Origin: a virus
Taxonomy: Duplodnaviria; Caudoviricetes
Strand: one strand, 5' to 3'
Virus record (IMG/VR): IMGVR_UViG_3300042731_008397
Span: 68,055-132,054 of that record
Length of the DNA: 64,000 nt
Shown: one piece after another, positions 1 through 64,000 of the stretch
Layout of the letters: every line of letters starts with the position of its first letter
How positions within the stretch are numbered: the stretch's first letter is position 1
Notes under the pieces: model-generated
The model's input: the letters and a program-made list of their open reading frames with translations, nothing else
Database searches by the model: none
What the model was told of the DNA's origin: nothing
Program-made: the position numbers and the translations under genes

Positions 1-38
1 TTAATAGGCGTCCGCCCGCAACAAGGAGAAACTTAATT

Positions 39-1574
39 ATGAAACGACAATATTTTAGCACGTCAGGACTTGAAGAGGCCTTGAGATTCGGGTGGGGGGA
101 CTTTGACGAACAAGAAAACCACCCTACCCGGTTTGCTCGGTTTCGATTTTCTCACCCGGTTCCTAAAACTGAAAAGCGGGGAACACGGGCAGAAGATTGG
201 CCCGAAATAGCAGATATTTTTATGGAGAGTGAAGAAATTCCTTTCTGGATGAAGCCCAAGAAAGAAGGGAACTGGCGGGAAAATATCACTCAATTACCGA
301 TACGCTTGTCAAACCGAACTATGCCTGAAACGATTGTCACCTTTTGTGGTATCAATAAAGGCGGGAAATACGTCGGCGGTAACTGGCTTTGCCGGATGTA
401 TGTTGACCAGAACTTCTACCCGAAAGGCAAGCTGTTGACGGCTCTCTCAGAGATGCCAGAGAAAGAACGTGATAAAATTCTGGTACAGCATACGCCAATT
501 GATCCAGAAGGAGAAGGCCCGTTGACGGGCGATCCGATTATTCATACTGAGCCTTTTATTCATTGCGGGTATGTTGCCCTGAGAGTGGTCGGAAACAAAG
601 AGATTCTTGTCCCGTGTGATTGGGATACTTGCCCCTTTGCCTGGGAAGAGACAAAGAAATATGGGCTACAAAAAATCTGTAGCTGGAATGGAATCTTTAA
701 ATGCACCATGCCGTGGACAGGACTCGCAGGAGAAGCCGTTTTACGGACACGAAGCTATGTTTCCATTCACCGGATCAGAGGGGCTTTAACGATGCTTTAT
801 GAGGCATTAGATGAACGCTGGCGGCGATACCTGGCACTCCGTCAGGAGATGCAAGCCATCAAAGCACCTGAAGATCAAGAGCAGTTTCGTCAACAAAATT
901 ATCTGCTTATGTATCCGCCTAAACCCCCGTCACTCAAGAATATGTGGGCAATTATCTCTGTAAAAATGCGCCCGCAAGAATGGAAAGGCAGAATGGGGGA
1001 ACAGCCCGTTGCCAGTATAAGTTTCACTGGCTATGCGGAAAATGTGATGAAGGCGCTTAAAGATGCGGAACCCGAAAAACGGCAGTTAGCGGAATCCGTA
1101 GAGTCGGTTGAGGAGACATTGGCGAAAATAAAAACACAAAACGCCGCATTATGGGACAAATTGCAACCCACGTTTTTCCCGGAATCACCTGAAGATGCCA
1201 ACGCTGGAAAAGCGAAAAAGGTCTTTGGAGATTGGGTACTGGCAACTTATAGTAAGCCGTTAAATACCTTAGACGGGCAAAAGAAAGCGGCAAGTGTATT
1301 AGCCAAGCTTGTTACGTTCCATGAATATTACCTAAAACAGCAAAAACTTTATGACTTACCAGAGTCCCCCCTTGATTGGGCAGAACAACAGATTGGTTTA
1401 CCTGTGATTAACTGGTGGTTATTGACAGCGGAGCAACAAAATGACCTCAATGCCCGTTTAGGGCAGATTCGAGAGCCTGCTACTCCGCCACAGCAGCAAG
1501 AAACACCAGAAAAAGGCAAACCAGAGGAAAACCCTTCTCTGGTTAATAGTGCTCAACCCCCTAAGAACGGGTAA
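39..1574 (+). CDS. Phage Gp3-like (recombination directionality factor-like) protein
   Basis: 511 aa; AGGAG RBS; LPIRL...WLCR...CDWDTCPF...CSWNG...LRTRSYVSI pattern recalls the phage Gp3-like family (recognised from memory). Confidence 0.5.
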   Translation: MKRQYFSTSGLEEALRFGWGDFDEQENHPTRFARFRFSHPVPKTEKRGTRAEDWPEIADIFMESEEIPFWMKPKKEGNWRENITQLPIRLSNRTMPETIVTFCGINKGGKYVGGNWLCRMYVDQNFYPKGKLLTALSEMPEKERDKILVQHTPIDPEGEGPLTGDPIIHTEPFIHCGYVALRVVGNKEILVPCDWDTCPFAWEETKKYGLQKICSWNGIFKCTMPWTGLAGEAVLRTRSYVSIHRIRGALTMLYEALDERWRRYLALRQEMQAIKAPEDQEQFRQQNYLLMYPPKPPSLKNMWAIISVKMRPQEWKGRMGEQPVASISFTGYAENVMKALKDAEPEKRQLAESVESVEETLAKIKTQNAALWDKLQPTFFPESPEDANAGKAKKVFGDWVLATYSKPLNTLDGQKKAASVLAKLVTFHEYYLKQQKLYDLPESPLDWAEQQIGLPVINWWLLTAEQQNDLNARLGQIREPATPPQQQETPEKGKPEENPSLVNSAQPPKNG

Positions 1575-1578
1575 TATC

Positions 1579-1600
1579 GGGGGAGGCTTTGTCCTCCCCC
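1579..1600. terminator. GC hairpin after ORF 39..1574
   Basis: ggggagg-ctttgt-cctcccc directly after the stop; weak U-tract. Confidence 0.45.
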
Positions 1601-1647
1601 TCCAATCATTTTTAGAGAGACAACGGGAGTTTTTTGCTTAAAAATCT

Positions 1648-1830
1648 ATAGTTATCCAGCTACATTGTATGCCTAAGCACCCCGTATGCTTAGGCTGCCC
1701 TGGATAACTATTTTTGCCATGATAAGAGTGTGTGTTACTTAACGCTAAAACTATTAAGCTTCTTGGTTCAATGTTATTCTCAATAGAATGACTCCCCAAG
1801 CGTAAATTCGGGCTACACCAGTCCTACTAC
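1648..1830 (-). ncRNA. Stand-alone TnpB-type omegaRNA: scaffold ~1830-1730, ~18-nt guide 1729-1712, closing hairpin 1711-1648
   Basis: Minus strand GTAGGACTGGTGTAGCCCGAATTTACGCTTGGGGAG...GAACCAAGAAG-hairpin-TAACACAC aligns with the tnpB right end at 4624-4726, with a compensatory CTTGG/CCAAG vs CCTGG/CCAGG change; no tnpB attached. Confidence 0.7.
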
Positions 1831-1835
1831 GGTTT

Positions 1836-1864
1836 AGCGTATTATAGCTTTTTATAATTGTCAA
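1836..1864 (-). promoter_or_regulatory. Sigma70-like promoter for the orphan omegaRNA
   Basis: TTGACA-17 nt-TACGCT on the minus strand; predicted start ~1830 matches the scaffold start. Confidence 0.55.
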
Positions 1865-1886
1865 GCTTTTATAACTATTTTATGCC

Positions 1887-3359
1887 ATGAAAAAAAGACC
1901 GGAAGAGCCAAATGCCCATGATGCGGAACAAGAGGTTATCGGAGCTACCTTAGCGTTTCCAGACGTTATCAAAATTATATTATCTGAGAAATTAGAAAGC
2001 TTTCATTTTTATTTCCGGTCACACCGGATTATTTTCGATACTATTCTCCAAATTGTTTCCAACCGACAAGAGGTAGCCGCTGCAACCGTTATCCGAGAAC
2101 TGTATAAACAAGACAATATTGCAAAGATACACGGGGCAGGCCCTGGAAAAGCTGAATTAAAGGGCGAAGAATACGTCCAGTGGTTAGCCAACTCGACACC
2201 TTCCCATAGAACGGTCATCGGTTCTATTAAACTGATTAAATTTAAATTCCATCTCCGGATCTCCGCTGCCCAAGCTGAGGCGATCCAGGCTGCTTGTTAT
2301 CAAAAAGACGCCAACCCCGATCAAGTTCTTTCTCTTTTCTCATCGGCAATGATGGAAATCCAATCGAAAGTCGGTGATCGGCATAGCCTTTCTAAGGCTC
2401 CTCAAACGGCAGCGAAAACATTCCGTTATTTTCAAGAGTGCTTAAAAAACAAGAAAAGTATTATCGGTGTCCCGTCAGGCTCCCCGTTACTGGATTATTA
2501 CACAAAAGGTTTTCAGCCCAGGCGATTATATTTTTTCGGTGCCCGTCCGAAAGACGGGAAAACAAGCTACATGCTCCAAATGTTAACAAAACAGAGTATC
2601 CGAGGCATTGACGGGCGGAAGTATAACGCATACATAGCCAGCATGGAGACCCCTGAAGAAGAGTTAGGAATGGGGTTTCTCAGTAAATTATCAGGTATCC
2701 CGGAAGATTTGATTATAACCGGAGACATTAACCAAACCCAGTATGAGGCGATAGATAAAGCTAAGGCCTTAATGCAAGCCGGGACATTTTGGATTGATGA
2801 TAATTCCGAACAGACCATTTCCACATTACGGGCGAATTGCCAGATATTACAAGCCACAGAAGGACTTGACATCGTGTATGTGGATTTTATTCAGTACATG
2901 ACAGACCCGTCCCGACGATGGGAACGGCGTCAACTAGAAATTGCCTTTATAGCGAAAGGATTACAAACTCTTGCAAAAGACCTCGGCGTCCCCGTTATCG
3001 CTTTTGCCCAATTAGGTAGGCAGGTTGAAGAAAGAGGAAAGAAATCTGATCCGATTGCAACCGGATACCGTAGACCGTATATCGGGGATTACCGTGAAGC
3101 TGGTGACATAGAGCAAGCCGGGGATTTTCTTGGATTCTTATGGAGACCGTGCATAAAGCAACCTGGAATCATTGACCCGGTAACTGGGCATGAATTTGAA
3201 GAGTCATTTACCATCATAGAACGCCAGAGAAAGGGCAAGTCAAATATTGACATCCCGAATATGTTGGATAGAAGTATTATGTGGCTTTATCCGAAAGAAG
3301 GCGACGGGCAGCAACAAATTCCAGGAACTGCTCCGCCTGAAAATAAACCATTTGGATAG
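1887..3359 (+). CDS. dnaB: Replicative DNA helicase
   Basis: N-terminal AEQEVIG/FYFRSHRIIF domain, Walker A GARPKDGKTS, VYVDFIQ, AQLGR, REAGDIEQAGD. Confidence 0.93.
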   Translation: MKKRPEEPNAHDAEQEVIGATLAFPDVIKIILSEKLESFHFYFRSHRIIFDTILQIVSNRQEVAAATVIRELYKQDNIAKIHGAGPGKAELKGEEYVQWLANSTPSHRTVIGSIKLIKFKFHLRISAAQAEAIQAACYQKDANPDQVLSLFSSAMMEIQSKVGDRHSLSKAPQTAAKTFRYFQECLKNKKSIIGVPSGSPLLDYYTKGFQPRRLYFFGARPKDGKTSYMLQMLTKQSIRGIDGRKYNAYIASMETPEEELGMGFLSKLSGIPEDLIITGDINQTQYEAIDKAKALMQAGTFWIDDNSEQTISTLRANCQILQATEGLDIVYVDFIQYMTDPSRRWERRQLEIAFIAKGLQTLAKDLGVPVIAFAQLGRQVEERGKKSDPIATGYRRPYIGDYREAGDIEQAGDFLGFLWRPCIKQPGIIDPVTGHEFEESFTIIERQRKGKSNIDIPNMLDRSIMWLYPKEGDGQQQIPGTAPPENKPFG

Positions 3360-3365
3360 ACTTAT

Positions 3366-4726
3366 AGATAACGGTGCAAGAAAACCCATTCTATCCCTTT
3401 AGGGATGGGAGGAATTGCGCCACGGGCGAAAGCCCGTCAAAAAAAGTGTTCTTTGAGATAAAAAAACCTTGACAATAATAAAAAGCTTTGTTTTTCTAGT
3501 AGCCATGATTCACAAAGCGTTTAAATACCGACTTTCACCAACACAAGCGCAACAAGAGGTTATTGCCAGGACGTTTGGGTGTTGTCGCTATGTGTATAAT
3601 TGGGGTCTGTCTGAGAAAGTGAAGGCGTATGAGCAGGAGAAACAGACGCTTTCCTGTGTTGATCTCATTAAGCGCCTAACGACCTTAAAACAAGAACTCC
3701 CCTGGTTGAAAGAGGTGTACTCGCAAGCATTACAGATGTCCTTACGGAATCTTGACAATGCCTTTACCCGGTTTTTTAAGAAGTTAGGCGGGTTTCCGAA
3801 GTTCAAGTCACGGAAGAATCATCACCAATCCTGTCAATTTCCACAGGGCGTCAAAGTCGATTTTGAGAAGAAGACGGTCTATCTGCCAAAAATAGGAGAT
3901 GTTCATCTAAAGATGCGAAAAAAAACGCATATCTTTGACGGAAAGATTAAAACTGTCACGTTACGGCAGACCCCCTCTGGGAAATATTTTGTCAGTCTCT
4001 TGGTGGAACTTGACCAGGAACTTCCGAAAAAACCACCAATTGAACTAAAGACAACCGTAGGCGTGGATATGGGAATTAAGACCTTTGTCACGTTGTCAAC
4101 GGGGGAAGAGATTGAGCATCCAAAGACCCTGAAGAAGTCATTAAAGACGTTAAAACGCTTACAGCGTCAACTCTCTCGAAAGCAGAAAGGCAGTCGCAAC
4201 CGGGACAAAGCCAGGAAACGATTGGCAAAATTACATGAACATGTCAGTAATCAGCGTGAAGATTTTTTGCATCAAGTCTCTCATCGGTTAACGAGTGAGA
4301 ACCAAGCTACAACGATAGCGATGGAAGACTTGCATATTGCTGGCATGGTGAAAAATCACAAACTGGCTCAGGCCATCATAGATAGCGCCTGGGGGATGTT
4401 TGACAACTTCGTGGCGTATAAATGTGACTGGCGTGGCAAGAACCATCTGCATATCCATCGGTTTGCCGCGAGCAGCCGGATTTGTTCGTTGTGTGGGTGG
4501 TATAATACTGAATTAACCCTAAAAGACCGTGTATGGACATGTGGCGGGTGCGGCGCAAAACGCCCCCGCGATCTCAATGCTGCGAAGAATATTCGCAAAT
4601 GGAGCGTCCATCCACAAAATATGGTAGGTCTGACATAACCGATGTTAAGCCTGGGGAGTGTTGCCGGTAGGTGACACGACGAACCAGGAAGGAATCCCAG
4701 GTGCTTCAGCCCTGGGAGGATGTCAA
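3366..4726 (+). mobile_element. IS200/IS605-family tnpB-only (IS1341-like) element 1
   Basis: TTAT at 3362-3365, left-end hairpin ~3385-3410, tnpB, right end GAAT-hairpin-GTCAA ending at 4726. Confidence 0.8.
3505..4638 (+). CDS. tnpB: RNA-guided endonuclease TnpB
   Basis: KAFKYRL HTH start; RuvC D (GVDMG), E (MEDL), D (RDLNAAKNI); CxxC..CxxC zinc finger; ATG at 3505 preferred. Confidence 0.95.
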   Translation: MIHKAFKYRLSPTQAQQEVIARTFGCCRYVYNWGLSEKVKAYEQEKQTLSCVDLIKRLTTLKQELPWLKEVYSQALQMSLRNLDNAFTRFFKKLGGFPKFKSRKNHHQSCQFPQGVKVDFEKKTVYLPKIGDVHLKMRKKTHIFDGKIKTVTLRQTPSGKYFVSLLVELDQELPKKPPIELKTTVGVDMGIKTFVTLSTGEEIEHPKTLKKSLKTLKRLQRQLSRKQKGSRNRDKARKRLAKLHEHVSNQREDFLHQVSHRLTSENQATTIAMEDLHIAGMVKNHKLAQAIIDSAWGMFDNFVAYKCDWRGKNHLHIHRFAASSRICSLCGWYNTELTLKDRVWTCGGCGAKRPRDLNAAKNIRKWSVHPQNMVGLT

Positions 4727-4745
4727 TAAAGGAGATTGCTTATGC
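4624..4745 (+). ncRNA. omegaRNA (reRNA) of element 1 plus flanking guide
   Basis: Overlaps tnpB 3' end; CCTGG/CCAGG stem, terminal hairpin, TCAA end. Confidence 0.7.
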
Positions 4746-5569
4746 TATTAAGTAGAGATGCTTTACAAATGCCGCTATTGGAGACAACGGAAGAACTGTC
4801 TACCGCTATTCGGGGAGAGTTGTATAAGCCTATTTGGATACTGGAAAAAGTGACTACAACCGTCCTCGACCCGGAAACTCAAGAAGAAAAACCCGTGACG
4901 CGGGAAGAGCCAGTCGAAAAACTTTTAAGATGTCCAACTCTCGGTGAGATACGGATATTAAGAAAAGAAGTTTGGGAGAAATTAGCTTTTTGCCGTCCTA
5001 AAGACCCGTGTACGTGTTATATGTTGTATCATGAGTTGAAACCGGCTGCTGAAGTAGCCCGTCAGAAGATAGCCCGGCTCGATTATCTTCTGAAAAATCC
5101 CGGTGAACGGGCAGCAAACCAGACAGAAGATATTTTGAAGCAATGGAGAGAAGACTTTTCTCGGAATTTGGCGAATATCGAAAGCCAACTGCAACCGTAT
5201 AGAAAGAAAGTCCCGAAAAAACCCGACAAATTGGAAAGAGTTATCTGTCCATTCCCGCATTGCAAAAAACAAATTCCTGTTCCGCTTGACGTGGCACTTT
5301 CTGATAGAGGCGTTCTTGCCCCGATTTCAGAGATACTTTTCAAGAAATCATGGAAAGAAATCGAACCTAAATTGCTTGTCAACACCCCGAAATATCTGGT
5401 AATGTATGTGTTAAGCTGGATATTGGGATCGCCTGAAGGATTGCCGGATTTTTGGAAGGCGTTCCTGGAGGGCGGAGTCGGCATAGCCAAGAAGTTTATA
5501 GCCGACGCCAGCGGGTTCAATCTGATGGCACCGACGACAAGCCCGCCAGAAGGGACTTCGCAAACGTAG
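4742..5569 (+). CDS. Hypothetical protein, possible tail assembly chaperone (gpG-like)
   Basis: AAGGAG RBS; overlaps the next ORF in the -1 frame. Confidence 0.4.
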   Translation: MLLSRDALQMPLLETTEELSTAIRGELYKPIWILEKVTTTVLDPETQEEKPVTREEPVEKLLRCPTLGEIRILRKEVWEKLAFCRPKDPCTCYMLYHELKPAAEVARQKIARLDYLLKNPGERAANQTEDILKQWREDFSRNLANIESQLQPYRKKVPKKPDKLERVICPFPHCKKQIPVPLDVALSDRGVLAPISEILFKKSWKEIEPKLLVNTPKYLVMYVLSWILGSPEGLPDFWKAFLEGGVGIAKKFIADASGFNLMAPTTSPPEGTSQT

Positions 5570-6333
5570 GACTGTCAGAAGAAGAGCTTGAGGACAGACG
5601 GTTCAAGGTCGCCAAAAGACGGCAAATAGAGTTGTGGTCAATGTATGAATATTGGCTACAGCGGGGATATTCGCCCGAAAAGGTAGACCAATTGCCGTTT
5701 GTACAGGCATGGGGATTCTATCGGATACACCAATATCTCAAGTTACAAGAGATTGTCCAATTCCAATACCCTGTTCGGGCAGGGATTGCCTCTGCGTTAT
5801 TCGGACGCCCGCCGCTCACTTTAGAACGGGCAAGCGGGGATTACTCAAGAATATACGAATCCCACCAGGAACGCCTTCTTCAGCCGTTAAAAGGCTTTCC
5901 GAAGGACGTTAATTTTTTGTCTGCCGATAGTATTCGGGCGGGGCAAAAAGCAGGTCGGTCGGTTGAAAAAGTCGGATTACCTAATCCTTGGCCCGAAGAT
6001 CGGGTTGGGGCAGCATTAAACGGAACTCTATTAGCGAAACGGGCAGCCCAAGAATTAGAGCTTTGGAGATGGTTCTATGCTTACGACTCACGGGGAATCA
6101 AAGTTTCCCAGGACATGCTCTACAATCGGGCAAAGATGCTTTTTTATATTCGGGCTCTTGAACCTGATCCTCTGATAAAAGATCAAGCAGTAAGAGCGGG
6201 AAAAGACCCGAAAGAAGTCTGGTATAATCGAATAGAGCGCCAACAACCTGGTATTGTTAAACGATTAGAGCGGGCCCTGGAAAGGACCATGATGCGGGCG
6301 GTACAATTCAAATTAGAGCTAAAAAATAAATAA
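5452..6333 (+). CDS. Hypothetical protein, possible frameshift extension (gpT-like)
   Basis: -1 frame relative to 4742..5569, no good ATG/RBS at its start; GYSPEKVDQLPF segment. Confidence 0.4.
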   Translation: MEGVPGGRSRHSQEVYSRRQRVQSDGTDDKPARRDFANVGLSEEELEDRRFKVAKRRQIELWSMYEYWLQRGYSPEKVDQLPFVQAWGFYRIHQYLKLQEIVQFQYPVRAGIASALFGRPPLTLERASGDYSRIYESHQERLLQPLKGFPKDVNFLSADSIRAGQKAGRSVEKVGLPNPWPEDRVGAALNGTLLAKRAAQELELWRWFYAYDSRGIKVSQDMLYNRAKMLFYIRALEPDPLIKDQAVRAGKDPKEVWYNRIERQQPGIVKRLERALERTMMRAVQFKLELKNK

Positions 6334-6335
6334 TA

Positions 6336-6701
6336 TCAAGATCGGAATTTAACGATAAGTACCCGCGTATAACTATTCAAATCGGCTTTAGCAATATTTT
6401 CATAAGAAGCAATTGCCGCTTCCAGTTCTTCTTCAGTCATTGTAGCTGGAACAAGAGCAGTAATTAAAGTGTTTGAGGCATCTACGTTGGTTTTCAATGC
6501 AGTAATTGCGGATAACAACGTAGACACAATCGCTTCCTTTTCGTCTGTCGATAAATCTACAAGCGCACGACTACCCGAACGGGATTTTTTATCGTTCACG
6601 ACGCTGTTTTTAGTTTCCAAACCTGATGTGGTGATGCTTGCTCCCAGTCCGTTTTTATTCTCTTTAATCGTTGGTAAAGTAATATTAATATTCTTTGCCA
6701 T
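6336..6701 (-). CDS. Hypothetical protein
   Basis: 121 aa, GAGG RBS, convergent with 6333. Confidence 0.6.
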   Translation of the reverse strand: MAKNINITLPTIKENKNGLGASITTSGLETKNSVVNDKKSRSGSRALVDLSTDEKEAIVSTLLSAITALKTNVDASNTLITALVPATMTEEELEAAIASYENIAKADLNSYTRVLIVKFRS

Positions 6702-6765
6702 AATAAGCCCTCACGTTGGAAAAATTAGGTTGATGTTATCACACACGGGTATTATACAAACTTCT

Positions 6766-7668
6766 TTATAATTTTGTCAACAAAATAGTCGTTTCTTTCC
6801 AGAGCGTAACTCCATAGAATTTCCCCGTCATCTGGGAAAGTAATCTCTGGCAATGCGGCTCAGTAATTCCGAAAACAGCATACGGAGTCGGGAAGTTTTC
6901 TTGTCTGTAAAGGTCTGATAAACAGACCTCAGTTATACGGAAAAATCGCATAATAACAACGAAATACCAGGATAATGCCTCTAATCGGACTCTTTTAGTC
7001 CGAAATACTAAAATATCCCGATAACTGTTCTTGACGAAGGTAGAACAAAACCGTTTTTCAGAAGGGCGTAATAACGAGGAAATTAATTGATAATTAGTGG
7101 AAAAAATCGTATCGCTTTTTATTTTTGCGTGGTCTATCTTAAAATCTTTTATTGACCGTGATCTTGCCGTATAGAGGTAGTCTTCCAAGAATGTAAGCCG
7201 TGATTTTTTCTCTAAGATGTGTAAAAATTCTTTATATGTGCAGGAAAAAATTTGTTGAGGTTGTCTTACGACCATTCCTAATTGAGAAAACGGGGTTTTA
7301 CGGAATAGGTGGAAAAGATGTTGGGTTGCTAACGGGGGACGGAGTGAATATTTTTTGAAGAAAGAAACAATAGTTGTTCGTTCATACGGGCATTCCCAGG
7401 CGATCTGCATGGAAAAATCAAAAAGAATTTGATGAGAAAGAATGAAGTTAACCCATAACAACTGCCATTTTGTAGGAAGAGTAACCCGCTTTAATAACGA
7501 ATAAAATGGAGTAGTTTTCCCGTTTTGAGAGATAAGTCCTAATATTATTCGCCATTGTTCCCACAAAATTCTTTCCTTTTCTTCCCATTCATACGGGTCT
7601 TTAGGAGACCGTAAATAGGCGTCAATCCATTGTTTTTGTAGAAAAAACCGGCTATTTAAGATTTCCAT
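6766..7668 (-). CDS. Hypothetical protein, weak DUF4007-like resemblance
   Basis: WQLLWVNF and LSDLY...PYAVFGI motifs; AT-rich. Confidence 0.35.
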   Translation of the reverse strand: MEILNSRFFLQKQWIDAYLRSPKDPYEWEEKERILWEQWRIILGLISQNGKTTPFYSLLKRVTLPTKWQLLWVNFILSHQILFDFSMQIAWECPYERTTIVSFFKKYSLRPPLATQHLFHLFRKTPFSQLGMVVRQPQQIFSCTYKEFLHILEKKSRLTFLEDYLYTARSRSIKDFKIDHAKIKSDTIFSTNYQLISSLLRPSEKRFCSTFVKNSYRDILVFRTKRVRLEALSWYFVVIMRFFRITEVCLSDLYRQENFPTPYAVFGITEPHCQRLLSQMTGKFYGVTLWKETTILLTKL

Positions 7669-7691
7669 GAATTCTCTAAACCTGGGTATAG

Positions 7692-7720
7692 TTGACAGAT
7701 ACCCATTTCTTAGGTATCAT
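7692..7720 (+). promoter_or_regulatory. Sigma70 promoter of the head operon (probably leaderless)
   Basis: TTGACA-17-TATCAT, ATG 7 nt downstream at 7728. Confidence 0.65.
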
Positions 7721-7727
7721 AAAAACT

Positions 7728-9647
7728 ATGATTTTCTTGGAAGACAACATAGCGTTAGGATTACTGGATTCAATGCCAGATTATCGGATGTCCGCTTTAG
7801 ACCTTTCTCAGGGCGATCCAACATCCCGACAAGAACCAGCTTCGCCTGCCTCTTCTCAAACACAAGACCCGTCCGTAAGCTTGTCCAATGCCGTTGATGA
7901 AGGCGATTTAGCCGGACAATATTTACTGAATTGGTTTCGCGTTTTAAGTGCGGCAGAAGTTGTCAAACATTATTTCTTGTGCAAGTTAGTCATCGATTTT
8001 AGTGAGGACGGAGTTTTACAGAATGCCGTCCCTCTTGCTTTTGACGTGCCGATATATCCTAACCATGACCGTGATATTGCGGTCTGGCTCGGGAAGACAG
8101 TTCAGGCAAAATGGACGGAGAGCATTAATGAAAACCACATCCCCGGTATCACCGCTCACTTTCGGCAATGGACGGGATTAGATCAAAAAGGTAACCTCCG
8201 CTCCCAGTATAAATATGACATAGCCGAAGGGGTACGTCAAGGAGTAATTTCAAGAGTAAGTTCTGGACTGCTTTATCGTTTCCGGCGTTCTCACCCTGAT
8301 ATGGATGAAAGCATCTTTTATCGAATGATGGGAAAAGATATTGACGGAGAGAAGGTAAGACTAATTGCCACGGAGATTTTGAATTTTGTGGAGTTCTCTG
8401 AAGTGCAAATGGGCGCGGATAAATATGCAGAGAAAGAAAAAAATCTTGAAATGGAAATGGCTTCAGAGTTCAGTTATCCCGTTATTGCTACATTTAGTGG
8501 AAATGACGGCTATGAACTATTTATAAAAACAAGTATTCCAGGAGGCTATGAAATGGATCCAACAAAAGCAAAACTTGACCCGCAAGACGGAGATCAAGGG
8601 AAAGTTAATCTGGCGGTGTCCTTGAATTCAAAAGGTGTTGGTCATTGTCGGTCATTGATCAATACCGGGAAGTACAATACAACGGCTTCCTGGGAATTTA
8701 CGGCAGCCGATGGGAATAAACTATTAGGCGATAACAACGATTGGGCACGTTATGGAAAAATGTTTCTTGGGGTTGACCCTGACCAGGACGCGGAGACTAA
8801 AGGCCATTATAAATACCCATTCGGGAAATTAGACGGAAACGGGAATGAAGTCGTTTACCGTCAAGCTCTTATTGCCGCTACCGCCCGTGGAGCCCAACAA
8901 GGCGCAACTGAGATTTCTAATTCCGCCCGTGATTTACGGGAGGCTCTGGATAAAAAAGCCGGGATCTCTTCAGGCAAGTCAAAACAAGATAACTCGCTTG
9001 CCGGACAACCCGACGACCAACAATTCGGCAATCAGGAACCGGGTAGTGATCAAACTCCAAGTGATTCTACGCCTCCCCAGAATACGGGGACTAAATTGAC
9101 ATTGGAAGACGCCAAAGTTCAAATTGCGGAACTAAACGTAAAATTGACAGAGAGCCAGAGAGGATTTGATGGAATTTGCAAGAAGTATCAGGAGACGTTA
9201 GCCGCTATGGTCCGATTGGAACAACGAGCTACCGAATTGAAGGCGGAACGGGGTGCAAAGGATCAGGTCATTACTGCATTGAGGGAAGATGTTACTCGAT
9301 TGTCAGATGAGGCGGTCCAAAATGCCGGCCTTATCGCTTTAGGAAAACAATATCTTGCCGACTTGCGATCCGCAACGGAATTGGAGTATCTTAAATATTG
9401 TGATACCCTTAAAGAGATCCCGGACAAGTTAATCGGAGAAGAAGAAAAGGCGACTATGCTTGCCCGGATAAAAAACGAAACCACGGATGTTAACACGCTA
9501 CGGGAACTTTTAGCAACTTTCAGTATCCACAATCAGGCGATATTGACCGAAGGGCGGGATTCAATTCCTGGAAACGGCTCTTCTGTTAAACGATTTGTCC
9601 CGCCGCTGAAACTTGGAGAAAATTTCCGGTATCTTTACAGAAAATAA
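7728..9647 (+). CDS. Prohead protease/scaffold-like protein
   Basis: Upstream of the decoration and capsid genes; NHD and EFSEV..GAD motifs like HK97-type proteases; YKYPFG..VYRQALIAA segment; C-terminal coiled coil. Confidence 0.6.
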   Translation: MIFLEDNIALGLLDSMPDYRMSALDLSQGDPTSRQEPASPASSQTQDPSVSLSNAVDEGDLAGQYLLNWFRVLSAAEVVKHYFLCKLVIDFSEDGVLQNAVPLAFDVPIYPNHDRDIAVWLGKTVQAKWTESINENHIPGITAHFRQWTGLDQKGNLRSQYKYDIAEGVRQGVISRVSSGLLYRFRRSHPDMDESIFYRMMGKDIDGEKVRLIATEILNFVEFSEVQMGADKYAEKEKNLEMEMASEFSYPVIATFSGNDGYELFIKTSIPGGYEMDPTKAKLDPQDGDQGKVNLAVSLNSKGVGHCRSLINTGKYNTTASWEFTAADGNKLLGDNNDWARYGKMFLGVDPDQDAETKGHYKYPFGKLDGNGNEVVYRQALIAATARGAQQGATEISNSARDLREALDKKAGISSGKSKQDNSLAGQPDDQQFGNQEPGSDQTPSDSTPPQNTGTKLTLEDAKVQIAELNVKLTESQRGFDGICKKYQETLAAMVRLEQRATELKAERGAKDQVITALREDVTRLSDEAVQNAGLIALGKQYLADLRSATELEYLKYCDTLKEIPDKLIGEEEKATMLARIKNETTDVNTLRELLATFSIHNQAILTEGRDSIPGNGSSVKRFVPPLKLGENFRYLYRK

Positions 9648-9693
9648 CATCTATCTGACAATAACCGTTAACAGAGCAAAAAGGAGATAGGCT

Positions 9694-10095
9694 ATGTTAT
9701 TAGCAGACCAAGAAGTACAAGAACCAGGATTGGTTGTCCCGTTTCCTTGTAAGTCTACGTATACATCACCGGCTAAAGGTGACAAAGTAGAACTTACAGC
9801 AGACAATGAAGTAGCCCCTATTGCGGATGCGACTACTTCTAGTGCATACGTAGGCGAAGTGGAAACAATAAGTCCTGATGATACGGAAGTTCGAGTAAGG
9901 ACGCCATTCAGGAAAGTCATTACAGTATCATCTTACGCCGCTATTGCTAGTCCTGGATTAGGCGTTTGGGTTGGGCAGAAAGTTCGGTTGTATAATGATG
10001 GAGTGGATGTCAGTGGCTTAGCGATAGCTTCCCGAATGATGATTTTGGAAACAGCAACAGGTGCTGACGAAGATGTCCATATAGGTCTATATTAG
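9694..10095 (+). CDS. Capsid decoration/cement protein
   Basis: 133 aa beta-rich protein (KGDKVEL..YVGEV) between scaffold and capsid genes. Confidence 0.6.
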   Translation: MLLADQEVQEPGLVVPFPCKSTYTSPAKGDKVELTADNEVAPIADATTSSAYVGEVETISPDDTEVRVRTPFRKVITVSSYAAIASPGLGVWVGQKVRLYNDGVDVSGLAIASRMMILETATGADEDVHIGLY

Positions 10096-10154
10096 TAGGT
10101 CTTAGCTTGTATGGGCTATATTATTAACGTAGTAACATAACCAGGGAGAAAACT

Positions 10155-11426
10155 ATGTTACCAGAATTTCAAAGTTATAAAGATGGATTTCGTCCAGATT
10201 CTCCCAACAATTGGGGCTTCAAAAGCCAACTCCCTGAGATTTTCAGTGGACTCTATGAAACACGGTCGCATGGGTTGGATGTCAGTATTGAGCAGTACGT
10301 GTTTGCCTGGGCACAGAATAAGATTAGAACCCCGGAAGACAATGCTGCTCAAAAATTGATCGCTGCTGCAAAACAAAACGACCTTGAATTGGCTCGCCTC
10401 AAAAATGGGATCTTTGGACAACCAAGTGATGACGAAAAAATGCTTTTCGGCGCTCTTCTACATGATGTTGGGATAGAATGCCTGAATAATATTCGGGCAA
10501 TTAATTTGATCTCGGTCGAATATGGCTTGCGTGGGATTTTTAATGAATTAGTGCGCAGGGCTATTGTTGCTGGGATTAAGTTATCTCCAATCTATCCTCG
10601 TATTGTGGCAGAACAGCAGGCGTCGGCCAATGTGCCAACTGTATATATTCCTACAATCGACACAACGACAAGTGCTGCCGAGGCAGTTGGAGAGGCCGTT
10701 CAATTTCCTATGGCCGTGGCTGTGTTCAGTTCGCGGAGTGTAAACATGCGTAAATATGGACTTGCCTTACGAATTACAGATGAAGCCGTGCGGTATTCTA
10801 CTATGAATATCCTTCAATTGGTTCTGACCACGCAAGGACAAAAACTCGGAATGATTTTCGATGCCGCAGCCCTGTATGTTTCGCTCAATGGAGATCAGGT
10901 TGACAATTCTATGACGCCTGCTGTTATTGGCGTTACGAATACTGTAGATGGTTTTACCTATGCGGACTGGGTACATATCTGCCTGCATATGGCAGCAGTA
11001 GGGATGAGTCCCAATGTCATCATTGCTGGATTCACGGAATCTGAGAACCTGTTAAACATTGAAGAGTTCAAGGAGCCGATTTACCGGATTGGTGACCGAA
11101 CATTCATTCAAATTTCAGTACAAAATTTGATGATTCAAAAATCAGTAGAGATTTTGACAAAATCAAACTTTCCGGCGAATACAATCCAGGTCTTAGATAG
11201 TTCTAATGCACTTATTCAGTGCAATGGTCGCCCGCTGCTGACTGAGCAGGATCGAAATATCCTGAACGAAACGAATTTGGCAAAATTTTCTCAAGAAATT
11301 TGTTTTGCAAATGCCTTACGTGAGGCCCGCGTGACGGTACTAACGAATCAAACGAGAACATCACCATATACATTTGATGATTATGCATTTTTCGCACCTC
11401 ACGATAACGTTCCGATACAATTATAA
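10155..11426 (+). CDS. Major capsid protein (HK97 fold)
   Basis: 423 aa; AEAVGEA..FP, RKYGLALRITDEA, LLTEQDRNI motifs; strong RBS; position. Confidence 0.85.
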   Translation: MLPEFQSYKDGFRPDSPNNWGFKSQLPEIFSGLYETRSHGLDVSIEQYVFAWAQNKIRTPEDNAAQKLIAAAKQNDLELARLKNGIFGQPSDDEKMLFGALLHDVGIECLNNIRAINLISVEYGLRGIFNELVRRAIVAGIKLSPIYPRIVAEQQASANVPTVYIPTIDTTTSAAEAVGEAVQFPMAVAVFSSRSVNMRKYGLALRITDEAVRYSTMNILQLVLTTQGQKLGMIFDAAALYVSLNGDQVDNSMTPAVIGVTNTVDGFTYADWVHICLHMAAVGMSPNVIIAGFTESENLLNIEEFKEPIYRIGDRTFIQISVQNLMIQKSVEILTKSNFPANTIQVLDSSNALIQCNGRPLLTEQDRNILNETNLAKFSQEICFANALREARVTVLTNQTRTSPYTFDDYAFFAPHDNVPIQL

Positions 11427-11501
11427 CTAAAGTCCAATAGGACGGGGGGGGATAGATGAAAATATCTCCCCTATAATTCTACAATTAAGAAGGTGGAGTA
11501 C

Positions 11502-13163
11502 ATGAAAAAGTTCATATCACTTTTATGTATTATTGTAATTATTTTTGGCTTGAGTACGTTGTCATTTGGGGCTAAGTATACACGACATAATGCGGTGTAT
11601 GGAAAAAGTGGTGGTCTAAGTTATGATGCTGTATATGAGGCATTACAAGGGTACCAATTCCCTTTATCTATACCATTGCTGCAAACCCCTGAATTTGGTG
11701 GAACGACAAAAGCATTTGAGATCAATCGTTATATAGCGACAGCGGAAGCTGATGGTGCAGGGGGATTCACAATTGATAGTAATTTGCCTGCGCTTAGCTA
11801 TGTTCTTTATGTCCAAAGTCGTGTAGATGTGGCATTAACCGGGACTGCTACTAATTGGGATCTTACAGTAGGTTCTGGCGGACAAGAAGTCTGTTCTAAC
11901 CAGGCATTTACTCAAAATACCAAGTGCTCTGCATTTTATGACCCTAATGCAAACTCACCAGTATTATCTGCTGAAACAGATTTGTATATTGTTCCTGATT
12001 CTGGGAATATCACTGAAGGATTTATTACCGCAGTTGTGTATGTGCTAGAGGCGACCGATCTTGCGGACACTGTAGCGATGTCATTCTCAGGAGAGACTTT
12101 CAGTGAGGATGCTGCGAATGACGGGACAATCGATAACACAACTCCTGTTACGATTACCCTTACGGGGGAAACCTTTACTGGTAATGCTTCAGACGATTTT
12201 GTAGACGATGGTAAAGTTGTTGTGACAAATCTCCCTGAAGGGCTAACTGTTGTTGCCACTAGGACATCTGAAACTGTTTTAACACTTACAATTACCGGAA
12301 CTGCAACCGATCATAACAATGCTGACGATGTTACTACTCTGACCCTTACATTTCAAGATTCCGCTTTTGGGGCGACCGCATCAGAGATCATCAATTATGC
12401 GAAGGCAGACCTGACAGTTGACTTTAGTGCTCCTGTCCTAGCCTATAGTGGAGGTACTTTTGGTGAAGCAATTGAAAACGATGGATCAATTGATAATTCT
12501 ACACCAATTACAATCACATTAGCCGGAGACGTACTCACAGGAGAGAATTCTGATGATTTTGTGGACGAAGGAAAAATCGTTGTTTCTAACTTATCAACAG
12601 GATTGACAGCAGTAGCTACTAGAACATCATCCACAATTCTCTCGGTAACTTTGACTGGAAATGCCTCTGCTCATGCCGACGCTAACGATGTTGCCGATTT
12701 GACATTTACCTTCCAAAATACAGCTTTTACGAATTCAGATGCCAGTGAAGTAACAAATTATGCAAAAGCGGATTTAGCCATTGATTATGATGATCCTCCT
12801 GAACTGGCCTATAGTGCTAGTACGTTTACAGAACATGGCAATAATGATGGAACTATCGACAATAGCACACCGGTTGTGATTACGTTGACTGGAGAGACAT
12901 TTACTGGGTCGGATACAGATGATTTTGTTGACGGTGGTAAAATTGTTGTTACAAATCTTCCGGCGAATTTAGTAGCTGTCGCAACCAGGACAAGTAGTAC
13001 GACATTAAGTGTTACATTGACGGGAGCGGCAACAAGTCATGCAAATGCCGATGATGTGTCAGATTTGACCTTTACATTTCAAGACTCGGCATTTACGAAT
13101 GTTGCGGCGTCTGATATTACCAATTACGCCAAGAGTGATTTAGCCATTGATTTCTCTGATTAG
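11502..13163 (+). CDS. Signal-peptide protein with three ~121-aa beta-rich repeats
   Basis: MKKFISLLCIIVIIFGLSTLSFG; three repeats of F.E...NDG.IDN.TP..ITL.G...YAK.DL..D. Confidence 0.75.
   Translation: MKKFISLLCIIVIIFGLSTLSFGAKYTRHNAVYGKSGGLSYDAVYEALQGYQFPLSIPLLQTPEFGGTTKAFEINRYIATAEADGAGGFTIDSNLPALSYVLYVQSRVDVALTGTATNWDLTVGSGGQEVCSNQAFTQNTKCSAFYDPNANSPVLSAETDLYIVPDSGNITEGFITAVVYVLEATDLADTVAMSFSGETFSEDAANDGTIDNTTPVTITLTGETFTGNASDDFVDDGKVVVTNLPEGLTVVATRTSETVLTLTITGTATDHNNADDVTTLTLTFQDSAFGATASEIINYAKADLTVDFSAPVLAYSGGTFGEAIENDGSIDNSTPITITLAGDVLTGENSDDFVDEGKIVVSNLSTGLTAVATRTSSTILSVTLTGNASAHADANDVADLTFTFQNTAFTNSDASEVTNYAKADLAIDYDDPPELAYSASTFTEHGNNDGTIDNSTPVVITLTGETFTGSDTDDFVDGGKIVVTNLPANLVAVATRTSSTTLSVTLTGAATSHANADDVSDLTFTFQDSAFTNVAASDITNYAKSDLAIDFSD
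12078..13160 (+). repeat. Three tandem ~363-bp intragenic repeats
   Basis: Repeat units start near 12078, 12438 and 12804. Confidence 0.85.
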
Positions 13164-13188
13164 TGTAGTATTCTCACAGTTAGTTAAA

Positions 13189-13217
13189 GGGCAAGACCTA
13201 TAGGTCTTGCCTTTTTT
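13189..13217 (+). terminator. Rho-independent terminator
   Basis: ggcaagacc-tata-ggtcttgcc followed by a T-run. Confidence 0.8.
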
Positions 13218-13221
13218 GCTT

Positions 13222-13845
13222 ATGAAAACAACATTAACGCCAACAGCCATTTATGGTGGGTTTTGGATTGATCTTCCATCTGTATCAAGACAACCCGAAA
13301 TCGGGCTTGTTTCGCTTGTTTATACAAGACAGGGAATTTGGGTAGTTGACCATTGCGCGGGGTTCTTTTGGGAATCCTTTCAACCATTTATTCCTGTCTG
13401 GTGGTTCCGTTATCTTATGTTAACGGGCAAACCTCCGTCTTTGACACTTCTACAAGACCCGATTACTCCCATTTCTGTAAGGATTGAACAGTTAACGAAA
13501 GAGCAAAAACCGCATTATACTCCTATAATCGGATATCCTCAAGACCTGCAAGAATTTTATCAGGAAATCCATGCTGAATGGATACCTGTCCCCCAAAAAT
13601 GGGATTATTTCATCATGAGATTTAAGGCATCCCGTATTTTTTCGGGAAACCTACAGTGTGCGCCTCTTCAATTTCGTAATTACGGGGATCAACAGGCGGA
13701 GATTTATAGCACTCGCCACCTTCAGGCAGCTATTGGAATTGCCTTATCCCTTCACACCCATATATTGGGGCAACCAAAAAGAGAATTATTGACTGGCGTA
13801 CAGACCGTTCCTGAAGGAGTTTTCTGCGGCATGAAATGTTCTTAA
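13222..13845 (+). CDS. Hypothetical protein
   Basis: ATG after the terminator; no recognised motif. Confidence 0.5.
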   Translation: MKTTLTPTAIYGGFWIDLPSVSRQPEIGLVSLVYTRQGIWVVDHCAGFFWESFQPFIPVWWFRYLMLTGKPPSLTLLQDPITPISVRIEQLTKEQKPHYTPIIGYPQDLQEFYQEIHAEWIPVPQKWDYFIMRFKASRIFSGNLQCAPLQFRNYGDQQAEIYSTRHLQAAIGIALSLHTHILGQPKRELLTGVQTVPEGVFCGMKCS

Positions 13846-13927
13846 CAAGTTGCCCATATTTTCACGGGTGTTTTTCTGCTTGACAAAATTTCTTCTATGG
13901 TGATCTCTAGTAACATTACTAAAGATT

Positions 13928-14030
13928 ACTCTTTGGCGAACGTATGGATTAGCCAGAACGTGATAAGTTTTATTCCGAGTAGTTTCATAGGGGTATGACC
14001 TTCCAAGTCCTTAGAAACGAAATTCGACAA
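13928..14030 (+). repeat. Dispersed ~100-bp element A, copy 1
   Basis: ctctttggcgaacgtatgg...ttcataggggtatgaccttccaagtccttagaaacgaaattcgaca. Confidence 0.75.
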
Positions 14031-14053
14031 CATTTAGCAAGTGAGGTAATTGT

Positions 14054-14446
14054 ATGAAATGGGAAGAAATTTTGAACACAGAGCCTGTCTCTGAAATCCC
14101 GGAAAGTGTGGATGACATCATTGACAAGACCGTTACGGCGGTCAAGAATTTCCGTGAAATGATGGAAGAGTTCCTTACTATGGGCTTGAGTGACAAAAAT
14201 ATTGACAAGGCGGTCGGAGTCTTTGAAAAAGGCTACATCGTGTACCAGAATGCCGTCTTTTATGTGCAGGCGGTCGGTAGTAAGTTCGGTGATCTTCTTG
14301 ACACCTCCCGTGGTGGAAAAGCAGTCGAATTCAGTCAAAAGCTCCACGCAGCGGGCGCAGCAGAGATGTTTCGGTCTCTTCAGAACGTTTCAACCCCGTT
14401 ACCGTATTTATCCGAGTTCGGAGATGTACGGATGGACACCGTTTAG
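14054..14446 (+). CDS. Hypothetical protein
   Basis: GAGGT RBS, 130 aa. Confidence 0.6.
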   Translation: MKWEEILNTEPVSEIPESVDDIIDKTVTAVKNFREMMEEFLTMGLSDKNIDKAVGVFEKGYIVYQNAVFYVQAVGSKFGDLLDTSRGGKAVEFSQKLHAAGAAEMFRSLQNVSTPLPYLSEFGDVRMDTV

Positions 14447-14450
14447 AGGG

Positions 14451-15374
14451 ATGGACGGAACGCTTCTTTGCATTGGAGAACCAGAAGATTTATTGCCTCT
14501 CACCGAGGAACGGGTGGTCTCTCCATTGTTGGCAGGGTTGCAAGAACAGACCGATCTTGTCAGAATCCCCTATAGTCGGGTTACTAATTTCCACACCGCA
14601 AAAGAAGTTTTTCAAAGTCATCATTTCGGGAAAGTTCTCTTTTGTGATTTCTGGAATCCAGTATTGCCCGTTGTTGCCTACTATTTAGGGATGGCTGAAA
14701 TTCCATTGATCGGATTGTATTCTTATCCCCTGCCCCGTTTTCAATGGGAAGAGCGGGTAGTGGCAACAAATTTTGCCAATTTTGCCCAGTATCTCTATAC
14801 CGTTACGTTAACCAATTTAGAAATTTCCCTTGAAAAGGTCAAGTTGATCTCTTTTCCTTTGCTTCCAATAGATTGCCCGCCACGTAAGGGAAAAGAGTGG
14901 TTCCCGCGTCTTGTTTTCGCTTATCCCTGGGAGGAAATTTATGGGATTGCGGAATTTTTAGATTTTGTTGGCTATTTAAATTCTATACCTATACGGGAAT
15001 TTTTATCTATTACAGTAAGAAAATTCCCCGATTCGGTAATCCCTCAAGAGCTATTAGAGTCTTTACAGATAGAAGTTTTACCTGAGGAAACCTCGTTATC
15101 AGAAATTTTTAAAGAAGGCGGATATATCTGGGGAGATACGCCAGAAAGTGCTTACTTATTGATAGATGCCGTTATTAATGGGGCAAGTCCGTTTGTATCC
15201 CGAAAATCTTCTATCTTTGAAATTTTCGGAGAGGAACTCCGTTACGGTGAATTTGATGATGCCGTGAGGCGGATTGCTTCACGGCTTATATTGACAGATA
15301 TGCAGTGGCAAGAAGTCTGTCAAGCGGACAAACGAATTAAAGAAACCCTGATTACTCATATTCTCCAATTGTAA
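14451..15374 (+). CDS. Putative GT-B glycosyltransferase-like protein
   Basis: LFCDFWNP, RLVFAYPW and LLIDAVING.SPFV patterns; ATG with GAGG RBS at 14451. Confidence 0.4.
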   Translation: MDGTLLCIGEPEDLLPLTEERVVSPLLAGLQEQTDLVRIPYSRVTNFHTAKEVFQSHHFGKVLFCDFWNPVLPVVAYYLGMAEIPLIGLYSYPLPRFQWEERVVATNFANFAQYLYTVTLTNLEISLEKVKLISFPLLPIDCPPRKGKEWFPRLVFAYPWEEIYGIAEFLDFVGYLNSIPIREFLSITVRKFPDSVIPQELLESLQIEVLPEETSLSEIFKEGGYIWGDTPESAYLLIDAVINGASPFVSRKSSIFEIFGEELRYGEFDDAVRRIASRLILTDMQWQEVCQADKRIKETLITHILQL

Positions 15375-15379
15375 TTTTG

Positions 15380-15408
15380 TTGACTAATTCCTAACTGACT
15401 GGTATAAT
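15380..15408 (+). promoter_or_regulatory. Sigma70 promoter (probably leaderless)
   Basis: TTGACT-17-TATAAT, ATG 6 nt downstream. Confidence 0.7.
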
Positions 15409-15414
15409 GAATTT

Positions 15415-15969
15415 ATGAAACGGATTGGATGTATCATTGCAATAATCTTGATAAGCTTAGTTTGGGGGTCTACTCACATTACAATCCGTATTGAAACCAA
15501 TCCTGCTATTGAAGCGGCATTCCCCCAAGTTCAGACAGGACAAATTGCAGATGAGGCAGTGACACTTGTCAAGCTTGCGGCGTCACTTCAATCTGAATGG
15601 AATCAATTCAGGAATCTTGTTGGCGATACGAATGAAATCACATGGACAGTCTCAGCCGTTCAACAGATCACAGATCCCAACACAACACTCACCATAACAC
15701 ACGGGATTCAACAGTTTGAAGGGATCGGGGGCGTTATCCTGACATCGACTCCAACGATAGCTGACGGGATTGATGGACAGTTAGCGCGTATTCGATGCGT
15801 GTCTGACACGAATTTACTAATCTTTCAATCAGAGACGAATTATCCTGGCTCAGAATTAATTCTATCAAACGGGCAGGATTTCTACTGTGGTCACGGGGAT
15901 TCGATGCTATTGGCGTTCAACGGGCTAATTTCACGGTGGGAAGAGATTAGCCGAATTGATATACAATGA
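15415..15969 (+). CDS. Signal-peptide fibre-like protein
   Basis: Hydrophobic N-terminus; IADEAVTLVKLA fibre-type repeat; C-terminal domain paralogous to the next gene. Confidence 0.55.
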   Translation: MKRIGCIIAIILISLVWGSTHITIRIETNPAIEAAFPQVQTGQIADEAVTLVKLAASLQSEWNQFRNLVGDTNEITWTVSAVQQITDPNTTLTITHGIQQFEGIGGVILTSTPTIADGIDGQLARIRCVSDTNLLIFQSETNYPGSELILSNGQDFYCGHGDSMLLAFNGLISRWEEISRIDIQ

Positions 15970-15979
15970 GGTATTTATT

Positions 15980-17197
15980 ATGAAAAGATTACGATATGTC
16001 TTGATTGCATTACTTATTACGCATCTTTTGAGTGCAGTTCCTATCGAAGCGACTTCTTTGGGAGGAGCAGGGAATCAAAATGAGTGGGTGCTCCCCGATC
16101 TCAGAATCGGGGTATCTGGGACTGATTACACCTTCCCTTCCACAAGAGGGACGGAAAATCAAATTCTCAAACTTGATGCATCGGGGAATTTGACCTTTCA
16201 GGCTGATGCCGGTGGCGGTTCGGATGAGAAAGTCGGGGTTGATGCTCTCGCTACCCCAGATTATCTTGGGGCATCTGGAAGTACAGGGGTATTACGGATT
16301 GACTCTACAGGACTCACATATACTGATGGTGGAGATCATGTCACGTTAGGATGTGATGTCGCGGACACTGATACCGTAGGGTGTTTATCGGATACAGATT
16401 GGGATACATTTAACGGGAAACAAGATGCCCTGGTCGCTGGAACGGATTACGCGATCCCTGGTGCGAATGACGATATTACATCAATGACCGGGTTGACAGG
16501 TGATATTGGCTCCCCATCATCAATTACCTTTGCTGATGGCGGAGCTATCCGATCAAGTACTACGGATACAGACACGCTTTTAGGTCAAGTATGGGATGTG
16601 GACGGAGCATCCTACACAACATTTTTTACGGCGACTGTCGGGAACACTCCGACGTTTGATCTGGCCTCTTTCACGACCATTGGAGGCAGTTCTATTGGAA
16701 CCGTCACGTCAATTTCAGCCGGGAATGGGATGGATTTTACGACGATCACGGGAAGCGGTCCTGTAACGATGGGAACACCGGGGAGTCTAACTCCCTCGAC
16801 AACGAACGCGACGACTACAACAAGTCATACCCATGAAGTCACCGGGTTTTTAGTGACTGATGGGCTTCACACACAAACTCCCTCATCAGATACGGCGGTT
16901 GTTGCTGGAACGGCTCTTACTATAACCAAAGGGATTATGCGAATTGTCGGGTCTGGGGGCCCTGTCACAGTGACAGCAACTCCATCTATCGCAGACCTGG
17001 CAGATGGAACGTGTTTCGTGTTACAAGGCACGGATGACACGAACACCGTGACGTTTCAAAGTGAAGGGTCATTATCGGGATCAGGATTAACATTCAGCAA
17101 CGATCAAAATTTTACGTTTGGAAAAGGTGATATGATGCTCCTATGCCGAGACGATGGAGAAGATACACTATACGAGGTGTCACGGAGTGATAATTAA
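15980..17197 (+). CDS. Signal-peptide tail-fibre-like protein
   Basis: Signal ending PIEA; YTFPSTRGTENQILKLDASGNL, LSDTDWDTFNGKQDAL, GANDDITSM, GTVTSISAG fibre-type motifs. Confidence 0.65.
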   Translation: MKRLRYVLIALLITHLLSAVPIEATSLGGAGNQNEWVLPDLRIGVSGTDYTFPSTRGTENQILKLDASGNLTFQADAGGGSDEKVGVDALATPDYLGASGSTGVLRIDSTGLTYTDGGDHVTLGCDVADTDTVGCLSDTDWDTFNGKQDALVAGTDYAIPGANDDITSMTGLTGDIGSPSSITFADGGAIRSSTTDTDTLLGQVWDVDGASYTTFFTATVGNTPTFDLASFTTIGGSSIGTVTSISAGNGMDFTTITGSGPVTMGTPGSLTPSTTNATTTTSHTHEVTGFLVTDGLHTQTPSSDTAVVAGTALTITKGIMRIVGSGGPVTVTATPSIADLADGTCFVLQGTDDTNTVTFQSEGSLSGSGLTFSNDQNFTFGKGDMMLLCRDDGEDTLYEVSRSDN

Positions 17198-17198
17198 G

Positions 17199-17447
17199 AT
17201 GAAAGACCTAATATACATCACGATTATTTGTATCGTCTTATTTTTTTCATGGCTATCAAGGAATACTCCGTTAGAATATCTCGCATATATGTGTAATCGA
17301 AATCAATCACAGCCTCAGTATTTTTGTGGGGAGAACGACAATTCTATAGAAATAACACTCCCACCGGAAGTCAGTATTGTCGATATTCTTGAAACCCCAT
17401 ATTGGAGTGAGAAGTCATTGGTTCTTGGTTATGATGTACGGGAATAA
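17199..17447 (+). CDS. Small membrane-anchored protein
   Basis: N-terminal hydrophobic helix; closely spaced in the operon. Confidence 0.5.
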   Translation: MKDLIYITIICIVLFFSWLSRNTPLEYLAYMCNRNQSQPQYFCGENDNSIEITLPPEVSIVDILETPYWSEKSLVLGYDVRE

Positions 17448-17448
17448 A

Positions 17449-18231
17449 ATGAATATTCGTTTTAGAGTCTTCACGGTTATTTTCTGTTGTGTATTTCTGA
17501 TATATACAGCTAGGATCGTATCACAATCAGCCCAACTCGGAGGATCAGGGGCCTCAAATCCAGAATACTTTTCTGGAAAGGTCACCATCGCTGATAGTTC
17601 AACCACCCCACCGTTGAATCTGACAGAGCGTTCCACATCCCCTTCTAGCCCATCATCGGGGGACATTTACCTTGATGACGGAACAAACTGTACAGATGGC
17701 TCCAATCCCTGTTTACGGCGGTATACCGGGGCAGCCTGGGAAGATATTAACAATACTGGAAGCGGAAGTCCTTACACGGGAGACTACAAATGGTCAGCCC
17801 AAACGGCTGATCATGGTAACTGGTTACTCTGTGATGGAGGGACGGTGTTACGATCTTCATCGCTAGGGACACTTCTGGTCAGTTTAGGATTACCGTTTGG
17901 GGTCGGGGATGGAAGTACGACCGTCAATATCCCCGACCCGGCTGGACGGTCGTTGTTAGCAGCCGGGTCGGGAAGCGGGCTTACAACCCGATCTATCGGA
18001 GATTCAGGCGGAGAAGAAACTCATCAACTTACGATTTCAGAAATGCCTGCACACACCCATGATGCTCCTAACTCAAAAAATTTCATCACATCAACAGGGT
18101 CTTCTGGAGCAGCCGGAGGTGGATGGAATAGTGTAGAAACGTCCACAGCTTCAACGGGTGGAGACGGAAGCCATAATACGATGCATCCGTTCCTGGCAGT
18201 GGGGAACTTATTTATTTATGCTGGTTCGTAA
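17449..18231 (+). CDS. Tail collar domain fibre protein with signal-like N-terminus
   Basis: GNWLLCDG...FGVGDGSTTVNIPD..GR...GGEETHQLTISEMPAHTH...HNTMHP. Confidence 0.8.
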   Translation: MNIRFRVFTVIFCCVFLIYTARIVSQSAQLGGSGASNPEYFSGKVTIADSSTTPPLNLTERSTSPSSPSSGDIYLDDGTNCTDGSNPCLRRYTGAAWEDINNTGSGSPYTGDYKWSAQTADHGNWLLCDGGTVLRSSSLGTLLVSLGLPFGVGDGSTTVNIPDPAGRSLLAAGSGSGLTTRSIGDSGGEETHQLTISEMPAHTHDAPNSKNFITSTGSSGAAGGGWNSVETSTASTGGDGSHNTMHPFLAVGNLFIYAGS

Positions 18232-18247
18232 ATAGAGAGACTAACAC

Positions 18248-18961
18248 ATGAAACACTTTTCAGAAGGGAATACGATGGTTTTGATAGAAAACGCTATCGG
18301 AACCAAATTTCAATGTCCTGTAGAGGTTTTTATCATTCTGGAACCTGATTATGTTCCTGTCTCGGATCCGTATATTTCCCGGAAATGGACAGAAACGAGT
18401 CAGAGTAAAAGTACTGGGAAGCAACAAGTCTCGGATAGCTTCTACAATGAAACACGATTCAATAATTATGTAACCGCTCTCTCATCCTATCAAGCAGCGT
18501 ATTTACAGAATTATCTTTGTTTATCATCAGGGGTTGTTGAGGCTGTTTGTTCTTATGAGTTGGGATGGCAGTCTGCCGATCAACATCTCACGGTATCTCC
18601 TGCCGAATTAGAATCTCTTGATCCGATTATTCATGATTCAGGGATTCCACGATGGATTGAAGAAGTGACAACACCTGAGATTACTATTGATAGTGTGGGA
18701 CTACGTGTCAGAACCACCGCCGAAATGGAGGTCTTTCAGCAGTACCTGGACTGGGAGATTGAACAGGCGGCAGTTGACGCTCAAGCACAGGCTAAAATAG
18801 ACTTTTCGACAGTCCCGGAAGTATTGCGGACATATACGGCTGACGAAGCTGTTGCCTGGATTGAAACAAACGTGACCGATCTAGCGTCAATCAAAACCAC
18901 GTTAAAATATTTGGCGCAAGCCTATTGTTATTTGCGGGATTATGTCCGCATCAAGGGATAA
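18248..18961 (+). CDS. Hypothetical protein, possible fibre assembly chaperone
   Basis: Follows the collar gene. Confidence 0.4.
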   Translation: MKHFSEGNTMVLIENAIGTKFQCPVEVFIILEPDYVPVSDPYISRKWTETSQSKSTGKQQVSDSFYNETRFNNYVTALSSYQAAYLQNYLCLSSGVVEAVCSYELGWQSADQHLTVSPAELESLDPIIHDSGIPRWIEEVTTPEITIDSVGLRVRTTAEMEVFQQYLDWEIEQAAVDAQAQAKIDFSTVPEVLRTYTADEAVAWIETNVTDLASIKTTLKYLAQAYCYLRDYVRIKG

Positions 18962-18971
18962 TAGTTAACTT

Positions 18972-19811
18972 ATGGCACTTGTTACCAACCAACTTTTCAA
19001 TGAAGCTCCAAACGGTACAAGGACCACGTTCACGACAACACCAAAGGTGTTCGTTGTCGGGACACTTTGGGTCACACAAGGAGGGCTTGTCGTTTGGAAT
19101 TTTTCATATACAAACAATTACAAGATTAAATTTGATACCGCACCTGATCCGGCAAACGGGGATCTCCGTTGGTCTGGACAGCTTGCATTCGGCGATGAGA
19201 GTGAACCATCACAATTCCCTGCCTATACACTGACCAGTATGTGGACAGTGGCGTCGTTCCTGCTCTGGTATCGGTATGAACCAGAACAATTTATGCCCTT
19301 TGTAACATTTGTCAATTGGGAAGATTTTGAAAATTTTATAGGTAATCTCCTTCAACAGGCAGAAGGAAAACTCCAACGATATTTACGTCCATCAGACGAC
19401 TTTTACGACCGTGGAACAGCAGACCCAGTCGCTTCTGGTGATGAAGACATCGCATTATCTGTCAAGGAAGCAATCGCGTTACGAACATGCCAGATTATCC
19501 GTGATGTTTATGGTGTTGCTGGACAGCTTACTACTGTGCAAAACCTGAAAGAGCAGTCAATTACATTTGAAGGTGCGGGAGAAGTAGAACTAACGTATCG
19601 AAATCCTATCACAGAAGATATTGCCGCCCAAAACCTTATTAATCTCTCTGAAATACATATGTTCGATGCCTTGTTTGTCCCTCTTTTGAACCTATCTGGG
19701 AGCTTTGGGCGTGTGCTATCATTAGCCGATCTGCCTTCTCAGGTTGAAAGTACCTACTATTGGAATACTTCCTATCCAATTTTGGGAAATGTGGAAGAAA
19801 CTGCATTATAA
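18972..19811 (+). CDS. Putative head-tail adaptor/structural protein
   Basis: NEAPNGTRTTFT N-terminal domain; LLQQAEGKLQRYL..VKEAIAL helical pattern of connector proteins. Confidence 0.45.
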   Translation: MALVTNQLFNEAPNGTRTTFTTTPKVFVVGTLWVTQGGLVVWNFSYTNNYKIKFDTAPDPANGDLRWSGQLAFGDESEPSQFPAYTLTSMWTVASFLLWYRYEPEQFMPFVTFVNWEDFENFIGNLLQQAEGKLQRYLRPSDDFYDRGTADPVASGDEDIALSVKEAIALRTCQIIRDVYGVAGQLTTVQNLKEQSITFEGAGEVELTYRNPITEDIAAQNLINLSEIHMFDALFVPLLNLSGSFGRVLSLADLPSQVESTYYWNTSYPILGNVEETAL

Positions 19812-20773
19812 TTATTCTTTTTTATGGCAAGGAAGGTGTGTTTATTCTGTGAAAAAATATCAACCAGCGCGGGATCTAAATGTGTGCCTGCTTTATCTTG
19901 CATGATTTGAGCCGCTTTACGGGAAGAATACGCTTCTTTATAAGAACGTTTTTTAGTTAAAGAATCATACGTATCCGCTGCCGCTACGATTCGGGCCTCA
20001 AGCGGAGTTTCTTCTTTGACTAATTCCGAAACATATCCAGTTCCATCCCACCATTCATGATGAAAAAATGCAATGTTGACCGCAATTTGGGGAAATCCGT
20101 TTTGTTCTAAAATTTGTTTCCCATAAATAACATGTTTTTTGACTTCTTCCCGCTGTTCTGTTGAATATTCCCCGGGATAGTTTAAAATTTCCCGACTTAG
20201 CCCGACGTTGCCTATATCGTGAAGTGATGCATACCGGCGAATATTTCTTATAAATTGGACATCGCAACCATAAAACTCTGCGAAACAGGCGGAATAAGCA
20301 CAGACCCGTTTTATGTGATGCCCTGTTACCGGGTCATTTAAGTTCGTAATATCCTCAAGGACATTGACCAGCGTAATTGTAAGCCGCTCTATCTCCTCTT
20401 GTTGGGCTATTTGGTCGGTAAGATCGTCATGAATTGCTACGATTTCCCCACCAGGAAGTCGGAATACATAATTTCTAACCCAAAGTCCTCCTATTCGGCT
20501 GTTTTCATAATGTGATAACGGGAGTTCCGCCATGCCGCCTTTTTCGTTGACTTGTTGGAAGAGATCAAAAAGCCCGATAGCTTTGACACCTGGGAAGACT
20601 TCAGTTACTCTTTTCCCGACAACTTCTTTTTCTTTAACGTGGTTGATTTCTTCTCCTCGCTTATTTAAAGCGATAAAGACAAAATCTTTACCTCCATCTA
20701 TTGCCCGATAGATGGCTATTCCACTATTAACGCGGTTAAATACAGAGCGCCAAAGCATGTCTTCACGGGTCAT
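19772..20773 (-). CDS. PAS + HD-GYP phosphodiesterase
   Basis: PAS (VVGKRVTEVFP); TGHHIKRV, LHDIG, HHEWWDGTGY, ARIVAAADTYD, RSYK. Confidence 0.9.
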   Translation of the reverse strand: MTREDMLWRSVFNRVNSGIAIYRAIDGGKDFVFIALNKRGEEINHVKEKEVVGKRVTEVFPGVKAIGLFDLFQQVNEKGGMAELPLSHYENSRIGGLWVRNYVFRLPGGEIVAIHDDLTDQIAQQEEIERLTITLVNVLEDITNLNDPVTGHHIKRVCAYSACFAEFYGCDVQFIRNIRRYASLHDIGNVGLSREILNYPGEYSTEQREEVKKHVIYGKQILEQNGFPQIAVNIAFFHHEWWDGTGYVSELVKEETPLEARIVAAADTYDSLTKKRSYKEAYSSRKAAQIMQDKAGTHLDPALVDIFSQNKHTFLAIKKNNYNAVSSTFPKIG

Positions 20774-21253
20774 TTAACACCTCGTTGTCGGTGAGCCGTG
20801 TCCATAGCGGTGCAGTTGAACCGCTATGCGGGTTTGTTCACAAATAGTATGTTCTGAAAGCTGTAATAACGGATACACTTCTTTGAATCCTTTGTCAAGA
20901 TTAACATCCTTAACATAAATCGAAAAAAGGATTCTTTGGGCATATTCAAACTGTAAAAGGCGGGGAGGAAGCGGGGGCGGGTTATAAAGTTTTACTGCAT
21001 TATGGGAACGGAATTCAAACTCGGAAACAATTTTTTCTCCACCTCTTTCATTGACTTGGATCGTGGCTAAAATAACTCTTAAATCCCCGTCATCAGGATT
21101 CCGAATGTCAATCGGTTTGACCATAAATTTGATTTCCCATAGTGCTTTGTGACGACCAAACGGGTAAGGCTGATCAAGGATACAATGAATGATGTCCGGA
21201 TCAAGCCGATTCTGGACGAGTTTAGTCATTAAAAAGGGTTTCTTTCGTGGCAT
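20774..21253 (-). CDS. Hypothetical protein
   Basis: Tightly spaced between the tape measure and HD-GYP genes. Confidence 0.55.
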   Translation of the reverse strand: MPRKKPFLMTKLVQNRLDPDIIHCILDQPYPFGRHKALWEIKFMVKPIDIRNPDDGDLRVILATIQVNERGGEKIVSEFEFRSHNAVKLYNPPPLPPRLLQFEYAQRILFSIYVKDVNLDKGFKEVYPLLQLSEHTICEQTRIAVQLHRYGHGSPTTRC

Positions 21254-21255
21254 TT

Positions 21256-24200
21256 TTATTGATTCCCAAACTCAAACACCTTTTTGCCTTCTTCCGTTGT
21301 ATGGTATCCCTTATAGAATCTCCAATCTTCAAACGGTGTGGGCGGTTTCGTGTAGCCAGATTCAGGCGTTCCGTAAAAACCCGCCTCTGGATTATAAGCC
21401 CGTTGACCTTGCCTCCCTTCTTCTCCCTGCTGCCGTCTCTGTTCTAATCCCAGTTTTTCGGACATGAGTTTCGTGTTTTCGGCAATCAGTTTCAGGTATT
21501 CCAGTTGTTGCTCCGCACGGGCTGCCTGCTCCTCGGCATCTTGTAAGATCGCTTCCTCAAGCCCGGCTTGCGCCTCCGCAAGAGCTTCCGTCTCTCCACC
21601 ACGTTTGGCAATTTCCCGGAGTTGTTCAAAGGCGGGGATTTTCGCCGCTGCTGGTCCTTCAGTGGCGACAATTTCTTCCAGAAGTCCACGGCGCTCTTGA
21701 TCCCGTTGTTGTTGCTGTTCCAATAATTGTAATTCTTTTTCCTGCGCGGTTACGCTCTCTTCCTGGGCTTGTCCGTAATAGTCAAGGGCTTCTTGGGCAT
21801 ATTTTCTTTGCTCTTCCGGGGTTTCTGCTGCCTCTGCCCGTTCTTCCATTAGAGCCGCCAATTCACCGGCGATTTGCGCCCGTCCTTCAGCGGTTTGGGT
21901 CATTTCAAGACGTTTTTTCAAGACCTCTTCTTGCTTTTCTGCGATAGCCGCAAGCTCTTTTTTCATACTACTGTCGGTTACGTCAGGAAGCACGTCTTGA
22001 AATTTTTCCTTAACATCAACGGCGCTTTTCCCGAAATCTGCCCACATGTCGGTGAATTTTCCGAAGACATCGGCTGCCCGCTGTTCAAATTCGTTAATCG
22101 GTTCTAACATGTAGGCGTCAAAATCTTCTCTGATGTCTACCAGGCTAAGCTCCGCCTGAAGGTCAATGGTGGCAAGATCAAACATTGCCTGTTCCACGTC
22201 TCGGGTTGCTTTTTCGACATCCATAAGAGACTGTTGCCACGCCATCGTCTCTTTGTTCGCTTCGACAAGACCTTCAATTTGGAACATTCTGGCCTGTCTC
22301 TGTTCTTCCGTTGCCGCTGCTTCCGCTTCCTCAGTGGCAACAATCCCCATCGCCTCTTCAATTGAAACGCCCCTTGCTTCGGCTACCTTGCCCGCTTTCG
22401 CCATTGCTTCCTGCTGCCGTCTCTGTTCCTCTATTTGGGCGTTCCACTTCTCTTGCATTTCACTAAGAGCTTGATCTAATGCTTGCGTTTCTTCTTGCTG
22501 ACGGGCTTTTTCTTCAGGAGATAATGGTTGTGGGGCTCCGGGCTCTTCCCAGGCAGTCCGTTCAACGGTAATTCCAAGCTTTTCAAGCTCTTGCCGGGTT
22601 AACTCCATTTCTTTCCTGATTCTCTCTAAGCGTTCTTGATCACCACCTCCTGTTTTAATTGTTTCTTGGAATGCTTTTTCTTGCATCTCGGAAAAATGTT
22701 GTTGGAGGATTTCAATTTCTTCTTTCCCGGCAGCTTTTTCCTTAGCGGTTTCGCCGCCTAAAACAACGTCAATGCGTTGAGCCCCTTTTTCCCCGAATAG
22801 TAGGTTCCGAATATTTTCGGGGATAGCTTCATAGATTCCCCGTACTCCCCCTTCTATAGCAGCAAGTGCTCCTTGTATAGCAGCACTAAAGGCAGTTGCA
22901 AAAAGTTCTGTTAACCGATCTGTGAACTCTTGCCCGAAAATAGAGTCAATCCACTCACCTACGGATGCTCTGAGCCAGTCCATCGCCGGGGTGATGGCTT
23001 CTTGTATCGCCCCCGTAATAGCAGGGGCAGCGGCACTGATCGCGGTGACGGTCTTGTCGGCGATGTCTTTAACAAGGTCGAAAACTTTCCCGACTTCTGG
23101 CGCAATTCGGTTAATAATGTCCTCGAAGCCCTCAGCCAGTACGTCAACGGTAAATCCTTCTGCCTGGATTTTTTCGTTCAGGTCATGAAATCCTCTTGCG
23201 GCTTCTTGGTACACGCGGGACAATTGATTATTGAAATCTGTAGCTGGGCCTCCAATAAACCCGAAAAGAGATTCTGCCAGGGCTTCTACTCCGCTCCGTA
23301 AGATGGCGACTGAATTTTGGTAGGTAGAGCGGATGACTCCTGCGTGTTCCTTTGTGATTCCGGTTGCAGCTTCTAATTGCTGGCTATACTCTTCGATGGA
23401 CCGCCCACCCGCATCCATAAGAACGTTGAATGATGCCATCGCCCTCGTTCCGGCGATCTTTGCGGAATAAAAGTTTTTCTCTGCACCGGTCAATCCTTCA
23501 TAGCGTTCCCGGACCTCGTTCAGAATCTCCATCGTCTCCCGAAATTCCCCGGACGAATCCCGAACGGAGACGCCTAACTGCTCTAACGCCCCCATTGCGG
23601 TGCTCGTCTGTCCGGTGATTCTGGACAGAATATTCCGCATGTCGGTCCCAGCTTTTCCGAACCGAATTCCGGCGTCACCAAGAATCCCGATCGCAGCAGC
23701 GGACTCTGAGAATTCTAACCCCGCGGCACGGGCGACCACCCCCATTTGTTTCATTGCCGCAGATGAGGACTTAATGCTGGCACCAGACGTGACGTGAAGG
23801 GCGTTGAGAATGTCTAAGGTTTCACCTAAATCATCCATATCTCTCCCGAATTGTCGGGAAGTGACAGCGGCGATGTCGGTGGCTTCTTCGAGGCTTAATG
23901 ACCGAGCGGTGGCAAGATCAAGGATTTGAGGAATTCCTTTTAAAGCGTCTTCTCCTTCAAATCCTAACTGGATAAAGCTTGCGGCTGCTTTAGAGGCTGC
24001 CTCAGCGGTATGTTCTGTTGACATCCCCAGTTCACGGGTCATGTCAACAACTTGGGCTGTTATCCCCGGATCAAACTGTTCATACCGCCCCAAAAGAGCC
24101 TCAAGTTGTTTTGTGGCTCCTTCAAAAGCCCCGCCTACGTCAAGAGTTAGCCCGATCCAGTTAGTCATTAAGTCTCCAATCTGTCGGATTCTCTTCATGA

Positions 24201-24402
24201 GAAAATCAAAACCTTTGTTCAGGGTATTGAAAATTCCCACGCCTCGGACAAATTGGTCGAACCAGCTTTTTGGACCTTGTGATCTTGTGAGAAGGTCTTG
24301 TTTTGCTTTTATCCCTTCTAACTCTGCCTTCATTCGGGCGAGTTCATCAAGGATTTTTTCCGCTCCTGTACTACCATAATCTAAATTTAAACCAGATGCC
24401 AT
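21256..24402 (-). CDS. Tail tape measure protein (TP901-type core)
   Basis: 1048 aa helical; LGMSTEHTAEAA..LDLATA..LGDAGIRFGKAGTDMRNIL. Confidence 0.9.
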   Translation of the reverse strand: MASGLNLDYGSTGAEKILDELARMKAELEGIKAKQDLLTRSQGPKSWFDQFVRGVGIFNTLNKGFDFLMKRIRQIGDLMTNWIGLTLDVGGAFEGATKQLEALLGRYEQFDPGITAQVVDMTRELGMSTEHTAEAASKAAASFIQLGFEGEDALKGIPQILDLATARSLSLEEATDIAAVTSRQFGRDMDDLGETLDILNALHVTSGASIKSSSAAMKQMGVVARAAGLEFSESAAAIGILGDAGIRFGKAGTDMRNILSRITGQTSTAMGALEQLGVSVRDSSGEFRETMEILNEVRERYEGLTGAEKNFYSAKIAGTRAMASFNVLMDAGGRSIEEYSQQLEAATGITKEHAGVIRSTYQNSVAILRSGVEALAESLFGFIGGPATDFNNQLSRVYQEAARGFHDLNEKIQAEGFTVDVLAEGFEDIINRIAPEVGKVFDLVKDIADKTVTAISAAAPAITGAIQEAITPAMDWLRASVGEWIDSIFGQEFTDRLTELFATAFSAAIQGALAAIEGGVRGIYEAIPENIRNLLFGEKGAQRIDVVLGGETAKEKAAGKEEIEILQQHFSEMQEKAFQETIKTGGGDQERLERIRKEMELTRQELEKLGITVERTAWEEPGAPQPLSPEEKARQQEETQALDQALSEMQEKWNAQIEEQRRQQEAMAKAGKVAEARGVSIEEAMGIVATEEAEAAATEEQRQARMFQIEGLVEANKETMAWQQSLMDVEKATRDVEQAMFDLATIDLQAELSLVDIREDFDAYMLEPINEFEQRAADVFGKFTDMWADFGKSAVDVKEKFQDVLPDVTDSSMKKELAAIAEKQEEVLKKRLEMTQTAEGRAQIAGELAALMEERAEAAETPEEQRKYAQEALDYYGQAQEESVTAQEKELQLLEQQQQRDQERRGLLEEIVATEGPAAAKIPAFEQLREIAKRGGETEALAEAQAGLEEAILQDAEEQAARAEQQLEYLKLIAENTKLMSEKLGLEQRRQQGEEGRQGQRAYNPEAGFYGTPESGYTKPPTPFEDWRFYKGYHTTEEGKKVFEFGNQ

Positions 24403-24524
24403 AAGCTTTTACCTTGTGGATATACAAAACTTGGGTTTTTGATTTCTCAGTATATCACAAAGCAAAAGAAAGATCAATTATGGCATGTTTTCGTGAGGAA
24501 GTTTTCTCCTGGCTAGAAAAACTA

Positions 24525-24630
24525 TAGCTAAATTTTGACTCTAAGCAGTTGGAGGTAAATGCCGATATGAAGATAGGGGGTAAGTTGTTTTGGTCAAACT
24601 GTGAGCTTGTGAAGTATCCAAAAATTGATT
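24525..24630 (-). repeat. Dispersed element A, copy 2 (degenerate)
   Basis: Minus strand cccctatcttcatatcggc..tccaactgcttagagtcaaaatttagc. Confidence 0.55.
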
Positions 24631-24768
24631 TTTGGCGTCTTACCGAACCTGTCGAAAGAAGGCCTCTTCTATGGCTTCAGCCAGAGGATGAATTTCGACA
24701 AAAATTTCTGAATTTTTTATAAAATAGTTCTTGACACTATGTAGTTAATTTCATAATATGACTACATA

Positions 24769-24939
24769 ATGAAACAAGAAGATAAATATACAACGCTCCG
24801 AATTTGGACATCAAGTGTCCAAAAGCTTCGTCTCATCTATGCGTTGACAGGTGAAACGATGGTGAAAATTTTAGACCGATTGTTAACGGATGAATTGAAA
24901 CGAATACAAGCATCTCATGATCATCACGAAAAACTATAA
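24769..24939 (+). CDS. 56-aa ribbon-helix-helix-like protein (absent from the ORF track)
   Basis: MKQEDKYTTLRIWTSSVQKLRLIYALTGETMVKILDRLLTDELKRIQ; follows a TTGACA promoter overlapped by an ATGTAGT/ACTACAT inverted repeat. Confidence 0.65.
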   Translation: MKQEDKYTTLRIWTSSVQKLRLIYALTGETMVKILDRLLTDELKRIQASHDHHEKL

Positions 24940-26065
24940 ATACAAGCTGTACCGGAATAAGAAAAACAAGCACTTACATCAACAGATTAACATTGCAGGG
25001 ATTATCTATAACCATTGTATCGCCCTGCATAAAAGGTACTACCGGATTTATGGGAAACATCTGAACTGCTATCACATCCAAAAGCATATCACAAAACTTA
25101 AGAAACATCCGCGTTATGCATTCTGGAACCTTGTCGGTTCACAAGTCATTCAGAATATTTGTCAACGCATCGACAAAGCGTATAAACTCTTTTTCCGTAA
25201 CTTGAAACACAGCATCAAGACGGCTCCGCCAGGCTTCAAGAAGGTCAAAAAATATAAATCGTTCACCCTCAAACAAGCCGGGTGGAAACTGCTTGACGGC
25301 AATAAAATTCAACTCAATTCCCATGTTTATAAATACGCAAAAAGCCGTGACATCGAAGGAACTATCAAAACCGTTACCGTTAAGCGAGACACCTTAAATA
25401 ATCTGTACTTGTGTTTTTCGGTCAAACAAGAAATCGAAATACCAGACACCAGGGATAACAGCCGGGTCTGTGGATTTGATTTTGGACTAAAAACCTTTCT
25501 CGTTTTGTCTAATGGCAGTGACATCAAGAATCCTCTCTTCTTTAAACAATCTCAAAAGGACATCAAACACGCTAATCGTGATCTATCCCGAAAACAAAAA
25601 GGTTCCAATCACTACAAACACGCCAAACGGACGCTTGCTAAAGTCCATGAAACGGTCAAAAACCGTCGCAGGGACTATCAGTTCAAACTGGCACATCAAT
25701 TGATCGATGACTACGATGTCCTGATATTTGAAACCCTCAATATCAAAGGAATGCAACGGCTGTGGGGGAAGAAAGTCAACGACTTAGGATTTGCCTCGTT
25801 TCTGCTAATTTTGAAACATGTGGCAGTTCCGAAAGGCAAGATTGTCTTCTTTCTTGACCAGTGGCAACCGACGACGAAACCCTGTTCCGCGTGTGGGTAT
25901 CTGAATTACGGCTTAACACTGAACGACCGGTATTGGACATGTCCGCAATGCAGTACATTCCATAATCGAGATAAAAACGCTTCGATAAATATTGAGCGAC
26001 AGGGCGTTGTCGCTCTTGGGTTAGGCGGTGTAAGACCTCCATTAGGTGAGGCAACCGCTGTCTGA
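24917..26065 (+). CDS. tnpB: RNA-guided endonuclease TnpB
   Basis: RuvC GFDFG, FETL, RDKNASINI; zinc finger. Confidence 0.95.
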   Translation: MIITKNYKYKLYRNKKNKHLHQQINIAGIIYNHCIALHKRYYRIYGKHLNCYHIQKHITKLKKHPRYAFWNLVGSQVIQNICQRIDKAYKLFFRNLKHSIKTAPPGFKKVKKYKSFTLKQAGWKLLDGNKIQLNSHVYKYAKSRDIEGTIKTVTVKRDTLNNLYLCFSVKQEIEIPDTRDNSRVCGFDFGLKTFLVLSNGSDIKNPLFFKQSQKDIKHANRDLSRKQKGSNHYKHAKRTLAKVHETVKNRRRDYQFKLAHQLIDDYDVLIFETLNIKGMQRLWGKKVNDLGFASFLLILKHVAVPKGKIVFFLDQWQPTTKPCSACGYLNYGLTLNDRYWTCPQCSTFHNRDKNASINIERQGVVALGLGGVRPPLGEATAV

Positions 26066-26101
26066 CCCCAGAATCCCAGGTGCTTCATCCCTGGGAGTAC
26101 G

Positions 26102-26305
26102 TCAAATATCCTGTTTTATCGTTGCCGTATTGCGGAGAATTCGATCCATCACTTTGGGTGTGTCAACAGACTGTTTTTGAAGGAAACATCCGGTACATCC
26201 TTGGGCAATATACGGGCAAGTAGAGTTCAAAAGTTCAGTTTCACAGTGAGGAGTTATCCCCTTTATACGGGATACGGTCATTAATTCTTTAGATTTCATA
26301 GACAT
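26102..26305 (-). CDS. Small Cys-containing hypothetical protein
   Basis: Stop lies at the IS right-end junction. Confidence 0.35.
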   Translation of the reverse strand: MSMKSKELMTVSRIKGITPHCETELLNSTCPYIAQGCTGCFLQKQSVDTPKVMDRILRNTATIKQDI

Positions 26306-26397
26306 TCCAGTTAGAGTAAAACTGTAACAACAGAACTCTTCAAAACTTAGATGTTTATTCTAGGAAGTTTACGATCTTCTGGAAGTTTCTAAGCTGT

Positions 26398-26913
26398 TTA
26401 CGTTATCCCCCGATATAATTCTTTTAACAGAGACGGCATAAGGGATCTATGTAGACCTAAAATGTATTCTCTGAGTTGGCTTATATAGTTTCTTGGGCGG
26501 ATCCCGCTCACCCATCGTAAAAAGAATTCCTGCCCTGCCCATTGTTTGCGTCCGTAAAAGTGCATATATTGAGCCGTAACCGGGCCGTGAGCGGCTGTAC
26601 CTTCATCAAGGAAATGAATAATATGATTGACGGTAATGTTAGTATCGGGGTTTACAATGCCTGTGCCCATCGTATGAAACCATTTAATATAACCGTTTCC
26701 GATTTCATACGTCCAACCTGCTCCTAATAATGGGGAGTCAACGTCATCTCTAATGATTTTTTCAATCCGAATAACCCCTTGTTTCCCCAGTGTATGGAGA
26801 TGAGAGAGAAAGAGCGCCGGTGCTCTTCCTTGAGCTATTTTGAATTGAACCTCCAAACGGGAAATACGGTATAACAAATCATTAATTGACGAATTTCCTT
26901 TGAATCCGATCAT
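26398..26913 (-). CDS. HK97 gp10-like neck/tail completion protein
   Basis: FLDEGT..HGP....MHF...VSGIRPRNY. Confidence 0.6.
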   Translation of the reverse strand: MIGFKGNSSINDLLYRISRLEVQFKIAQGRAPALFLSHLHTLGKQGVIRIEKIIRDDVDSPLLGAGWTYEIGNGYIKWFHTMGTGIVNPDTNITVNHIIHFLDEGTAAHGPVTAQYMHFYGRKQWAGQEFFLRWVSGIRPRNYISQLREYILGLHRSLMPSLLKELYRGIT

Positions 26914-28346
26914 AAATCTGCCAAATGCACCGTATGATGGGCAACGGTTTTATATAGTCTCGGGTTAGAATCTGGATTTTGATAATGATTAAAGCTAAAA
27001 ACCCCGCAATATAAGTTTTCACAGTGTTTAGCATGAACTCCGTAATAATTTCGGGCTAAAATGTCCTGGACATGGATCGGAAATGTTCTTGCTTCTTCTT
27101 CTTCTCCATATCCCATGTGTTGAAGGGCTTTTTGCGGGTCATACATAAGCTTTTCTACCAGCTTGACGTAATAGTCGGCCTCTGTATTCTTTTTCTTCCA
27201 GAATCGTTCCGAATCTTGGGAAAAAGAGAGTTGGACATCATAGATTTTCCGCCCTTTTAAGAGCAAATGGAGCAAAATGCCTATTTCTAGCATAGCGGCA
27301 ACCAGCCCCTGGGTATGTTGGAGTTTGGCAAGCATTTTTTCATAGACTACAGAAATCCATGAAGAGGCGCGGGCGGTATCTTCTGTCATCCATTCCCCCA
27401 GTGACTTGACAAGGCGGTTTTGCAAAAGTTTCATGAAACCGAGAGAATTATTGATTTCACCGGCGAAATTCAATATTTTCGGGCTTTCGATACTTTCATA
27501 ATGAGTAACGATGCCTTCTTGGAAGCCCTTTCGTAGGGTCTCATGAACGATTGCCAGATAATTTTCAAGTCGGGTCTGGTATGCCAATTCAGACTCAAAA
27601 AACATCTTGACGGGCTTTTTTACCTGTAGTGCTAAAAGCCCTAATAATCCTAGTTTCTTTATCGCCCGATCTATACTTGCTAAAGCATTATTCAACCGCC
27701 CCATTTCTTCCAATGCACTTAGAAACGGGGGGATAGGATAGGGCTCTTGTGACAATGCCCGCATTGCTAGAAGTTGGTATTTAGGGTATTTTAGAGGCGT
27801 TAGTTTCCCCGTATTTGTTTGCTGGTACGGGGCATAACCATGTTCTTTTTGATTATATTGTAATACCAACATAGGCACGTCAACCCGATGGATGGCGACA
27901 ACCTGGCCTCTCCGTTTCCTGGAATCATCATACGCTATTTCCCATTCCTGGGAGATTGCCCCGGACGTGATTAACTGCATAAAAAGATCATTAATTAGCC
28001 CCGGTAGCCCGCCCAGTTCTTTCCTGATCTTTCGGGCAAAGGCATTGAGGTCTAACTGTGCAAGTTTTATGTCCCGTTCATTCGGGCTTAACAAGGTGAC
28101 TTTATGTCCCGTCCCGGCAAGCTGTTCAATATCGCTCGTTACACGGGCAAAATCACCCTGCCATGCTACCAAAAACTCAATTTGCGGGATAGCCTCTTTT
28201 ATAGAGTCCCACGTTAACATGTGGGGTCTCGGATAATGTTCCTTGAGAGATTGCCTTCCCGCTCGAATCGGGGGAATAGACGATACTTGAGTAGGAACAG
28301 GAGGTTGTAGCATCTCAAATTCTGGCAAAAACTGCAATTTATACAT
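26910..28346 (-). CDS. Probable portal protein
   Basis: 478 aa; LITSGAISQEW and PYPIPPFLSALEE patterns; coupled to the neck gene. Confidence 0.55.
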   Translation of the reverse strand: MYKLQFLPEFEMLQPPVPTQVSSIPPIRAGRQSLKEHYPRPHMLTWDSIKEAIPQIEFLVAWQGDFARVTSDIEQLAGTGHKVTLLSPNERDIKLAQLDLNAFARKIRKELGGLPGLINDLFMQLITSGAISQEWEIAYDDSRKRRGQVVAIHRVDVPMLVLQYNQKEHGYAPYQQTNTGKLTPLKYPKYQLLAMRALSQEPYPIPPFLSALEEMGRLNNALASIDRAIKKLGLLGLLALQVKKPVKMFFESELAYQTRLENYLAIVHETLRKGFQEGIVTHYESIESPKILNFAGEINNSLGFMKLLQNRLVKSLGEWMTEDTARASSWISVVYEKMLAKLQHTQGLVAAMLEIGILLHLLLKGRKIYDVQLSFSQDSERFWKKKNTEADYYVKLVEKLMYDPQKALQHMGYGEEEEARTFPIHVQDILARNYYGVHAKHCENLYCGVFSFNHYQNPDSNPRLYKTVAHHTVHLADL

Positions 28347-28348
28347 GA

Positions 28349-28798
28349 TTATTTTTTCGCTTTTGTGGATCGTTTGGGTTTTATCGCCTCAATAGGTGGA
28401 TTTCCCTCGTCAAGGGCCTCTACTTGATCGGCTTCAATTGGTTTTGGAGTGGCGCTTTCTGTCATCTTTGCCGTTGCTCCCCTGCTGTCGGGCAGTTTAT
28501 TAACAAATTTGACATCGGCGGTATGAACATATTCCCGGATCTGTTCTTTCTCCCATCCTTTCGTTTCATACAAGTATTTGACCGCTTCTTCACCGCTAAG
28601 TGGGATCAAAGAACCTGCTTGGATTTTTTGCTGGACATCTCTCAAGTTGACAAGTGAGGCTCCGATTGGAACGACCAAAATTCGGTCACCGGCAAGCTGG
28701 ACATTTGTTTCATTCCCGTCTTTTTCCCTCATGTGGACGGTACATGTCGGATAATCCGATTTACTTTTCTTCTTTAACTGCAAATATTTGTATTTCAT
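28349..28798 (-). CDS. Hypothetical virion-associated protein
   Basis: AAGGAG RBS; basic low-complexity tail. Confidence 0.55.
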   Translation of the reverse strand: MKYKYLQLKKKSKSDYPTCTVHMREKDGNETNVQLAGDRILVVPIGASLVNLRDVQQKIQAGSLIPLSGEEAVKYLYETKGWEKEQIREYVHTADVKFVNKLPDSRGATAKMTESATPKPIEADQVEALDEGNPPIEAIKPKRSTKAKK

Positions 28799-28904
28799 AG
28801 GTTACTCCTTTCGTGGTACGTGAATAGAATCCCATACTATAGGGTTAGTGCTATTATGGAGATAGTATAACAGAGGAGTTGAAAAAAGTCAATTATTGAT
28901 TTGA

Positions 28905-30677
28905 TTAAGTTGTCCGATAAAAGGTCACATAGAATCTTAAAAGTTCATCTTTCTCCTTTAATAAGGGAGAAGTGCCTTGGTTGCTTTCTTGTAAACTTTT
29001 CCGGGTTAGATCTTGGAGTTCTTTTTCTACTGACAGACGGGCGTAATAATCGAGGCAATCAGTAATTATAGAATCTGCTGCCTCTCCCGTTATCGGGGTT
29101 GCCACAAGAGCCGTGATATAGGTATGGTATTCTGGTGAGACTTTATGGAGGATAGCCCCTAAATTGGGACTCTCCGAAGGATCGGCCAAAAAGTGAGAAA
29201 TTACTATCTGACCTACTTCCGTCATTTGGGCAGGGTCAACAGAATATTCTTGCCGCCGATCCCTCGGTAAACCGGCTAATGCCCGTATGAACAGGCGTTC
29301 CGCCGGTGGTAATGTTACTTGCTTAGATTTAAGGGGTTTAGGAGAAGTTCCTGAAAGAATTCTCCCGAAATGGAGTGCCAATGTTGGATGACTCATTTGT
29401 AATTTTTCTGCCAGCACCTCTAACTGGGATAGCCGTGGCCGTCCTGCCGGTAACTGGGAGAGAAGAGTTCCGATAGTAGTCAAACATTTCCATTCTTGAG
29501 TCATCCCGGATTTAGGCTGATAATGGGCAATAATCTGGTCATATAAAAAATGCAGTAATGGCACAGACTTGGTAAGATATGATTCAAACTCCACTTGCCT
29601 TTCGGGGAGCAAGGAAGCAGGGTCTTCATTTAAAGGAAGAGAAATAACTTGAATATTTTTTTCCAGTAATAGCCGTTTGGCGGTTTTTGTGAACGTCAAT
29701 GTTCCGTCTTTCATAAAATGCCGGGAAATAGCTCTTTTCCCGGCGACATCCCCGTCAAAAAGACAGATTAAAGTATCCGCGTATCTGCCCAAATTCTCTA
29801 TATGATCCTCAGTGAGGGCAGTTCCGAGCGTTCCAATAACATTCGGATGATGGCATTGCCACATAAGGATCGGATCAAAATAACCTTCTGTTAAAAAGAC
29901 TTGTCGGGCTTTTCTGATAGAGTCTTTAGCAAGATGAAACCCGAAAAGTGTTTGTCCTTTCTTAAAGACTTCCGATTCGGGGCTATTGAGATATTTCGGT
30001 TGTTCGTGTCGGCGTGAAGTAGGCATGGAGTCATCTAAAATCCGACCGCCAAAAGCAACAAGCTTTCCTCTTCCGTTATAAATCGGGATGATAACCCGAT
30101 GCCTGAAAAAATCGTAATGTGTGTGTTTTTTCGAATGTTCCTGGATTAACCCGAATTTCAACATGTCTTCTATTTTAAACTGGGAACCCAGTTGCCTCAA
30201 TAGCCGTGTCCAGGCATTAGGCGCATATCCTAAACCATATTTCCGGATCGTTTCATCTTTTAATCCCCGGTTACGTAAGTAAGAAAGGGCAGGATTTTTG
30301 CTTTCCCAAAGACATGTTTGGAAAAATGCCAAGGCTGCCTCTAATAGGCTGTCATCATATTGAGGCGGAGTGTCTTGACCCCGATCAGGAAGTGAGATAC
30401 CCGCTTTCCCTGCCAGAAGTTGGACGGCTTCAGGAAAGGTACAGTGATTAATCTTCATAATGAAATCAAAAACGTCTCCGCCTTCGCCACATTGCCCAAA
30501 ACATTTCCAGTATTGCCCTTTCGGGTTGACCATAAAGGACGGGGTTTTCTCATGATGAAATGGGCAAAGTCCTTTTAGCCAGTTCCCACCTTTTTTCAAA
30601 AAAACATATTCTGGTATGACTTCTTCTAACGGGCTTTTTTGCTGGATTTCTCTGATTAACTCGTTTGGATATTTCAT
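28905..30677 (-). CDS. dnaG: DNA primase
   Basis: CHC2 finger CPFHHEKTPSF..CFGQC, KYLNSPES, TOPRIM EGYFD/FDGD. Confidence 0.96.
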   Translation of the reverse strand: MKYPNELIREIQQKSPLEEVIPEYVFLKKGGNWLKGLCPFHHEKTPSFMVNPKGQYWKCFGQCGEGGDVFDFIMKINHCTFPEAVQLLAGKAGISLPDRGQDTPPQYDDSLLEAALAFFQTCLWESKNPALSYLRNRGLKDETIRKYGLGYAPNAWTRLLRQLGSQFKIEDMLKFGLIQEHSKKHTHYDFFRHRVIIPIYNGRGKLVAFGGRILDDSMPTSRRHEQPKYLNSPESEVFKKGQTLFGFHLAKDSIRKARQVFLTEGYFDPILMWQCHHPNVIGTLGTALTEDHIENLGRYADTLICLFDGDVAGKRAISRHFMKDGTLTFTKTAKRLLLEKNIQVISLPLNEDPASLLPERQVEFESYLTKSVPLLHFLYDQIIAHYQPKSGMTQEWKCLTTIGTLLSQLPAGRPRLSQLEVLAEKLQMSHPTLALHFGRILSGTSPKPLKSKQVTLPPAERLFIRALAGLPRDRRQEYSVDPAQMTEVGQIVISHFLADPSESPNLGAILHKVSPEYHTYITALVATPITGEAADSIITDCLDYYARLSVEKELQDLTRKSLQESNQGTSPLLKEKDELLRFYVTFYRTT

Positions 30678-30774
30678 GATTTACCATAATGGCGTACAGC
30701 CGCTTACTACAACGGCTAATCCGATCAATGGTATTACAACAAAAGCAAACTTAAAAAATAATCGGTTCATGTCG

Positions 30775-31977
30775 CTACCTCGCTAATTGACGGGTTGCTT
30801 CTAACAATTCCGTCTGTAAAGGTTTATATTTCGGGTGGTCTTTTGTGTATTGTTCCACTTGAGTCTCAATAGCGTCCTCAAGTGTAACCGTGACCGCCTG
30901 TTGCTCCGTGTCTCGGTGTAAAGGGGTTATTTCGACATGGGATATAAAATGAACACCTTTTTGTTTAAACAACTTAAAGATGGAAGAAAGCATCCCACGA
31001 ACTGCCATTATCCGGTCAGTGCGGATTTCAATTTTGACAATTGCCCTTTCAATATTGTAACTGAGTAAGGCAGTTTCGATTTTTTCAAGAGAGTCAATCC
31101 CTTCCATCGTAAAACAAAATTGATGAAACTCTCTTGCAGGGGATTCTATAAAATCATATTCTCCGAAATCTGTTCTTCGGAGAGTCACAAAAACCCCTCC
31201 TTTCGGGTCATTTCGTTCTCCAAACGTAACCCGTTCAAGTGTCCCTGAATATACTATTGGAGGCGTATTTGACACCCCAATAGAATGATCATTCCCGATA
31301 TTCTGGTATTTATGAATATGTCCCATTGCCACGTATTGGACTTCAGGAAATGTAAAAAGATGTCGAGGGACAACCGGCTCCGTTCGTCCTGGCATAGAGA
31401 GTCTTCTCTCTGTGCCTTCATAGGTAGCCCCCTCAATTCCAAAATGCCCTAAAAAGATTGTCGGAATGGTATCTAACCCTTGTAACAGCATTTGGATTGT
31501 CTCTGTGTATCCAGCCTCTAAATCTGGATATTGAGATGGCAGTAACCACGGAACAGCGATAACCCTTAAAGGCAAGCCTTTTTTTGTCTCTATAACCCTG
31601 CTACAGGGGGTTTTTAGAATGAATAGTGATTTGAAAGTAAATTCTCCTAATGCCTGAAGAAGGGAAATCCCTTGGGCACTATTAGGGAGATCATGATTCC
31701 CTGGTATCATGATAATAGGAATTTTTTCTTGTGTCACGGGTTGCAATGCCTGAGCTAACTTCGCTATATACACGGGCTCCATAGACCATGTGTGGCAAAT
31801 ATCTCCTGCAATAACCAAAGCGTCCATATCCCGTTCTAATCCGGTTTTAATTAGAAATGTCAAGCTGTTTAGGATGTCCTGAGTTCGTGAATGTATCCGA
31901 GTCACCGGATCAAAACGCCCGTGTGTTCTCATGTTCAGGTGAATATCGCCTAAATGTAGAAATTTTATAGTATCCAT
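30775..31977 (-). CDS. sbcD: SbcD/Mre11 nuclease
   Basis: DIHL, AGD, GNHD, GH and MGHIH metallophosphoesterase motifs. Confidence 0.92.
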   Translation of the reverse strand: MDTIKFLHLGDIHLNMRTHGRFDPVTRIHSRTQDILNSLTFLIKTGLERDMDALVIAGDICHTWSMEPVYIAKLAQALQPVTQEKIPIIMIPGNHDLPNSAQGISLLQALGEFTFKSLFILKTPCSRVIETKKGLPLRVIAVPWLLPSQYPDLEAGYTETIQMLLQGLDTIPTIFLGHFGIEGATYEGTERRLSMPGRTEPVVPRHLFTFPEVQYVAMGHIHKYQNIGNDHSIGVSNTPPIVYSGTLERVTFGERNDPKGGVFVTLRRTDFGEYDFIESPAREFHQFCFTMEGIDSLEKIETALLSYNIERAIVKIEIRTDRIMAVRGMLSSIFKLFKQKGVHFISHVEITPLHRDTEQQAVTVTLEDAIETQVEQYTKDHPKYKPLQTELLEATRQLAR

Positions 31978-32003
31978 TTTTCTCCTTTTTTAATTGCAGT
32001 CCT

Positions 32004-32157
32004 GTAAGGCTCCCCATCTTGTGGGGAGTACGGTTTCCTGGCTTAGGTGTAAGGGTGAAAGTGTCCGTAACTGGGAACGTCGTTGCGGAGTTCCAGTACT
32101 TACATCTATTTAGCACGTCCTCAGAACCGGGTATCTCCCGGTTAAAGCTGAGGTAAG
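32004..32157 (-). ncRNA. Structured RNA family B, copy 1 (IscB/IsrB omegaRNA-like)
   Basis: CCTCAG..CTGAGG ACGTGC; TAGATGTAAG/CTTACACCTA stem; loop GACGTTCCCA; CAGGAAACC; CTCCCCACAAGATGGGGAG CCTTAC. Confidence 0.75.
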
Positions 32158-32382
32158 CGTCCATTTAGATACAATGATTTGATCTGTGAAAGTTCCGGTT
32201 TCAGAGAAAGGTTGGGTTTGAGTGCATCTGAATTGATCCCGACTTTCGGGTGGATCGCTACAAATACCATATTCTCCACTGATGTCCCGGCAATTTTCTT
32301 CTAATAAGAAAAAATATAACAGGAAAAAGCCTATTACAGGTTTTCCTTCTGGTGTTGTTTCGATTAATTCTTGTAAGGTCAT
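32110..32382 (-). CDS. Hypothetical protein
   Basis: AAGGAG RBS and upstream TTGACA; 3' end runs into RNA copy 1. Confidence 0.4.
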   Translation of the reverse strand: MTLQELIETTPEGKPVIGFFLLYFFLLEENCRDISGEYGICSDPPESRDQFRCTQTQPFSETGTFTDQIIVSKWTLTSALTGRYPVLRTC

Positions 32383-32460
32383 CTCTTCTCCTTATAAAAC
32401 AAATATGATAATGTCAAGACATTTTTTCTGAGTAGTCAACATAAATAGCGAAAAAGCCCG

Positions 32461-32655
32461 TTAGACAAAGCCTTTTTCCTCTGCTAACCATCGAGGAAGT
32501 TTAATGGTTGTTACTTCGCCCGTCATTATATCGGACTCATCAAATTCAATTTGGCTTATCGGCAACCATATCTCTTCATCCCCGTAAGCAACGAGGATCG
32601 CCATATCGGTAGCTTGTATTATATCACCTTCGATTTCTACTATTTCTTCTGCCAT
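32461..32655 (-). CDS. Small acidic phage protein
   Basis: ATDMAILV..GDEEIWLPISQI..LPRWLAEEKG, a common phage-type motif. Confidence 0.65.
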   Translation of the reverse strand: MAEEIVEIEGDIIQATDMAILVAYGDEEIWLPISQIEFDESDIMTGEVTTIKLPRWLAEEKGFV

Positions 32656-32661
32656 TACCCG

Positions 32662-32958
32662 TTATAAGAGGCTCATTTGGACTCCCTGAATTCCAAATCT
32701 TGACGGATTCTCTAAAATCATCCAAAATGTAATTAGAACCGCACGGATTTTGAGGAGTTCACGGTCTCTTTCCAGTTTTGACCGCTCTAAGGCATCATTG
32801 ACTAGCTTTTCGATATAACGGTCACCTGCCCGAGGATCAAGTTCATGGATACGTCTTGCAAACTCAGCCGCCCCAGGTATCGGCGGTTGATCTAACCGCA
32901 TTATAAACCAGGGGTCATACTTCTCCAAGATTACCCGTTGTAAGGGGGTCATTGTCAT
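32662..32958 (-). CDS. Hypothetical protein
   Basis: In an operon; ends QMSLL. Confidence 0.5.
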   Translation of the reverse strand: MTMTPLQRVILEKYDPWFIMRLDQPPIPGAAEFARRIHELDPRAGDRYIEKLVNDALERSKLERDRELLKIRAVLITFWMILENPSRFGIQGVQMSLL

Positions 32959-33035
32959 TAGTGTTATTCCAAATAATGTAAATGCTCCAATTCTTCGGCT
33001 TCTTTTTTACTTTCCGGGTGTTCTTTTGCCAGAGC

Positions 33036-33275
33036 CTAGGCAATCTTCTGTAACCACGGGTCATGAATGTCTAATTGATCGGCAATCCATTCGTATTTGC
33101 CCGGATCACGGAGTACCTCAAGGACGATATTCAAACATAATTCAAGGTCTTCTCTGTCTAACCCGTCAGGCAAAAGAACTGACCGGTCATAATCATCTTT
33201 TGGGACAAGTTGAACCATCCCGTCATACGGAGAGGAAAGTTCAATCGGAATAATGCTTATCGGTTGTTTTAGCAT
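33036..33275 (-). CDS. Hypothetical protein
   Basis: GAGG RBS. Confidence 0.5.
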   Translation of the reverse strand: MLKQPISIIPIELSSPYDGMVQLVPKDDYDRSVLLPDGLDREDLELCLNIVLEVLRDPGKYEWIADQLDIHDPWLQKIA

Positions 33276-33302
33276 AAATAGTTCCTCTTGTTGTTGTTAA
33301 TA

Positions 33303-33402
33303 TTGTCAAATTTCGATTGTAAGACGTTGGAACGTCAATCCCTATACCTATAGGGGTTATGTCCCAAAGTCCTCATGTGGCGTCTCTCAGAGCGCCAGAG
33401 TG
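33303..33402 (-). repeat. Dispersed element A, copy 3
   Basis: Minus strand ctctggcgctctgagagacgcc...cccctataggtatagggattgacgttcc...ttacaatcgaaatttgaca. Confidence 0.85.
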
Positions 33403-33407
33403 TTAAA

Positions 33408-33632
33408 TTATTTGTATGCCGTGCCTGCTTTCCAATTTAGCATCAAAGCCACGTTAAAGATACGTTCAGCCTGATATTTCACGTTTTTAGGTAAATCATC
33501 CCATGCCCATTCTTGGATTTTATGCTTTTTTAGGGCACATCCACGGGCAAGAGACACTTTCGGGCCTGAAAGAATACATTTTATAACAAGTGCCCGTTGC
33601 CAAGTCTCCATGATGTTCCAAAGTTCTTTCAC
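33408..33632 (-). CDS. Hypothetical protein
   Basis: Overlaps the sbcC stop. Confidence 0.45.
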   Translation of the reverse strand: MKELWNIMETWQRALVIKCILSGPKVSLARGCALKKHKIQEWAWDDLPKNVKYQAERIFNVALMLNWKAGTAYK

Positions 33633-36238
33633 GTTATGACGGCTAATGTTGAGCCTTCGCCTGGAATCTTGTTTACTTCAATCCTCGCGGGGAATTGCTC
33701 TTTTAGTTCCTCTATATGGGTGATAACAATGATTTTTAAGAAGTCTTCAGCCAGATCATATATTGCCCTTAAAAAATTCTCCCGTCCTTCGGCGTCTTGA
33801 CTGCCAAATCCTTCGTCAATAACAAGCACTTTTAACGGAAGCCCGGTATGTCGTTTACAAAGTAATTGCGCCAGTCCTACCCGGATGGCAAAGTTGATCC
33901 GGAACTGTTCTCCGCCCGAAAATAACTCATAAGGCTGTTCAAACCCTCCGTACTGGCACATAATTTCTAACAGTTCAACCGTGTTACCTGAACCCGTTTC
34001 ATATTCGGTTTTGAAATAGATAGCCGCGCCTCTCAAGAGACGTTGAAGGATGTCGTTTACTTCTTTCTCAAACTCTGGTAACGCTGTTGTTGTTAACCAT
34101 GCGGGGATTCCGTCTCTTCCAAAAATCTCTTGTAGGTATGCAAAGACCTGGACATTCTTTTCTAATCGGGCAATTTCCACAGAAAGCTCCGCAAGTGTGT
34201 TCATAAGCTCCTCTTGACGGGTTGTTAATGCTTCTTTTTGCCCAACACGGCGTTGTAGCATATCACAAGATTGTTGCCAACTCTGGACTGACCGGGTGAT
34301 TTCATCCAAATGACGGGTATCTTGCTGCAAGGTTTCAATTTTTTGTCTCAGGTCTTCCCGTTCTTTGGTCAACCTTTCAATCTTCAGTAAAAGATCACCA
34401 ATACGCTGTTCTTCCTGCTCACAAATTGGCGTAAGGGTTTCAACGCCCGATTTGGCGACGGTTAGCTGTTCATATAAAACATTATTGTTTTGTAATTCCT
34501 TATCTCCGAGTAACACTCGGATTCTTTCGTGTTCCTCGGCATCATATTCAGGAAGGACCAACTTATTCAGTTTTTCCTCAAGAGATTCTTTGTATTCTCC
34601 CGTCTTAAGGAGCGTTTGCAGTTTCTCATAACGCTGTCTTTTGACACTTATACTTGCCTGAAGGTATGTTATATCTTCTGTAACCGATGTTAAGCGTTCC
34701 GCTATTCGGGTTAATTCAACCTGTGTATCCCGTACCACGTCAAGAGTCTGTTCTATTTCGGCATGTCTTGTATTTAGCTCCGGTTGTTTGCTTTTTATTG
34801 CCATGTTTGCCTCTGCAAACTTCCTTGATTTCTCTTTTTCCCGAATAAGTTCTATAAGAAGCCGTTTAAACGCTTCTTCAGAGAGAGGTTGACTACAAAG
34901 CGGGCACTCTGCCGTTCCTTCCGGGGCTTCTTCAAGAAATTTTATCTTTTTGTTTAATTCTTGCTCTTGGGTTAACAACCGCTTTGTCTCCTCGCTACGG
35001 GCATTGTCTTCCGAAAAAGCCTCTCGGAGGTCTTTTTCGCAAATTACCCGTTGCTCTTCCAATTCAATTATTCTCTGTTCAACCTTTATACGGGAGCTTA
35101 ACCGCTCTTCAAGTTCAGTTTTTTCTTTTTGCTTCTCTTCTAACTGTAAGGTTTCCGTTTCAAGGGCTTCCTGGGTTGTTTTTAAGTCTTTTTCAAGATT
35201 TCGTTTAAGCTCCTCTATGCGGGTCAAGATGACCTTTTGTTCAGAGCTTATCCGTAAAAACTCCTGGTAAACCTGATCGATGGATGACGCCTTTATCCGG
35301 GCTTCTTCATAAACCGTATGCGCCTTGACAACCTCTTCTTCCTTTTTAAGAATTTCATGGTATTGTTGGATTGTTTCTTTATGGGCATTTAATGACCGAT
35401 CGAGGGATATTTTTGTCTCTTCTACCCCCGTAACCTCTTGTGAGATGGTTGTGATCCGTTCTTTTGCCTTATTAAGCTCTATTTCCTGAGCTTTTAGTTT
35501 TTGAAGAGTCTCTTTTTCATGCTCTAATCGGGCTTTGGCGACCCCTAAGTCTTTTTCAACATCTTTAAGTTCCTTCAAGTCTTCCGTTACCTGTTCTAAA
35601 GCTGCCGTACTTTGGGAAAAGTGATACTGTAAGCCTCCCAACTTCCCCGCAAATTGGTCATGTTCCTGCTTTGCTTTTCTACTGAGGACTTTAAATCTCT
35701 CCAATCCGATTACTTCATGAAATATTTCCTTTCTTTGGGCTGGACGGGCTTCTGTAAATCTTCCGGCATTATTTTGTTTTAAAAAGACCGAGGAAACGAA
35801 GGTTTCAAATCTCATCCCCACTATTCGGGTGATCTCTTCCTGTGTTCCTTTATTTGTTTTCCCCGTTAATGACCGAAATTTGGGGGAAATTTGTTCAAAA
35901 GTGATTTTCATTGTACTTTTATCCAGATCATGTGAAGAAGATAGATAAAGTTCCCGATAGACGGTGAATGTGCTATTGTTTTTGTCAAGTAACCGGAATG
36001 TAAATTCAACCGAGCACGATCTGGTACCATGCCGGATCACCCCAGTTCCTGGGGTAGCCTTTCGCCCTGCTTTCCGTGCTTGTCCCCAAATTGCCCAGGT
36101 TAAGGCGTCAAGTAATGAGGATTTTCCATTTCCGTTCTGTCCCGAAAGGCAAATTAAATGCAGTTCCTCGAAATTGATTTCCGGGACATCTTCGCCGTAA
36201 CATAAAAAATTACTTACTTTCAATGTTACTGGTATCAT
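33629..36238 (-). CDS. sbcC: SbcC/Rad50 SMC-type ATPase
   Basis: GQNGNGKSS, Q-loop, coiled coils, CPLC hook, FSGGE, IDEGFGSQD, ITH. Confidence 0.95.
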   Translation of the reverse strand: MIPVTLKVSNFLCYGEDVPEINFEELHLICLSGQNGNGKSSLLDALTWAIWGQARKAGRKATPGTGVIRHGTRSCSVEFTFRLLDKNNSTFTVYRELYLSSSHDLDKSTMKITFEQISPKFRSLTGKTNKGTQEEITRIVGMRFETFVSSVFLKQNNAGRFTEARPAQRKEIFHEVIGLERFKVLSRKAKQEHDQFAGKLGGLQYHFSQSTAALEQVTEDLKELKDVEKDLGVAKARLEHEKETLQKLKAQEIELNKAKERITTISQEVTGVEETKISLDRSLNAHKETIQQYHEILKKEEEVVKAHTVYEEARIKASSIDQVYQEFLRISSEQKVILTRIEELKRNLEKDLKTTQEALETETLQLEEKQKEKTELEERLSSRIKVEQRIIELEEQRVICEKDLREAFSEDNARSEETKRLLTQEQELNKKIKFLEEAPEGTAECPLCSQPLSEEAFKRLLIELIREKEKSRKFAEANMAIKSKQPELNTRHAEIEQTLDVVRDTQVELTRIAERLTSVTEDITYLQASISVKRQRYEKLQTLLKTGEYKESLEEKLNKLVLPEYDAEEHERIRVLLGDKELQNNNVLYEQLTVAKSGVETLTPICEQEEQRIGDLLLKIERLTKEREDLRQKIETLQQDTRHLDEITRSVQSWQQSCDMLQRRVGQKEALTTRQEELMNTLAELSVEIARLEKNVQVFAYLQEIFGRDGIPAWLTTTALPEFEKEVNDILQRLLRGAAIYFKTEYETGSGNTVELLEIMCQYGGFEQPYELFSGGEQFRINFAIRVGLAQLLCKRHTGLPLKVLVIDEGFGSQDAEGRENFLRAIYDLAEDFLKIIVITHIEELKEQFPARIEVNKIPGEGSTLAVIT

Positions 36239-36455
36239 TGTCTTCTCTTCCCGTTAGCCGGTCAATAAATGCCATTGCTTTTGTAATCGCTTCTGACCGT
36301 TGCGCGGGCAGTCCTATTATAAACCGATATTGTTTTCTCACAAAATACCCGTCTTTTGCAGGTTCTCTGACCTGAATTGTTGCCGTTTTTTTCCGTCCTT
36401 TTCCTGCTTTTCCATGCCCCTCCGATTGGGCAATGTCATATCCTTTGTATCGCAT
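36210..36455 (-). CDS. Small basic hypothetical protein
   Basis: 81 aa upstream of sbcC. Confidence 0.5.
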   Translation of the reverse strand: MRYKGYDIAQSEGHGKAGKGRKKTATIQVREPAKDGYFVRKQYRFIIGLPAQRSEAITKAMAFIDRLTGREDNDTSNIESK

Positions 36456-36596
36456 CTTTCAATTTCCTTCAGAAATCTCTGAAAGCGTTTGGAGGAAGGC
36501 GCGAGCCTCCCTCGCTGGACGTGAAATGCGCCACATAGCCGGTCAACATTTCTGCCTTCCGGGTACTTTTTCTTTGAGTCAACACCGTATCCAGGA

Positions 36597-37343
36597 TTAA
36601 CTATTGTACTGTATTACCGGGACATAACCTTCTTTAGCCTGCCAGAGTCCTAATTGTACGGGCCTTTCCTGCGTTACTGGCTCACGCGGTTTTTGGTAAT
36701 GAGGACAATCAATATTCCCGATTTTTGACTCACATTCGGCGCATAACCGCCATTGACGGTCTTTATCCTCCCACGCGGTTTTTTCGACCTGTTCACCGCC
36801 TGGGCATAGAACCGTCTCCCGATATTTCGGGCACGGATCGGGATATTCGGTAAAATATTCCGGATCGCCGCACTCTTTGAGGTCTTCATTCCAACAAAGG
36901 CATGTATGGCATTTGTCAAGCGGATACTTGTAAAGATAAACAACATCATCCGCCCCGGCTTGAAAAAATTCAACCAGCCATTGTTCTCCGTGTAAGTAAC
37001 GGACATATCCAGAGTTTTCTTCTATATCATACCACGATATTTCAATATAGTAAACTCCCGATTCAAGGCTGGTTTTTTCAATGCTGCCTTTCCATAAGTT
37101 CTCTTTTGTCTCCATCACGGCAAAAGGAGCTAACACTTCCCGAACAAGGCGATTCCGCTCCTCTTGAAAATTATAGCCCGGAGCGGCATATACCATTTTA
37201 GGGATCGGGAAAGGCCCTCCTTTCCCTTTTACCAATGTCCCATTACGGACATATTTGTTTAAAAGTCGTTTCTCTTCTTTCGATAACTGCCCAATGTCGG
37301 TTATAGATTTAGCAATAGCTCTTTGAATTAATTTTGGCGACAT
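36597..37343 (-). CDS. Cys-rich hypothetical protein
   Basis: CHTC, CAEC and further Cys clusters. Confidence 0.55.
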   Translation of the reverse strand: MSPKLIQRAIAKSITDIGQLSKEEKRLLNKYVRNGTLVKGKGGPFPIPKMVYAAPGYNFQEERNRLVREVLAPFAVMETKENLWKGSIEKTSLESGVYYIEISWYDIEENSGYVRYLHGEQWLVEFFQAGADDVVYLYKYPLDKCHTCLCWNEDLKECGDPEYFTEYPDPCPKYRETVLCPGGEQVEKTAWEDKDRQWRLCAECESKIGNIDCPHYQKPREPVTQERPVQLGLWQAKEGYVPVIQYNS

Positions 37344-37360
37344 TATTATATTTTTCTCTT

Positions 37361-37511
37361 GAAAAGCTCCCTATCTTGTAGGGAGTACCGGTTCCCTGAC
37401 CTGGGTACAGGGGTGACAGAGTTTACAAGTGGGAACGTCCTCATAAAGTGTCGTTACCTATATCCATGTGGCACGTCTTTATCCCCACCCGTTAGGCGAA
37501 CATAAAGTAAG
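37361..37511 (-). ncRNA. Structured RNA family B, copy 2
   Basis: CTTTAT..ATAAAG ACGTGC; TGGATATAGG/CCTGTACCCA; GACGTTCCCA loop; CAGGGAACC; CTCCCTACAAGATAGGGAG. Confidence 0.78.
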
Positions 37512-37900
37512 TATAGTCTTTAAAAAACTTCATATCTTATAACTTGCCCAGTTTCAGGGGCTTTTGAGTACCTTTTTTCAGAGCGAATTTAAAAAACTTG
37601 AAAACTACAATTTCCCCGGTTTCAGGGAGTTTTACTTTTTATGTTTATAAGATGTTAAGTTTTTTGAATATAGTCTTTAAAAAACTTAACATCTTACAAC
37701 ATCCCCATCTTCAGGGAGATTAGAGCATGTTTTTTGTATAAGTTTTCAAATTTTTTGACCCTATATATTTCTTTTTAAAATTTCTCTTTAAGAGAAATAA
37801 TATTAAATATATCATTCAAAAAACTTAAAAACTATGGCTAAAATCTTCTGAGTCTGACTGATTAACGGGACTTCTGTAAGATGTTAAGTTTTTTGAATTC
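37512..37900. repeat. Iteron-like repeat cluster, putative replication origin
   Basis: About seven copies in both orientations of TT(T/C)AAAAAACTT(A/C/G)A.A.CT; three T(T/C)TTCAGGG boxes; very AT-rich segment 37760-37830; near the initiator-like gene. Confidence 0.7.
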
Positions 37901-37980
37901 TTATAGTGAATTTTCACGTCAAATTCCTGACTTTGCCCTATTAGCAGCCGCTTTCTCGGAATTCAAATAATTTGAATTCC

Positions 37981-38340
37981 CTAAAAACTCCCGCTATACA
38001 GTCGGCAAGAGTTTAATCGGTTGAATTTTTTCATAACAATATTTTCAGAGAGCCCATACCTTGTTTCTAATCGGGCAATAGCCGCTCTTATTCGGTCCAT
38101 CTCATTGTTAGTCCGGTGAAATGCTGCCCAGTTCATGGTCTCCTGGATGACCTTACCTTTCCCTCCGTCTTCATATTCAGCTTGACCCCATAGATAATCG
38201 AGGTACTGACTTAACTGTTCCCATCTTTCGGCTTTTTTGACCAATCGTTTTTCTTCAGGAGACAGTCCTTTATAAGTAATCTTTAGTCGCCGTGTCCGGA
38301 TCTGGTCTTCTCTGATATTTGCTTTTAAATACTTTTGCAT
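37981..38340 (-). CDS. Hypothetical protein
   Basis: 119 aa ORF. Confidence 0.5.
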   Translation of the reverse strand: MQKYLKANIREDQIRTRRLKITYKGLSPEEKRLVKKAERWEQLSQYLDYLWGQAEYEDGGKGKVIQETMNWAAFHRTNNEMDRIRAAIARLETRYGLSENIVMKKFNRLNSCRLYSGSF

Positions 38341-38354
38341 AGTTTCTAAAAAAT

Positions 38355-38454
38355 ACTCTCTGGCACTCTGAGAGACGCCGTATGGCTCTTTCTCTCATAA
38401 TCCCCTATGAGTATAGGGATTGACATTCCGACTGCTTACAATCGAAATTTGGCA
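38355..38454 (+). repeat. Dispersed element A, copy 4
   Basis: ctctctggcactctgagagacgcc...cccctatgagtatagggattgacattccgactgcttacaatcgaaatttggca. Confidence 0.85.
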
Positions 38455-38456
38455 CG

Positions 38457-39164
38457 TTATGAGACGTTTTCGGTTTTATGTAGCTTAACCAGCACAGGCC
38501 CCATAAGGCTAATAACGTCATCGGATTTCCATTCAGAAAGTTCCCATTCTCTTGTTAAGTCTTGCCGGGTTTCTTGATCACCTCCTGAAGCCCGTAACAA
38601 GAGTTGTTGCAATAATGATGGCTGATCTGGATGTTCGCTAAACCACTGTATAGCGGGCGTCAACTCGTTTCTTCTCCATTCTTTCCAATCAAATTGAGGA
38701 GATGTTTGTACCGGAGCCCCAGTATGCGGTAAAGGAATAACCGGAGTAGTAGAGGATGTTGGACGTAATTTGATTTCTTGTATGATTGCGGTTTCTTCTT
38801 TTTGGCATATAAGGGCGGTCAGCGGCAGAAGATTAACCCGAAAATGCCGCCGTGTGGCGAATTGACGTTTTAATGCTCGAACCTCTCTGAAAAGTACCGT
38901 CTCCGGGATCTTTTCCAACGTTTTTTGTTGCTGGTAATATGAGAGAAGAGTGTCCTTCTCCATTTGTGGAACGGTTTTCCAAAATGTTCCGTCAGGCTGA
39001 AGTTGACCAGCTAAAATAAAGTAAATCTGTTGACTTGTTAAATAGAGCATAATCCGGTCTGCCGGTGTCCCCCAAACTGCCGTAAGACGGTAAAGGACAA
39101 TCCAAGTATCTCTCGGAATAATATCGAAAAACATTGGAGCTATTAAAGAATTGACATCTTCCAT
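38457..39164 (-). CDS. Putative replication initiator (N-terminal winged HTH)
   Basis: FWKTVPQMEKDTLLSYYQQQKTL...RRHFRVN resembles phage initiator wHTH domains; iterons nearby. Confidence 0.55.
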   Translation of the reverse strand: MEDVNSLIAPMFFDIIPRDTWIVLYRLTAVWGTPADRIMLYLTSQQIYFILAGQLQPDGTFWKTVPQMEKDTLLSYYQQQKTLEKIPETVLFREVRALKRQFATRRHFRVNLLPLTALICQKEETAIIQEIKLRPTSSTTPVIPLPHTGAPVQTSPQFDWKEWRRNELTPAIQWFSEHPDQPSLLQQLLLRASGGDQETRQDLTREWELSEWKSDDVISLMGPVLVKLHKTENVS

Positions 39165-39391
39165 AGAATTTACTTGACAAGAAGATACCTATAGGAGATA
39201 GTTGGCAATACTTCATATAGGCATTTCTGGTTAGTTGTCTTTTCTTAGGTGACTTGTGTACGGGACAAGTCACCTAAGCGAAATTCCTCAATCGTTTGTT
39301 ATTTCAAAAACCTTCGTTTCAAATTCTTTGTTGATCGGGATCTTAACATAGCTTATTTGCCGTGTGTCAGTACTCGGTGACACCCTTCCCT

Positions 39392-39536
39392 GTAAGGCTC
39401 CCCATCTTGTGGGGAGTGTCGGTTCCCTGACGTCGGTGTTGGGGTGGCAGGGCCTGCAAGTGGGAACGTCCTCGCAGGGTGTCGGTACCAACATCGGTGC
39501 CGCACGTCCTTATAACGAAGTCATTAATAAGGTAGA
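39392..39536 (-). ncRNA. Structured RNA family B, copy 3
   Basis: CCTTAT..ATAAGG ACGTGC; CGATGTTGG/CCAACACCG; CCTGC/GCAGG; same loop, GGGAAC and terminal hairpin. Confidence 0.78.
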
Positions 39537-39553
39537 GTGATACGAATTTTTAC

Positions 39554-39582
39554 ACTCTAAAAAAGTGGTAAAGAATTGTCAA
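39554..39582 (-). promoter_or_regulatory. Sigma70 promoter driving RNA B copy 3 and rep
   Basis: TTGACA-17-TAGAGT. Confidence 0.55.
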
Positions 39583-39668
39583 GAATTTTTTTAAACGCTT
39601 TACTATTCAGAGAAAGGGCGGACTCCGCCCTTTGACAAACACACGGGCATTTTAATAAAAAAAATAGC

Positions 39669-39696
39669 TTGACATTTTCAAATATTATTTTATGAT
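39669..39696 (+). promoter_or_regulatory. Sigma70 promoter driving RNA B copy 4 and the parM operon
   Basis: TTGACA-16-TATGAT. Confidence 0.6.
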
Positions 39697-39717
39697 AGTT
39701 TTTATGATAAAATAATA

Positions 39718-39897
39718 GTCGCTTCACTGTTGTACGGGTGTAGGAGGTTGCACTTCTTTAAGACCGCCCGTGTCGGCGTGAAGACGCGCCAGATGGATAT
39801 AAGTAACGGCACCTTATGAGGACATTCCCACTTGTAAGCTCTGTCACCCTTATACCCAGGTCAGGGAACCGTACTCCCCACAAGATGGGGAGATTGC
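39718..39897 (+). ncRNA. Structured RNA family B, copy 4
   Basis: CTTCAC..GTGAAG ACGCGC; TGGATATAAG/CTTATACCCA; GACATTCCCA; CAGGGAACC; CTCCCCACAAGATGGGGAG. Confidence 0.78.
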
Positions 39898-39944
39898 TGT
39901 AATCACAAACCATGTATTAACCCCGAAAAAAGGAGTACACACGT

Positions 39945-40271
39945 ATGTCAAAAGTAACCACAAATCGAATTACGAAAGACCAGATTTTGGGCTTTCATTC
40001 CACGCTTGTTATGACCATTGCCGCTCTAATTAAACAACGGTCAAACATCAATGCTGAACCGCTGTTTAGTCCCCCGCCTAAAGGGAAAGAAGAAGAAAAT
40101 AAACCGACAACAAAAGAACTGGGGCAGCGGCATGAAATTGACCTCAATACGGCATTTGCGTCGATCCATGCTGAACAGAAAAGGGCACAGCTTACCGTAT
40201 TGGACGCAAAAGTTGACGTATTAACCGATGTATTAACCCAATTTGAGGAAGCATTTGGAGTTGAAAGATAA
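39945..40271 (+). CDS. Hypothetical protein
   Basis: AAGGAG RBS. Confidence 0.6.
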   Translation: MSKVTTNRITKDQILGFHSTLVMTIAALIKQRSNINAEPLFSPPPKGKEEENKPTTKELGQRHEIDLNTAFASIHAEQKRAQLTVLDAKVDVLTDVLTQFEEAFGVER

Positions 40272-40308
40272 TCCAAGATGCTTCTCTTTCCCAGTAAAAG
40301 GAGACCCT

Positions 40309-41376
40309 ATGTTACCAAACAAAAAAATTTCTGTCGGGTTGGATCTTGGAGGAATGTCAACCAAAATAGTGCTTTCTGAAAAAGCCGGGACAATTGATAA
40401 ACATTACCATTTGTCGGCTACTAAGGCGATATTAGACCAGAAAGATCATTTTAAACTCTTTGCAGACCAGCCGTTTACGTTAGACCTTCCACATAAACGC
40501 CATTTCAGCCAGTTAGCGGCATTGATCAAAGGTTGTACCTATTCTTTGGATTCTCTTTCAACCCCGGATTCTCCACATACGGAAACGCTTGTTATCGGGT
40601 CTATTCTGCATGGACTATCACCTGAGATAACAGAGGCTATAATTTATCTGACCGTGGGAATCCCGGAAGGCAAAGATGAAATCGGAAAAGGATTTGTCCA
40701 GCATTATCGAGGTAAACACATTACGGGCAAACTCAAAGGTCGTCCTGAAGTCAATTTGGTGTTTAAATATATAGACTGGGATTACCAAGCTATTTGGGGA
40801 GTCCTGGGAAAATCTTTGTCATATTCCCCAAATGGCAGCATTGACGAAGATGAAGAAGTCGGAGAATCCCATTATGTGGTCATAGATGGAGGATCAGCGC
40901 AAATCAAAGTTTGCGAAGTCTTGCCGGGTTATGTTCTTGGCCCCCATGATTCGGAAGAAAACGGAACATGGACATATTTGAAAGAACTCCGGCGAATCCT
41001 TCAATCGGTTCATAAAGGGAAATATTTACCATTTACCGTTATGCAAGCCCTGACGAAGGGCGAATTGACTACAGGAAATGATAACTACCCCGTTGCCAAG
41101 AATTTCAAGCCGATCATTGAGGAATATTGCGCCGGGGTTGTCAATCTTGTCCGTAATACGGTTTCTGACTGGACAAATATTCGGAAAGTTTTCATTATGG
41201 GCGGTATGGCAGAATTTCTACTCCCAGTCATCCGAAATACATACGGGCCTGATGTCGGTGAGGATCATATTGTTATCATCTCAGATGACCCGATTTTCTT
41301 TATGGCACAAAGCATGGAGATTTCCTCCCGATATGAGATACTGTATGGTGAGGAGTCAGGACATGCCGATTCATAA
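40309..41376 (+). CDS. parM: ParM/StbA-like actin ATPase
   Basis: VGLDLGG..TK, LTVGIP, VVIDGGS, FIMGGMA actin-fold motifs. Confidence 0.8.
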   Translation: MLPNKKISVGLDLGGMSTKIVLSEKAGTIDKHYHLSATKAILDQKDHFKLFADQPFTLDLPHKRHFSQLAALIKGCTYSLDSLSTPDSPHTETLVIGSILHGLSPEITEAIIYLTVGIPEGKDEIGKGFVQHYRGKHITGKLKGRPEVNLVFKYIDWDYQAIWGVLGKSLSYSPNGSIDEDEEVGESHYVVIDGGSAQIKVCEVLPGYVLGPHDSEENGTWTYLKELRRILQSVHKGKYLPFTVMQALTKGELTTGNDNYPVAKNFKPIIEEYCAGVVNLVRNTVSDWTNIRKVFIMGGMAEFLLPVIRNTYGPDVGEDHIVIISDDPIFFMAQSMEISSRYEILYGEESGHADS

Positions 41377-41809
41377 AACAATCTCATTTATTGAGGATAC
41401 GCCCGAAAATGAACGAATCTTGGAGTTTGTTAAAACCGGAGAATGGAAAACCCATCAACATTCCGGGAATTTCTCTGTGTTTATCAGACAACTTATTTGG
41501 GAACGGTTTTTCTCACAAGACGGGTTAGCCAAAGACTTGATCTTATTTCAACAGATACTTGCCCGGAATAAACGGTTTTTGGGGGCGTTTGAAGCGATCT
41601 TGGTAGCAGCGGGCGGACAGCCCGCTGTGATTCTACCGCCGTCTCCGCCCAATATGGCAGAAAAGGCATTAGAAATAGCGGCTAAGACTGGTACAGACCT
41701 TCCGGTAACTGAAATTTCATCTAATCCGCATGGGCAGGTTGGAGAAAAGGAAGTTAAACAAAAGCCAGTTAAAGCCTTACAACGGCGTAAAAGGAAAAAA
41801 GATGAGTGA
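41363..41809 (+). CDS. ParR-like adaptor
   Basis: Overlaps the parM end; KTISF...NFSVFIRQLI RHH-like N-terminus, disordered tail. Confidence 0.6.
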   Translation: MPIHKTISFIEDTPENERILEFVKTGEWKTHQHSGNFSVFIRQLIWERFFSQDGLAKDLILFQQILARNKRFLGAFEAILVAAGGQPAVILPPSPPNMAEKALEIAAKTGTDLPVTEISSNPHGQVGEKEVKQKPVKALQRRKRKKDE

Positions 41810-42428
41810 AGAAATCGAAAGAAAAGCAGTTTTAGCGGTAGACCCGTCCTTTCGTTGTACCGGATGGGTTCTATTTGAAGACGGGAAACCTCAATTACAT
41901 GGAACAATTCGCACCAAATCACGGGGGAGGAAGTTGAAGATCAGGAAAGGAAGCGCCGATATACAAGACATCCTTTTCATTCAAAAGAAATTACAAACGA
42001 TTTGTTACCAACACCCTGTCCGCATAATTGTGGCGGAAGAGCCCGCTGGCTCAACGAAAGGCACCCGAGGCACGAAAACCTTAGCGTATGCGGTAACGAT
42101 TATTGCCGGGTTAGAAGGCTATTTAGGCTATCCGGTCATTTGGATTCGGTACGATGAGGCTAAGGAAGTGGTCGCTGGGAAAAAGACGGCTACAAAGCTT
42201 GAGGTACGGGCGAAAGTGTGTGCCAAGTGGCCTATGTATGACTTCAAACGCCCTCAATACGGGGGGAAAGACCTAACTCTTCCAGAAATCGAGGCGATTG
42301 GAGATGCCGCTTCCGTCTACTGGGCAGCCACAGAGCTTGATCCGACCGTTAAGCTTTTACATGTTCCAAAATTTCCTATTATACCGCTTAAATACCCCAA
42401 TTATCGGGTTGAATGTGGTCCAGATTGA
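41802..42428 (+). CDS. ruvC: RuvC-like Holliday junction resolvase
   Basis: LAVDPS..CTGW, IVAEE, AGKKTATKLEV, IGDA. Confidence 0.85.
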   Translation: MSEEIERKAVLAVDPSFRCTGWVLFEDGKPQLHGTIRTKSRGRKLKIRKGSADIQDILFIQKKLQTICYQHPVRIIVAEEPAGSTKGTRGTKTLAYAVTIIAGLEGYLGYPVIWIRYDEAKEVVAGKKTATKLEVRAKVCAKWPMYDFKRPQYGGKDLTLPEIEAIGDAASVYWAATELDPTVKLLHVPKFPIIPLKYPNYRVECGPD

Positions 42429-42589
42429 CATTCTTCTGAGTGAAAAACGCCCGTCAGAAAGAAAACAAAAGTAGGAGGGGGTAGTTGGCGAAGTTCCTTG
42501 CTCTGTAAGCAACGAACTGGGGGAAATATCAAAAATATAATTTCCCCGAATAAGACAGGAAGTTGGGAATTGGAATACCCGGTGAATGT

Positions 42590-42636
42590 TTTCATAGGGG
42601 CTATGCTTCCAAAAACGCCTTAGAATCGAAATATGA
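42590..42636 (+). repeat. Dispersed element A, copy 5 (right arm only)
   Basis: ttcataggggctatgcttcc....ttagaatcgaaatatg. Confidence 0.5.
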
Positions 42637-42790
42637 AAGCCGGTTTTGGAAGCCCCGTCATTCGGGAGATTCCAGCACCCCGAAAAAGCCCGTCATTCGG
42701 GCAAAGAACTTTTTAACAGAAAAAGCGTTTAAATCTCCCATAGCCAGTCTCAATATGTGAGTTTTAAGCACTAAACAGAGGAGAGAAGTC

Positions 42791-43123
42791 ATGGAAGTTT
42801 TAGATGGCGGAAAAGACAAAAAAGAACAACCGGAGGTTACGGAAACCCCGCAAAAAGGGCAAAAAGATAAGCCGAAACCGGCTTTCCCGACTGCATTAGA
42901 TAAGGTTATGGATGATGTCCGGGAACACCTTGAAACGGCTCTTCCAAAAGCTATTGAAGGAGTTAAGGAAACGATGGAGAAGGCATCTGTCACTGTTACG
43001 GTCGAAATGGGGTATAATAAACATGATGAACTTGTGACCACGGTCGGCGGACGGGTCAATATCCCCATGAAAAAGAGTGTCCATGAAGGAGAAATCTTGG
43101 ATGGTCAGCTCCATTTTTGGTAA
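42791..43123 (+). CDS. Hypothetical protein
   Basis: 110 aa; ends GQLHFW. Confidence 0.6.
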   Translation: MEVLDGGKDKKEQPEVTETPQKGQKDKPKPAFPTALDKVMDDVREHLETALPKAIEGVKETMEKASVTVTVEMGYNKHDELVTTVGGRVNIPMKKSVHEGEILDGQLHFW

Positions 43124-43127
43124 ACAT

Positions 43128-43225
43128 CACCAAATTTCATTTCTAAGCGTTCGGAAGTCCAGCCCCTATACACATAGGGGCTATATCCCAAAGTCCTCAT
43201 GTAGCGTCTCTCAGAGCACCAGAGA
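43128..43225 (-). repeat. Dispersed element A, copy 6
   Basis: Left arm nearly identical to copy 3; cccctatgtgtatagggg core. Confidence 0.85.
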
Positions 43226-43231
43226 ATGATT

Positions 43232-44248
43232 TCAAGAAGTGGTGATCTGGAACATAAAAGGGATTACCAACAAAAGATATTTGATATTCCCATAACCAAC
43301 AAGGATCCCTGCCAATATAAAATACGCATAAGGGTGCCATGAAATACACCATAACGGGAAAAGATAGAACGGAATTGCCTTTAAAGAGGCGCATGATAAA
43401 TGTACCCATCTCCATTTCAATGAATGGAAGAGCTTTAGCATGAGTTTTTTGAGCACATTTTTTCTTGGGAGTGTATTGCTTGGTCGTCGGTACATCGAAT
43501 AAAGCCCACCTGAAAATTGATGTAGCAGAAAGCGGGCGTGAAGATGGCCCCAGTACCATTTTGACGCCCACCATCCATAGATCCCTCCACCTATAATCGG
43601 TAGCGTGATTGAAAAAGAAGGCCACAGCATCGGAATTAAGAATGGCACTACAATAATCGTTGAATATTTCAGGAAACACGCCAAAAGTATTGTGACTCCT
43701 GCAAACCATCTATGATGCATTTGGATAAAACGTAGTGCAATAAGTACCAGACCAAACGCATACAAGTCATTCATTGGCTGTAATGACATTATTTGCATAA
43801 GTGGGGTGGCTGCGATTAACAACATTTGTGTACGCCCATATAACACGATACATAATTTTAAACATACGCCGGTCCAAAAAAGGGCATAAATTTGCTGTAA
43901 GAAATAAGAAGGAGTTTGCGCAACCAGCCACGTAAATAGCGGCGGTTGCAGCTTAACGTAGTTGCAAAATGGAAGTGTCTCAAGAAATTGATGAACGGAT
44001 AATCCGTGGAGAAGATAAAGTTGATTCCAGGTTATTCGCACATCAATGCAGAGCATAGAGCCTTTGAACCCCACAAGAAGATTTAATAAATAACACAAAA
44101 GAATTCGTTCTGATGTCCAAGTATACTCAATAGCCAAAAAACAGATAAGCATATTTACACATATAATTATCCACTGTAGACAAGACAATGATAAACTATC
44201 TTTAAACACCAACCCAACCACTAATAGCCTCCGGGCACTTCGATCCAA
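43232..44248 (-). CDS. Polytopic membrane protein, GT-C glycosyltransferase-like
   Basis: Many TM helices; LQPPLF, QPMND and LKY motifs. Confidence 0.55.
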   Translation of the reverse strand: MDRSARRLLVVGLVFKDSLSLSCLQWIIICVNMLICFLAIEYTWTSERILLCYLLNLLVGFKGSMLCIDVRITWNQLYLLHGLSVHQFLETLPFCNYVKLQPPLFTWLVAQTPSYFLQQIYALFWTGVCLKLCIVLYGRTQMLLIAATPLMQIMSLQPMNDLYAFGLVLIALRFIQMHHRWFAGVTILLACFLKYSTIIVVPFLIPMLWPSFSITLPIIGGGIYGWWASKWYWGHLHARFLLHQFSGGLYSMYRRPSNTLPRKNVLKKLMLKLFHSLKWRWVHLSCASLKAIPFYLFPLWCISWHPYAYFILAGILVGYGNIKYLLLVIPFMFQITTS

Positions 44249-45267
44249 TCACCAGCATCACACGTCAAATCAATACTCCCACAAACATCTCCAAGTGCCG
44301 TCCCTTCACCTTCATCAAAATTCCACTGTGCAGCACAGTGGGGATATGACCCTTCTTTTGTAATCCCTTTCCACGAGCTAGCCGGGAAGACATCATTGTC
44401 TCCAAATGCCATAAACATGATCCGTCCGTCTACGGAACTGCCCAAATTAACCGTGTCTGTTGTGCCGACCCCTGTATAATTATCGAAATCCGTTACAGCG
44501 GCAACTACGGCACCACAAGTGCCATTAACACAAAAAGTTACCTCATCATTCGTTCCATCATAGGAAACATCAATTTGGATCGGGACGCCGGTTTCTTGTG
44601 CCCCTAGCGATTGAGATGTATAGGTGTAGGTCGTAGTCGCAGGTGTTCCCCCTAAATCTGTTCCGACCGTGACATACAGTTGATTTGAGGCATCAATCCC
44701 AACACGGAGACGTACCGCAGAATATTCGGAATTAATAAAATCCCATAGTGTACAAGTTTGGAGCGTATCAATCACCATCGCTGCGGACCAATGCCAATTC
44801 GTCTTAAAAAAAACTGGTTTTAACGTTGATGCGGAAATGGTAGTTGTCGCCATTGTGCCTGTCCCGTTATCATCAAGCCCATACTCAAGACTCCCTCCAC
44901 TGCCTGACCCAACCTCAGCCCAGTCTTCTCCGTAATTTTGATACATTAATATCCCACTAGTGTTTTTAAACCGGACAGGAAGAGATGTCATAGAGTTGTA
45001 AAGAAATAGCACTTCTTCATCCAAAATTGATGGCGTAATGGTCATGACCCCATTACTGGATGTTGCGTTTTGCTCCGTAATCTCTGTTAACGGTTCTCCT
45101 CCTGGAGCAATAATCACTGTCCGCCGTGGAGTCCCCGAATCTTGAATAACTTGCGAGAGCGCCTGCTGTTTCCGGGCAAGTAATTCTTGTTGAGCGTGAA
45201 TAAACAAAATTCCAACCCCTAAACCACATAAAAAAAGTAGGCTATATACAAACTGTTTTCGTGTCAT
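44221..45267 (-). CDS. Signal-peptide protein with a LamG/ConA-like C-terminal domain
   Basis: N-terminal signal ending IHA; VSYDG...FCVNG; AQWNFDEGEGT. Confidence 0.6.
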   Translation of the reverse strand: MTRKQFVYSLLFLCGLGVGILFIHAQQELLARKQQALSQVIQDSGTPRRTVIIAPGGEPLTEITEQNATSSNGVMTITPSILDEEVLFLYNSMTSLPVRFKNTSGILMYQNYGEDWAEVGSGSGGSLEYGLDDNGTGTMATTTISASTLKPVFFKTNWHWSAAMVIDTLQTCTLWDFINSEYSAVRLRVGIDASNQLYVTVGTDLGGTPATTTYTYTSQSLGAQETGVPIQIDVSYDGTNDEVTFCVNGTCGAVVAAVTDFDNYTGVGTTDTVNLGSSVDGRIMFMAFGDNDVFPASSWKGITKEGSYPHCAAQWNFDEGEGTALGDVCGSIDLTCDAGDWIEVPGGY

Positions 45268-45281
45268 AATCTTTCATCTCC

Positions 45282-46205
45282 TTACCAATACTCCTCATGG
45301 AGGAGTCGGATTGATTCATTTAAGATGAGACGAATCCGAACATACCCGCTAGGACTATAAGATCCGCTGTACCAATCCCCGTCATTACGATACTCGAATT
45401 CTCCTGGAAATTCCAGCCAATCTTCTGAAGTTTCAATAGGGCACCATCCCCATGCTCCTGTTGCAACATGACCGGTGACTTCTCCGCTTCCCCCGATTAG
45501 ACTGACATCAAATTCATATCGAAACATTTCGTATTCAGTTGTATCACTCGTACATAAAAAACTGACAATAAGGGTATTCCCAGAAAAAGAGACAATGACA
45601 GATAACATGGATAGATAGCCAACATAACTAATATGTTGACCGACCCATCCTGTCCACCATAGCATAAGATCATAGGTTGTAATTCCTGGCGCAGGATCTG
45701 ATGTCTGACCGGGATGGCGAACAATATACCCTAAATGAGATGTCCAAGCGTTCTCACCATCTGGATTCTGTGAAAAATCAGAATACACCATAGGATTGTG
45801 AACGACAATATCTTTTGTCTCAAGAATCCCAATTTGTGACACTAACCGAGACCATTGTGTATTACACCACTCAGTTCCTGTACATTTATATCCAAATCCA
45901 GCAAAAGCTGTTGAGTTAAAATACGGGTAGCCTAGTTTGGGCCCCCATTCATAACGATAGTCAAGAGGAATAACATATACATGAATTTTTTGTTCGGTTA
46001 AGAGTCCACGATCCACAGGTTGATGTTTAGGGAAAATCGGATGGAAAAGAGCGGGCGGTTTCGGAGCAATGGCTTGTTGCCCTTTCGGGTCTACCATAAC
46101 AAACCAGTCTCTGTATTTGACATTTGTTAAGACGTTCCCATCCTCGGTAATACCGATGCCTCCCCCGATAAATTTGATAATTTGATCAACTTTGGATTTA
46201 CTCAT
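45282..46205 (-). CDS. Hypothetical tail-associated protein
   Basis: Aromatic, beta-rich; context. Confidence 0.45.
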   Translation of the reverse strand: MSKSKVDQIIKFIGGGIGITEDGNVLTNVKYRDWFVMVDPKGQQAIAPKPPALFHPIFPKHQPVDRGLLTEQKIHVYVIPLDYRYEWGPKLGYPYFNSTAFAGFGYKCTGTEWCNTQWSRLVSQIGILETKDIVVHNPMVYSDFSQNPDGENAWTSHLGYIVRHPGQTSDPAPGITTYDLMLWWTGWVGQHISYVGYLSMLSVIVSFSGNTLIVSFLCTSDTTEYEMFRYEFDVSLIGGSGEVTGHVATGAWGWCPIETSEDWLEFPGEFEYRNDGDWYSGSYSPSGYVRIRLILNESIRLLHEEYW

Positions 46206-46309
46206 TTCGCCACACCCGATGTCTTATTAACATCGTGCCTTCCATTGCTTCACAAAGCATCCAAATAAATCCGATCTAGTTAAATAGATGACAAATTCTT
46301 GGAATCCCA

Positions 46310-47620
46310 TTAATCTTTGCGATTATTCTCGTCTTCAAAACTTCCTATTAAAAAATATCTGTCTAACCCCTTGAACGTAGCGAGATAAACCGGGATCTCT
46401 TCCTGTAGGTCGCCTTGTTTTGTAAGCATGAACTTTTGAGGAAATTCATTAGGAAGAGTTTCCAACAACTTTTGATAGCTGTCTTGCCGGAATACTTGTT
46501 TTAGCCGTAATTGTGTTTTATCTAAATTAAGAATCCGAGAGACGTTCGTATTTACCCATTGTAGAGTATAGTTAAAATCCAATGACATTAAACAGATTTT
46601 ATAGTCATGTAGGTCAATCTTACCATAGGGGAATATTTGTGTCAATCGTTCGCAAAAGGTTATTTTTTTATCTAATGCGATATTATAGGTAGTAAATAGC
46701 CTTACTGGGAAAACAGTTCCTGATTTTGTAGTATTTAACGTTATGATTACAGAAGATTGAGAGTAATCAAAGAAAGAGGACTCTTTCAGAAAAAGGGGGG
46801 CATAAATAAATACAGGCTTTCCAATAACTTCCTCAACCTTGTAGCCGTGCATCTCGGCATCAAATTTATTGGTATAGATGATTTTTTTTGTAGAAATAGA
46901 GGAAATCGTAAGTCCGATATTTTTAACCGAATCTAATGCAAGTTGAAAAGATTCCAGTAAAAATTTTTCCTGAACAGCATTACTAATATCAGAAATCCCT
47001 GCCTTGAACGAAAATGCTGCCTCACCATGAAATTCTTTACTCATGACAAGTTGACCCCATCCTGTTGACCCGTTTTTTCTTATAAATTTAATTGAGAACG
47101 TTTGTGGGCAGTCATGTGTTTCCTGGCTTTTTGCATACTGAGAAATTTGGGATAAGATATTATTGGAATCATCATGGAATATAGTTGCTAGTGGCATTCC
47201 TTGAAGTTCTTGGCTTGAGTACTCCAACATTGTTTCACATAATTTGTCAATCCATTGAATGGTCAAGTTTTGTGAAAGCCTCATCCCCATGATATTGAAA
47301 GATTGATTGATAGTGTATCGTTCTTTATTTTTTCTTTGCAATCGGTACCGTGAATTGAGAAGTTTTAGGTAACCCAGTGCAACAATAATAAGTGGAACCG
47401 AAAGCAAACTTTCCCACAAAGAGAACGGAGAAAAAACATACCAAAGATTACCAGGAAACGGGTATAACCGGAGTATGAGTTTCCCGATAATATATATACC
47501 TAGATACACATAGAAAAACACTTGCATTTTTTTTAAATTCCCATCAGGCAACAAAAAATAGTGGGAAGAGATTGAAAAGAGGCATAATGCCATAAATACG
47601 TTTAAGAACAGAAAGATCAT
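46310..47620 (-). CDS. Membrane protein with tandem PAS domains and no output domain
   Basis: Three TM helices; CETMLEYSSQELQG, RKNGSTGW, AEMHGYKVEEVIGK, TKSGTVFPV. Confidence 0.75.
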   Translation of the reverse strand: MIFLFLNVFMALCLFSISSHYFLLPDGNLKKMQVFFYVYLGIYIIGKLILRLYPFPGNLWYVFSPFSLWESLLSVPLIIVALGYLKLLNSRYRLQRKNKERYTINQSFNIMGMRLSQNLTIQWIDKLCETMLEYSSQELQGMPLATIFHDDSNNILSQISQYAKSQETHDCPQTFSIKFIRKNGSTGWGQLVMSKEFHGEAAFSFKAGISDISNAVQEKFLLESFQLALDSVKNIGLTISSISTKKIIYTNKFDAEMHGYKVEEVIGKPVFIYAPLFLKESSFFDYSQSSVIITLNTTKSGTVFPVRLFTTYNIALDKKITFCERLTQIFPYGKIDLHDYKICLMSLDFNYTLQWVNTNVSRILNLDKTQLRLKQVFRQDSYQKLLETLPNEFPQKFMLTKQGDLQEEIPVYLATFKGLDRYFLIGSFEDENNRKD

Positions 47621-48198
47621 CAGGACTCTCCTAAAAATCGCTTCAGATAACCAATTAACGCATTAAAATCAATCGGTTTCGTCAAATACGGGATGGAAAG
47701 GTTTTGTAAGAAATTAATGACAGCCTTGTCTATATAGGCACTAACCACAAGAATACTTACATCATTTCCTTCCTCTTTTATTGCTTTGATTAAATCTATT
47801 CCTGTTAATTCGTTTAAACGAATATCTACAATTAAGACGTTAAACCGAATATGGTGTAACATGGAAAGTGCCTCCTCTGCCGATAATGCAAAGAAGAACA
47901 TACTATTAGGCGCTTTATTCCGAAATGCTAGCCGATAGAGTTGACGGGTGTCTTCTTCATCATCCACAACTAAAATTTTATACTTGTAAAGTAAAAGTTC
48001 CTGTATGCCTGCTCGGAGAAGGGCTGTTGCTTCCCGCTGTTCGTTTATCCGTTCTCGAAAATGTTTGGTTGCCGGGATATGATCTAAAACTGAAAACGCC
48101 GAGTTTTTGGTACTCTGCCACTCCTTAACTGTATACCCAATAATAATGATTGTTCCAACAATTAGTGTGGCTAAAATTGCAATGCTTAAAATGTCCAT
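47620..48198 (-). CDS. Membrane-anchored response regulator receiver
   Basis: N-terminal TM; ILVVDDE, VLIVDIRL, VVSA, LTKP intact. Confidence 0.85.
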   Translation of the reverse strand: MDILSIAILATLIVGTIIIIGYTVKEWQSTKNSAFSVLDHIPATKHFRERINEQREATALLRAGIQELLLYKYKILVVDDEEDTRQLYRLAFRNKAPNSMFFFALSAEEALSMLHHIRFNVLIVDIRLNELTGIDLIKAIKEEGNDVSILVVSAYIDKAVINFLQNLSIPYLTKPIDFNALIGYLKRFLGES

Positions 48199-48485
48199 TA
48201 TCGCTGTTGTCCTTTAATGATAGTGGATAACTCTGTAATTGCCTTCGTAACTTCTACTACGTTATCAAGTACATCCTTTGCAAACCGTTCTAACAATACA
48301 TTCTTTTCGGTTTCTTTTTTGATGACCAATCGTAATAGATACCACGCCACGTTAAAAAGAATTACATTCAAGATAAGCGACAGCCCTAGAACTCCACCTT
48401 CACCTTTAATCCATTTATCCATTAAAGAAACTTCTGGGGGGGCTGTTTGCGCTAACAATAGAATATAGGTTTGTAAAAACATCAT
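48198..48485 (-). CDS. Holin-like protein (BhlA/UviB-like architecture)
   Basis: 95 aa; GGVLGL single TM followed by a charged coiled coil. Confidence 0.5.
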   Translation of the reverse strand: MMFLQTYILLLAQTAPPEVSLMDKWIKGEGGVLGLSLILNVILFNVAWYLLRLVIKKETEKNVLLERFAKDVLDNVVEVTKAITELSTIIKGQQR

Positions 48486-48490
48486 GCTCC

Positions 48491-49771
48491 TTAAAATTTA
48501 TACAATCTTAGATATAAAATCCCCGCAAAATTTTTTGATCCGTTCGCTGCTTGGTAAATGACGGTCTTAAACAGGTGATCAGCCGTAAATGTCAATTCTC
48601 CCGGTAAAAAGTCTCCTTGAGGCGTCAAGTCTTTAACGTATGAATCGGTGCTATTACTGATTGTCGGTTTATCGGCATCGTCCGTGATAAGGCCGGTTTC
48701 AGTTGGAGGATTGCCACCAATGACCTTTAAAAGATCAAGTTTGGTGTCACCTGCTGTTCCAGGAGTTTCTGCCGATAAGACGAAACTTTCAATTGTTCCT
48801 GGGTATCCTGGACAAAACGGGCTGCCGAAGAGTTGACCTTCTGCCGGTTTCAAATCTCCCCAAAATTCAGTCTTAAATGGTGTTGGTTCAATATTAAAAA
48901 GTATTAAATCGGAAAAAATGTTGTCTTGAGTAATTGCTAAAATTTCACCAGGAGTTCCAGTCACGCCTGTATTTTGGACATCTATATAACCTAAAGAAAT
49001 CCAACCAGGGATGGGCGACGGCGTAACTAAATTCGTCTGAAGATCTGCTTCCGCACTTTCTGAGACTGAAATAATCCAACTCCCATCATAATCGAGGGAA
49101 ATCCTAAGTCGTTTCCAATAATCAGCGGTTGTAAAAGCCCCCACTTCGGCATTTCCACCCGCTCCAAAGTTAAGCTCCATACCTGGAAAATAGCCAATGC
49201 TCCCATCTCTCCCGATAAGGGCAAATCCAGATTTTGTTACCCAGATTTTCTTGTCGTTTTCTACGGAGTCATCAAATCTCCCTAAAGAGTAGGAGAGTAA
49301 GGCAAGCATTTTTAGCCAAGGATACTCTTCTATTCTTTGAATTGCCGCAATTTCTCTATGATGAATCAGGCAATCGGCATTACTGTAAAGCCCTTTATAT
49401 GAGATTAGAGCGGTTTTGCCTTTGTCGCCAACAGGGAAGATAAGTCTGGTTGACATCGGCTTTTGAGAAATCCCGATAAAGACCTCATCCGCGCCAGGCG
49501 GACGTGTAACCACGGGAGTTCTTGGATTTCCTTCTACCGTTGCCGTAAATCCCGATACGCTAAGGAACGTTGCCAGATCAACCCATAAATTGTAAGCCCC
49601 GGTTGTAACTTTTGGAATATAGTCAAGTTCAACCACATAATCCCCTGTTACCGGGATATATTGCGCCTCATCTATGACATCAACCTCAAGCTCTAAGTCC
49701 AGATAACTCTCTATTTTCGGGAAAGAGGTAATTCCTATATCGTTTCGTGTCGGATAAAAAAGCTTGTCCAT
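48491..49771 (-). CDS. Putative tail/baseplate protein
   Basis: GGAGG RBS; beta-rich; operon context. Confidence 0.45.
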   Translation of the reverse strand: MDKLFYPTRNDIGITSFPKIESYLDLELEVDVIDEAQYIPVTGDYVVELDYIPKVTTGAYNLWVDLATFLSVSGFTATVEGNPRTPVVTRPPGADEVFIGISQKPMSTRLIFPVGDKGKTALISYKGLYSNADCLIHHREIAAIQRIEEYPWLKMLALLSYSLGRFDDSVENDKKIWVTKSGFALIGRDGSIGYFPGMELNFGAGGNAEVGAFTTADYWKRLRISLDYDGSWIISVSESAEADLQTNLVTPSPIPGWISLGYIDVQNTGVTGTPGEILAITQDNIFSDLILFNIEPTPFKTEFWGDLKPAEGQLFGSPFCPGYPGTIESFVLSAETPGTAGDTKLDLLKVIGGNPPTETGLITDDADKPTISNSTDSYVKDLTPQGDFLPGELTFTADHLFKTVIYQAANGSKNFAGILYLRLYKF

Positions 49772-49786
49772 CTTTAAATCCTCCCG

Positions 49787-50251
49787 TTATGTAATCAATC
49801 CACGGACATAATGTGTCTCTAAAATTTCTGCTTGCATGTTTGCCCATCCCGTGATAAAATACCGTATCCTGGGCAATGCTTCTTGACTTATTTCAAATGA
49901 TTCCGCTCCGAATCCACCTTTCCCAAATCCTCTATAGCCATATATCGGGGGAAGCTTCAACATTGCATAAAATGGATATGTGTATATGCCCGTTGGAAGG
50001 GTAGTTTGCAGAGTAACTTTTAAAGTTCCTTGTTTCTCTGTTACGAAGTCCGCAACGGAAATCGGGAAAACAAACGTTTGACCATTTGTTTCAAATTTGA
50101 CGGTCAATCCGGGGATGATAATAAAAAACCCGTCCATTTGGGGAAGCGCCGGGATAATCACATTGTTATATGTCAACGTCTGGTAGACCTCTGCTTCAAG
50201 CAGTCGTAGCGGGTAAACCACACCTTGAATTTCTCTATAAAATTGAATCAT
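49787..50251 (-). CDS. Putative structural protein
   Basis: YGYRGFGKGGFG glycine-aromatic motif. Confidence 0.45.
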   Translation of the reverse strand: MIQFYREIQGVVYPLRLLEAEVYQTLTYNNVIIPALPQMDGFFIIIPGLTVKFETNGQTFVFPISVADFVTEKQGTLKVTLQTTLPTGIYTYPFYAMLKLPPIYGYRGFGKGGFGAESFEISQEALPRIRYFITGWANMQAEILETHYVRGLIT

Positions 50252-50475
50252 AATAAAAATTGTGCCCCGTTTCCGTCCGTTATTATAGTAGATTCCCCTT
50301 CAAAAAATTGTGTCCGGCTCCCTAAAGTCGGCATAAAGATAACCGAAAGTCCTGTTTCCATTTTTAGCGGTTTCTTAGGATACCCGCGTTGAATGATTCT
50401 CTCCGCCCGTTCTGCAAATCTTGTCAGAGTTCTTTTATTTTCCGCCCTCATCATAGCATAAGAAAAAGCCCCCAT
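50248..50475 (-). CDS. Small hypothetical protein
   Basis: Coupled within the operon. Confidence 0.5.
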   Translation of the reverse strand: MGAFSYAMMRAENKRTLTRFAERAERIIQRGYPKKPLKMETGLSVIFMPTLGSRTQFFEGESTIITDGNGAQFLL

Positions 50476-50477
50476 AG

Positions 50478-52460
50478 TTAACTTCCTCCAAAACCGTTTT
50501 CGTCACTGGCAATAAAACCTTTCGTATTTAGTCCTATGTCATATCCCCCGGAAGCAGACTCAATAACAGAGAATCCGACAACCTTACACCCATTAAATGT
50601 CTGTCCCGGTAGAATTGGATACGGGACATGCTCCCAGTTACGGGAAACCCGTGACTCGATATTTTTATTTTGAACAAATGCCGTCCAGATTTCTAGGTCT
50701 TCCCAATTACAAGAAGAAATCCCGGCTGTCATCGGATAAATTAATTTTTTTTCTCCAAAATCTCCTTCTCTATAACGTAACCGCTGCCTTCGTAGTTCTT
50801 TCGGGGCTGAAGGGATTTGGTCAGATCCAATTGTTTCTTCATCAGTTTGTGTAGTTGTCGCGCCGGTTGCTGGATCAAAGGTTGTCGCAATTCGCCTGAA
50901 CGTGTATGTCCCCATTGCGTCAGGCTCAATTGTTTTCGTATGAACCTCTAAATCCTGCATAGTGGTAAATATAGCAATTGATGTTGGAGATAATCCTTTA
51001 GACCCAATGTCAGCTATAATTGAAGCCATAACCCGATCAATCGGAGTAAGAATGTCGAATAGTGGAGATGTTTCCCCAGCATACGTGAAATACACCACTT
51101 TTCGGGAGACGGACACAGTGTTATTTTGCAAACTTCCTTCAAACCAACGTTCATCGGCATCTTCCTCACTAGTGTACTCCCACAATTCATCTCGGATTTC
51201 ATAGTTATCAGTCCATGCCTGATACGCCGAAATGAGAACGTCTGTATAAGAGGCTTCTCCTCCGCTAATTCTCGCCAAAAGTGTTTCACGATCTAGCATC
51301 TCAAGGGTATTTAACAAAAAGAATTGTCTCCCATATCCAGTCCCTAAATATCCAGGATAGTAGTAATTTATATATCCTGAGATGGCTCTGGTTTTATGGG
51401 TTATCCGTGCTTTTGCGTATACCCAAGGATCGGTAAATTCTGTCTGAAAGGTGGTCTCTGTTTCCTGGAGCGTTATGTCGTTACTATAGTCCCCATAAGC
51501 GTCTCGCCAAATTTCCCCTGTCACGATCTCCTCTTCAGAAATGGTATAAAAAGGATTTCCAAATTGATCAGGCATATAGGTTGTGGTAATCGTAAGCGTA
51601 GCGCTCTGTCCTCCAAAAGATGTTGTTTTCTCACGAGAATCCTCACGCTCTACAGGCTCGGTAACTTCAATATCGTAGTATCTGGTTTTATCAGGTTTCC
51701 CCATTCCGCCCGTGATTTCATAAGCATCATAAGGCGGAATATCTACTTCCGTGATTTCATAGCCCGCTATATTTGTCGGATAAGCAATTTGCGAAGGACT
51801 TCCAGCCGGGTCAATAAATGAAATGGTCAATTTGTCGTTTGTAGCAAGCCAAATCGTTTCGACAATCCCCGGAATAAGGGATTGTAAGAATTGCAAGAGA
51901 GAAGTTCTTGGCTCATATTGTTGGGAAATATTCCCGGTATAAAGTTGAGGAAGGTCACATTCAATTTTGATCTCCGCCAACTCTCCTATTTTCTCCATAA
52001 TGTCTTTAATTGCCCACCCGGTTGTCGGGTAATTATCCGATTCCTTGTGATAAACGTCAACCAACTCTGTGTTAAGCTGGTCTTGAATTTTTAAAAATTT
52101 GGCATTAGAGCAGGAAATGAAATATATCGGACGCCCATAAGATTTTGTCAACTCCCGCATAATCTTAGGCACATACTGGGTAGTCCTTTCAATTCCGTTT
52201 GTTCCAACCCGAGTTTTGGGGGTTGAGCGATAACAGTCCCAATCTATTCCGACAAAGGAAATAGTCATCTCTTCAGGCAGAAGATCCCAAGAATTTACAT
52301 CAAATTCTCCGATCAAAGTCCCGCCTAAAACGGCTACCTCAGAGATGTTAAATACAGGACAGATTTGTCCCGGACTCTGTTGAGCCGATATTTGGGTTAA
52401 ACCCGATTGTAGACCTAACATTGAACCGATTGAAAAAAATTCCATGTTATCCCTCAACAA
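50478..52460 (-). CDS. Putative baseplate hub/tail protein
   Basis: 660 aa; IKDIMEKIGELAEI..SLLQFLQSL pattern of hub proteins. Confidence 0.5.
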   Translation of the reverse strand: MLRDNMEFFSIGSMLGLQSGLTQISAQQSPGQICPVFNISEVAVLGGTLIGEFDVNSWDLLPEEMTISFVGIDWDCYRSTPKTRVGTNGIERTTQYVPKIMRELTKSYGRPIYFISCSNAKFLKIQDQLNTELVDVYHKESDNYPTTGWAIKDIMEKIGELAEIKIECDLPQLYTGNISQQYEPRTSLLQFLQSLIPGIVETIWLATNDKLTISFIDPAGSPSQIAYPTNIAGYEITEVDIPPYDAYEITGGMGKPDKTRYYDIEVTEPVEREDSREKTTSFGGQSATLTITTTYMPDQFGNPFYTISEEEIVTGEIWRDAYGDYSNDITLQETETTFQTEFTDPWVYAKARITHKTRAISGYINYYYPGYLGTGYGRQFFLLNTLEMLDRETLLARISGGEASYTDVLISAYQAWTDNYEIRDELWEYTSEEDADERWFEGSLQNNTVSVSRKVVYFTYAGETSPLFDILTPIDRVMASIIADIGSKGLSPTSIAIFTTMQDLEVHTKTIEPDAMGTYTFRRIATTFDPATGATTTQTDEETIGSDQIPSAPKELRRQRLRYREGDFGEKKLIYPMTAGISSCNWEDLEIWTAFVQNKNIESRVSRNWEHVPYPILPGQTFNGCKVVGFSVIESASGGYDIGLNTKGFIASDENGFGGS

Positions 52461-52830
52461 GGCATTTATAGATGGCTCCTGAAGCGCAAGGTGTTGTCTG
52501 TTTTTCTTTTATCGTATAGTTTTTGTCCTCAAATCGGAGCCGTTCAGTTGTTATCGCATTTGATCCGGATGGAACGAGGAGATATAAAAGAAAACTTGCC
52601 TCTTGCCGATCTCCGCTTTTAGCGGGTTTTTTCAAAGTAACCTGCTCTCCTTTGAAACAAGGAACATAGTCAGGACTTGGAGTTTCGTGTTCAGTCCAGC
52701 CCATTTGATCTTTAAACGATTGCCCGGACTCTTCTGTGTTTCTCAAAATTAAGCACATAGGGGAATTTTGGGATTTATGGAAAAAATAGAAAAAACTTTC
52801 ATCTATCTTGTGTGTCGGGATTGTCAGCAT
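52447..52830 (-). CDS. Putative head-closure protein
   Basis: KDQMGW...ERLRFEDKNYTIKE pattern. Confidence 0.45.
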   Translation of the reverse strand: MLTIPTHKIDESFFYFFHKSQNSPMCLILRNTEESGQSFKDQMGWTEHETPSPDYVPCFKGEQVTLKKPAKSGDRQEASFLLYLLVPSGSNAITTERLRFEDKNYTIKEKQTTPCASGAIYKCLVEG

Positions 52831-53291
52831 ATTGTAAATACCCCATCTTTAAGCTTTCCCGTTAAATACCGGGTAGTTGGTTCATGAATATGAGATCCGA
52901 CCGTGCTTATTTTGATCAAAGCTTCTTCATCCTGGGGGAGCCGTTGAACAAAAACTTGGATGAGACCTAATTGATTGCCCTCATACCCGTTATGGCGTTC
53001 ATCTCGGAGAAACATGTCTTCTAACAACGTTAAAACGGCAGTCTCTACTGAATCACCCAAAACTCCTTTCGGATCTCTCTGAATAGCCGGTTCAACAAAG
53101 GTTTCGGGCTTGACTGGCGGTTCAATGAGTCCGGTATCAGGCCAGTTCATATCATTTTCATCAAAAAATTCGGATGCTACCTCTATCTGGTGAAGCAATT
53201 CCGCGAAAACTTCTTGATCTTCCTGGTTTTCTTGATCTTCTTCAAACCCCATTTCCTGTTGACAAGGCTCGTTAGATGAGTTATAATCCAT
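52824..53291 (-). CDS. Acidic hypothetical protein
   Basis: 155 aa; coupled to 52830. Confidence 0.45.
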   Translation of the reverse strand: MDYNSSNEPCQQEMGFEEDQENQEDQEVFAELLHQIEVASEFFDENDMNWPDTGLIEPPVKPETFVEPAIQRDPKGVLGDSVETAVLTLLEDMFLRDERHNGYEGNQLGLIQVFVQRLPQDEEALIKISTVGSHIHEPTTRYLTGKLKDGVFTIC

Positions 53292-53860
53292 GTATGGCTT
53301 ACTATGGAACTAATAGTCAAATTAATGTTTATGGATCGTTAGCCCAGTTTATAGAAGATTGCCCGTCAATCCCTGATATTCCGAAGTTTTTTGACCTCGA
53401 AAGTCCTACATATCGGGGAGAACGGCAGGACAGCCCCCATCATTTGGTCTATTACTTCCAAATGCTCCCGGCAACGGGCTATGAACAAGGCACCCGTTGT
53501 CATTTCTATGCCGTTGCCTCTGTTATTCATGAAAACGAGTTAAAGCTTTACAAATCATGGACACAGCGGATAATTGACCGGTTACGTAGGTATTTTCTGG
53601 AATCTCCGATCCCGTTACTCAATTTTGAGGAACTTTGTTCAGAGTCTTTATGGGATACTTTTCTGAACACAGGAAACTTTGCTCCCTTAATTACCGGGAT
53701 GGAAGGAGTCCCACAACAAATTTCGGATATTATGTTTCACCCGAAATTATTGGGAACTCCGACCCCATCGTCTACTCCTTCTACGGTTGAAACGTCCTGG
53801 CAGATAGAATTAGCCCATTTAGCGGTTGACAACATCTCTCCGCTTAACTCTTCGCCTTAG
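53276..53860 (+). CDS. Hypothetical protein (possible tail terminator)
   Basis: 194 aa, divergent orientation. Confidence 0.4.
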   Translation: MSYNPCMAYYGTNSQINVYGSLAQFIEDCPSIPDIPKFFDLESPTYRGERQDSPHHLVYYFQMLPATGYEQGTRCHFYAVASVIHENELKLYKSWTQRIIDRLRRYFLESPIPLLNFEELCSESLWDTFLNTGNFAPLITGMEGVPQQISDIMFHPKLLGTPTPSSTPSTVETSWQIELAHLAVDNISPLNSSP

Positions 53861-53976
53861 AAGTTCCCCGTTTTTTGGGAGTAGACCTCAGAAAAGGCCC
53901 GATTTTCCTTCCTCTTCTAATATGAGACCTGACGTAAACTGTCTTTTTATTCTGTCTTGTCTGTGCCATAAAAATC

Positions 53977-54076
53977 ACTCTCTGGCGAACGTATGGGTAG
54001 CCAGAAGACACCAAAAATTGATCCGAGTACCTTCATAGGGGTTGACGTTTCGACTGCTTAGAATTAAAATCTGGCA
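53977..54076 (+). repeat. Dispersed element A, copy 7
   Basis: Left arm shared with copy 1; ttcataggggttgacgtttcgactgcttagaattaaaatctggca. Confidence 0.85.
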
Positions 54077-54112
54077 GCATTTTTTATCTAAGGAAATTAA
54101 CAACCCCGTTCC

Positions 54113-55084
54113 TTACGAAATTACATCAACGGTCGCCCGGCTAACTGCGCCTAATAGACTGTCATACTTTTTTCCGCTTTCCTGTTTCGGATACACGAAA
54201 ACATAGTAATTCCCCGCTACCGTGATGGTTGCGAGGTCTTTTGCCGTCTGGTCATAGTATTCCGTGATGCCGGTAACTGATTGAACCCCGTCAACAGGGG
54301 CTGGTTGAGCATCTTCAATAGACGGCAACATCAATTGTCCTACGCCTTCGGGGATACCAAATTCAGAGATACCTTCTCCGTGCTTGAGGACATAGATGTC
54401 ATAATATTTCACCCGTCCCCGTTGATCGGGAGCTAACCAGCTTGAATGGGTATCCCATGAAGCGTCAATTGTATAGGCAGACGGGCTTTCCACAGAGAGA
54501 TTCTGGACGGCAATAGGTCTTGCCTCTTGAGTCCGTGCGCCTATAACCCCGTTAATCCCGATAGAAGACGGAAAACAGATTGCTTTCTGGACAATAGCCC
54601 CTTTCGGATGGTCGTAGAGAACCGCCCCGCCTGCACCAAACCCCGCTATATTAGCGGTAACACCACTTGTATAACCGGAGTCTACCCGTACTACTTCATA
54701 ATTTGGAGCATCTTGAATCCTGAGCGTGGTTGGATAATCATCCATGATTGCCAGGAGTTGGTTCGCTTCTAACAGGGGATACCCGTTAGATTCTTCATTT
54801 CTGACCGTAATTTGGGTGGAAACATCAGCGGTGAGAGCGGCTGTGAGGAAACTTTCTGCCCGAATAGCGGCATGAGGAACGCCCCATCCTCCATATAAGG
54901 CGTTGGCTAATAAGAAATCAACCAAGAAGATCGGATCATCCTCTGCCCCACTAACGAGAAAGCAAATTTGCTCTCCCTCTAACTGGGAGATTAAAGCGTT
55001 AACATCGAAATTGTCTAATTTGGCGGTAAACGTTGATCCGGAAAGGAGTATAACTCCCGTTGAATCCCATCTATAGACTTTCAT
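54113..55084 (-). CDS. Putative structural protein with an Fn3/Ig-like C-terminus
   Basis: VQNLSVES...IDASWD...YYDIYV...YYVFVYP. Confidence 0.5.
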   Translation of the reverse strand: MKVYRWDSTGVILLSGSTFTAKLDNFDVNALISQLEGEQICFLVSGAEDDPIFLVDFLLANALYGGWGVPHAAIRAESFLTAALTADVSTQITVRNEESNGYPLLEANQLLAIMDDYPTTLRIQDAPNYEVVRVDSGYTSGVTANIAGFGAGGAVLYDHPKGAIVQKAICFPSSIGINGVIGARTQEARPIAVQNLSVESPSAYTIDASWDTHSSWLAPDQRGRVKYYDIYVLKHGEGISEFGIPEGVGQLMLPSIEDAQPAPVDGVQSVTGITEYYDQTAKDLATITVAGNYYVFVYPKQESGKKYDSLLGAVSRATVDVIS

Positions 55085-55123
55085 AGTCCCTCTCCCTATA
55101 ATAATGGTTTTTAGTTTTCCCTT

Positions 55124-55152
55124 ATTATAAACGAGAAGGCCAGAGATGTCAA
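55124..55152 (-). promoter_or_regulatory. Consensus sigma70 promoter
   Basis: TTGACA-17-TATAAT. Confidence 0.75.
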
Positions 55153-55158
55153 CAGGAA

Positions 55159-55512
55159 TTAATCTGACGGACTTTTTTGCGACCGCTGAAAGGCACGGAT
55201 TTCCTCAAGAGTCGTTTGGATGTCCTCTAACGGGAGGTCTAATGGAGGACGCTCTTGAGTGTGCGGTGACGGGGCAGATTCTTTTCCTCCTGATCGGATA
55301 AATAAAATATCTTCTTTTATCTCTGTTATGACTTCCTCAAATCGGGCAAGAACTGGATATTTATCATCTTTTTTGAACTCAGGAGGAATATCGCCATTTG
55401 TGGAATCAATTGTTTTTCGGGCGTCTTCGAGTGCCCAAGTCATAAATCTCAAATATTTATCTATGTAAACGATTAACAGTTGCCGAAATAAGGCTGTTGT
55501 TGGATCATCCAT
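55159..55512 (-). CDS. Hypothetical protein
   Basis: 117 aa ORF. Confidence 0.55.
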   Translation of the reverse strand: MDDPTTALFRQLLIVYIDKYLRFMTWALEDARKTIDSTNGDIPPEFKKDDKYPVLARFEEVITEIKEDILFIRSGGKESAPSPHTQERPPLDLPLEDIQTTLEEIRAFQRSQKSPSD

Positions 55513-55613
55513 ATCTTATGTCCCCGCTAAAAGGTTAACAAGAGCAATAATGAAATCTTCTTCAGAGTCTTTGGGATCCCAATTATCATGTCCTATAGAC
55601 TCCCGTAAATTCA

Positions 55614-56871
55614 GTGAATGCTCTACCGGCTGGAAGCCAGTAGCTTCTCAGGAGTCAGGCTAAAGCCTGTCCTACGCCCTGCATTCCCAGGGCGAGAATA
55701 TTTACCGCCGCATTCTGATCGCGGTGTAACGAAAGATCACACGACGGACAATGAAATATTCGTTGAGACAATGTGAGTTTATGCCGTTCCCCGCAACGAG
55801 AACAGGTTTGCGAGGTATAGGCAGGGTTGACCTGAATTACTTGTTTTCCGGCCCATGCTGCCTTGAAAACAAGGATATTCAGAAAACTCCGCCATGCAGC
55901 ATCACTAATACTTTTATTCAACCCCCGAAAGCCGTTTTTCTTCATCTCATTAATCGAGAGGTCTTCGACACAGATCGTATTATAGCTGTCGATGATCTTC
56001 CGGGAGGCTTGATACACAAAATTGTGTCGTTTGTTCGTAATGCGTTCATGGATTCGGGCGACGACTTTCCGGCGCTTTGTTCGCTCGGACGTTCCTTTTT
56101 TAGCGGCGATCAATTTCCGTTGGGCTTTTCCCAATGTTTTTTCTTCGGTTCTGAAAAAGCGTGGGTTTTCAATGACCTCGCCGGTATCATGTGTCGCAAA
56201 GTTTTCGAGACCCATATCAATCCCAGTTACGGGCTCTACCGGCTGTGGAACGGGTATTTCGTCAAGCTCACAGACAAACGACACAAACCATTTTCCAGTC
56301 GATGCTCGTCGGATTGTACAGGTTTTCACGGTACCCTCTATCGGGCGGTGAAGTTTCGCCTTAATTGCGCCGATTTTAGAAAAGAACACCTTGTTATCAT
56401 GAATCTGAAAAGCTGCTGCCTGGGGATAGGTGAAGGAGTCATAGCGAAACTTTCCACGAAAGCGGGGATAACCTGGATCTTCTCCGGCCTTAACTCTGCG
56501 AAAGAACGCCCGGAATGCCAGATCGATCCGAACCGCGATATTTTGAAGGACTTGACTGTGTATGTCTTTCAGAAATTTATAATCATCTTTCAATACGCTA
56601 AGAGTTTTTTGTTGTCCGAAACGAGAGAGACTTTTCTGTTCGGTTTCCCAGGCGGTTTTTCGTTGCTCAAGAAAATGGTTATAGAGCCAGCAACACCCGT
56701 CAAGAGTTTGCTCAAGTATCCTTTTTTGAGCGTTCGTTGGGAAGAGCCTGTATTTAAACGTTTTACGCATACATTACACAATATTAGAGTATGTGTGTAA
56801 TTGTCAAGAAGAAATTACAACAAACTGAAGATTTCGCCTGAAGGCGAAGGCTTTAAACCATGAGGAGGACT
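55614..56871 (-). mobile_element. IS200/IS605-family tnpB element 3
   Basis: TTAC upstream (56872-56875), AAAG plus hairpin left end; right end GAAG-hairpin-TTCAC. Confidence 0.8.
55655..56770 (-). CDS. tnpB: RNA-guided endonuclease TnpB
   Basis: MRKTFKYRL; GIDMG, VEDL, RDQNAAVNI; TSQTCSRCG..CPSC. Confidence 0.95.
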   Translation of the reverse strand: MRKTFKYRLFPTNAQKRILEQTLDGCCWLYNHFLEQRKTAWETEQKSLSRFGQQKTLSVLKDDYKFLKDIHSQVLQNIAVRIDLAFRAFFRRVKAGEDPGYPRFRGKFRYDSFTYPQAAAFQIHDNKVFFSKIGAIKAKLHRPIEGTVKTCTIRRASTGKWFVSFVCELDEIPVPQPVEPVTGIDMGLENFATHDTGEVIENPRFFRTEEKTLGKAQRKLIAAKKGTSERTKRRKVVARIHERITNKRHNFVYQASRKIIDSYNTICVEDLSINEMKKNGFRGLNKSISDAAWRSFLNILVFKAAWAGKQVIQVNPAYTSQTCSRCGERHKLTLSQRIFHCPSCDLSLHRDQNAAVNILALGMQGVGQALA

Positions 56872-57131
56872 GTAAATGATGTCTCCGTGAGAAATTACCT
56901 TACTCTGGCAGTCAAAGAACGGACTAACATATTGTGGCTTCTCATTTCTATTCTAAACGGGATGCCTCGCTTTTTTGCCCGGACTTTTGTTCTTTTCAAA
57001 TATCGGAAGACTTCAGCTTCTTTCGGGCGTCCTGGTCTGCTTTTGGAGTGTGTCAATACATAGATTCTCTCCCAGTAATGGAATGCCTCTGCCCATTTAC
57101 CTTGACCTAAAGCAAGTTCATCATGCCGTTT

Positions 57132-57449
57132 CTATAGGGCATCCATGTCTTTTGTTGTTTGTATCCATCGTTGAAATAGCCGATAACCGGGCATCCCGCA
57201 ATGTGACCATTGTAATTCTTGACATTCCGGGCAACGATAGACAACCGCTAATTCTTTGTTCCTATGAGTCCCGTATGGAGCTTCTGAGAAACCAACGCAG
57301 TCCGATCCGAAAATATCAAGGTCTCTATGTTGACAAAATCCACAATCTGTAACCTGCCGGTTATGTGTCCCGATATTAGAGACTTTATGCTCCGGTCCTA
57401 TCATATTAAAAAGGACTGCATTGCCTATGATTCCCGACTTTGCGACCAA
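57132..57449 (-). CDS. Small zinc-ribbon hypothetical protein
   Basis: CGFC..CPEC; start uncertain. Confidence 0.45.
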   Translation of the reverse strand: MVAKSGIIGNAVLFNMIGPEHKVSNIGTHNRQVTDCGFCQHRDLDIFGSDCVGFSEAPYGTHRNKELAVVYRCPECQELQWSHCGMPGYRLFQRWIQTTKDMDAL

Positions 57450-57753
57450 ACCGGATTGTTAATTGCCCACAATCAGGGCAATATGATTTATACCAATTTC
57501 GAGTTTTTTCAATCGGGATAAGCACATAATTTGACCAATAGCCTAAACACATCCACCAGAATCCCTGTAATTTGCAGTATAACGGGGATTCTGCCTTTTG
57601 CTCTTCTACCCAATCTCTCATCATTTCCACGGTATGACACTCATGCGGGAAATGTTCGCCGGGCATAAGACATTTTTCCGGGAACAAACAGCCCGTCCGC
57701 CATTCGCCCGTCTTTTGCATCTCTTCATATTCCGCTATGTCAACTTTTTGCAT
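57406..57753 (-). CDS. Cys-rich hypothetical protein
   Basis: CLFPEKCLMPGEH; CPDCG. Confidence 0.5.
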   Translation of the reverse strand: MQKVDIAEYEEMQKTGEWRTGCLFPEKCLMPGEHFPHECHTVEMMRDWVEEQKAESPLYCKLQGFWWMCLGYWSNYVLIPIEKTRNWYKSYCPDCGQLTIRFGRKVGNHRQCSPF

Positions 57754-58132
57754 AAGATTTTCTCCGGATCAAGGCAATTACTATGCGGGCAAATACTTCC
57801 ATGAACACAAAGAAATAGGCGAAATTGATTGCCGTTGTAAAAATAGCTTTACTATCGTTTCGTTTTAACTGTGCCTCGGTTGTTTCGACTACTTCTAATT
57901 CACTAATTACCGCATTTCCCAGTTGGGTATTTAAGGCAACAAGGAGCTTAGGATCAATGTCGTTACTTACCGCAAGTTGAAATTTACTCCCGTTACTCAG
58001 AGTAAAGACCAGTTCCTGGGTTTTTTCAGTTTCATCTTTATACCGGAAGGACCAATCATTATCGCATCCTGTAAATAAAAGAATAAACACAATTATTACA
58101 CAACATTCTAAAGATATTTTTAATTTAATCAT
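57740..58132 (-). CDS. Lipoprotein with a C-terminal TM helix
   Basis: Lipobox LLFTG-C from the ATG at 58132; C-terminal hydrophobic helix followed by RRK. Confidence 0.55.
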   Translation of the reverse strand: MIKLKISLECCVIIVFILLFTGCDNDWSFRYKDETEKTQELVFTLSNGSKFQLAVSNDIDPKLLVALNTQLGNAVISELEVVETTEAQLKRNDSKAIFTTAINFAYFFVFMEVFARIVIALIRRKSYAKS

Positions 58133-58706
58133 TCGATTTTGTAATAAGTTCATAAAATTGTGGGGCTGTTCGTCTAAACCATCTATACCGTAATCCTTTT
58201 CCTTTTTGGTGGTCAATACTAACTCTTGCATGGGTTGCTGTTAACTCGATGACCGTATAAATAATCTTCCCATACATTCCATGCCATTGTTGCCCGAGTT
58301 CAAGATTATTAGAATTATCTATTTTCTTTGAAAAGTATGCCTGTTTCGCTTCTGAGATTTGTCTTGCTGTTTCACCATCTATTCCATGTAACGTTCCCAT
58401 TTTATCATCTATTTCCTTGAATTCCGGGGGTTTTGGCTCAAAATATGGACAGGCAAAAAAGAGAGATTCCCCGTTGTGCCCATCACGGAGACATGTTCCG
58501 TACCAGATTCCCCATCCTGCGAGGTCTGTCAATGCTTGCCCGCGTATAATCTCGGTGTCTTTTAATGACTCAGGCGGCGTATGCTGAAAAAACCCGCCTT
58601 CAACCGTTTCTCTAAAAAGAGGAATGGGCATCAGTGTATAACGGTCGAGATCATAACAGCTTTTGGTGATCCCAACAAGCACATATTCCCGTTGATCGGG
58701 GCTCAA
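58125..58706 (-). CDS. Hypothetical protein
   Basis: Operon context. Confidence 0.45.
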   Translation of the reverse strand: MSPDQREYVLVGITKSCYDLDRYTLMPIPLFRETVEGGFFQHTPPESLKDTEIIRGQALTDLAGWGIWYGTCLRDGHNGESLFFACPYFEPKPPEFKEIDDKMGTLHGIDGETARQISEAKQAYFSKKIDNSNNLELGQQWHGMYGKIIYTVIELTATHARVSIDHQKGKGLRYRWFRRTAPQFYELITKSND

Positions 58707-58715
58707 AAGTAATGT

Positions 58716-58991
58716 TCACACTTTTTCTCTAACGTTAACTTTGTACCCGATAAAATTATCAAGATTGCTAACTATAGTTAACCCTCCGTCAGGGTCATTG
58801 CTTTCTGCCATCATTCCAACAACTTTTTGATATGTAAACTTGTCGGTTTTTTCGTACCAACTGATTAAAGCCCAACAGATGACAGTCTCCTCTGAGGGGG
58901 GTTCATCAGTCATTTCAAATAATGCCACTACCCCTTGAGCAGGAATTATTTGTAATATTTGATATTCTTCAAAATAGAGTTTATCTTCCAT
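58716..58991 (-). CDS. Hypothetical phage protein
   Basis: GAGGT RBS; ILQIIPA..ICWAL motif. Confidence 0.6.
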   Translation of the reverse strand: MEDKLYFEEYQILQIIPAQGVVALFEMTDEPPSEETVICWALISWYEKTDKFTYQKVVGMMAESNDPDGGLTIVSNLDNFIGYKVNVREKV

Positions 58992-59008
58992 ATTGTACCT
59001 CTACGTGA

Positions 59009-59194
59009 TTACCAGAGTGGAATAACTACAATCCACCCGAATTTCGTTAATCGTTCAATGCTAAAACATGCTTCCGGCCAGACCGATAATAGGGATCTCC
59101 GTTGACAACGGGCAAGCATAATTCTTCCATGATACCCGCAAACAAAGCCTTCATCTGTTGTCACTCTATATTCGGGCATATTAAGGCTCATCAA
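59009..59194 (-). CDS. Small hypothetical protein
   Basis: Overlaps the upstream gene. Confidence 0.35.
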   Translation of the reverse strand: MMSLNMPEYRVTTDEGFVCGYHGRIMLARCQRRSLLSVWPEACFSIERLTKFGWIVVIPLW

Positions 59195-59669
59195 TCTTTT
59201 CTTCTATGACATCATACTGGGATTCCCAACCACGCCGGGCGACTTCTTTAAGGATTGGTGTATCTTCACATAAAAGTAACCGCTGTAAATTTTGGGCTAT
59301 TTCTCTCCCGATTTCAGCGGACGGTCCAATGTTACAAGGATGTCGGAGCGCCAGTTGTAACAATGAGAACAGAATCCATGCCCGAGGCCACGTTAGGGCT
59401 AAGGGCAATGTCAGGTTTTTGTTAGCCATTAGTTCAAATTCTTTGTGGAACTCTTCATGAGTAATACGCCCGTCAATACGTTCCTCACTCAAGTCTCCGG
59501 TCGGTTTTTGAATATCGGTAAAGGAAAAATTTTTGAGAATCAATAACAATGTTTCCCGGTGTTCGGGTGCAAAGTTTTCGTCAAATTCAAAAGAACCAAT
59601 CGGTTGCCCCGATTCTGTTGTCAGGTACACTAATTCCAAGACATCCGGATCAATTTGAATACAAATCAT
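59181..59669 (-). CDS. Hypothetical protein
   Basis: AAGGAG RBS; ATGA overlap. Confidence 0.6.
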   Translation of the reverse strand: MICIQIDPDVLELVYLTTESGQPIGSFEFDENFAPEHRETLLLILKNFSFTDIQKPTGDLSEERIDGRITHEEFHKEFELMANKNLTLPLALTWPRAWILFSLLQLALRHPCNIGPSAEIGREIAQNLQRLLLCEDTPILKEVARRGWESQYDVIEEKIDEP

Positions 59670-60019
59670 GATAGGTTCTCCTTTTCATGTTCTAACGGGC
59701 GTATCAATGAGATATTATGAATATATTTCATTGAAAAGTCCCGTTTTTTGTTCTTTTTCATATATTGACATACCAATGCTGTAAACCGTATCCGGTAATA
59801 AGCAGGAATATAGCCAAGTTCATTTTCAAACGGAAAACGGGGTAACCAGAGATGATCCGCGATAACCGTTCCTGTTTCAACGTCAATAACATTTATAAAA
59901 AGCAGCCGTAATTTCCTGAGACGTTTCCGCTTTTTCCCAGTTTCTGCTAATCCCATCCGAACAAACGTTCCAAGAAATGTCCGATATTCGCCTAAATACG
60001 GTTGTAATTCGTCTCTCAT
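59666..60019 (-). CDS. Hypothetical basic phage protein
   Basis: ADHLW...IRFTALV.QY motif. Confidence 0.6.
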   Translation of the reverse strand: MRDELQPYLGEYRTFLGTFVRMGLAETGKKRKRLRKLRLLFINVIDVETGTVIADHLWLPRFPFENELGYIPAYYRIRFTALVCQYMKKNKKRDFSMKYIHNISLIRPLEHEKENLS

Positions 60020-60029
60020 TCACGATTAT

Positions 60030-60320
60030 CTATGCCCAAAGTTCAGGACACTCCCAAATACCAAGGTCTTTAGCTTTTTGAGTAATAAGATCGGCTTGTG
60101 TACCATATCCCCATAAGTCGGCATCAGTTAATTGATCCTGGCTACTGATTTTTTGTCCTCTGTCAATAAACCCGTCAAGATACATCTTTAATGCCTCAAC
60201 GTAGTTAACGGCGTTTTCGCCTACCGTTTCAGCATATTCTTTCAATTCGTTTACTGTCTGTTGTCTATCGGTTTTAATCATTGCTTTAAAATATGTCTCT
60301 GGCGTTCTCAGAGACGCCAC
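60030..60320 (-). CDS. Hypothetical protein
   Basis: Start uncertain (overlaps element A copy 8). Confidence 0.5.
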   Translation of the reverse strand: MASLRTPETYFKAMIKTDRQQTVNELKEYAETVGENAVNYVEALKMYLDGFIDRGQKISSQDQLTDADLWGYGTQADLITQKAKDLGIWECPELWA

Positions 60321-60393
60321 ACGCTATTTTATAGACATGTCTCCTATGTTCATAGGGGTTGACTCTCCGAGTCCGTAGAAACAAAATTTGGCA
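60295..60393 (+). repeat. Dispersed element A, copy 8
   Basis: ctctggcgttctcagagacgcc...cctatgttcataggggttgactctccgagtccgtagaaacaaaatttggca. Confidence 0.85.
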
Positions 60394-60400
60394 TCTATTT

Positions 60401-61075
60401 TTAGATCATTCCGTCTTCCCGCCTGAAATCGGGGAGCGGGCGATGTTCCTGTGGAGTATAGAGAAACAACGAATACGTCACGCCTTCTTCCGCATCAGGC
60501 GGGAAAACTTGGTAAGCAACATGTTCTTTTCCGACAAATGCCCGTTTGACTTGAGTTAAATCCGCATGTTTCGGGTATTTATCGTTTCTTCCTACTAAAA
60601 TAATTCTCCAAGAAACTCTTTTGAATTCTTTTGTAGTGACGGCGATTCTCAGCCTTTTCTTTTTCCAAAAAGAGCGTATTTGCTGGTCAAATTCTTTGCA
60701 AGAATCCCCGGATTGACTACGCCATTCAATCGGTAAAGAGTCTGTTAATTTCCCGTCAAGCGGAGAAAATAAATGTAGACAATACGGATGCACATTTACC
60801 TTTTCCTTGTCTGGCGGGAAAACATGAACCGCCGCGTTATTATGCCCTGCAAAAATACGTCTGACCTGTTGTAATTCGGGATAAATCGGGCACCGGCTTC
60901 GATAAGATACGGAAAAATGTCTCCATCGTTTCCCGTTATGCAGTTCTATTCCTACCATAATGTGCATATTCCGAACGGTGGCGAAACAACGGGTATATGG
61001 TGAAATAGGCGGCGTCTCTTGCCAGTTTGCGGGCAGGATATACGTTTCAAAATTTGCTTGTGTCGTGTATTCCAT
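60401..61075 (-). CDS. Phage protein with a tandemly duplicated domain
   Basis: WRHFSVS..CP.YPELQQVRRIF...HVFPP repeated as WRIILVG..YPKHADLTQVKRAF...QVFPP. Confidence 0.7.
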   Translation of the reverse strand: MEYTTQANFETYILPANWQETPPISPYTRCFATVRNMHIMVGIELHNGKRWRHFSVSYRSRCPIYPELQQVRRIFAGHNNAAVHVFPPDKEKVNVHPYCLHLFSPLDGKLTDSLPIEWRSQSGDSCKEFDQQIRSFWKKKRLRIAVTTKEFKRVSWRIILVGRNDKYPKHADLTQVKRAFVGKEHVAYQVFPPDAEEGVTYSLFLYTPQEHRPLPDFRREDGMI

Positions 61076-61076
61076 G

Positions 61077-63587
61077 TTATTTCACCTTATTGGCAAGAAA
61101 TTGACCAAGCGCCTTCACCGGATCATATCCTTTTAACGGGGCTCCGTCCGCTGCTTGCTTAAAGATTTCTGCTTTGGCTGCTAACATGTCGGCAAACCAA
61201 TCATCTATTGTGCCTGCCGCGTGCATATTGTAAATGAAGACGGTTTTTGTCTGCCCGATGCGGTGTAGCCTATCTTGGGCTTGTTCCATTTGCTTTGGAG
61301 AATAGAGATATTCCACAAAGATCGCCTGAGCTGCCGCGTGTAATTCGATTGCCATTTGACACGCTGAAACTGAGGCTGCCATAACCCGATATTTCGGGTT
61401 GGTTTGAAACTTTTGACGGGCTTCCTCTCGTTTCTTTTCAGAGTCTTTTCCGAAATAGTGAACTGCCGTGCCCCGTTTCATGGCTTTATAGAGTTCTTCT
61501 TGAACTTTGATGTGATACCCGAAAATGACCAACTTCTCTTCTTCTTCAGATTCCAAGAAGTTTTCAATCCAGTCCTGAGCGGCTTCAATCTTCCCGAAAC
61601 CGACCAATTGACGGAGTTTATTCAATCGAACCAATGCCTCTGCGCGGTTCTCTTTGTTAACTGGATTTATAGCGAACCATTCAACCTCTTCTGCCTCTGC
61701 AAGGCGATATTCTTCCATATTGGATAGCTCTACCGGAATATCCACAAACATTTTAGGTGGTAGCTCCGGGAGTACCTCAGCCTTCTTTCGGCGGATATAA
61801 CAATGTTGCCGTAGAATTCGGTTGAGTTTACCCATGTTTGAACTGCCTGACGTATCCCAAATAACTTTGAACCCAGGAACAACCATGTGGGCCCGCTTTT
61901 CACCGTTCCAGCGTGATTCCGGGATTTTTTTGATTAAGGCTTTCCCTTCTTCATCCTTATACGGACAAGACAAGTAATATGCTGTAAATTGTCCAACAAC
62001 CGTTCCTTTCTTTACCCAGTCAACGGTGTCAGTGTTCCATGACCGCTGCCCTTTTTCAAATTCAGGAAGCACCGTGTCAAGGATGGCCCGCTGCTTTATC
62101 CGGATCGCCTTTTTGATCGGGATAAAGTCAAGTTTAGCGGCACAAAACTCCCTCACGAAATTCTGCCAGTTCCCGAATAATTCGTCAAACCGCCCCAAAA
62201 TCTTCAAAAGTTCTATGTATTCATTGACCCGGTTTTCGATTGGAGTCCCAGTCATTTCAATGATGACCTCTTGCTTCTTGACAAGTTTCTTAGCCGCCTT
62301 AGTTCTTAGGGCTTTGGCGTTCTTGAGTTTATGAGCCTCATCTATAACAATTGCCTGAAATTTGACCTTTTTCAGGGCATCTACCCAAAATCTCAAGACA
62401 TCATAATTGATAATAACATAATCCACTTGAGGTACAGAATACGGCGTTTGTCCTGATAAGACAACCGATGTCTTACCGGGCGTCCAGAGATTAATTTCTT
62501 GTTGCCACTTCAATTTAGCACTCTTTGGACAGATGACCAATACCGGGAACTTTCGGAGATATGAAACCGTAACAATAGATTCTACCGTTTTTCCTAACCC
62601 CATGCTGTCGGCAATTATTAATCGTTTATGCTGGACAGCATACGATATGCCAACATGTTGGTATCCCCGAATTTTGTCATGACCAGAGATAATTGTCGAA
62701 ATATCTAAGCTTTCTCCGTCCTTTGCATGGGAATCCTTCTCTGAAGTTGCCTGATCTTTTGCAAGTTCAAGAACAGCTTGATCAAACTTAAACCCGCCAA
62801 TTCGTTGTAAAAACGGGAGGACTGACTGTAATTGACCAATAGAAATCTCCCATTGAAAGAGTGCCTTATTCCAGAAATTTCCTTGAATGGTCTTTATAAA
62901 GCGATAAAGTTCCGGGAATTGGTCATCTTGTTTGTCCCACTGAATACCGATTTTATCCCCGCATAAAACAACTTTCCGGTCTTTGACGTGATAAACTGGA
63001 CGAACTGATTGAGGCGGGGTCTTTATGAGAGTTCCCGGATCTCCGTCCAAGGTAAACCCAAATTGCTTAACTATCGGGAGAATTCGGGAATCCCATAGAT
63101 AAGCGGGAATTTGCCAGCCCTGCCCGTTACCCAAATATCGGGATTCTCTGATTTGTTTAACTTTCGTCTTGATCTGTCCAAAACTTTTATCATTATAGTT
63201 CCACTGAAGGACAACAACAGCCTTTCGTAGTACCGCGATTCGGGGAAATTGCATAACCTGTAATGGACTTAATTTGTATGGTTTCGGAATGCGGTCAAAG
63301 GCAACCCCATAGTCCTCTAACTGGGTTTTATACTTATAGACTCGGAAATAGGCAAGCTGTGTTTCATAGAGACCCCATGACCGGGGATCGGACATCGCCA
63401 TTGACTTTCCCCATTGAGAGTCAGGCTGATTAAATCCTTGCCCATCTTCCCGTATTGCCCCGTCACAAGCGGAGGCTAATAGCTGAAGGCATCTATGTAC
63501 TTGAATGGCAATCGGGCGGTATACCTTTTCCTCTATGATTGGTTGGGCGGTTTCGCCCAGTGTCATTTGATTTCTCATAAAGACCAC
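61077..63587 (-). CDS. SNF2-family (HARP/SMARCAL1-like) helicase
   Basis: ADSMGLGKT, IDEAH, MTGTPIEN, QAQDRLHRIGQ; HARP-like W-containing repeats; N-terminal CDGA..DGQGFN. Confidence 0.9.
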   Translation of the reverse strand: MVFMRNQMTLGETAQPIIEEKVYRPIAIQVHRCLQLLASACDGAIREDGQGFNQPDSQWGKSMAMSDPRSWGLYETQLAYFRVYKYKTQLEDYGVAFDRIPKPYKLSPLQVMQFPRIAVLRKAVVVLQWNYNDKSFGQIKTKVKQIRESRYLGNGQGWQIPAYLWDSRILPIVKQFGFTLDGDPGTLIKTPPQSVRPVYHVKDRKVVLCGDKIGIQWDKQDDQFPELYRFIKTIQGNFWNKALFQWEISIGQLQSVLPFLQRIGGFKFDQAVLELAKDQATSEKDSHAKDGESLDISTIISGHDKIRGYQHVGISYAVQHKRLIIADSMGLGKTVESIVTVSYLRKFPVLVICPKSAKLKWQQEINLWTPGKTSVVLSGQTPYSVPQVDYVIINYDVLRFWVDALKKVKFQAIVIDEAHKLKNAKALRTKAAKKLVKKQEVIIEMTGTPIENRVNEYIELLKILGRFDELFGNWQNFVREFCAAKLDFIPIKKAIRIKQRAILDTVLPEFEKGQRSWNTDTVDWVKKGTVVGQFTAYYLSCPYKDEEGKALIKKIPESRWNGEKRAHMVVPGFKVIWDTSGSSNMGKLNRILRQHCYIRRKKAEVLPELPPKMFVDIPVELSNMEEYRLAEAEEVEWFAINPVNKENRAEALVRLNKLRQLVGFGKIEAAQDWIENFLESEEEEKLVIFGYHIKVQEELYKAMKRGTAVHYFGKDSEKKREEARQKFQTNPKYRVMAASVSACQMAIELHAAAQAIFVEYLYSPKQMEQAQDRLHRIGQTKTVFIYNMHAAGTIDDWFADMLAAKAEIFKQAADGAPLKGYDPVKALGQFLANKVK

Positions 63588-63660
63588 CTCCTCTCTCTAT
63601 ATTTTTTGATAAAACTTGGTTTAGTTCGTTCATAATATTCTCCTTTTCATGTAGACCTCC

Positions 63661-63864
63661 TTACGGGGCAGTCGGGAATGTCTTATTATGTTCCTGACTA
63701 TGCCCGTAAGGAAGAGTTTGCCTACAATTGCTACATACAACATATTGATTTTTAGCCGATCTATGGGGAGATACGGCCTTAACAATGTAATGCCTGTCAG
63801 GTTTCAGGCCCCAGTACCTGGGCATCACCTCCTTTGTTGCCCAAGTACATTTCAATGTCTTCAT
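63661..63864 (-). CDS. Small hypothetical protein
   Basis: CSNC; weak support. Confidence 0.3.
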   Translation of the reverse strand: MKTLKCTWATKEVMPRYWGLKPDRHYIVKAVSPHRSAKNQYVVCSNCRQTLPYGHSQEHNKTFPTAP

Positions 63865-63932
63865 CCGAAGGCATTAAAACTTGATCAATCGGGAGTACCT
63901 GGGCACTTTCCGTATTATATCCGAAAGAGATA

Positions 63933-64000
63933 TTGACATCCTCCCAGGGCTGAAGCACCTGGGATTCCTTCCTGGTTCGTCGTGTCACCTACCGGCAACA
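63933..64000 (-). mobile_element. Right end/omegaRNA of a second copy of element 1 (continues beyond the window)
   Basis: 68 nt identical by eye to the reverse complement of 4659-4726. Confidence 0.88.

Follow-up and report, generated by a model that had tools for sequence, protein, structure and literature searches.

In elements of the IS200/IS605 family, the guide is by default the DNA that adjoins the right end. The 5' end of the canonical omegaRNA arises by processing of the tnpB mRNA, according to the available part of PMC10278001. PATE-like elements, which carry no protein genes, often encode omegaRNAs that are acted on in trans, as described in the accessible portion of a preprint (Meers et al., PMC10055086), and homing into co-infecting phages is given as a possible mode in the available text of a review (PMC13565253). 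TldR guides adjoin nuclease-dead TnpBs and match host promoters, and some of them are located in prophages, as far as the available portions of two further sources go (PMC10705468, PMC13622181). Here we describe a tnpB-less feature, hereafter S1, on the minus strand of a phage genome at 1648-1864, which is a variant of this known class of tnpB-less IS200/IS605 derivatives. Coordinates refer to the window, the whole stretch of 64,000 nt that was analyzed, which comprises bases 68055-132054 of one 132,054-bp virus contig (CheckV completeness 95%). The sequencing run that covers the contig best is labelled as a wetland metagenome.

Gene products of the window include capsid and tail proteins of the phage, DnaB, a primase, an SbcC-like protein and an SNF2 helicase. 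S1 occupies the minus strand of a 312-nt gap between a 511-aa ORF (39-1574, plus strand) and the divergent gene of a DnaB-type replicative helicase (1887-3359, plus strand; Pfam DnaB_C, 2.3e-47, and DnaB, 6.2e-13), whose ATG at 1887 is 20 nt from the insert. The nearest candidate trans partner is the tnpB gene T1 (3505-4638, plus strand), with RuvC and zinc-finger motifs that read as intact. Searching phage GenBank records for relatives of the S1 locus returned only an 81-nt tnpB match. With DnaB as the query, the viral contigs yielded nothing, and the 5.8-billion cluster set contained no homologue at E <= 1e-40 other than DnaB itself.

S1 belongs to the fold family of ISDra2-type omegaRNAs and shares with them the conserved single-stranded motifs and a guide located 3' of the right end. 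However, it neither overlaps nor follows a tnpB ORF, its tail reads CACAC rather than TTCAC, and its 5' end would come from transcription initiation and not from the tnpB mRNA processing described in the available part of PMC10278001. Like PATE-like elements as characterized in the accessible text of the preprint, S1 lacks tnpB, retains a right-end omegaRNA and would need a TnpB from elsewhere for activity; several such copies exist beside full elements in one genome, as do S1 and its siblings S2-S4 here. A mobilisable PATE has left-end (LE) hairpins and a canonical right-end motif, whereas S1 has neither; S1 also differs in that its promoter is fused directly to the scaffold and in that it resides in a phage rather than a bacterial chromosome. 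As for other features of PATEs and miniature elements, S1 does not have two ends with sub-terminal hairpins, and Y1 TnpA (PF01797) gave no match in the phage contig; a copy may exist in the host. The S1 unit occurs once in the contig by blastn, whereas S2 and S3 are copies of one unit.

TldR guide RNAs resemble S1 in that both are immobilised guides of the TnpB type, associated with phages and of potential use to the carrier, judged by the available portions of the TldR sources. Their guides, however, lie beside a RuvC-dead protein and match a host promoter, whereas the TnpB nearest to S1, T1, reads as catalytically intact, lies 1.7 kb off on the other strand, and no TAM-flanked match to S1 was found in the collections searched. 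In CRISPR arrays and stand-alone type V guides, the guide is likewise uncoupled from the nuclease gene and several occur per genome, but the S1 locus contains no repeats or spacers, and each guide of the S modules carries its own full scaffold. The phage contig does contain a separate compact Cas12-like CRISPR locus, with an array repeat unlike S1. Among the hits and passages listed by literature searches on TnpB, PATEs and omegaRNAs, we found no description of promoter-fused, tnpB-less omegaRNA genes in phages.

To define the scaffold, we used a covariance model (R1) derived from loci that encode T1 relatives of 42-55% identity in IMG/VR and one-genome-per-species contigs. From 54 candidate tnpB 3'-end stretches, 49 were aligned and five (L010, L016, L119, L125 and L126) were dropped because of long insertions; the resulting model has 97 positions and 24 pairs and includes no sequence of this phage. 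When R1 was run on both strands of the 64 kb with filters off, S1 was the top match in the window, at full length (model positions 1-97 of 97), 41.5 bits and an E value of 7.8e-8. The covariance-model check named in an earlier note on this DNA thus gave a match beyond chance. The second match was the omegaRNA of T1 itself (20 bits, E 0.0076). The cmsearch match and the covariation place the scaffold core at 1829-1730 (minus strand), with three hairpins and an enclosing helix, ending in GTAACACAC. As a positive control, 80 metagenome loci outside the model yielded 67 matches, of which 63 were located at the 3' end of a tnpB match and the remaining 4 upstream of a tnpB. The 63 independent tnpB-linked matches scored 30-101 bits, a range that includes the score of S1. 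As a specificity control, five other viral records (1.4 Mb) yielded five matches, all adjoining a tnpB.

Reading the alignment by eye, we found that S1 retains 17 of the 21 columns that are invariant among the 49 sequences; of the four lost, two are loop bases in hairpin 1 and two are the TT that opens the terminal TTCAC. The scaffold tail of S1 is CACAC, as against TTCAC in 49/49 family copies, in agreement with the odd end tetranucleotide reported previously. All four helices of S1 are intact. Across S1-S4 and T1, pairing holds in 91.7% of cells, and changes on both sides affect 13 of the 24 pairs, in an alignment that was fitted to the model and therefore leans toward the structure; in the same test with this model-fitted alignment, none of 500 shuffles was as good, and slid controls gave 23-43% pairing. 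The reported alignment of ~100 nt (1829-1730) with the T1 omegaRNA was thus reproduced, with stems that keep pairing through two-sided changes. Judged by its sequence, S1 is a real, well-preserved omegaRNA module without tnpB. Rfam gave no family match in the whole window, the first 126 collected loci contained no blastn match to S1 or T1 at E 0.01, and T1 as a single query found nothing in the genome contigs. A degenerate motif, TGGGGAG-N18-32-GAACCARGAAG, occurred at 53 viral and at least 121 genome loci, which we estimated to be about the number given by chance, and it was discarded.

Direct reading of the minus strand confirmed the reported TTGACA-17-TACGCT, comprising a -35 hexamer that matches at 6/6 positions (1864-1859) and, after a 17-nt spacer, a -10 candidate that matches at 3/6 (1841-1836). 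A perfect TATAAT is also present, but a mere 12 nt past this -35. In a consensus promoter scan with a -10 threshold of 4/6, the S1 site was absent from the list. The site is promoter-like, with a weak -10. The motif CTTGACAA at the -35 of S1 also precedes T1, T3, T4 and a metagenome locus (L341) whose TnpB is 73% identical to T1.

The segment AAAAGCTTGACAATTATAAAAAGCT (1870-1846, minus strand) is homologous to the inner LE upstream of the T1, T4 and L341 tnpB genes. In a blastn search of the whole contig, 1870-1846 matched the region upstream of T1 (25 nt, 92%, E 2e-4), the sole such match, and it also aligns with the corresponding regions of T4 and T3. In T1 and L341, the LE extends ~85 nt further out and includes two hairpins common to both, whereas in S1 the space of the outer LE is occupied by dnaB coding sequence and the inner ~25-40 nt of the LE are kept. 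Because the promoter segment of S1 corresponds to the inner LE of T1/T4-type elements, a remnant of the LE is present, contrary to the earlier note, which saw no left end adjacent. The accompanying statement that no tnpB remnant adjoins S1 held: a relaxed tblastn search of 1400-2200 detected no tnpB coding remnant, the best match having an E value of 0.22.

On the other side of the module, a long hairpin spans 1648-1711 on both strands, with a 12-bp outer stem (1711-1700/1659-1648) and a 9-bp inner stem (1695-1687/1679-1671); sequence and fold agree with its previous description. T runs flank the hairpin on both strands (TTTTT at 1644-1640 on the minus strand; 1712-1716 on the plus strand), and the predicted fold of 1832-1640 reaches -59.7 kcal/mol (z = -4.3), with none of 200 shuffles as good. 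This hairpin is likely a two-way terminator of the phage backbone.

The insert is also bounded by a direct repeat. Copy 1 (1704-1722) consists of the hairpin tail, the T run and an ATG that opens a 7-codon dead-end frame on the plus strand, and copy 2 (1871-1890), which agrees at 19/20 positions with one extra base, carries the dnaB start codon; the two have an 8-mer and an 11-mer in common. There are 8 nt between copy 1 and the end of the scaffold, and copy 2 abuts the LE remnant. On the simplest reading, the unit and 8 nt of foreign flank would have landed in the first codons of dnaB, with the copy of the leader and ATG restoring translation. A comparable repeat of 12 nt that includes a start codon is found at L341. 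Flanking direct repeats were considered as a trait of the family and rejected, as the longest left/right matches at the 53 of the 54 loci that had enough flank were no longer than in a control; L341 (12 nt) and S1 alone are conspicuous.

Since the R1-defined scaffold ends at 1730, the guide position begins directly after it at 1729, as had been proposed. Placed relative to the R1 match, it comprises the 18 nt ACTCTTATCATGGCAAAA between the scaffold end and the hairpin (1729-1712, minus strand). The first 8 nt (ACTCTTAT) lie outside the direct repeat, and the last 10 nt lie within it. We found no other site with <=3 mismatches to the 16-nt S1 flank in the 132-kb phage contig. The 18-mer had no match in the viral contigs and 25 in the genome contigs; the latter were scattered across unrelated phyla, ~17 were estimated by chance, and in 0/25 was TTAT or TTTAT located directly 5'. 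A TAM-flanked match to the guide flank ACTCTTATCATGGCAA was thus found neither in the phage contig nor in the viral and genome contigs, and the proposal of a chosen target, such as a host or competitor sequence, was not supported. The collections searched consisted of one genome per species and IMG/VR; because the host and the co-occurring wetland phages lie outside them, a real target may have been missed. Most likely, S1 is stranded and has no chosen target.

We also inspected the sequence beside the left end. Among 17 aligned archaeal copies read by eye, the conserved LE block starts with TTTAT in 11 of the 12 resolvable junctions, and at L341 TTTAT precedes the left repeat copy. TTAT adjoins the truncated left end of S1. 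Its candidacy as the original TAM is doubtful, because the outer LE is missing.

S1 is accompanied by three further modules, which R1 detected on the other half of the contig: S2 (contig coordinates 62727-62844, plus strand; 45.6 bits), S3 (8827-8710, minus strand; 40.3 bits) and S4 (11712-11834, plus strand; 26-37 bits). All three are full-length and end in TTCAC, and none adjoins a tnpB. S2 and S3 have exactly 135 nt in common, of which 134 are identical, with sharp borders and unrelated flanks; neither has a promoter comparable to that of S1. The term stand-alone is therefore apt for the position of S1, which no tnpB adjoins, but not for its number. As S1 is one of four tnpB-less modules, decay or spread of mini-elements fits better than a purpose-made guide.

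The contig contains seven ORFs of the TnpB superfamily, namely T1-T4, the TnpB of an IS607-type pair with a serine recombinase, a truncated TnpB copy of 302 aa and a TnpB/Cas12-like ORF of 611 aa. T1 matches the Pfam families OrfB_IS605, HTH_OrfB_IS605 and Cas12f1-like_TNB as well as the structures of ISDra2 TnpB (E 1.8e-64). Alignment to TnpB structures showed that it keeps GVDMG, AMEDL and RDLNAA together with both CxxC pairs; the three motifs we take to hold the catalytic residues, after ISDra2 TnpB. The omegaRNA core of T1 (4636-4727, plus strand; repeats D7, I3 and I6) has a different terminal hairpin and tail (…GGATGTCAA), which are common to T2 (repeats D7 and I6). The 3' end of the T4 omegaRNA (63931-64000, minus strand) is 100% identical to that of T1 (inverted repeat I3), and the T4 gene is cut by the contig ends. 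T1 is an uncertain partner, as its omegaRNA reaches only 20 bits on R1 and differs in the terminal hairpin and tail. The TnpB from which the S modules descend may be gone by now, and their cognate TnpB may be the deleted one.

Contigs from two marsh metagenome runs, X2 and X3, carry the S1 locus in phages that are ~94% identical to this one. Contig 17 of X3 spans 1266-3301 and, within 2034 nt, differs in 125 letters and has 4 gaps; it contains no indel in 1648-1864 and three in the non-coding 1575-1647. Contig 10 of X2 covers 1671-1855 with 6 other letters. The divergence of S1 in X2 is 6/185 nt (3.2%), as against 122/2599 nt (4.7%) over the eight X2 contigs listed, so S1 shows no clear extra constraint over its surroundings. 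Among the variants listed, those common to X2 and X3 within S1 are at 1711, 1735, 1813 and 1822. The change at 1735 (GTAA to GTAG) restores the family-consensus tail base in the relatives. In hairpin 1, the variant at 1822 mends a mismatch and that at 1813 breaks the neighbouring pair, leaving the number of pairs unchanged. The variant at 1711 is the first base past the 18-nt flank, and none of the listed variants common to X2 and X3 lies in the 18 guide bases, where only ~0.5-1 would be expected.

The earlier note had regarded S1 as immobilised. This is supported by the missing outer LE hairpins, the degenerate CACAC end and the retention of the same place in phages that have diverged by ~6%. 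From these sequence comparisons, S1 is fixed and was already in place before these phages diverged. An exact search of the viral contigs with a 32-nt stretch of S1 gave no match. In X2 and X3, 3508-4509 is not covered; the contigs depart from the sequence of the window at 3365 and match it again from near 4690, and none joins the two sides. We do not conclude from this that T1 is absent there.

We somewhat favor the reading that S1 is a stranded deletion derivative of an ISDra2-like tnpB element of the IS200/IS605 family, and that its orphan omegaRNA is possibly made and usable in trans. The source clade is ISDra2-like, the same as that of T1 and T4. What has been lost is the outer LE with its hairpins, the whole tnpB and the canonical right-end cleavage motif; what has been kept is the inner LE with a sigma-70-like -35 and the complete, structured omegaRNA core of ~100 nt. 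Transcription would start near 1830-1828, precisely where the scaffold begins, and would stop at the two-way terminator hairpin of the phage. The guide of the resulting omegaRNA would be a fixed 16-18 nt of local flank, a chimera in which the first 8 nt are followed by the repeat of the dnaB leader. A TnpB of this clade, either T1 or T4, could take up the RNA in trans. Given that no TAM-flanked match to the flank was found, the S1 RNA is most likely an orphan, a neutral or at most selfish by-product that is not aimed at a host or competitor. S1-S4 would be what remains after repeated rounds in which such elements invaded this phage and decayed. A maintained function would likewise be compatible with the intact structure, the 17/21 invariant positions and the tidy layout of promoter, scaffold and terminator.

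Should S1 prove to be no more than a stranded remnant, it would be what IS decay ordinarily yields, yet a clean and dated example, as the locus is common to phages ~6% apart. If the RNA is made and loaded, S1 would be a natural case in which an omegaRNA has a promoter of its own, is produced separately from its nuclease gene and acts in trans. The evolution of CRISPR-Cas12 from TnpB requires such uncoupling of guide and nuclease. This phage is well suited to testing the idea, as it combines four orphan scaffolds that differ in their flanks with two or more TnpBs of the matching clade and the separate Cas12-like CRISPR locus.

S1 could instead be silent, a decaying IS fragment that gives rise to no useful transcription and no RNP and owes its tidy look to the adjoining backbone terminator. 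The poor -10, which the consensus scan left uncalled, is consistent with this, and so is a hairpin that pre-dates the insertion, its right arm running into repeat copy 1 and T runs lying on both strands. Against these points stands the perfect -35, which is placed in the same LE context as in the elements T1, T3, T4 and L341, themselves intact. The state of the module can be read in both directions: S1 lacks two loop and two tail bases found in every family member and the divergence from X2 is not clearly below that of the surroundings, but all four helices persist, and X3 has no indel within the module as against three in the neighbouring 1575-1647. On balance, we consider a silent fossil unlikely.

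A domesticated trans guide, by which the phage would keep S1, and perhaps S2-S4, to redirect an intact TnpB to DNA of the host or of a competitor, appears quite unlikely to us. The scaffold is intact, has its own promoter and is followed by a terminator that would limit 3' extension; mobility features have been lost, and two related phage populations retain the locus. The phage also has at least two TnpBs of the matching clade, T1 with motifs that read as intact and T4 cut by the contig ends, and invests in RNA-guided nucleases, as seen from its seven TnpB-superfamily ORFs and its CRISPR array. However, no target emerged from the phage contig or from the viral and genome contigs, and the guide is the local flank, the default for any such element. 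Moreover, S2 and S3, as copies of one unit without a comparable promoter, look like spread and not design, and the omegaRNA of T1 differs in its terminal hairpin and tail.

Taking all four modules together, S1-S4 might be dispersed extra guides loaded in trans by a T1/T4-type TnpB, a natural multi-guide OMEGA system, which we regard as very unlikely. Such a system would be a step between single-guide TnpB and CRISPR-Cas12, and its guides would cut competitor phages or host DNA outside the collections searched. S1 would be its most refined member, with its own promoter, a guide-trimming terminator and lost mobility.

There is, in our view, a still fainter chance that S1 acts as a selfish homing aid, whereby its RNA and a trans TnpB would cut S1-less alleles in co-infecting relatives and the S1/dnaB region would be copied in ('non-restorative homing'). 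Such homing is put forward for co-infecting phages by the review (PMC13565253; Table 1 and available text), and the preprint (PMC10055086; accessible portion) does so for sister chromosomes. The left flank of S1 ends in TTAT, which resembles the TTTAT of 11/12 archaeal LE junctions, but with the outer LE absent this is probably not the original TAM. A reconstructed S1-less site, in which a single repeat copy directly precedes dnaB, would presumably agree with the 18-nt guide at its last 10 bases only, leaving the TAM-proximal 8 unmatched, and neither relative, X2 or X3, showed an S1-less allele.

The least credible reading, that S1 is a regulatory module of dnaB, either by an RNA antisense to the leader and start codon of dnaB or by promoter or terminator activity given by the insert, draws on the 20-nt distance of the insert from the dnaB start and on RNA positions 8-26 past the scaffold, which are complementary, with one bulge, to the duplicated leader and ATG; no plus-strand promoter was called in the insert, and antisense control as the main reading was rejected because the two repeat copies drift apart in X2 and X3 (1711, 1885 and 1890), which adds mismatches.

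An RNA run, X4, was available as contigs amounting to 59 million letters, a form in which RNA starts, ends and levels are not readable. No X4 contig lies over 1003-4509. One contig starts at 4635 and crosses the T1/T4 omegaRNA into the flank of T4.

The phage contig carries three further omegaRNA modules lacking tnpB, all lying outside the window and here termed S2 (contig 62727-62844, + strand), S3 (contig 8710-8827, - strand) and S4 (contig 11712-11834, + strand). S2 and S3 have exactly 135 nt in common, with identity at 134 of the 135 positions, and the shared unit starts with TAACATGTTG. The ATG and TTG at this start may be left over from the beginning of a tnpB gene. In antisense, S3 follows an ATGA start/stop overlap at a distance of 13 nt, and the ATG of a gene for a ParB-HTH protein is found 1 nt past the end of S4. 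Also outside the window, contig ~63320-63417 (- strand) retains a weak trace of the C-terminal end of a T2-like TnpB, in two pieces (E 0.021). This remnant, ~480 nt from S2, is more evidence for decayed elements.

The covariance model R1, built from omegaRNAs adjoining relatives of the tnpB gene T1 in other genomes, also matched upstream of tnpB in other metagenome contigs, at L398 1372-1462, L355 1093-1184, L376 306-397 and L411 889-976. Three of these four matches are mutually conserved and lie within the left-end region, and the L411 match is a solo that ends in the canonical TTCAC. Scaffolds in an orphan or tandem arrangement therefore exist elsewhere too.

Insertion at a gene start was seen in L341, the locus of the closest T1 relative (73% identity). 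A 12-nt direct repeat lies on both sides of this element (L341 1369-1392 and 2728-2745) and includes the downstream gene's start codon; the left copy is preceded by TTTAT. L341 resembles S1, the tnpB-less module in the window, in that the element was inserted at a gene start and the start was restored by the repeat. In the minimum-energy fold of S1, the first bases of its putative transcript (window 1832-1822) paired with the guide region (1727-1717) at ~10 of 11 positions, G-U pairs counted. Such predicted pairing could mask the guide; alternatively, it may be due to chance.

At the T1 site, contigs of the related phages from the marsh metagenome runs X2 and X3 depart from the window sequence at 3365, immediately past CTTAT, and rejoin it at the T1 terminal hairpin (4690-4726), with 20 extra nt preceding the T1 right flank. 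In these phages the site seems to be held by another element. Within the phage itself, T1 and T4 show 72% identity over the first 256 residues, and the T4 3' end within the window (63931-64000, 70 nt) is identical to that of T1. A 561-nt contig from the likely source run maps to window 4168-4728 at about double depth. The contig break falls inside T4; therefore ~0.4 kb is probably missing there, and a circular genome likely closes at this point. T1/T4 and T2 have in common a terminal hairpin that is 91% identical (window 4692-4726 versus 26071-26105), despite only 27-29% identity between their proteins, a likeness that suggests either a right-end exchange or a transposase in common.

Two other loci with TnpB-like ORFs were seen outside the window. 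At contig 24640-27454, a 611-aa TnpB/Cas12-like ORF with OrfB_IS605 and TNB domains precedes a CRISPR array in which nine 37-nt repeats alternate with spacers of 35-39 nt; together they look like a type V system that is compact and phage-borne. When the first 30 nt of nine spacers were compared with the contig itself, allowing ≤5 mismatches, none matched; the ninth spacer was assumed to be the 36 nt past the final repeat. Contig 43613-46196 encodes an IS607-type pair, comprising a 206-aa serine recombinase and a 349-aa TnpB-like protein, and, convergent with it, a truncated TnpB-like ORF of 302 aa that lacks the zinc-finger domain. Finally, a 55-nt intergenic motif occurs in four copies (window 13985-14039, 38410-38464, 54032-54086 and 60349-60403), each with TTGAC, 11-12 nt, a TAGAAT-like element and then AAAT..TGGCA. 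The motif may serve as a promoter or operator specific to the phage, its spacing being unusually short.

Follow-up and report, generated by a model that had tools for sequence, protein, structure and literature searches.

The virus record IMGVR_UViG_3300042731_008397 represents a tailed phage from a wetland metagenome (132,054 bases), and its bases 68055-132054 constitute the window analyzed here (64,000 nucleotides in total). Four places in the window had been predicted to carry copies of one structured RNA, and these positions were borne out (Table 1, copies 5 to 8). The 5' stems, the ACGYGC sequence, the loop GACRUUCCCA, and the hairpin CUCCCYACAAGAURGGGAG given in the original prediction are all found in the copies; the downstream GGGAAC is present in three of the four, but the copy at 32004 reads GGAAAC. 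The motif of the 3' hairpin occurs four times in the window against 0.02 times expected by chance, and none of 100 shuffles reached four. Using a covariance model built from the four window copies, we found eight copies in the 132-kb record, with scores of 125-172 bits and E-values from 1e-28 to 1e-39. The members of the family are 135-181 nt long (approximately 140 nt), and the conserved core comprises approximately 120 nt.

Table 1. RNA copies and predicted promoters in the window (CM, covariance model)
Feature	Position in window	Position in record	Strand	Evidence and context
RNA copy 5 of 8	32004..32157	100058-100211	-	CM match, 171.8 bits; sbcD start codon 26 nt downstream
RNA copy 6	37361..37511	105415-105565	-	CM match, 162.5 bits; 16 nt upstream of 248-aa Cys-rich ORF
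RNA copy 7	39392..39536	107446-107590	-	CM match, 157.6 bits; 5' end of predicted leftward transcript with 235-aa ORF
RNA copy 8	39718..39897	107772-107951	+	CM match, 154.5 bits; 5' end of predicted rightward transcript with 108-aa ORF and ParM-like gene
Predicted sigma-70-like promoter (TTGACA, 16 nt, TATGAT)	39669..39696		+	11/12 consensus match; ends ~22 nt before copy 8
Predicted sigma-70-like promoter (TTGACA, 17 nt, TAGAGT)	39554..39582		-	10/12 consensus match; ends ~18 nt before copy 7

The copies had been described as co-oriented with, and just upstream of, a gene. Co-orientation and the upstream position hold for all eight copies, but the distance to the start codon ranges from 9 to ~230 nt. 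Copies 2, 3, and 4 lie between genes of a single leftward operon, in which the preceding ORF has its stop codon at or inside the first hairpin of the RNA (P1, see below). The genes behind every copy are those of DNA metabolism or maintenance, and none of the copies precedes head or tail genes. The operons with copies encode replication, partition, recombination (sbcCD), and 7-deazaguanine-type DNA-modification genes, and the copies stand in front of or between such genes. Among the earlier gene assignments, sbcD was supported by a Metallophos domain and a neighboring SbcC-like ORF, and the ParM-like gene by its match with the partition protein phrog_691 (E 2.8e-12). The 235-aa ORF had been called an initiator; for this name we found no support, as the ORF matched no family in Pfam, PHROGs, or NCBIfam.

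Of the two predicted promoters, the candidate of copy 8 scores best among the 29 promoter-like sites in 31500-40500, and that of copy 7 is second in the site list for the same region, where it is one of seven sites with 10 of 12 matches. Copies 7 and 8 start roughly 10-15 nt past the expected start sites of these predicted promoters. Judged by sequence match, a consensus promoter stands directly upstream of two of the eight copies, and the search for promoter-like sites showed none upstream of copies 1, 5, and 6.

From 5' to 3', the RNA consists of a variable hairpin P1, a long interrupted hairpin P2-P5 capped by a conserved 10-nt apical loop, a conserved single-stranded segment complementary to this loop, an invariant 7-bp hairpin P6 with no U-tract after it, and a conserved tail. 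Many unpaired nucleotides at the junctions and in the loops are invariant. For the four window copies, RNAalifold gave 39 pairs, 15 of them with compensatory changes. When the eight distinct copies were aligned, 95.2% of the 312 cells paired and both sides changed in 16 of the 39 pairs; neither the pairing nor the covariation score of this alignment was matched in any of 500 shuffles, and sliding the 3' partners along the alignment lowered the pairing to 31-44%. P1 is a closed, covarying hairpin with 97.9% of its cells paired. The eight copies and the strong covariation thus indicate selection on the RNA structure. The covariation is drawn from paralogous copies of one genome plus a few strain variants, no independent lineage having been found: we detected no relatives of the RNA in IMG/VR, in 185,579 species genomes, or in JGI metagenome contigs (the last by a motif scan). 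Gene conversion among the copies could spread linked changes in the alignment.

The pseudoknot that had been proposed between the apical loop and GGGAAC is borne out as far as complementarity is concerned, but none of its six pairs covary (three never vary, and three depart only through unpaired cells). The single pseudoknot mismatch of the 32004 copy is a G in two related-strain runs, so that the pair is restored there, and related-strain variants of this copy also restore a C.A mismatch. On the sense strand, a strain variant changes A-U to G.U and C.A to U-A. G.U cells are also more frequent than A.C cells on that strand (20 versus 10 among the 312), and the fold z-score of copy 7 is -3.23 for the sense and -1.80 for the antisense strand. 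Together with the co-orientation, these data favor the gene-sense strand as the strand of the RNA.

Contigs of related strains show that the copies are rearranged. In a contig from a related marsh-metagenome strain, copies 5 and 8 are fused to each other across opposite strands, and in runs X2 and X5, 184 different letters stand in place of the copy 7 stretch. Copy 6 with 37 nt downstream of it (to 37324) is found in a contig of run X7 (one mismatch in 184 nt) at a different site, which is empty in the 132-kb record, and 37324 is a breakpoint in run X2 too. A 613-nt contig of run X7 has a copy placed exactly at the 3' end of the gene for a 611-aa TnpB-like effector, in the same orientation, and the record has the empty site there. 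A site that is filled in one strain and empty in another implies that the copies move or recombine. One could suppose that they are passive, MITE-like or recombination-prone repeats without any function as RNA, or an element working as folded single-stranded DNA, and the presence of a copy in one strain and its absence in another, as well as the inter-strain chimeras, agree with this, as do the weakly conserved ..AC before P1 in six of the eight copies and the similar CCUUAC that closes the element. However, passive repeats do not keep compensatory changes at 16 of 39 pairs together with invariant unpaired nucleotides, and although empty sites had been named as a possible sign of passive remnants, a check with a partly positive outcome in view of the sister-strain contig, these changes oppose that reading. 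Neither a Y1 transposase, an IS110 transposase, nor a reverse transcriptase was found in the record; P1 and P6 are dissimilar, in contrast to the two terminal hairpins of IS200/IS605 derivatives, which are alike; and all copies are gene-sense, with G.U in excess of A.C. We therefore regard a passive repeat as improbable. A closer parallel is offered by the PeSLs of T4-type phages, which are described as intergenic cassettes of a promoter and a stem-loop that recombine and shuffle modules between close relatives (PMC2839356). The present copies are likewise repeated intergenic cassettes that recombine and shuffle modules between close relatives, as seen in runs X2, X5, and X7. Unlike a PeSL, with its promoter and simple terminator stem-loop, the phage RNA is a multi-helix structure of ~140 nt with covariation, and a clear consensus promoter accompanies only two of its eight copies. 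Like PeSLs, the element behaves as a modular cassette, its copies recombining with one another and being able to turn up at new sites.

The original prediction compared the RNA with IscB/IsrB omegaRNA and offered two readings, a stand-alone guide scaffold and a new cis-regulatory RNA. As with HEARO and IscB-IsrB omegaRNA, we are dealing with a structured non-coding RNA that has a loop-to-single-strand pseudoknot (a candidate in the present case) and several copies per genome. However, the HEARO covariance model (RF02033) had no match at the gathering score in the window and none at E<=10 either at the copies (31500-40500) or across the whole record, and at E<=1 the record contained no match for the RRXRR domain of the IscB/IsrB N terminus (PF14239) or for HNH (PF01844). 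The IsrB omegaRNA is described as ~300 nt long, with four stems, eight stem-loops, and two pseudoknots (PMC9581776). Compared with IscB-IsrB omegaRNAs in general (~200-300 nt, two pseudoknots), the phage RNA, whose core of ~120 nt has a single candidate pseudoknot, reaches about half the size, and its 5' end is a closed hairpin, not a guide plus guide-adaptor. Thus, the first of the two readings is unsupported, and the evidence favors the second.

The phage record contains five TnpB-family genes. One of them encodes the 611-aa TnpB-like effector, which has a rearranged RuvC-II site and adjoins its own CRISPR array of nine repeats, the repeat bearing a hairpin. None of the eight copies in the 132-kb record adjoins a tnpB gene. 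The 3' flanks of the phage tnpB genes and their close homologues, read by eye, end in a different hairpin and tail, and a search of 80 IMG/VR loci of homologous TnpBs with our covariance model returned a single match, with the core deleted (14.3 bits, E 0.37). By position, flanks, and this search, the RNA is excluded as the omegaRNA of the five TnpBs. It is likewise excluded as a tracrRNA for the CRISPR array beside the effector, since its pairing with the repeat is no better than that of shuffled repeats: the RNAduplex energies fall within the range of 200 shuffled repeats for all eight copies, and 27-166 of the 200 do as well or better.

A different proposal is that the copies are omegaRNA-like guide scaffolds that a TnpB-family protein encoded by the phage, notably the 611-aa effector, would recruit in trans, with the 3' flank as the guide. 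The ISDra2 omegaRNA is reported to combine a 5' stem that is dispensable with a pseudoknot and a terminal hairpin, after which come a short tail and then variable sequence (PMC10097598), and the general layout of the phage RNA resembles it and that of type V crRNA/tracrRNA in the variable 5' stem, the candidate pseudoknot, the terminal hairpin, and the short tail that precedes variable sequence. OmegaRNAs that stand alone and act in trans have been described (PMC10691335, PMC9581776), potential protein partners (the five TnpB-family proteins, among them the TnpB-derived CRISPR effector) are encoded in the same phage, and the sister-strain copy of run X7 occupies the position of a TnpB omegaRNA. 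However, the copies in the record overlap no tnpB 3' end, the TnpB omegaRNA ends differ, and the homologous loci gave no credible match. The effector has its own CRISPR array, to which no copy shows anti-repeat complementarity beyond the shuffled level. Furthermore, the 40-nt flanks on both sides of the copies recur nowhere else in the record beyond chance length, other repeats aside, and AGGR, the first bases past the tail, is conserved, which is unexpected for a guide. With the HEARO and domain searches standing against the IscB/IsrB version, a guide scaffold of either kind is very improbable. A specific form of the idea is that the eight RNAs are domesticated scaffolds for the 611-aa effector, with the downstream flank as guide, serving self-regulation at the starts of replication, partition, and repair operons, or homing to empty alleles in competing phages. 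The sole positive evidence for this form is the sister-strain copy that sits where an omegaRNA of the effector gene would be expected, and we give the idea very little credence.

A search for a known riboswitch or ribozyme family, as suggested in the original prediction, found none: not one of the 4,227 Rfam families reached its gathering score in the window, and at the copies there was no match even with the threshold relaxed to E<=10. The invariant unpaired nucleotides would fit a ribozyme or a ligand-binding core equally well. A self-cleaving ribozyme, or a module processed by a dedicated RNase, would cut polycistronic transcripts at the copies, so that the downstream mRNA would retain a structured 5' end. 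The many invariant junction and loop nucleotides with the candidate loop/3' pseudoknot, the intercistronic copies that overlap upstream stop codons and recur along long operons, and the P2-P5 helix of ~26 bp, which is probably long enough for a double-strand-specific RNase, are consistent with this. Nevertheless, no Rfam ribozyme matched even at E<=10, and a conserved cleavage-site dinucleotide was looked for in the copies and none was identified, so that such a module seems rather unlikely. As a riboswitch-like sensor, the RNA would adjust a replication and maintenance regulon through binding of a metabolite or second messenger to its core; the conserved core, the covarying peripheral stems, the candidate pseudoknot, and the predicted 5' leader position of copies 7 and 8 agree with this possibility. 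However, no expression platform is recognizable, P6 being invariant, free of a following U-tract, and 9 to ~230 nt from the start codon. Three copies are intercistronic, no Rfam family matched, and the downstream genes share no common metabolic theme. A sensor of this kind is therefore of low probability.

The explanation that we prefer, with about even confidence, is that the element is an undescribed cis-acting RNA cassette of leaders and intercistronic regions, which acts on transcription elongation or on the fate of the mRNA. The copies, fold, positions, and strain-level rearrangements are observed here; beyond these, we infer that the RNA is transcribed within the mRNA, where it would form the first ~150 nt or an intercistronic spacer, and that its action would be in cis, on its own transcript. 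The variable distance to the start codon and the lack of a U-tract after P6 argue against an operator that occludes the ribosome-binding site and against an intrinsic-terminator riboswitch, and fit an element whose target is the polymerase or the entire transcript. Most likely, the nascent RNA would engage RNA polymerase, or a phage or host factor, and promote read-through along the operon, a principle known from antitermination RNAs; the next most likely mechanism would be control of the processing or stability of the downstream mRNA. The nut RNA of lambda, the put RNA of HK022, and the EAR RNA of Bacillus are cis-acting structured RNAs located promoter-proximally or between genes of long operons; these antitermination RNAs are repeated within a phage genome, and their action is independent of the distance to the start codon. 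The phage RNA would share this placement, and it is likewise repeated in one phage genome and variable in its distance to the start codon. On the other hand, the present RNA is much larger and more ornate than put and nut, which are small and simple elements, it is present in eight copies, and it has no sequence or model similarity to any Rfam family. Terminator-like sites are not enriched downstream of the copies (11 versus 8.7 expected, and 9 versus 9.4 in a second count), which counts against the proposed read-through.

The covariation of this RNA is among the clearest obtainable from a single genome, yet the RNA has no match among the Rfam families. It marks a whole set of phage operons, for replication, partition, recombination, and DNA modification. 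Furthermore, the phage reshuffles gene modules by means of structured RNA cassettes, which extends what is known from the PeSLs of T4-type phages. A new class would be established should the RNA turn out to be a ribozyme, a sensor, or a guide scaffold. If, instead, elongation or the fate of the mRNA is under its control, phages and phage-plasmids would possess a regulatory device of a new type, one that could also serve synthetic operons as a compact, portable part.

The window, bases 68055-132054, belongs to a 132,054-base IMG/VR record (classed as linear; CheckV completeness 95) that encodes tailed-phage proteins (major head protein, head maturation protease and tape-measure protein). Because DnaB, a DnaG-type primase, SbcC, SbcD, an SNF2 helicase and a ParM-like partition protein are also encoded, a phage-plasmid lifestyle is plausible. 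No tRNA genes were found in the window, and a host lead sought via a TnpB yielded only matches of about 50% identity, spread over several phyla. The four structured RNA stretches of the original prediction are indeed present and mutually alike (mean column identity 69-71%), and the window contains 4 occurrences of the 19-nt hairpin motif common to them, where chance would give 0.02. We built a covariance model from these four copies and scored all of the 21 first-look candidates in the record; the model has exactly eight matches in the 132,054 bases (125-172 bits, E 8e-28 to 9e-39), numbered along the record in the table.

Positions of the RNA copies (all matched by the covariance model; copies 5 to 8 are those originally predicted), parts of the RNA, and other features of the phage record
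Feature	Full record	Window	Strand	Description
Copy 1	42079-42223		+	Downstream: PIG-L-family deacetylase
Copy 2	57706-57850		-	Downstream: small ORF, then putative GTP-cyclohydrolase-like gene (read from sequence)
Copy 3	63539-63673		-	With copy 4, either side of a 323-aa ORF without assigned family
Copy 4	64674-64854		-	With copy 3, either side of the 323-aa ORF
Copy 5	100058-100211	32004-32157	-	Downstream: sbcD, primase
Copy 6	105415-105565	37361-37511	-	Downstream: Cys-rich ORF, sbcC
Copy 7	107446-107590	39392-39536	-	Downstream: 235-aa ORF adjoining iteron-like repeats
Copy 8	107772-107951	39718-39897	+	Downstream: 108-aa ORF, ParM-like gene
P1				5' hairpin, 6 conserved closing pairs, insert of 1 to ~45 nt
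Segment after P1				GACGYGC
Helices 2-5				Long interrupted hairpin, ~26 pairs, capping loop GACGUUCCCA
Segment between helices 2-5 and P6				CAGGGAACCG
P6				Invariant 7-bp hairpin
Tail after P6				CCUUAC, usually then AGGR
Further tnpB gene		4390	+	
Further tnpB gene		25790	+	
Further tnpB gene		55697	-	
Further tnpB gene	44202-45251			
Second repeat family	6113, 15369, 39580, 43344, 49149	~33295-33415, ~38343-38463(-), ~43119-43239		
CRISPR locus	24640-27433			Outside the window
Modification-like cluster	56243-62687			
Iteron-like direct repeats	39970-40070, ~40345-40470	37520-37930		Two sets
44-nt inverted repeat	42033-42076 and 45248-45291			
16-nt exact match	42245-42260 and 71430-71445			

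One structure is common to all eight copies, each of which has a distinct sequence. The structural evidence comes from these paralogues within one phage and a few strain variants; in the eight-copy alignment, 95.2% of 312 cells are standard pairs, 16 of the 39 pairs show two-sided change, and the observed pairing or covariation score was reached by none of 500 column shuffles. When the 3' partners were slid by 1-3 columns, pairing fell to 31-44%. We also compared all columns with one another for additional tertiary pairs, but the output was too noisy for use. The pseudoknot proposed earlier between GUUCCC and GGGAAC holds as complementarity (45/48 cells) and does not covary: all three variant positions break a pair. 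Since the variants break and never compensate, covariation speaks neither for nor against the pseudoknot. In contigs of two metagenome runs carrying related strains (X2 and X5), G stands at the single pseudoknot mismatch position of copy 5 and restores the pair, and in helix 5 of that copy the C.A mismatch becomes U-A and the adjoining A-U becomes G.U. The sense strand is favoured as the structured strand; G.U cells number 20 and A.C cells 10, the fold z of copy 7 is -3.23 in sense and -1.80 in antisense, and co-orientation with the next gene, noted before for four copies, extends to all eight.

At the gathering score no Rfam family matches any copy in the window, and a 9-kb region has 11 weak matches at E<=10, all of them away from the copies; that the RNA is a riboswitch-like sensor seems very unlikely. 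It had been compared with IscB/IsrB omegaRNA. We rejected this identity: the HEARO model had no match at E<=10 anywhere in the record, an RRXRR or HNH domain, as sought for a PLMP-RuvC-type protein, is encoded nowhere in the record, and the 5' end of the RNA is a closed hairpin. The IsrB omegaRNA, in contrast, is preceded by a guide and a guide-adaptor, and is described as an RNA of about 300 nt with four stems, eight stem-loops and two pseudoknots (PMC9581776). Genes for a Y1 transposase, an IS110 transposase or a reverse transcriptase were absent from the record.

Relatives were sought by exact-motif or high-identity searches over visible records, by which distant relatives could be missed. 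There were no matches for any of three motif patterns in IMG/VR viral contigs, for a motif scan of 185,579 species genomes, or for a strict motif pattern in metagenome contigs, where a looser pattern gave at least 117 chance-level stretches; 80 of these loci were examined and none passed the covariance model at E<=1. Copy 8 had no blastn match in phage and plasmid collections. Searches for kin phages gave no locus via the capsid protein or via the 611-aa TnpB-like effector alone, and one via the Cys-rich ORF, with only the N-terminal 45 aa in common and no RNA copy in its record; the CRISPR repeat had no match. Thus, within the visible records, the RNA appears to have no relatives beyond the strains of this phage. 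We call it undescribed because neither an Rfam match nor relatives were found, and not on the basis of a motif literature search. Judged from sequence, the family is real and new, and its general kind would be a familiar one, that of cis-acting or regulatory cassette RNAs of phages.

The phage carries five genes of the TnpB family, and one of these is paired with a serine recombinase in an IS607-like unit. The 611-aa effector belongs to a miniature type V-like CRISPR locus encoded by the phage. This TnpB-family protein has OrfB_IS605 and TNB domains, scores 103.5 bits with NCBIfam guided_TnpB (cut-off 100), matches no named Cas12 subtype, and differs from homologues of about 420 aa in a Cys-rich N-terminal extension and an insertion of about 55 aa. 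Its gene is followed, after a 339-nt gap, by nine identical 37-nt repeats with eight spacers of 34-38 nt, none matching elsewhere in the record. The idea that the protein is nuclease-dead (its family has G for E in RuvC-II) was dropped because the family alignment has an invariant alternative E and the RIIr-5 rearrangement describes the same substitution (PMC10691335). A sigma-factor link was also discarded: the neighbouring ORF matches Sigma70_r4, but its called start is inside the last CRISPR repeat. Three of the four further TnpBs share 28-37% mutual identity, and at least two of those three genes (71523 and 92971 of the record) end alike, with an omegaRNA-like hairpin that carries a GTCAA tail.

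We rejected the possibility that the RNA is the omegaRNA of these TnpBs, as none of the five genes adjoins a copy in the record. Furthermore, in the 3' flanks of the phage tnpB genes and their close homologues the hairpin and tail differ from those of the RNA, and the covariance model had no credible match on 80 IMG/VR loci of TnpB homologues. A tracrRNA was rejected too; pairing of the CRISPR repeat with the eight RNAs did not exceed that of shuffled repeats. Guide-target relations within the record found no backing in an 11-mer search with 40 nt either side of every copy, in which flank words matched only other repeat families and chance words, with one exception. The exception, a 16-nt exact match, links the spacer downstream of copy 1 with sequence immediately upstream of tnpB at 71523, possibly as a remnant of the left end of an IS. 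The arms of a perfect 44-nt inverted repeat also enclose copy 1, the PIG-L gene and the IS607-like serine recombinase and TnpB pair; 2 nt separate the left arm from the copy, and the right arm begins at the tnpB stop codon. The segment between the arms may be invertible or recently rearranged.

The copies stand at predicted transcript starts or between cistrons, in operons for DNA metabolism and maintenance, and head or tail genes follow none of the eight. Within window 31500-40500, the two best sigma-70-like sites stand back to back, one shortly before copy 8 (11/12 consensus match) and one shortly before copy 7 (10/12, a score common to six other sites); the RNAs would therefore begin about 10-15 nt after the transcription start. 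Copies 4, 3 and 2 are inside one leftward operon with a promoter-like site upstream of a 322-aa ORF, and for each of them the ORF before it has its stop codon at or within P1; copy 2 directly follows QueD/PTPS and a radical-SAM gene. Three copies occur along this unit (65.8 to 56 kb of the record), and three along a leftward unit of about 12 kb from window 39536. Between the tail and the following start codon there are 9, 10, 16, 26, ~50, ~95, ~220 or ~230 nt, and no U-tract follows P6. Copies 2-4 are interleaved with a cluster resembling 7-deazaguanine/queuosine-precursor DNA-modification genes (QueD/PTPS, two radical-SAM proteins and, putatively from their sequence, a GTP-cyclohydrolase-I-like ORF and a Dam-like methylase). 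The 235-aa ORF after copy 7, previously labelled an initiator, matches no Pfam, PHROG or NCBIfam family. Of the iteron-like units, one of about 28 nt occurs both upstream of copy 6 and at ~40 kb of the record, and a tandem one of 22 nt lies near a 264-aa ORF; these repeat sets may be origin, centromere or operator sites.

Taken as a whole, a cis-acting leader cassette has in our estimate an even chance of being the correct reading. Because the RNA is promoter-proximal or intercistronic, recurs along long operons, is indifferent to start-codon distance and lacks a terminator, an action that targets the elongating polymerase, or else the entire transcript, would fit best. RNAs that act on the elongating polymerase have precedents in lambda nut, HK022 put and the Bacillus EAR element. 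Processive antitermination or elongation control may be tentatively proposed; however, predicted terminators are not enriched downstream of the copies, which counts against the antitermination version. Other cis roles, as a stability or processing determinant or as a binding site for a phage regulator, can be put forward equally tentatively, and a self-cleaving or processing module is unlikely.

Sequence of the window is present, in diverged form, in wetland and marsh metagenome runs. We compared contigs of four runs with the window at 80% likeness; some contigs possibly come from more distant relatives, and the comparison in X3, X5 and X7 concerns the contig-covered parts of the window only. 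A 613-nt contig of X7 carries copy 6 and 37 nt downstream (window 37324-37507, 1 mismatch in 184). Visual comparison of its flanks with the present record gave agreement with the end of the 611-aa effector gene (30/30) and with the sequence just beyond (29/30); therefore, the X7 strain has a co-oriented copy between this gene and the CRISPR leader, at a site that is empty in the present record. Support for a guide scaffold for a TnpB-family protein is almost wholly this contig. However, the contig is equally explained by a cassette preceding another transcription unit, the CRISPR array, and we regard the guide scaffold as the least probable of the alternatives. In X2, 37324 is again a breakpoint, in a joint (37324 to 36549) that omits the Cys-rich ORF; over window 36549-37324 the X2 strain apparently lacks this 248-aa ORF and keeps copy 6 with the next 7 codons. 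X2 and X5 also have a contig that links copy 5 with copy 8 across opposite strands, which would represent a chimeric copy or an inversion, and in both runs 184 unaligned letters take the place of copy 7. From the joints in X2, X5 and X7, the copies recombine and relocate as modules, like cassettes. Empty sites had been expected if the copies were passive, MITE-like remnants; one site is filled in X7 and empty here, in partial agreement with that reading, although the compensatory changes argue against it. A passive or DNA-level repeat is highly improbable.

A second repeat family, its units about 110 nt long with three hairpins and in many cases a T-run, has at least eight copies; no Rfam family matches it within the window. 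Three units led by the RNA have it on their 3' side, after PIG-L, the 235-aa ORF and sbcC, and it also marks a strain-level joint between two of its copies (33400|38402 in X2); it may be a composite terminator cassette. For a phage cis-acting or regulatory cassette RNA, the RNA family itself is unusually ornate and multi-copy. In T4-type phages, PeSLs are promoter/terminator cassettes that shuffle modules (PMC2839356). Similarly, the two repeat families of this phage look like 5' and 3' cassettes that would frame its gene modules.

Follow-up and report, generated by a model that had tools for sequence, protein, structure and literature searches.

A repeat cluster beside one copy of an eight-copy structured RNA is a candidate replication origin in an orphan 132-kb phage

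Introduction

In phage lambda, the replication operon runs from the initiator gene to ori and then to the next gene, and activation of the origin by transcription or an R-loop is known for both lambda ori and T4 oriF. RNA primers or R-loops also act at the origins of ColE1 (RNA II) and T4 (oriF and oriG), in each case without a separate guide-plus-scaffold design. In RNA-guided systems of the TnpB and Cas12f type, the guide is located 3' of the scaffold, not 5'. Structured RNAs are also found as cis-acting leaders, which include riboswitches, protein-binding translational operators and processive antitermination RNAs (put, EAR). Repeat arrays are typical of centromeres as well, and the known parC sites lie directly upstream of parM. 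In phage SPP1, the protein gp38 binds repeats and an AT-rich unwinding element at two origins, oriL and oriR, the latter being located among the late genes (PMC6316719).

The DNA analysed here is a stretch of 64,000 nt (the window), taken from a linear IMG/VR record of 132,054 bp of which it forms the right half (68055-132054); CheckV estimates that the record is 95% complete. Positions are those of the window unless they are given as genome positions or with an L prefix. The record encodes portal, gpA-type terminase and tail proteins, a DnaB-like helicase, a DnaG-type primase and SbcCD, as well as a ParM-like actin, a 7-deazaguanine gene set and five tnpB genes. We describe a repeat cluster and a neighbouring gene that provide a candidate origin and a candidate initiator for this orphan 132-kb phage lineage, with a two-locus repeat layout that resembles that of SPP1, and the structured RNA (RNA B), one copy of which abuts the cluster.

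A repeat cluster at the edge of RNA B copy 2

The 19 nt directly 5' of RNA B copy 2 (TATAGTCTTTAAAAAACTT on the plus strand, AAGTTTTTTAAAGACTATA on the minus strand) are present exactly at 37512-37530 and 37669-37687. Allowing up to 2 mismatches, this 19-mer has two matches in the 64,000-nt window and none in 100 shuffles; the exact repeat reported in a first-pass annotation of this DNA is therefore real. In the 637-nt intergenic gap, the longest exact repeat is 22 nt, compared with at most 14 nt in 500 simulations. The likeness extends on the side away from RNA B, with 79% identity over 67 nt between 37512-37578 and 37669-37735, and the three ~67-nt direct units of the cluster also contain CCCnnnnnnCAGGG.

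A 21-nt core, TAAGATRTKAAGTTTTTTRAA, recurs across the cluster. Four perfect matches were identified in the window (0.08 expected), at 37519-37539 (-), 37648-37668 (+), 37676-37696 (-) and 37877-37897 (+), and three weaker copies are located at 37588-37599 (-), 37739-37759 (+) and 37815-37835 (-). The stretch 37519-37897 thus contains seven core sites (four perfect and three weaker), in both orientations and at an irregular spacing of 28-76 nt, which is consistent with the about five other related repeats claimed previously. From the whole genome, with up to 5 mismatches, eight occurrences of the core were retrieved, i.e. six in this cluster and two at genome 39977-40065.

The 19-mer beside RNA B copy 2 (37512..37530) is composed of 12 nt of the 21-nt core and the 7-nt sequence TATAGTC. 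At the second exact copy (37669..37687), TATAGTC is the spacer of a palindrome whose 24-nt arms (37645-37668 and 37676-37699) are 92% complementary; at the first copy, RNA B copy 2 occupies the place of the other arm. The first helix of copy 2, in which CUUUAU (37507-37502) pairs with AUAAAG (37482-37477), begins 4 nt past the end of the repeat. The repeat identity does end at the RNA boundary, as had been proposed, because the array ends where the leader of the next gene starts. The 19-mer is most likely part of a protein-binding double-stranded DNA repeat (21-nt core and 7-nt flank) that forms the left edge of the cluster. Weak microRNA-type Rfam rows at 37639-37704 were rejected, as they are matches to the palindrome that fall far under the gathering scores.

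The whole cluster (37512..37900), with its seven core sites in both orientations, is AT-rich: its GC content is 26-33%, with a trough of 18% at 37750-37849, compared with 43% (43.1%) for the genome. Two hallmarks of an iteron-type origin are therefore found here, namely clustered ~20-bp sites in a non-coding stretch and an adjacent AT-rich stretch, and the cluster is a candidate replication origin. The GC skew tracks the orientation of the genes and shows no sign of an origin.

A candidate initiator upstream of the cluster

In the same operon, 0.8 kb upstream of the cluster, a 235-aa ORF (38457..39164, minus strand) encodes a protein with an N-terminal winged helix, which is a candidate iteron-binding initiator. 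No direct family match was found for this protein in PHROG or Pfam, and a word-based homologue search returned only the protein itself. A HMMER search against 1.84 billion proteins retrieved 12 distant homologues (E 5.8e-6 to 8.8e-4), aligned to query residues ~10-142. Of the 13 aligned members, 12 gave matches to phrog_9773 ('replication initiation O-like', best 3.8e-64), and these cover this same N-terminal region; further initiator or DnaD-like families are matched by most members as well. When the alignment was compared with Pfam and with PDB sequences, nothing informative emerged. As the 235-aa protein has no family match of its own, its link to O-like initiators is transitive: judged from these 12 homologues, it is a candidate distant relative of the phage lambda-O-like replication initiators.

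The AlphaFold model of the protein (mean pLDDT 62.7, high over residues 31-90) is a winged helix. Its best fold match is the Crp/Fnr DNA-binding domain (Z 8.5, rmsd 3.0 over 92 residues), and the RepA_N initiator 4pta is matched with Z 6.2; these fold matches are of the generic winged-helix kind. A Foldseek search with the model retrieved nothing at E <=0.001.

Between the initiator-like gene and the cluster lies a 119-aa ORF (37981..38340, minus strand) with no family match, and a perfect AT-rich palindrome, GGAATTCAAAT-TA-TTTGAATTCC (37958-37980), stands directly after its stop codon. Downstream of RNA B copy 2, a 248-aa Cys-rich ORF (36597..37343, minus strand) could be assigned to no family in Pfam, PHROG or NCBIfam, these searches found no nuclease domain in it, and the ESM Atlas gave no usable match. 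The short motif LS(K/P)EEKRL is common to the 248-aa and 119-aa ORFs. In an unrelated viral contig, a 64-aa ORF (L011:5965-6159) next to a terminase gene has 54% identity with residues 1-45 of the 248-aa ORF.

A second pair of core sites near the terminase genes

The two other core units lie in a repeat-rich, gene-poor stretch of 1.3-1.8 kb beside the terminase genes (L001:3533-4898; genome ~39.5-40.9 kb). This stretch also contains a 47-nt repeat in two copies, runs of TTTATCATA and a tandem array of ACCAGAACACATGTGTCTTATT (22 bp, five to six copies); a second origin, a centromere and a packaging/late-control region are all possible roles for it. The core at genome ~39,980 overlaps the -35 element of a promoter-like sequence, TTGAAT-18-TACAAT, that faces the terminase genes, so that an operator role fits equally well at this second locus.

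This overlap bears on the reading of the cluster as an operator/promoter array, in which the 21-nt sites would bind a transcription regulator (possibly the 235-aa protein) controlling the gene of copy 2 and the late/terminase promoter. Besides the core that provides the -35 element, the palindrome at 37645-37699 resembles a dimer operator, and the 235-aa protein has its best fold matches among Crp/Fnr and MarR-type regulators. However, the 12 homologues of this protein all belong to replication-initiator PHROGs, a search of the cluster revealed no promoter-like site directed towards copy 2, and seven sites around a stretch of 18% GC exceed the usual need of an operator. We therefore regard an operator array as rather unlikely.

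Partition is another function served by repeats, and the phage carries a ParM-like actin (40243-41376; phrog_691 'partition protein', E 2.8e-12). Its gene is preceded by a 108-aa ORF and followed by a possible small basic-tailed ORF; the whole segment (39945-41809) resembles a type II partition module and hints at a plasmid-like prophage state. The repeats of the cluster might then be parC-like sites of this system. Against this, a distance of 2 kb, with the initiator-like operon in between, separates the cluster from the ParM operon, which it does not directly precede, and the 22-bp tandem palindromes at genome ~40.3 kb are more centromere-like. We give a centromere at the cluster quite little credence.

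RNA B and its gene context

RNA B is a structured element of ~150 nt, present in exactly eight copies in the 132,054-bp record (eight BLAST matches), and a covariance model retained eight matches (E <=4e-38) among the 10 candidates scored. Four copies are in the window. Copy 1 (c1; 31995..32153, minus strand) lies between a 90-aa ORF and an SbcD-like gene whose ATG is 17 nt past the model end; copy 2 (c2; 37352..37507, minus strand) leads the 248-aa ORF, with the ATG 8 nt past the model 3' end; copy 3 (c3; 39383..39532, minus strand) leads the operon containing the initiator-like gene; and copy 4 (c4; 39757..39907, plus strand) leads the 108-aa ORF and the ParM-like gene. The copies g1-g4 are in the left half of the genome (L001:6084-6233 on the plus strand; L002:2698-2847, 8531-8674 and 9666-9816 on the minus strand). 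The copies are 71-89% identical.

The fold comprises a variable 5' hairpin (P1), a long bent hairpin, a conserved 3' hairpin and a possible pseudoknot. Across the copies, the 37 proposed pairs are 95.6% paired, compared with 87.9 +/- 1.1 in shuffles (none of 500 reached the observed value), and pairing drops to 23-46% when the partners are slid; changes on both sides were observed in 13 pairs. The candidate pseudoknot, between the loop GUUCCC and the linker GGGAAC, is 93.8% paired with zero compensatory change, and we put it forward as a possibility. The conservation of G-U pairs indicates that the functional strand is the gene-sense strand. The conserved 3' tail, GCCUUACAGGR, is followed by start codons, and its ACAGGR can serve as a Shine-Dalgarno sequence (g2, g3 and c3). 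When copy 2 was folded with its 5' flank, z was -1.1 and the 19 nt took part in no informative pairing. No Rfam family matched the whole window at the gathering score; with E up to 5, eight weak matches were obtained in 31900-40100, none of them on a copy of RNA B, and ARAGORN found no tRNA or tmRNA. RNA B is thus an uncatalogued eight-copy structured RNA with strong covariation.

All eight copies are in the sense orientation relative to their flanking genes. A candidate start codon is located between -1 and +37 nt from the model 3' end in seven of the eight, and at +56 or +213 for g1. The downstream genes are different from one copy to another (SbcD-like, the 248-aa ORF, the 108-aa/ParM-like pair, small ORFs, PIG-L). 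The best explanation is that RNA B is a cis-acting mRNA leader or intercistronic element that precedes unrelated genes. The copy g2 overlaps the stop codon of QueD and ends at the ATG of a 69-aa ORF; genes of the 7-deazaguanine pathway (QueC, QueF-like, FolE, QueE-like and QueD-like) are located at L030:8933-10019 and L002:1244-3244.

Strong sigma-70-like promoters were found at c3 (TTGACA-17-TAGAGT, 39582..39554) and c4 (TTGACA-16-TATGAT, 39669..39696) only; by reading, the leader from promoter to P1 would be ~15 nt at c3 and ~54 nt at c4. A GC hairpin, AAAGGGCGGACTCCGCCCTTT (39608-39632), lies between these divergent promoters. For copy 2, no sigma-70-like promoter was found on the minus strand in 37512-37980. 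In the absence of such a promoter in the cluster, the copy-2 transcript probably crosses the repeats by read-through, and iteron sequence may therefore occur in the RNA. The strong promoter at 39582..39554 faces the cluster with no U-tract terminator between them, and the order of the operon resembles that of lambda. Read-through transcripts into copy 2 might thus form an R-loop or activate the origin transcriptionally without any protein partner, a role that would be compatible with a leader at an origin. Nothing links it to the 19-mer or to RNA B specifically, and we consider it improbable. RNA B copy 2 is best read as the leader of the gene that follows it (36597-37343), located at the edge of the origin. 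This corresponds to the fallback offered in the first-pass annotation, that the element merely lies at the origin edge, which we adopt as our conclusion.

The 5' flank as a guide

The main proposal made for this locus was different: the 19 nt would serve as the 5' guide of an RNP directed at the origin of the phage itself, in order to control copy number, to prime replication through an R-loop or to exclude related replicons. The flank of c2 matches the cluster exactly and has a 20/20-nt match at the second locus, and the phage does possess RNA-guided proteins (five TnpB genes and a Cas12f/TnpB-like gene with a CRISPR array). Yet this c2 match runs 48 nt past any guide length, as a DNA repeat unit. 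When the 30-nt 5' flanks of the eight copies were compared with the genome, only those of c2 and g1 (2/8) had non-self matches of at least 18 nt, the former inside the 67-nt repeat unit and the latter inside a 44-nt exact inverted repeat. Moreover, four of the eight copies (g2, g3, g4 and c1) follow an ORF of 90-323 aa whose end falls in the range from 35 nt before the RNA B core to 12 nt into it, so that the supposed guide position is coding sequence there. The predicted distances from promoter to P1, unequal at c3 and c4, also argue against a guide of fixed place.

No effector gene is adjacent to RNA B: the nearest TnpB/Cas12-like gene is 1,970 to 13,716 nt from the copies, and no nuclease family was found in the ORFs downstream of the eight copies. 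RNA B is also unlike the 3' ends of the resident TnpB genes and the CRISPR repeat. In a BLAST of the RNA B copies against all tnpB flanks, the only match was a 16-nt repeat of the g1 flank, and on the genome the covariance model retrieved the eight RNA B copies only, without matching the resident omega-RNAs. The reading of RNA B as a TnpB omega-RNA or a stand-alone omega-RNA (IS200/IS605) was rejected, the resident TnpB right ends finishing in ...GTCAA and RNA B ending in GCCUUACAGGR. A transposon-derived element of the PATE/IS608 type, suggested by the CTTAC/YTAC 5' of P1 and the CCTTAC near the 3' end, was ruled out, since RNA B has no TCAA right end, the sequence of P1 varies and all copies are in sense. 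A signal for priming on single-stranded DNA was rejected as well: transcription fits the orientation of all eight copies, a single origin near 39.6 kb fits seven of eight, and the G-U pairs favour RNA.

The g1 flank has surroundings of its own. The arms of the 44-nt inverted repeat (L001:6034-6077 and 9249-9292; genome 42033-42076 and 45248-45291) enclose g1 together with genes for a PIG-L-type protein, a serine recombinase and TnpB; one arm stops 6 nt before g1, and the other lies between two convergent tnpB genes.

A literature search for iterons together with a guide RNA and a replication origin in phage found no natural system, and a motif-based search returned known RNA-discovery papers only. 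The guide idea, if true, would represent a new kind of RNA-guided self-regulation of replication, and the evidence points away from it. With half of the flanks coding, no nuclease gene within 1.9 kb and matches that belong to longer DNA repeats, we hold a guide role to be extremely improbable. The claim that the putative guide is an origin iteron has therefore to be divided: its origin part gains indirect support from the candidate O-like initiator gene 0.8 kb upstream, from the repeats in both orientations around the 18% GC stretch and from the second locus, and its guide part is not supported.

We also considered a bolder scheme, in which an iteron-tailed RNA would be processed from origin read-out at copy 2 and would pair as an R-loop or titrate the O-like initiator. 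Firing would then be tied to the downstream recombination/replication genes, and RNA B would be a new pseudoknotted class of cis-acting RNA. This scheme seems to us very improbable.

Genome setting and relatives

In addition to its tnpB genes, the phage carries a mini CRISPR system outside the window (L029:5640-8454; genome 24640-27454). It consists of a 611-aa TnpB/Cas12f-like protein (NCBIfam guided_TnpB, E 1.5e-29), then nine copies of a 37-nt repeat with eight spacers of 34-38 nt, and none of these eight spacers has a match in the genome of the phage itself. The record terminates in 70 nt (63931-64000 of the window) that are the exact reverse complement of 4659-4728, a segment just downstream of the tnpB gene at 3469-4638 (omega-RNA/right end), which makes it probable that the assembly breaks off within a further copy of this tnpB element.

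Relatives of the phage and of RNA B were searched for in several ways. A blastn search against the phage collection found no relatives, a tblastn search with the primase gave nothing above 38% identity, and three DNA patterns had no match in viral contigs. The pattern matches obtained in metagenomes (10) and in genomes (3) were all rejected by the covariance model. Searches seeded with proteins (the 248-aa ORF, SbcC and primase) retrieved four loci, none of them with RNA B. The phage occurs at wetland and marsh sites, and four sequencing runs (X2-X5) contain related strains. The contigs of these runs that aligned to 36000-40500 were short pieces, with joints (e.g. 37310 to 39389) whose sides are <30 nt; at the 80% likeness used, pieces from paralogous copies or from the second locus can also align to this region.

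Discussion

We hold, with some reserve, that origin-type DNA sites abutting an ordinary leader are the probable explanation of this locus. The cluster would be the phage replication origin, bound as double-stranded DNA by the O-like winged-helix protein (38457-39164). The second pair of sites, 65 kb away in the late region, may be a second origin, a fork site or a regulatory site. RNA B copy 2 would be the leader of 36597-37343, the repeat and leader modules touching each other without the repeat being a guide. The results establish the repeat and its cluster, the RNA B family with its covariation, the context of its copies and the chain of homology that leads to O-like initiators; we infer from them that the initiator binds the sites, that replication starts here and where the transcripts end.

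RNA B can be compared with the guide RNAs of nucleases, i.e. the IscB omega-RNA and the Cas9 sgRNA (5' guide) and the TnpB omega-RNA, stand-alone copies included (3' guide). It is similar to them by its ~150-nt scaffold, its possible pseudoknot, its several copies and its presence in a TnpB-rich phage. In contrast to them, it has neither an adjacent effector nor a TCAA-type transposon right end, it is unlike the 3' ends of the resident TnpB genes, and its eight copies are all in sense just upstream of start codons. In addition, the 71-89% identity between copies, with compensatory changes, differs from that of near-identical recent insertions. With cis-acting leaders, RNA B shares position, orientation, covariation and a possible Shine-Dalgarno tail (ACAGGR), but it occurs as eight copies before functionally unrelated genes in one genome and has no match in Rfam. 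The locus resembles ColE1 RNA II and T4 oriF/oriG in that a transcript runs through or beside a (candidate) origin.

In contrast to the lambda and SPP1 origins, the sites are here located downstream of the initiator-like gene and not inside it, and they have a mixed orientation and an irregular spacing; the cluster is a candidate origin only. It shares with SPP1 oriL and oriR (PMC6316719) and with lambda ori and its O protein the repeated sites of 19-22 bp and the AT-rich stretch, and a candidate O-like initiator gene is nearby; as described for SPP1 oriR, the late region contains a further locus that carries these sites.
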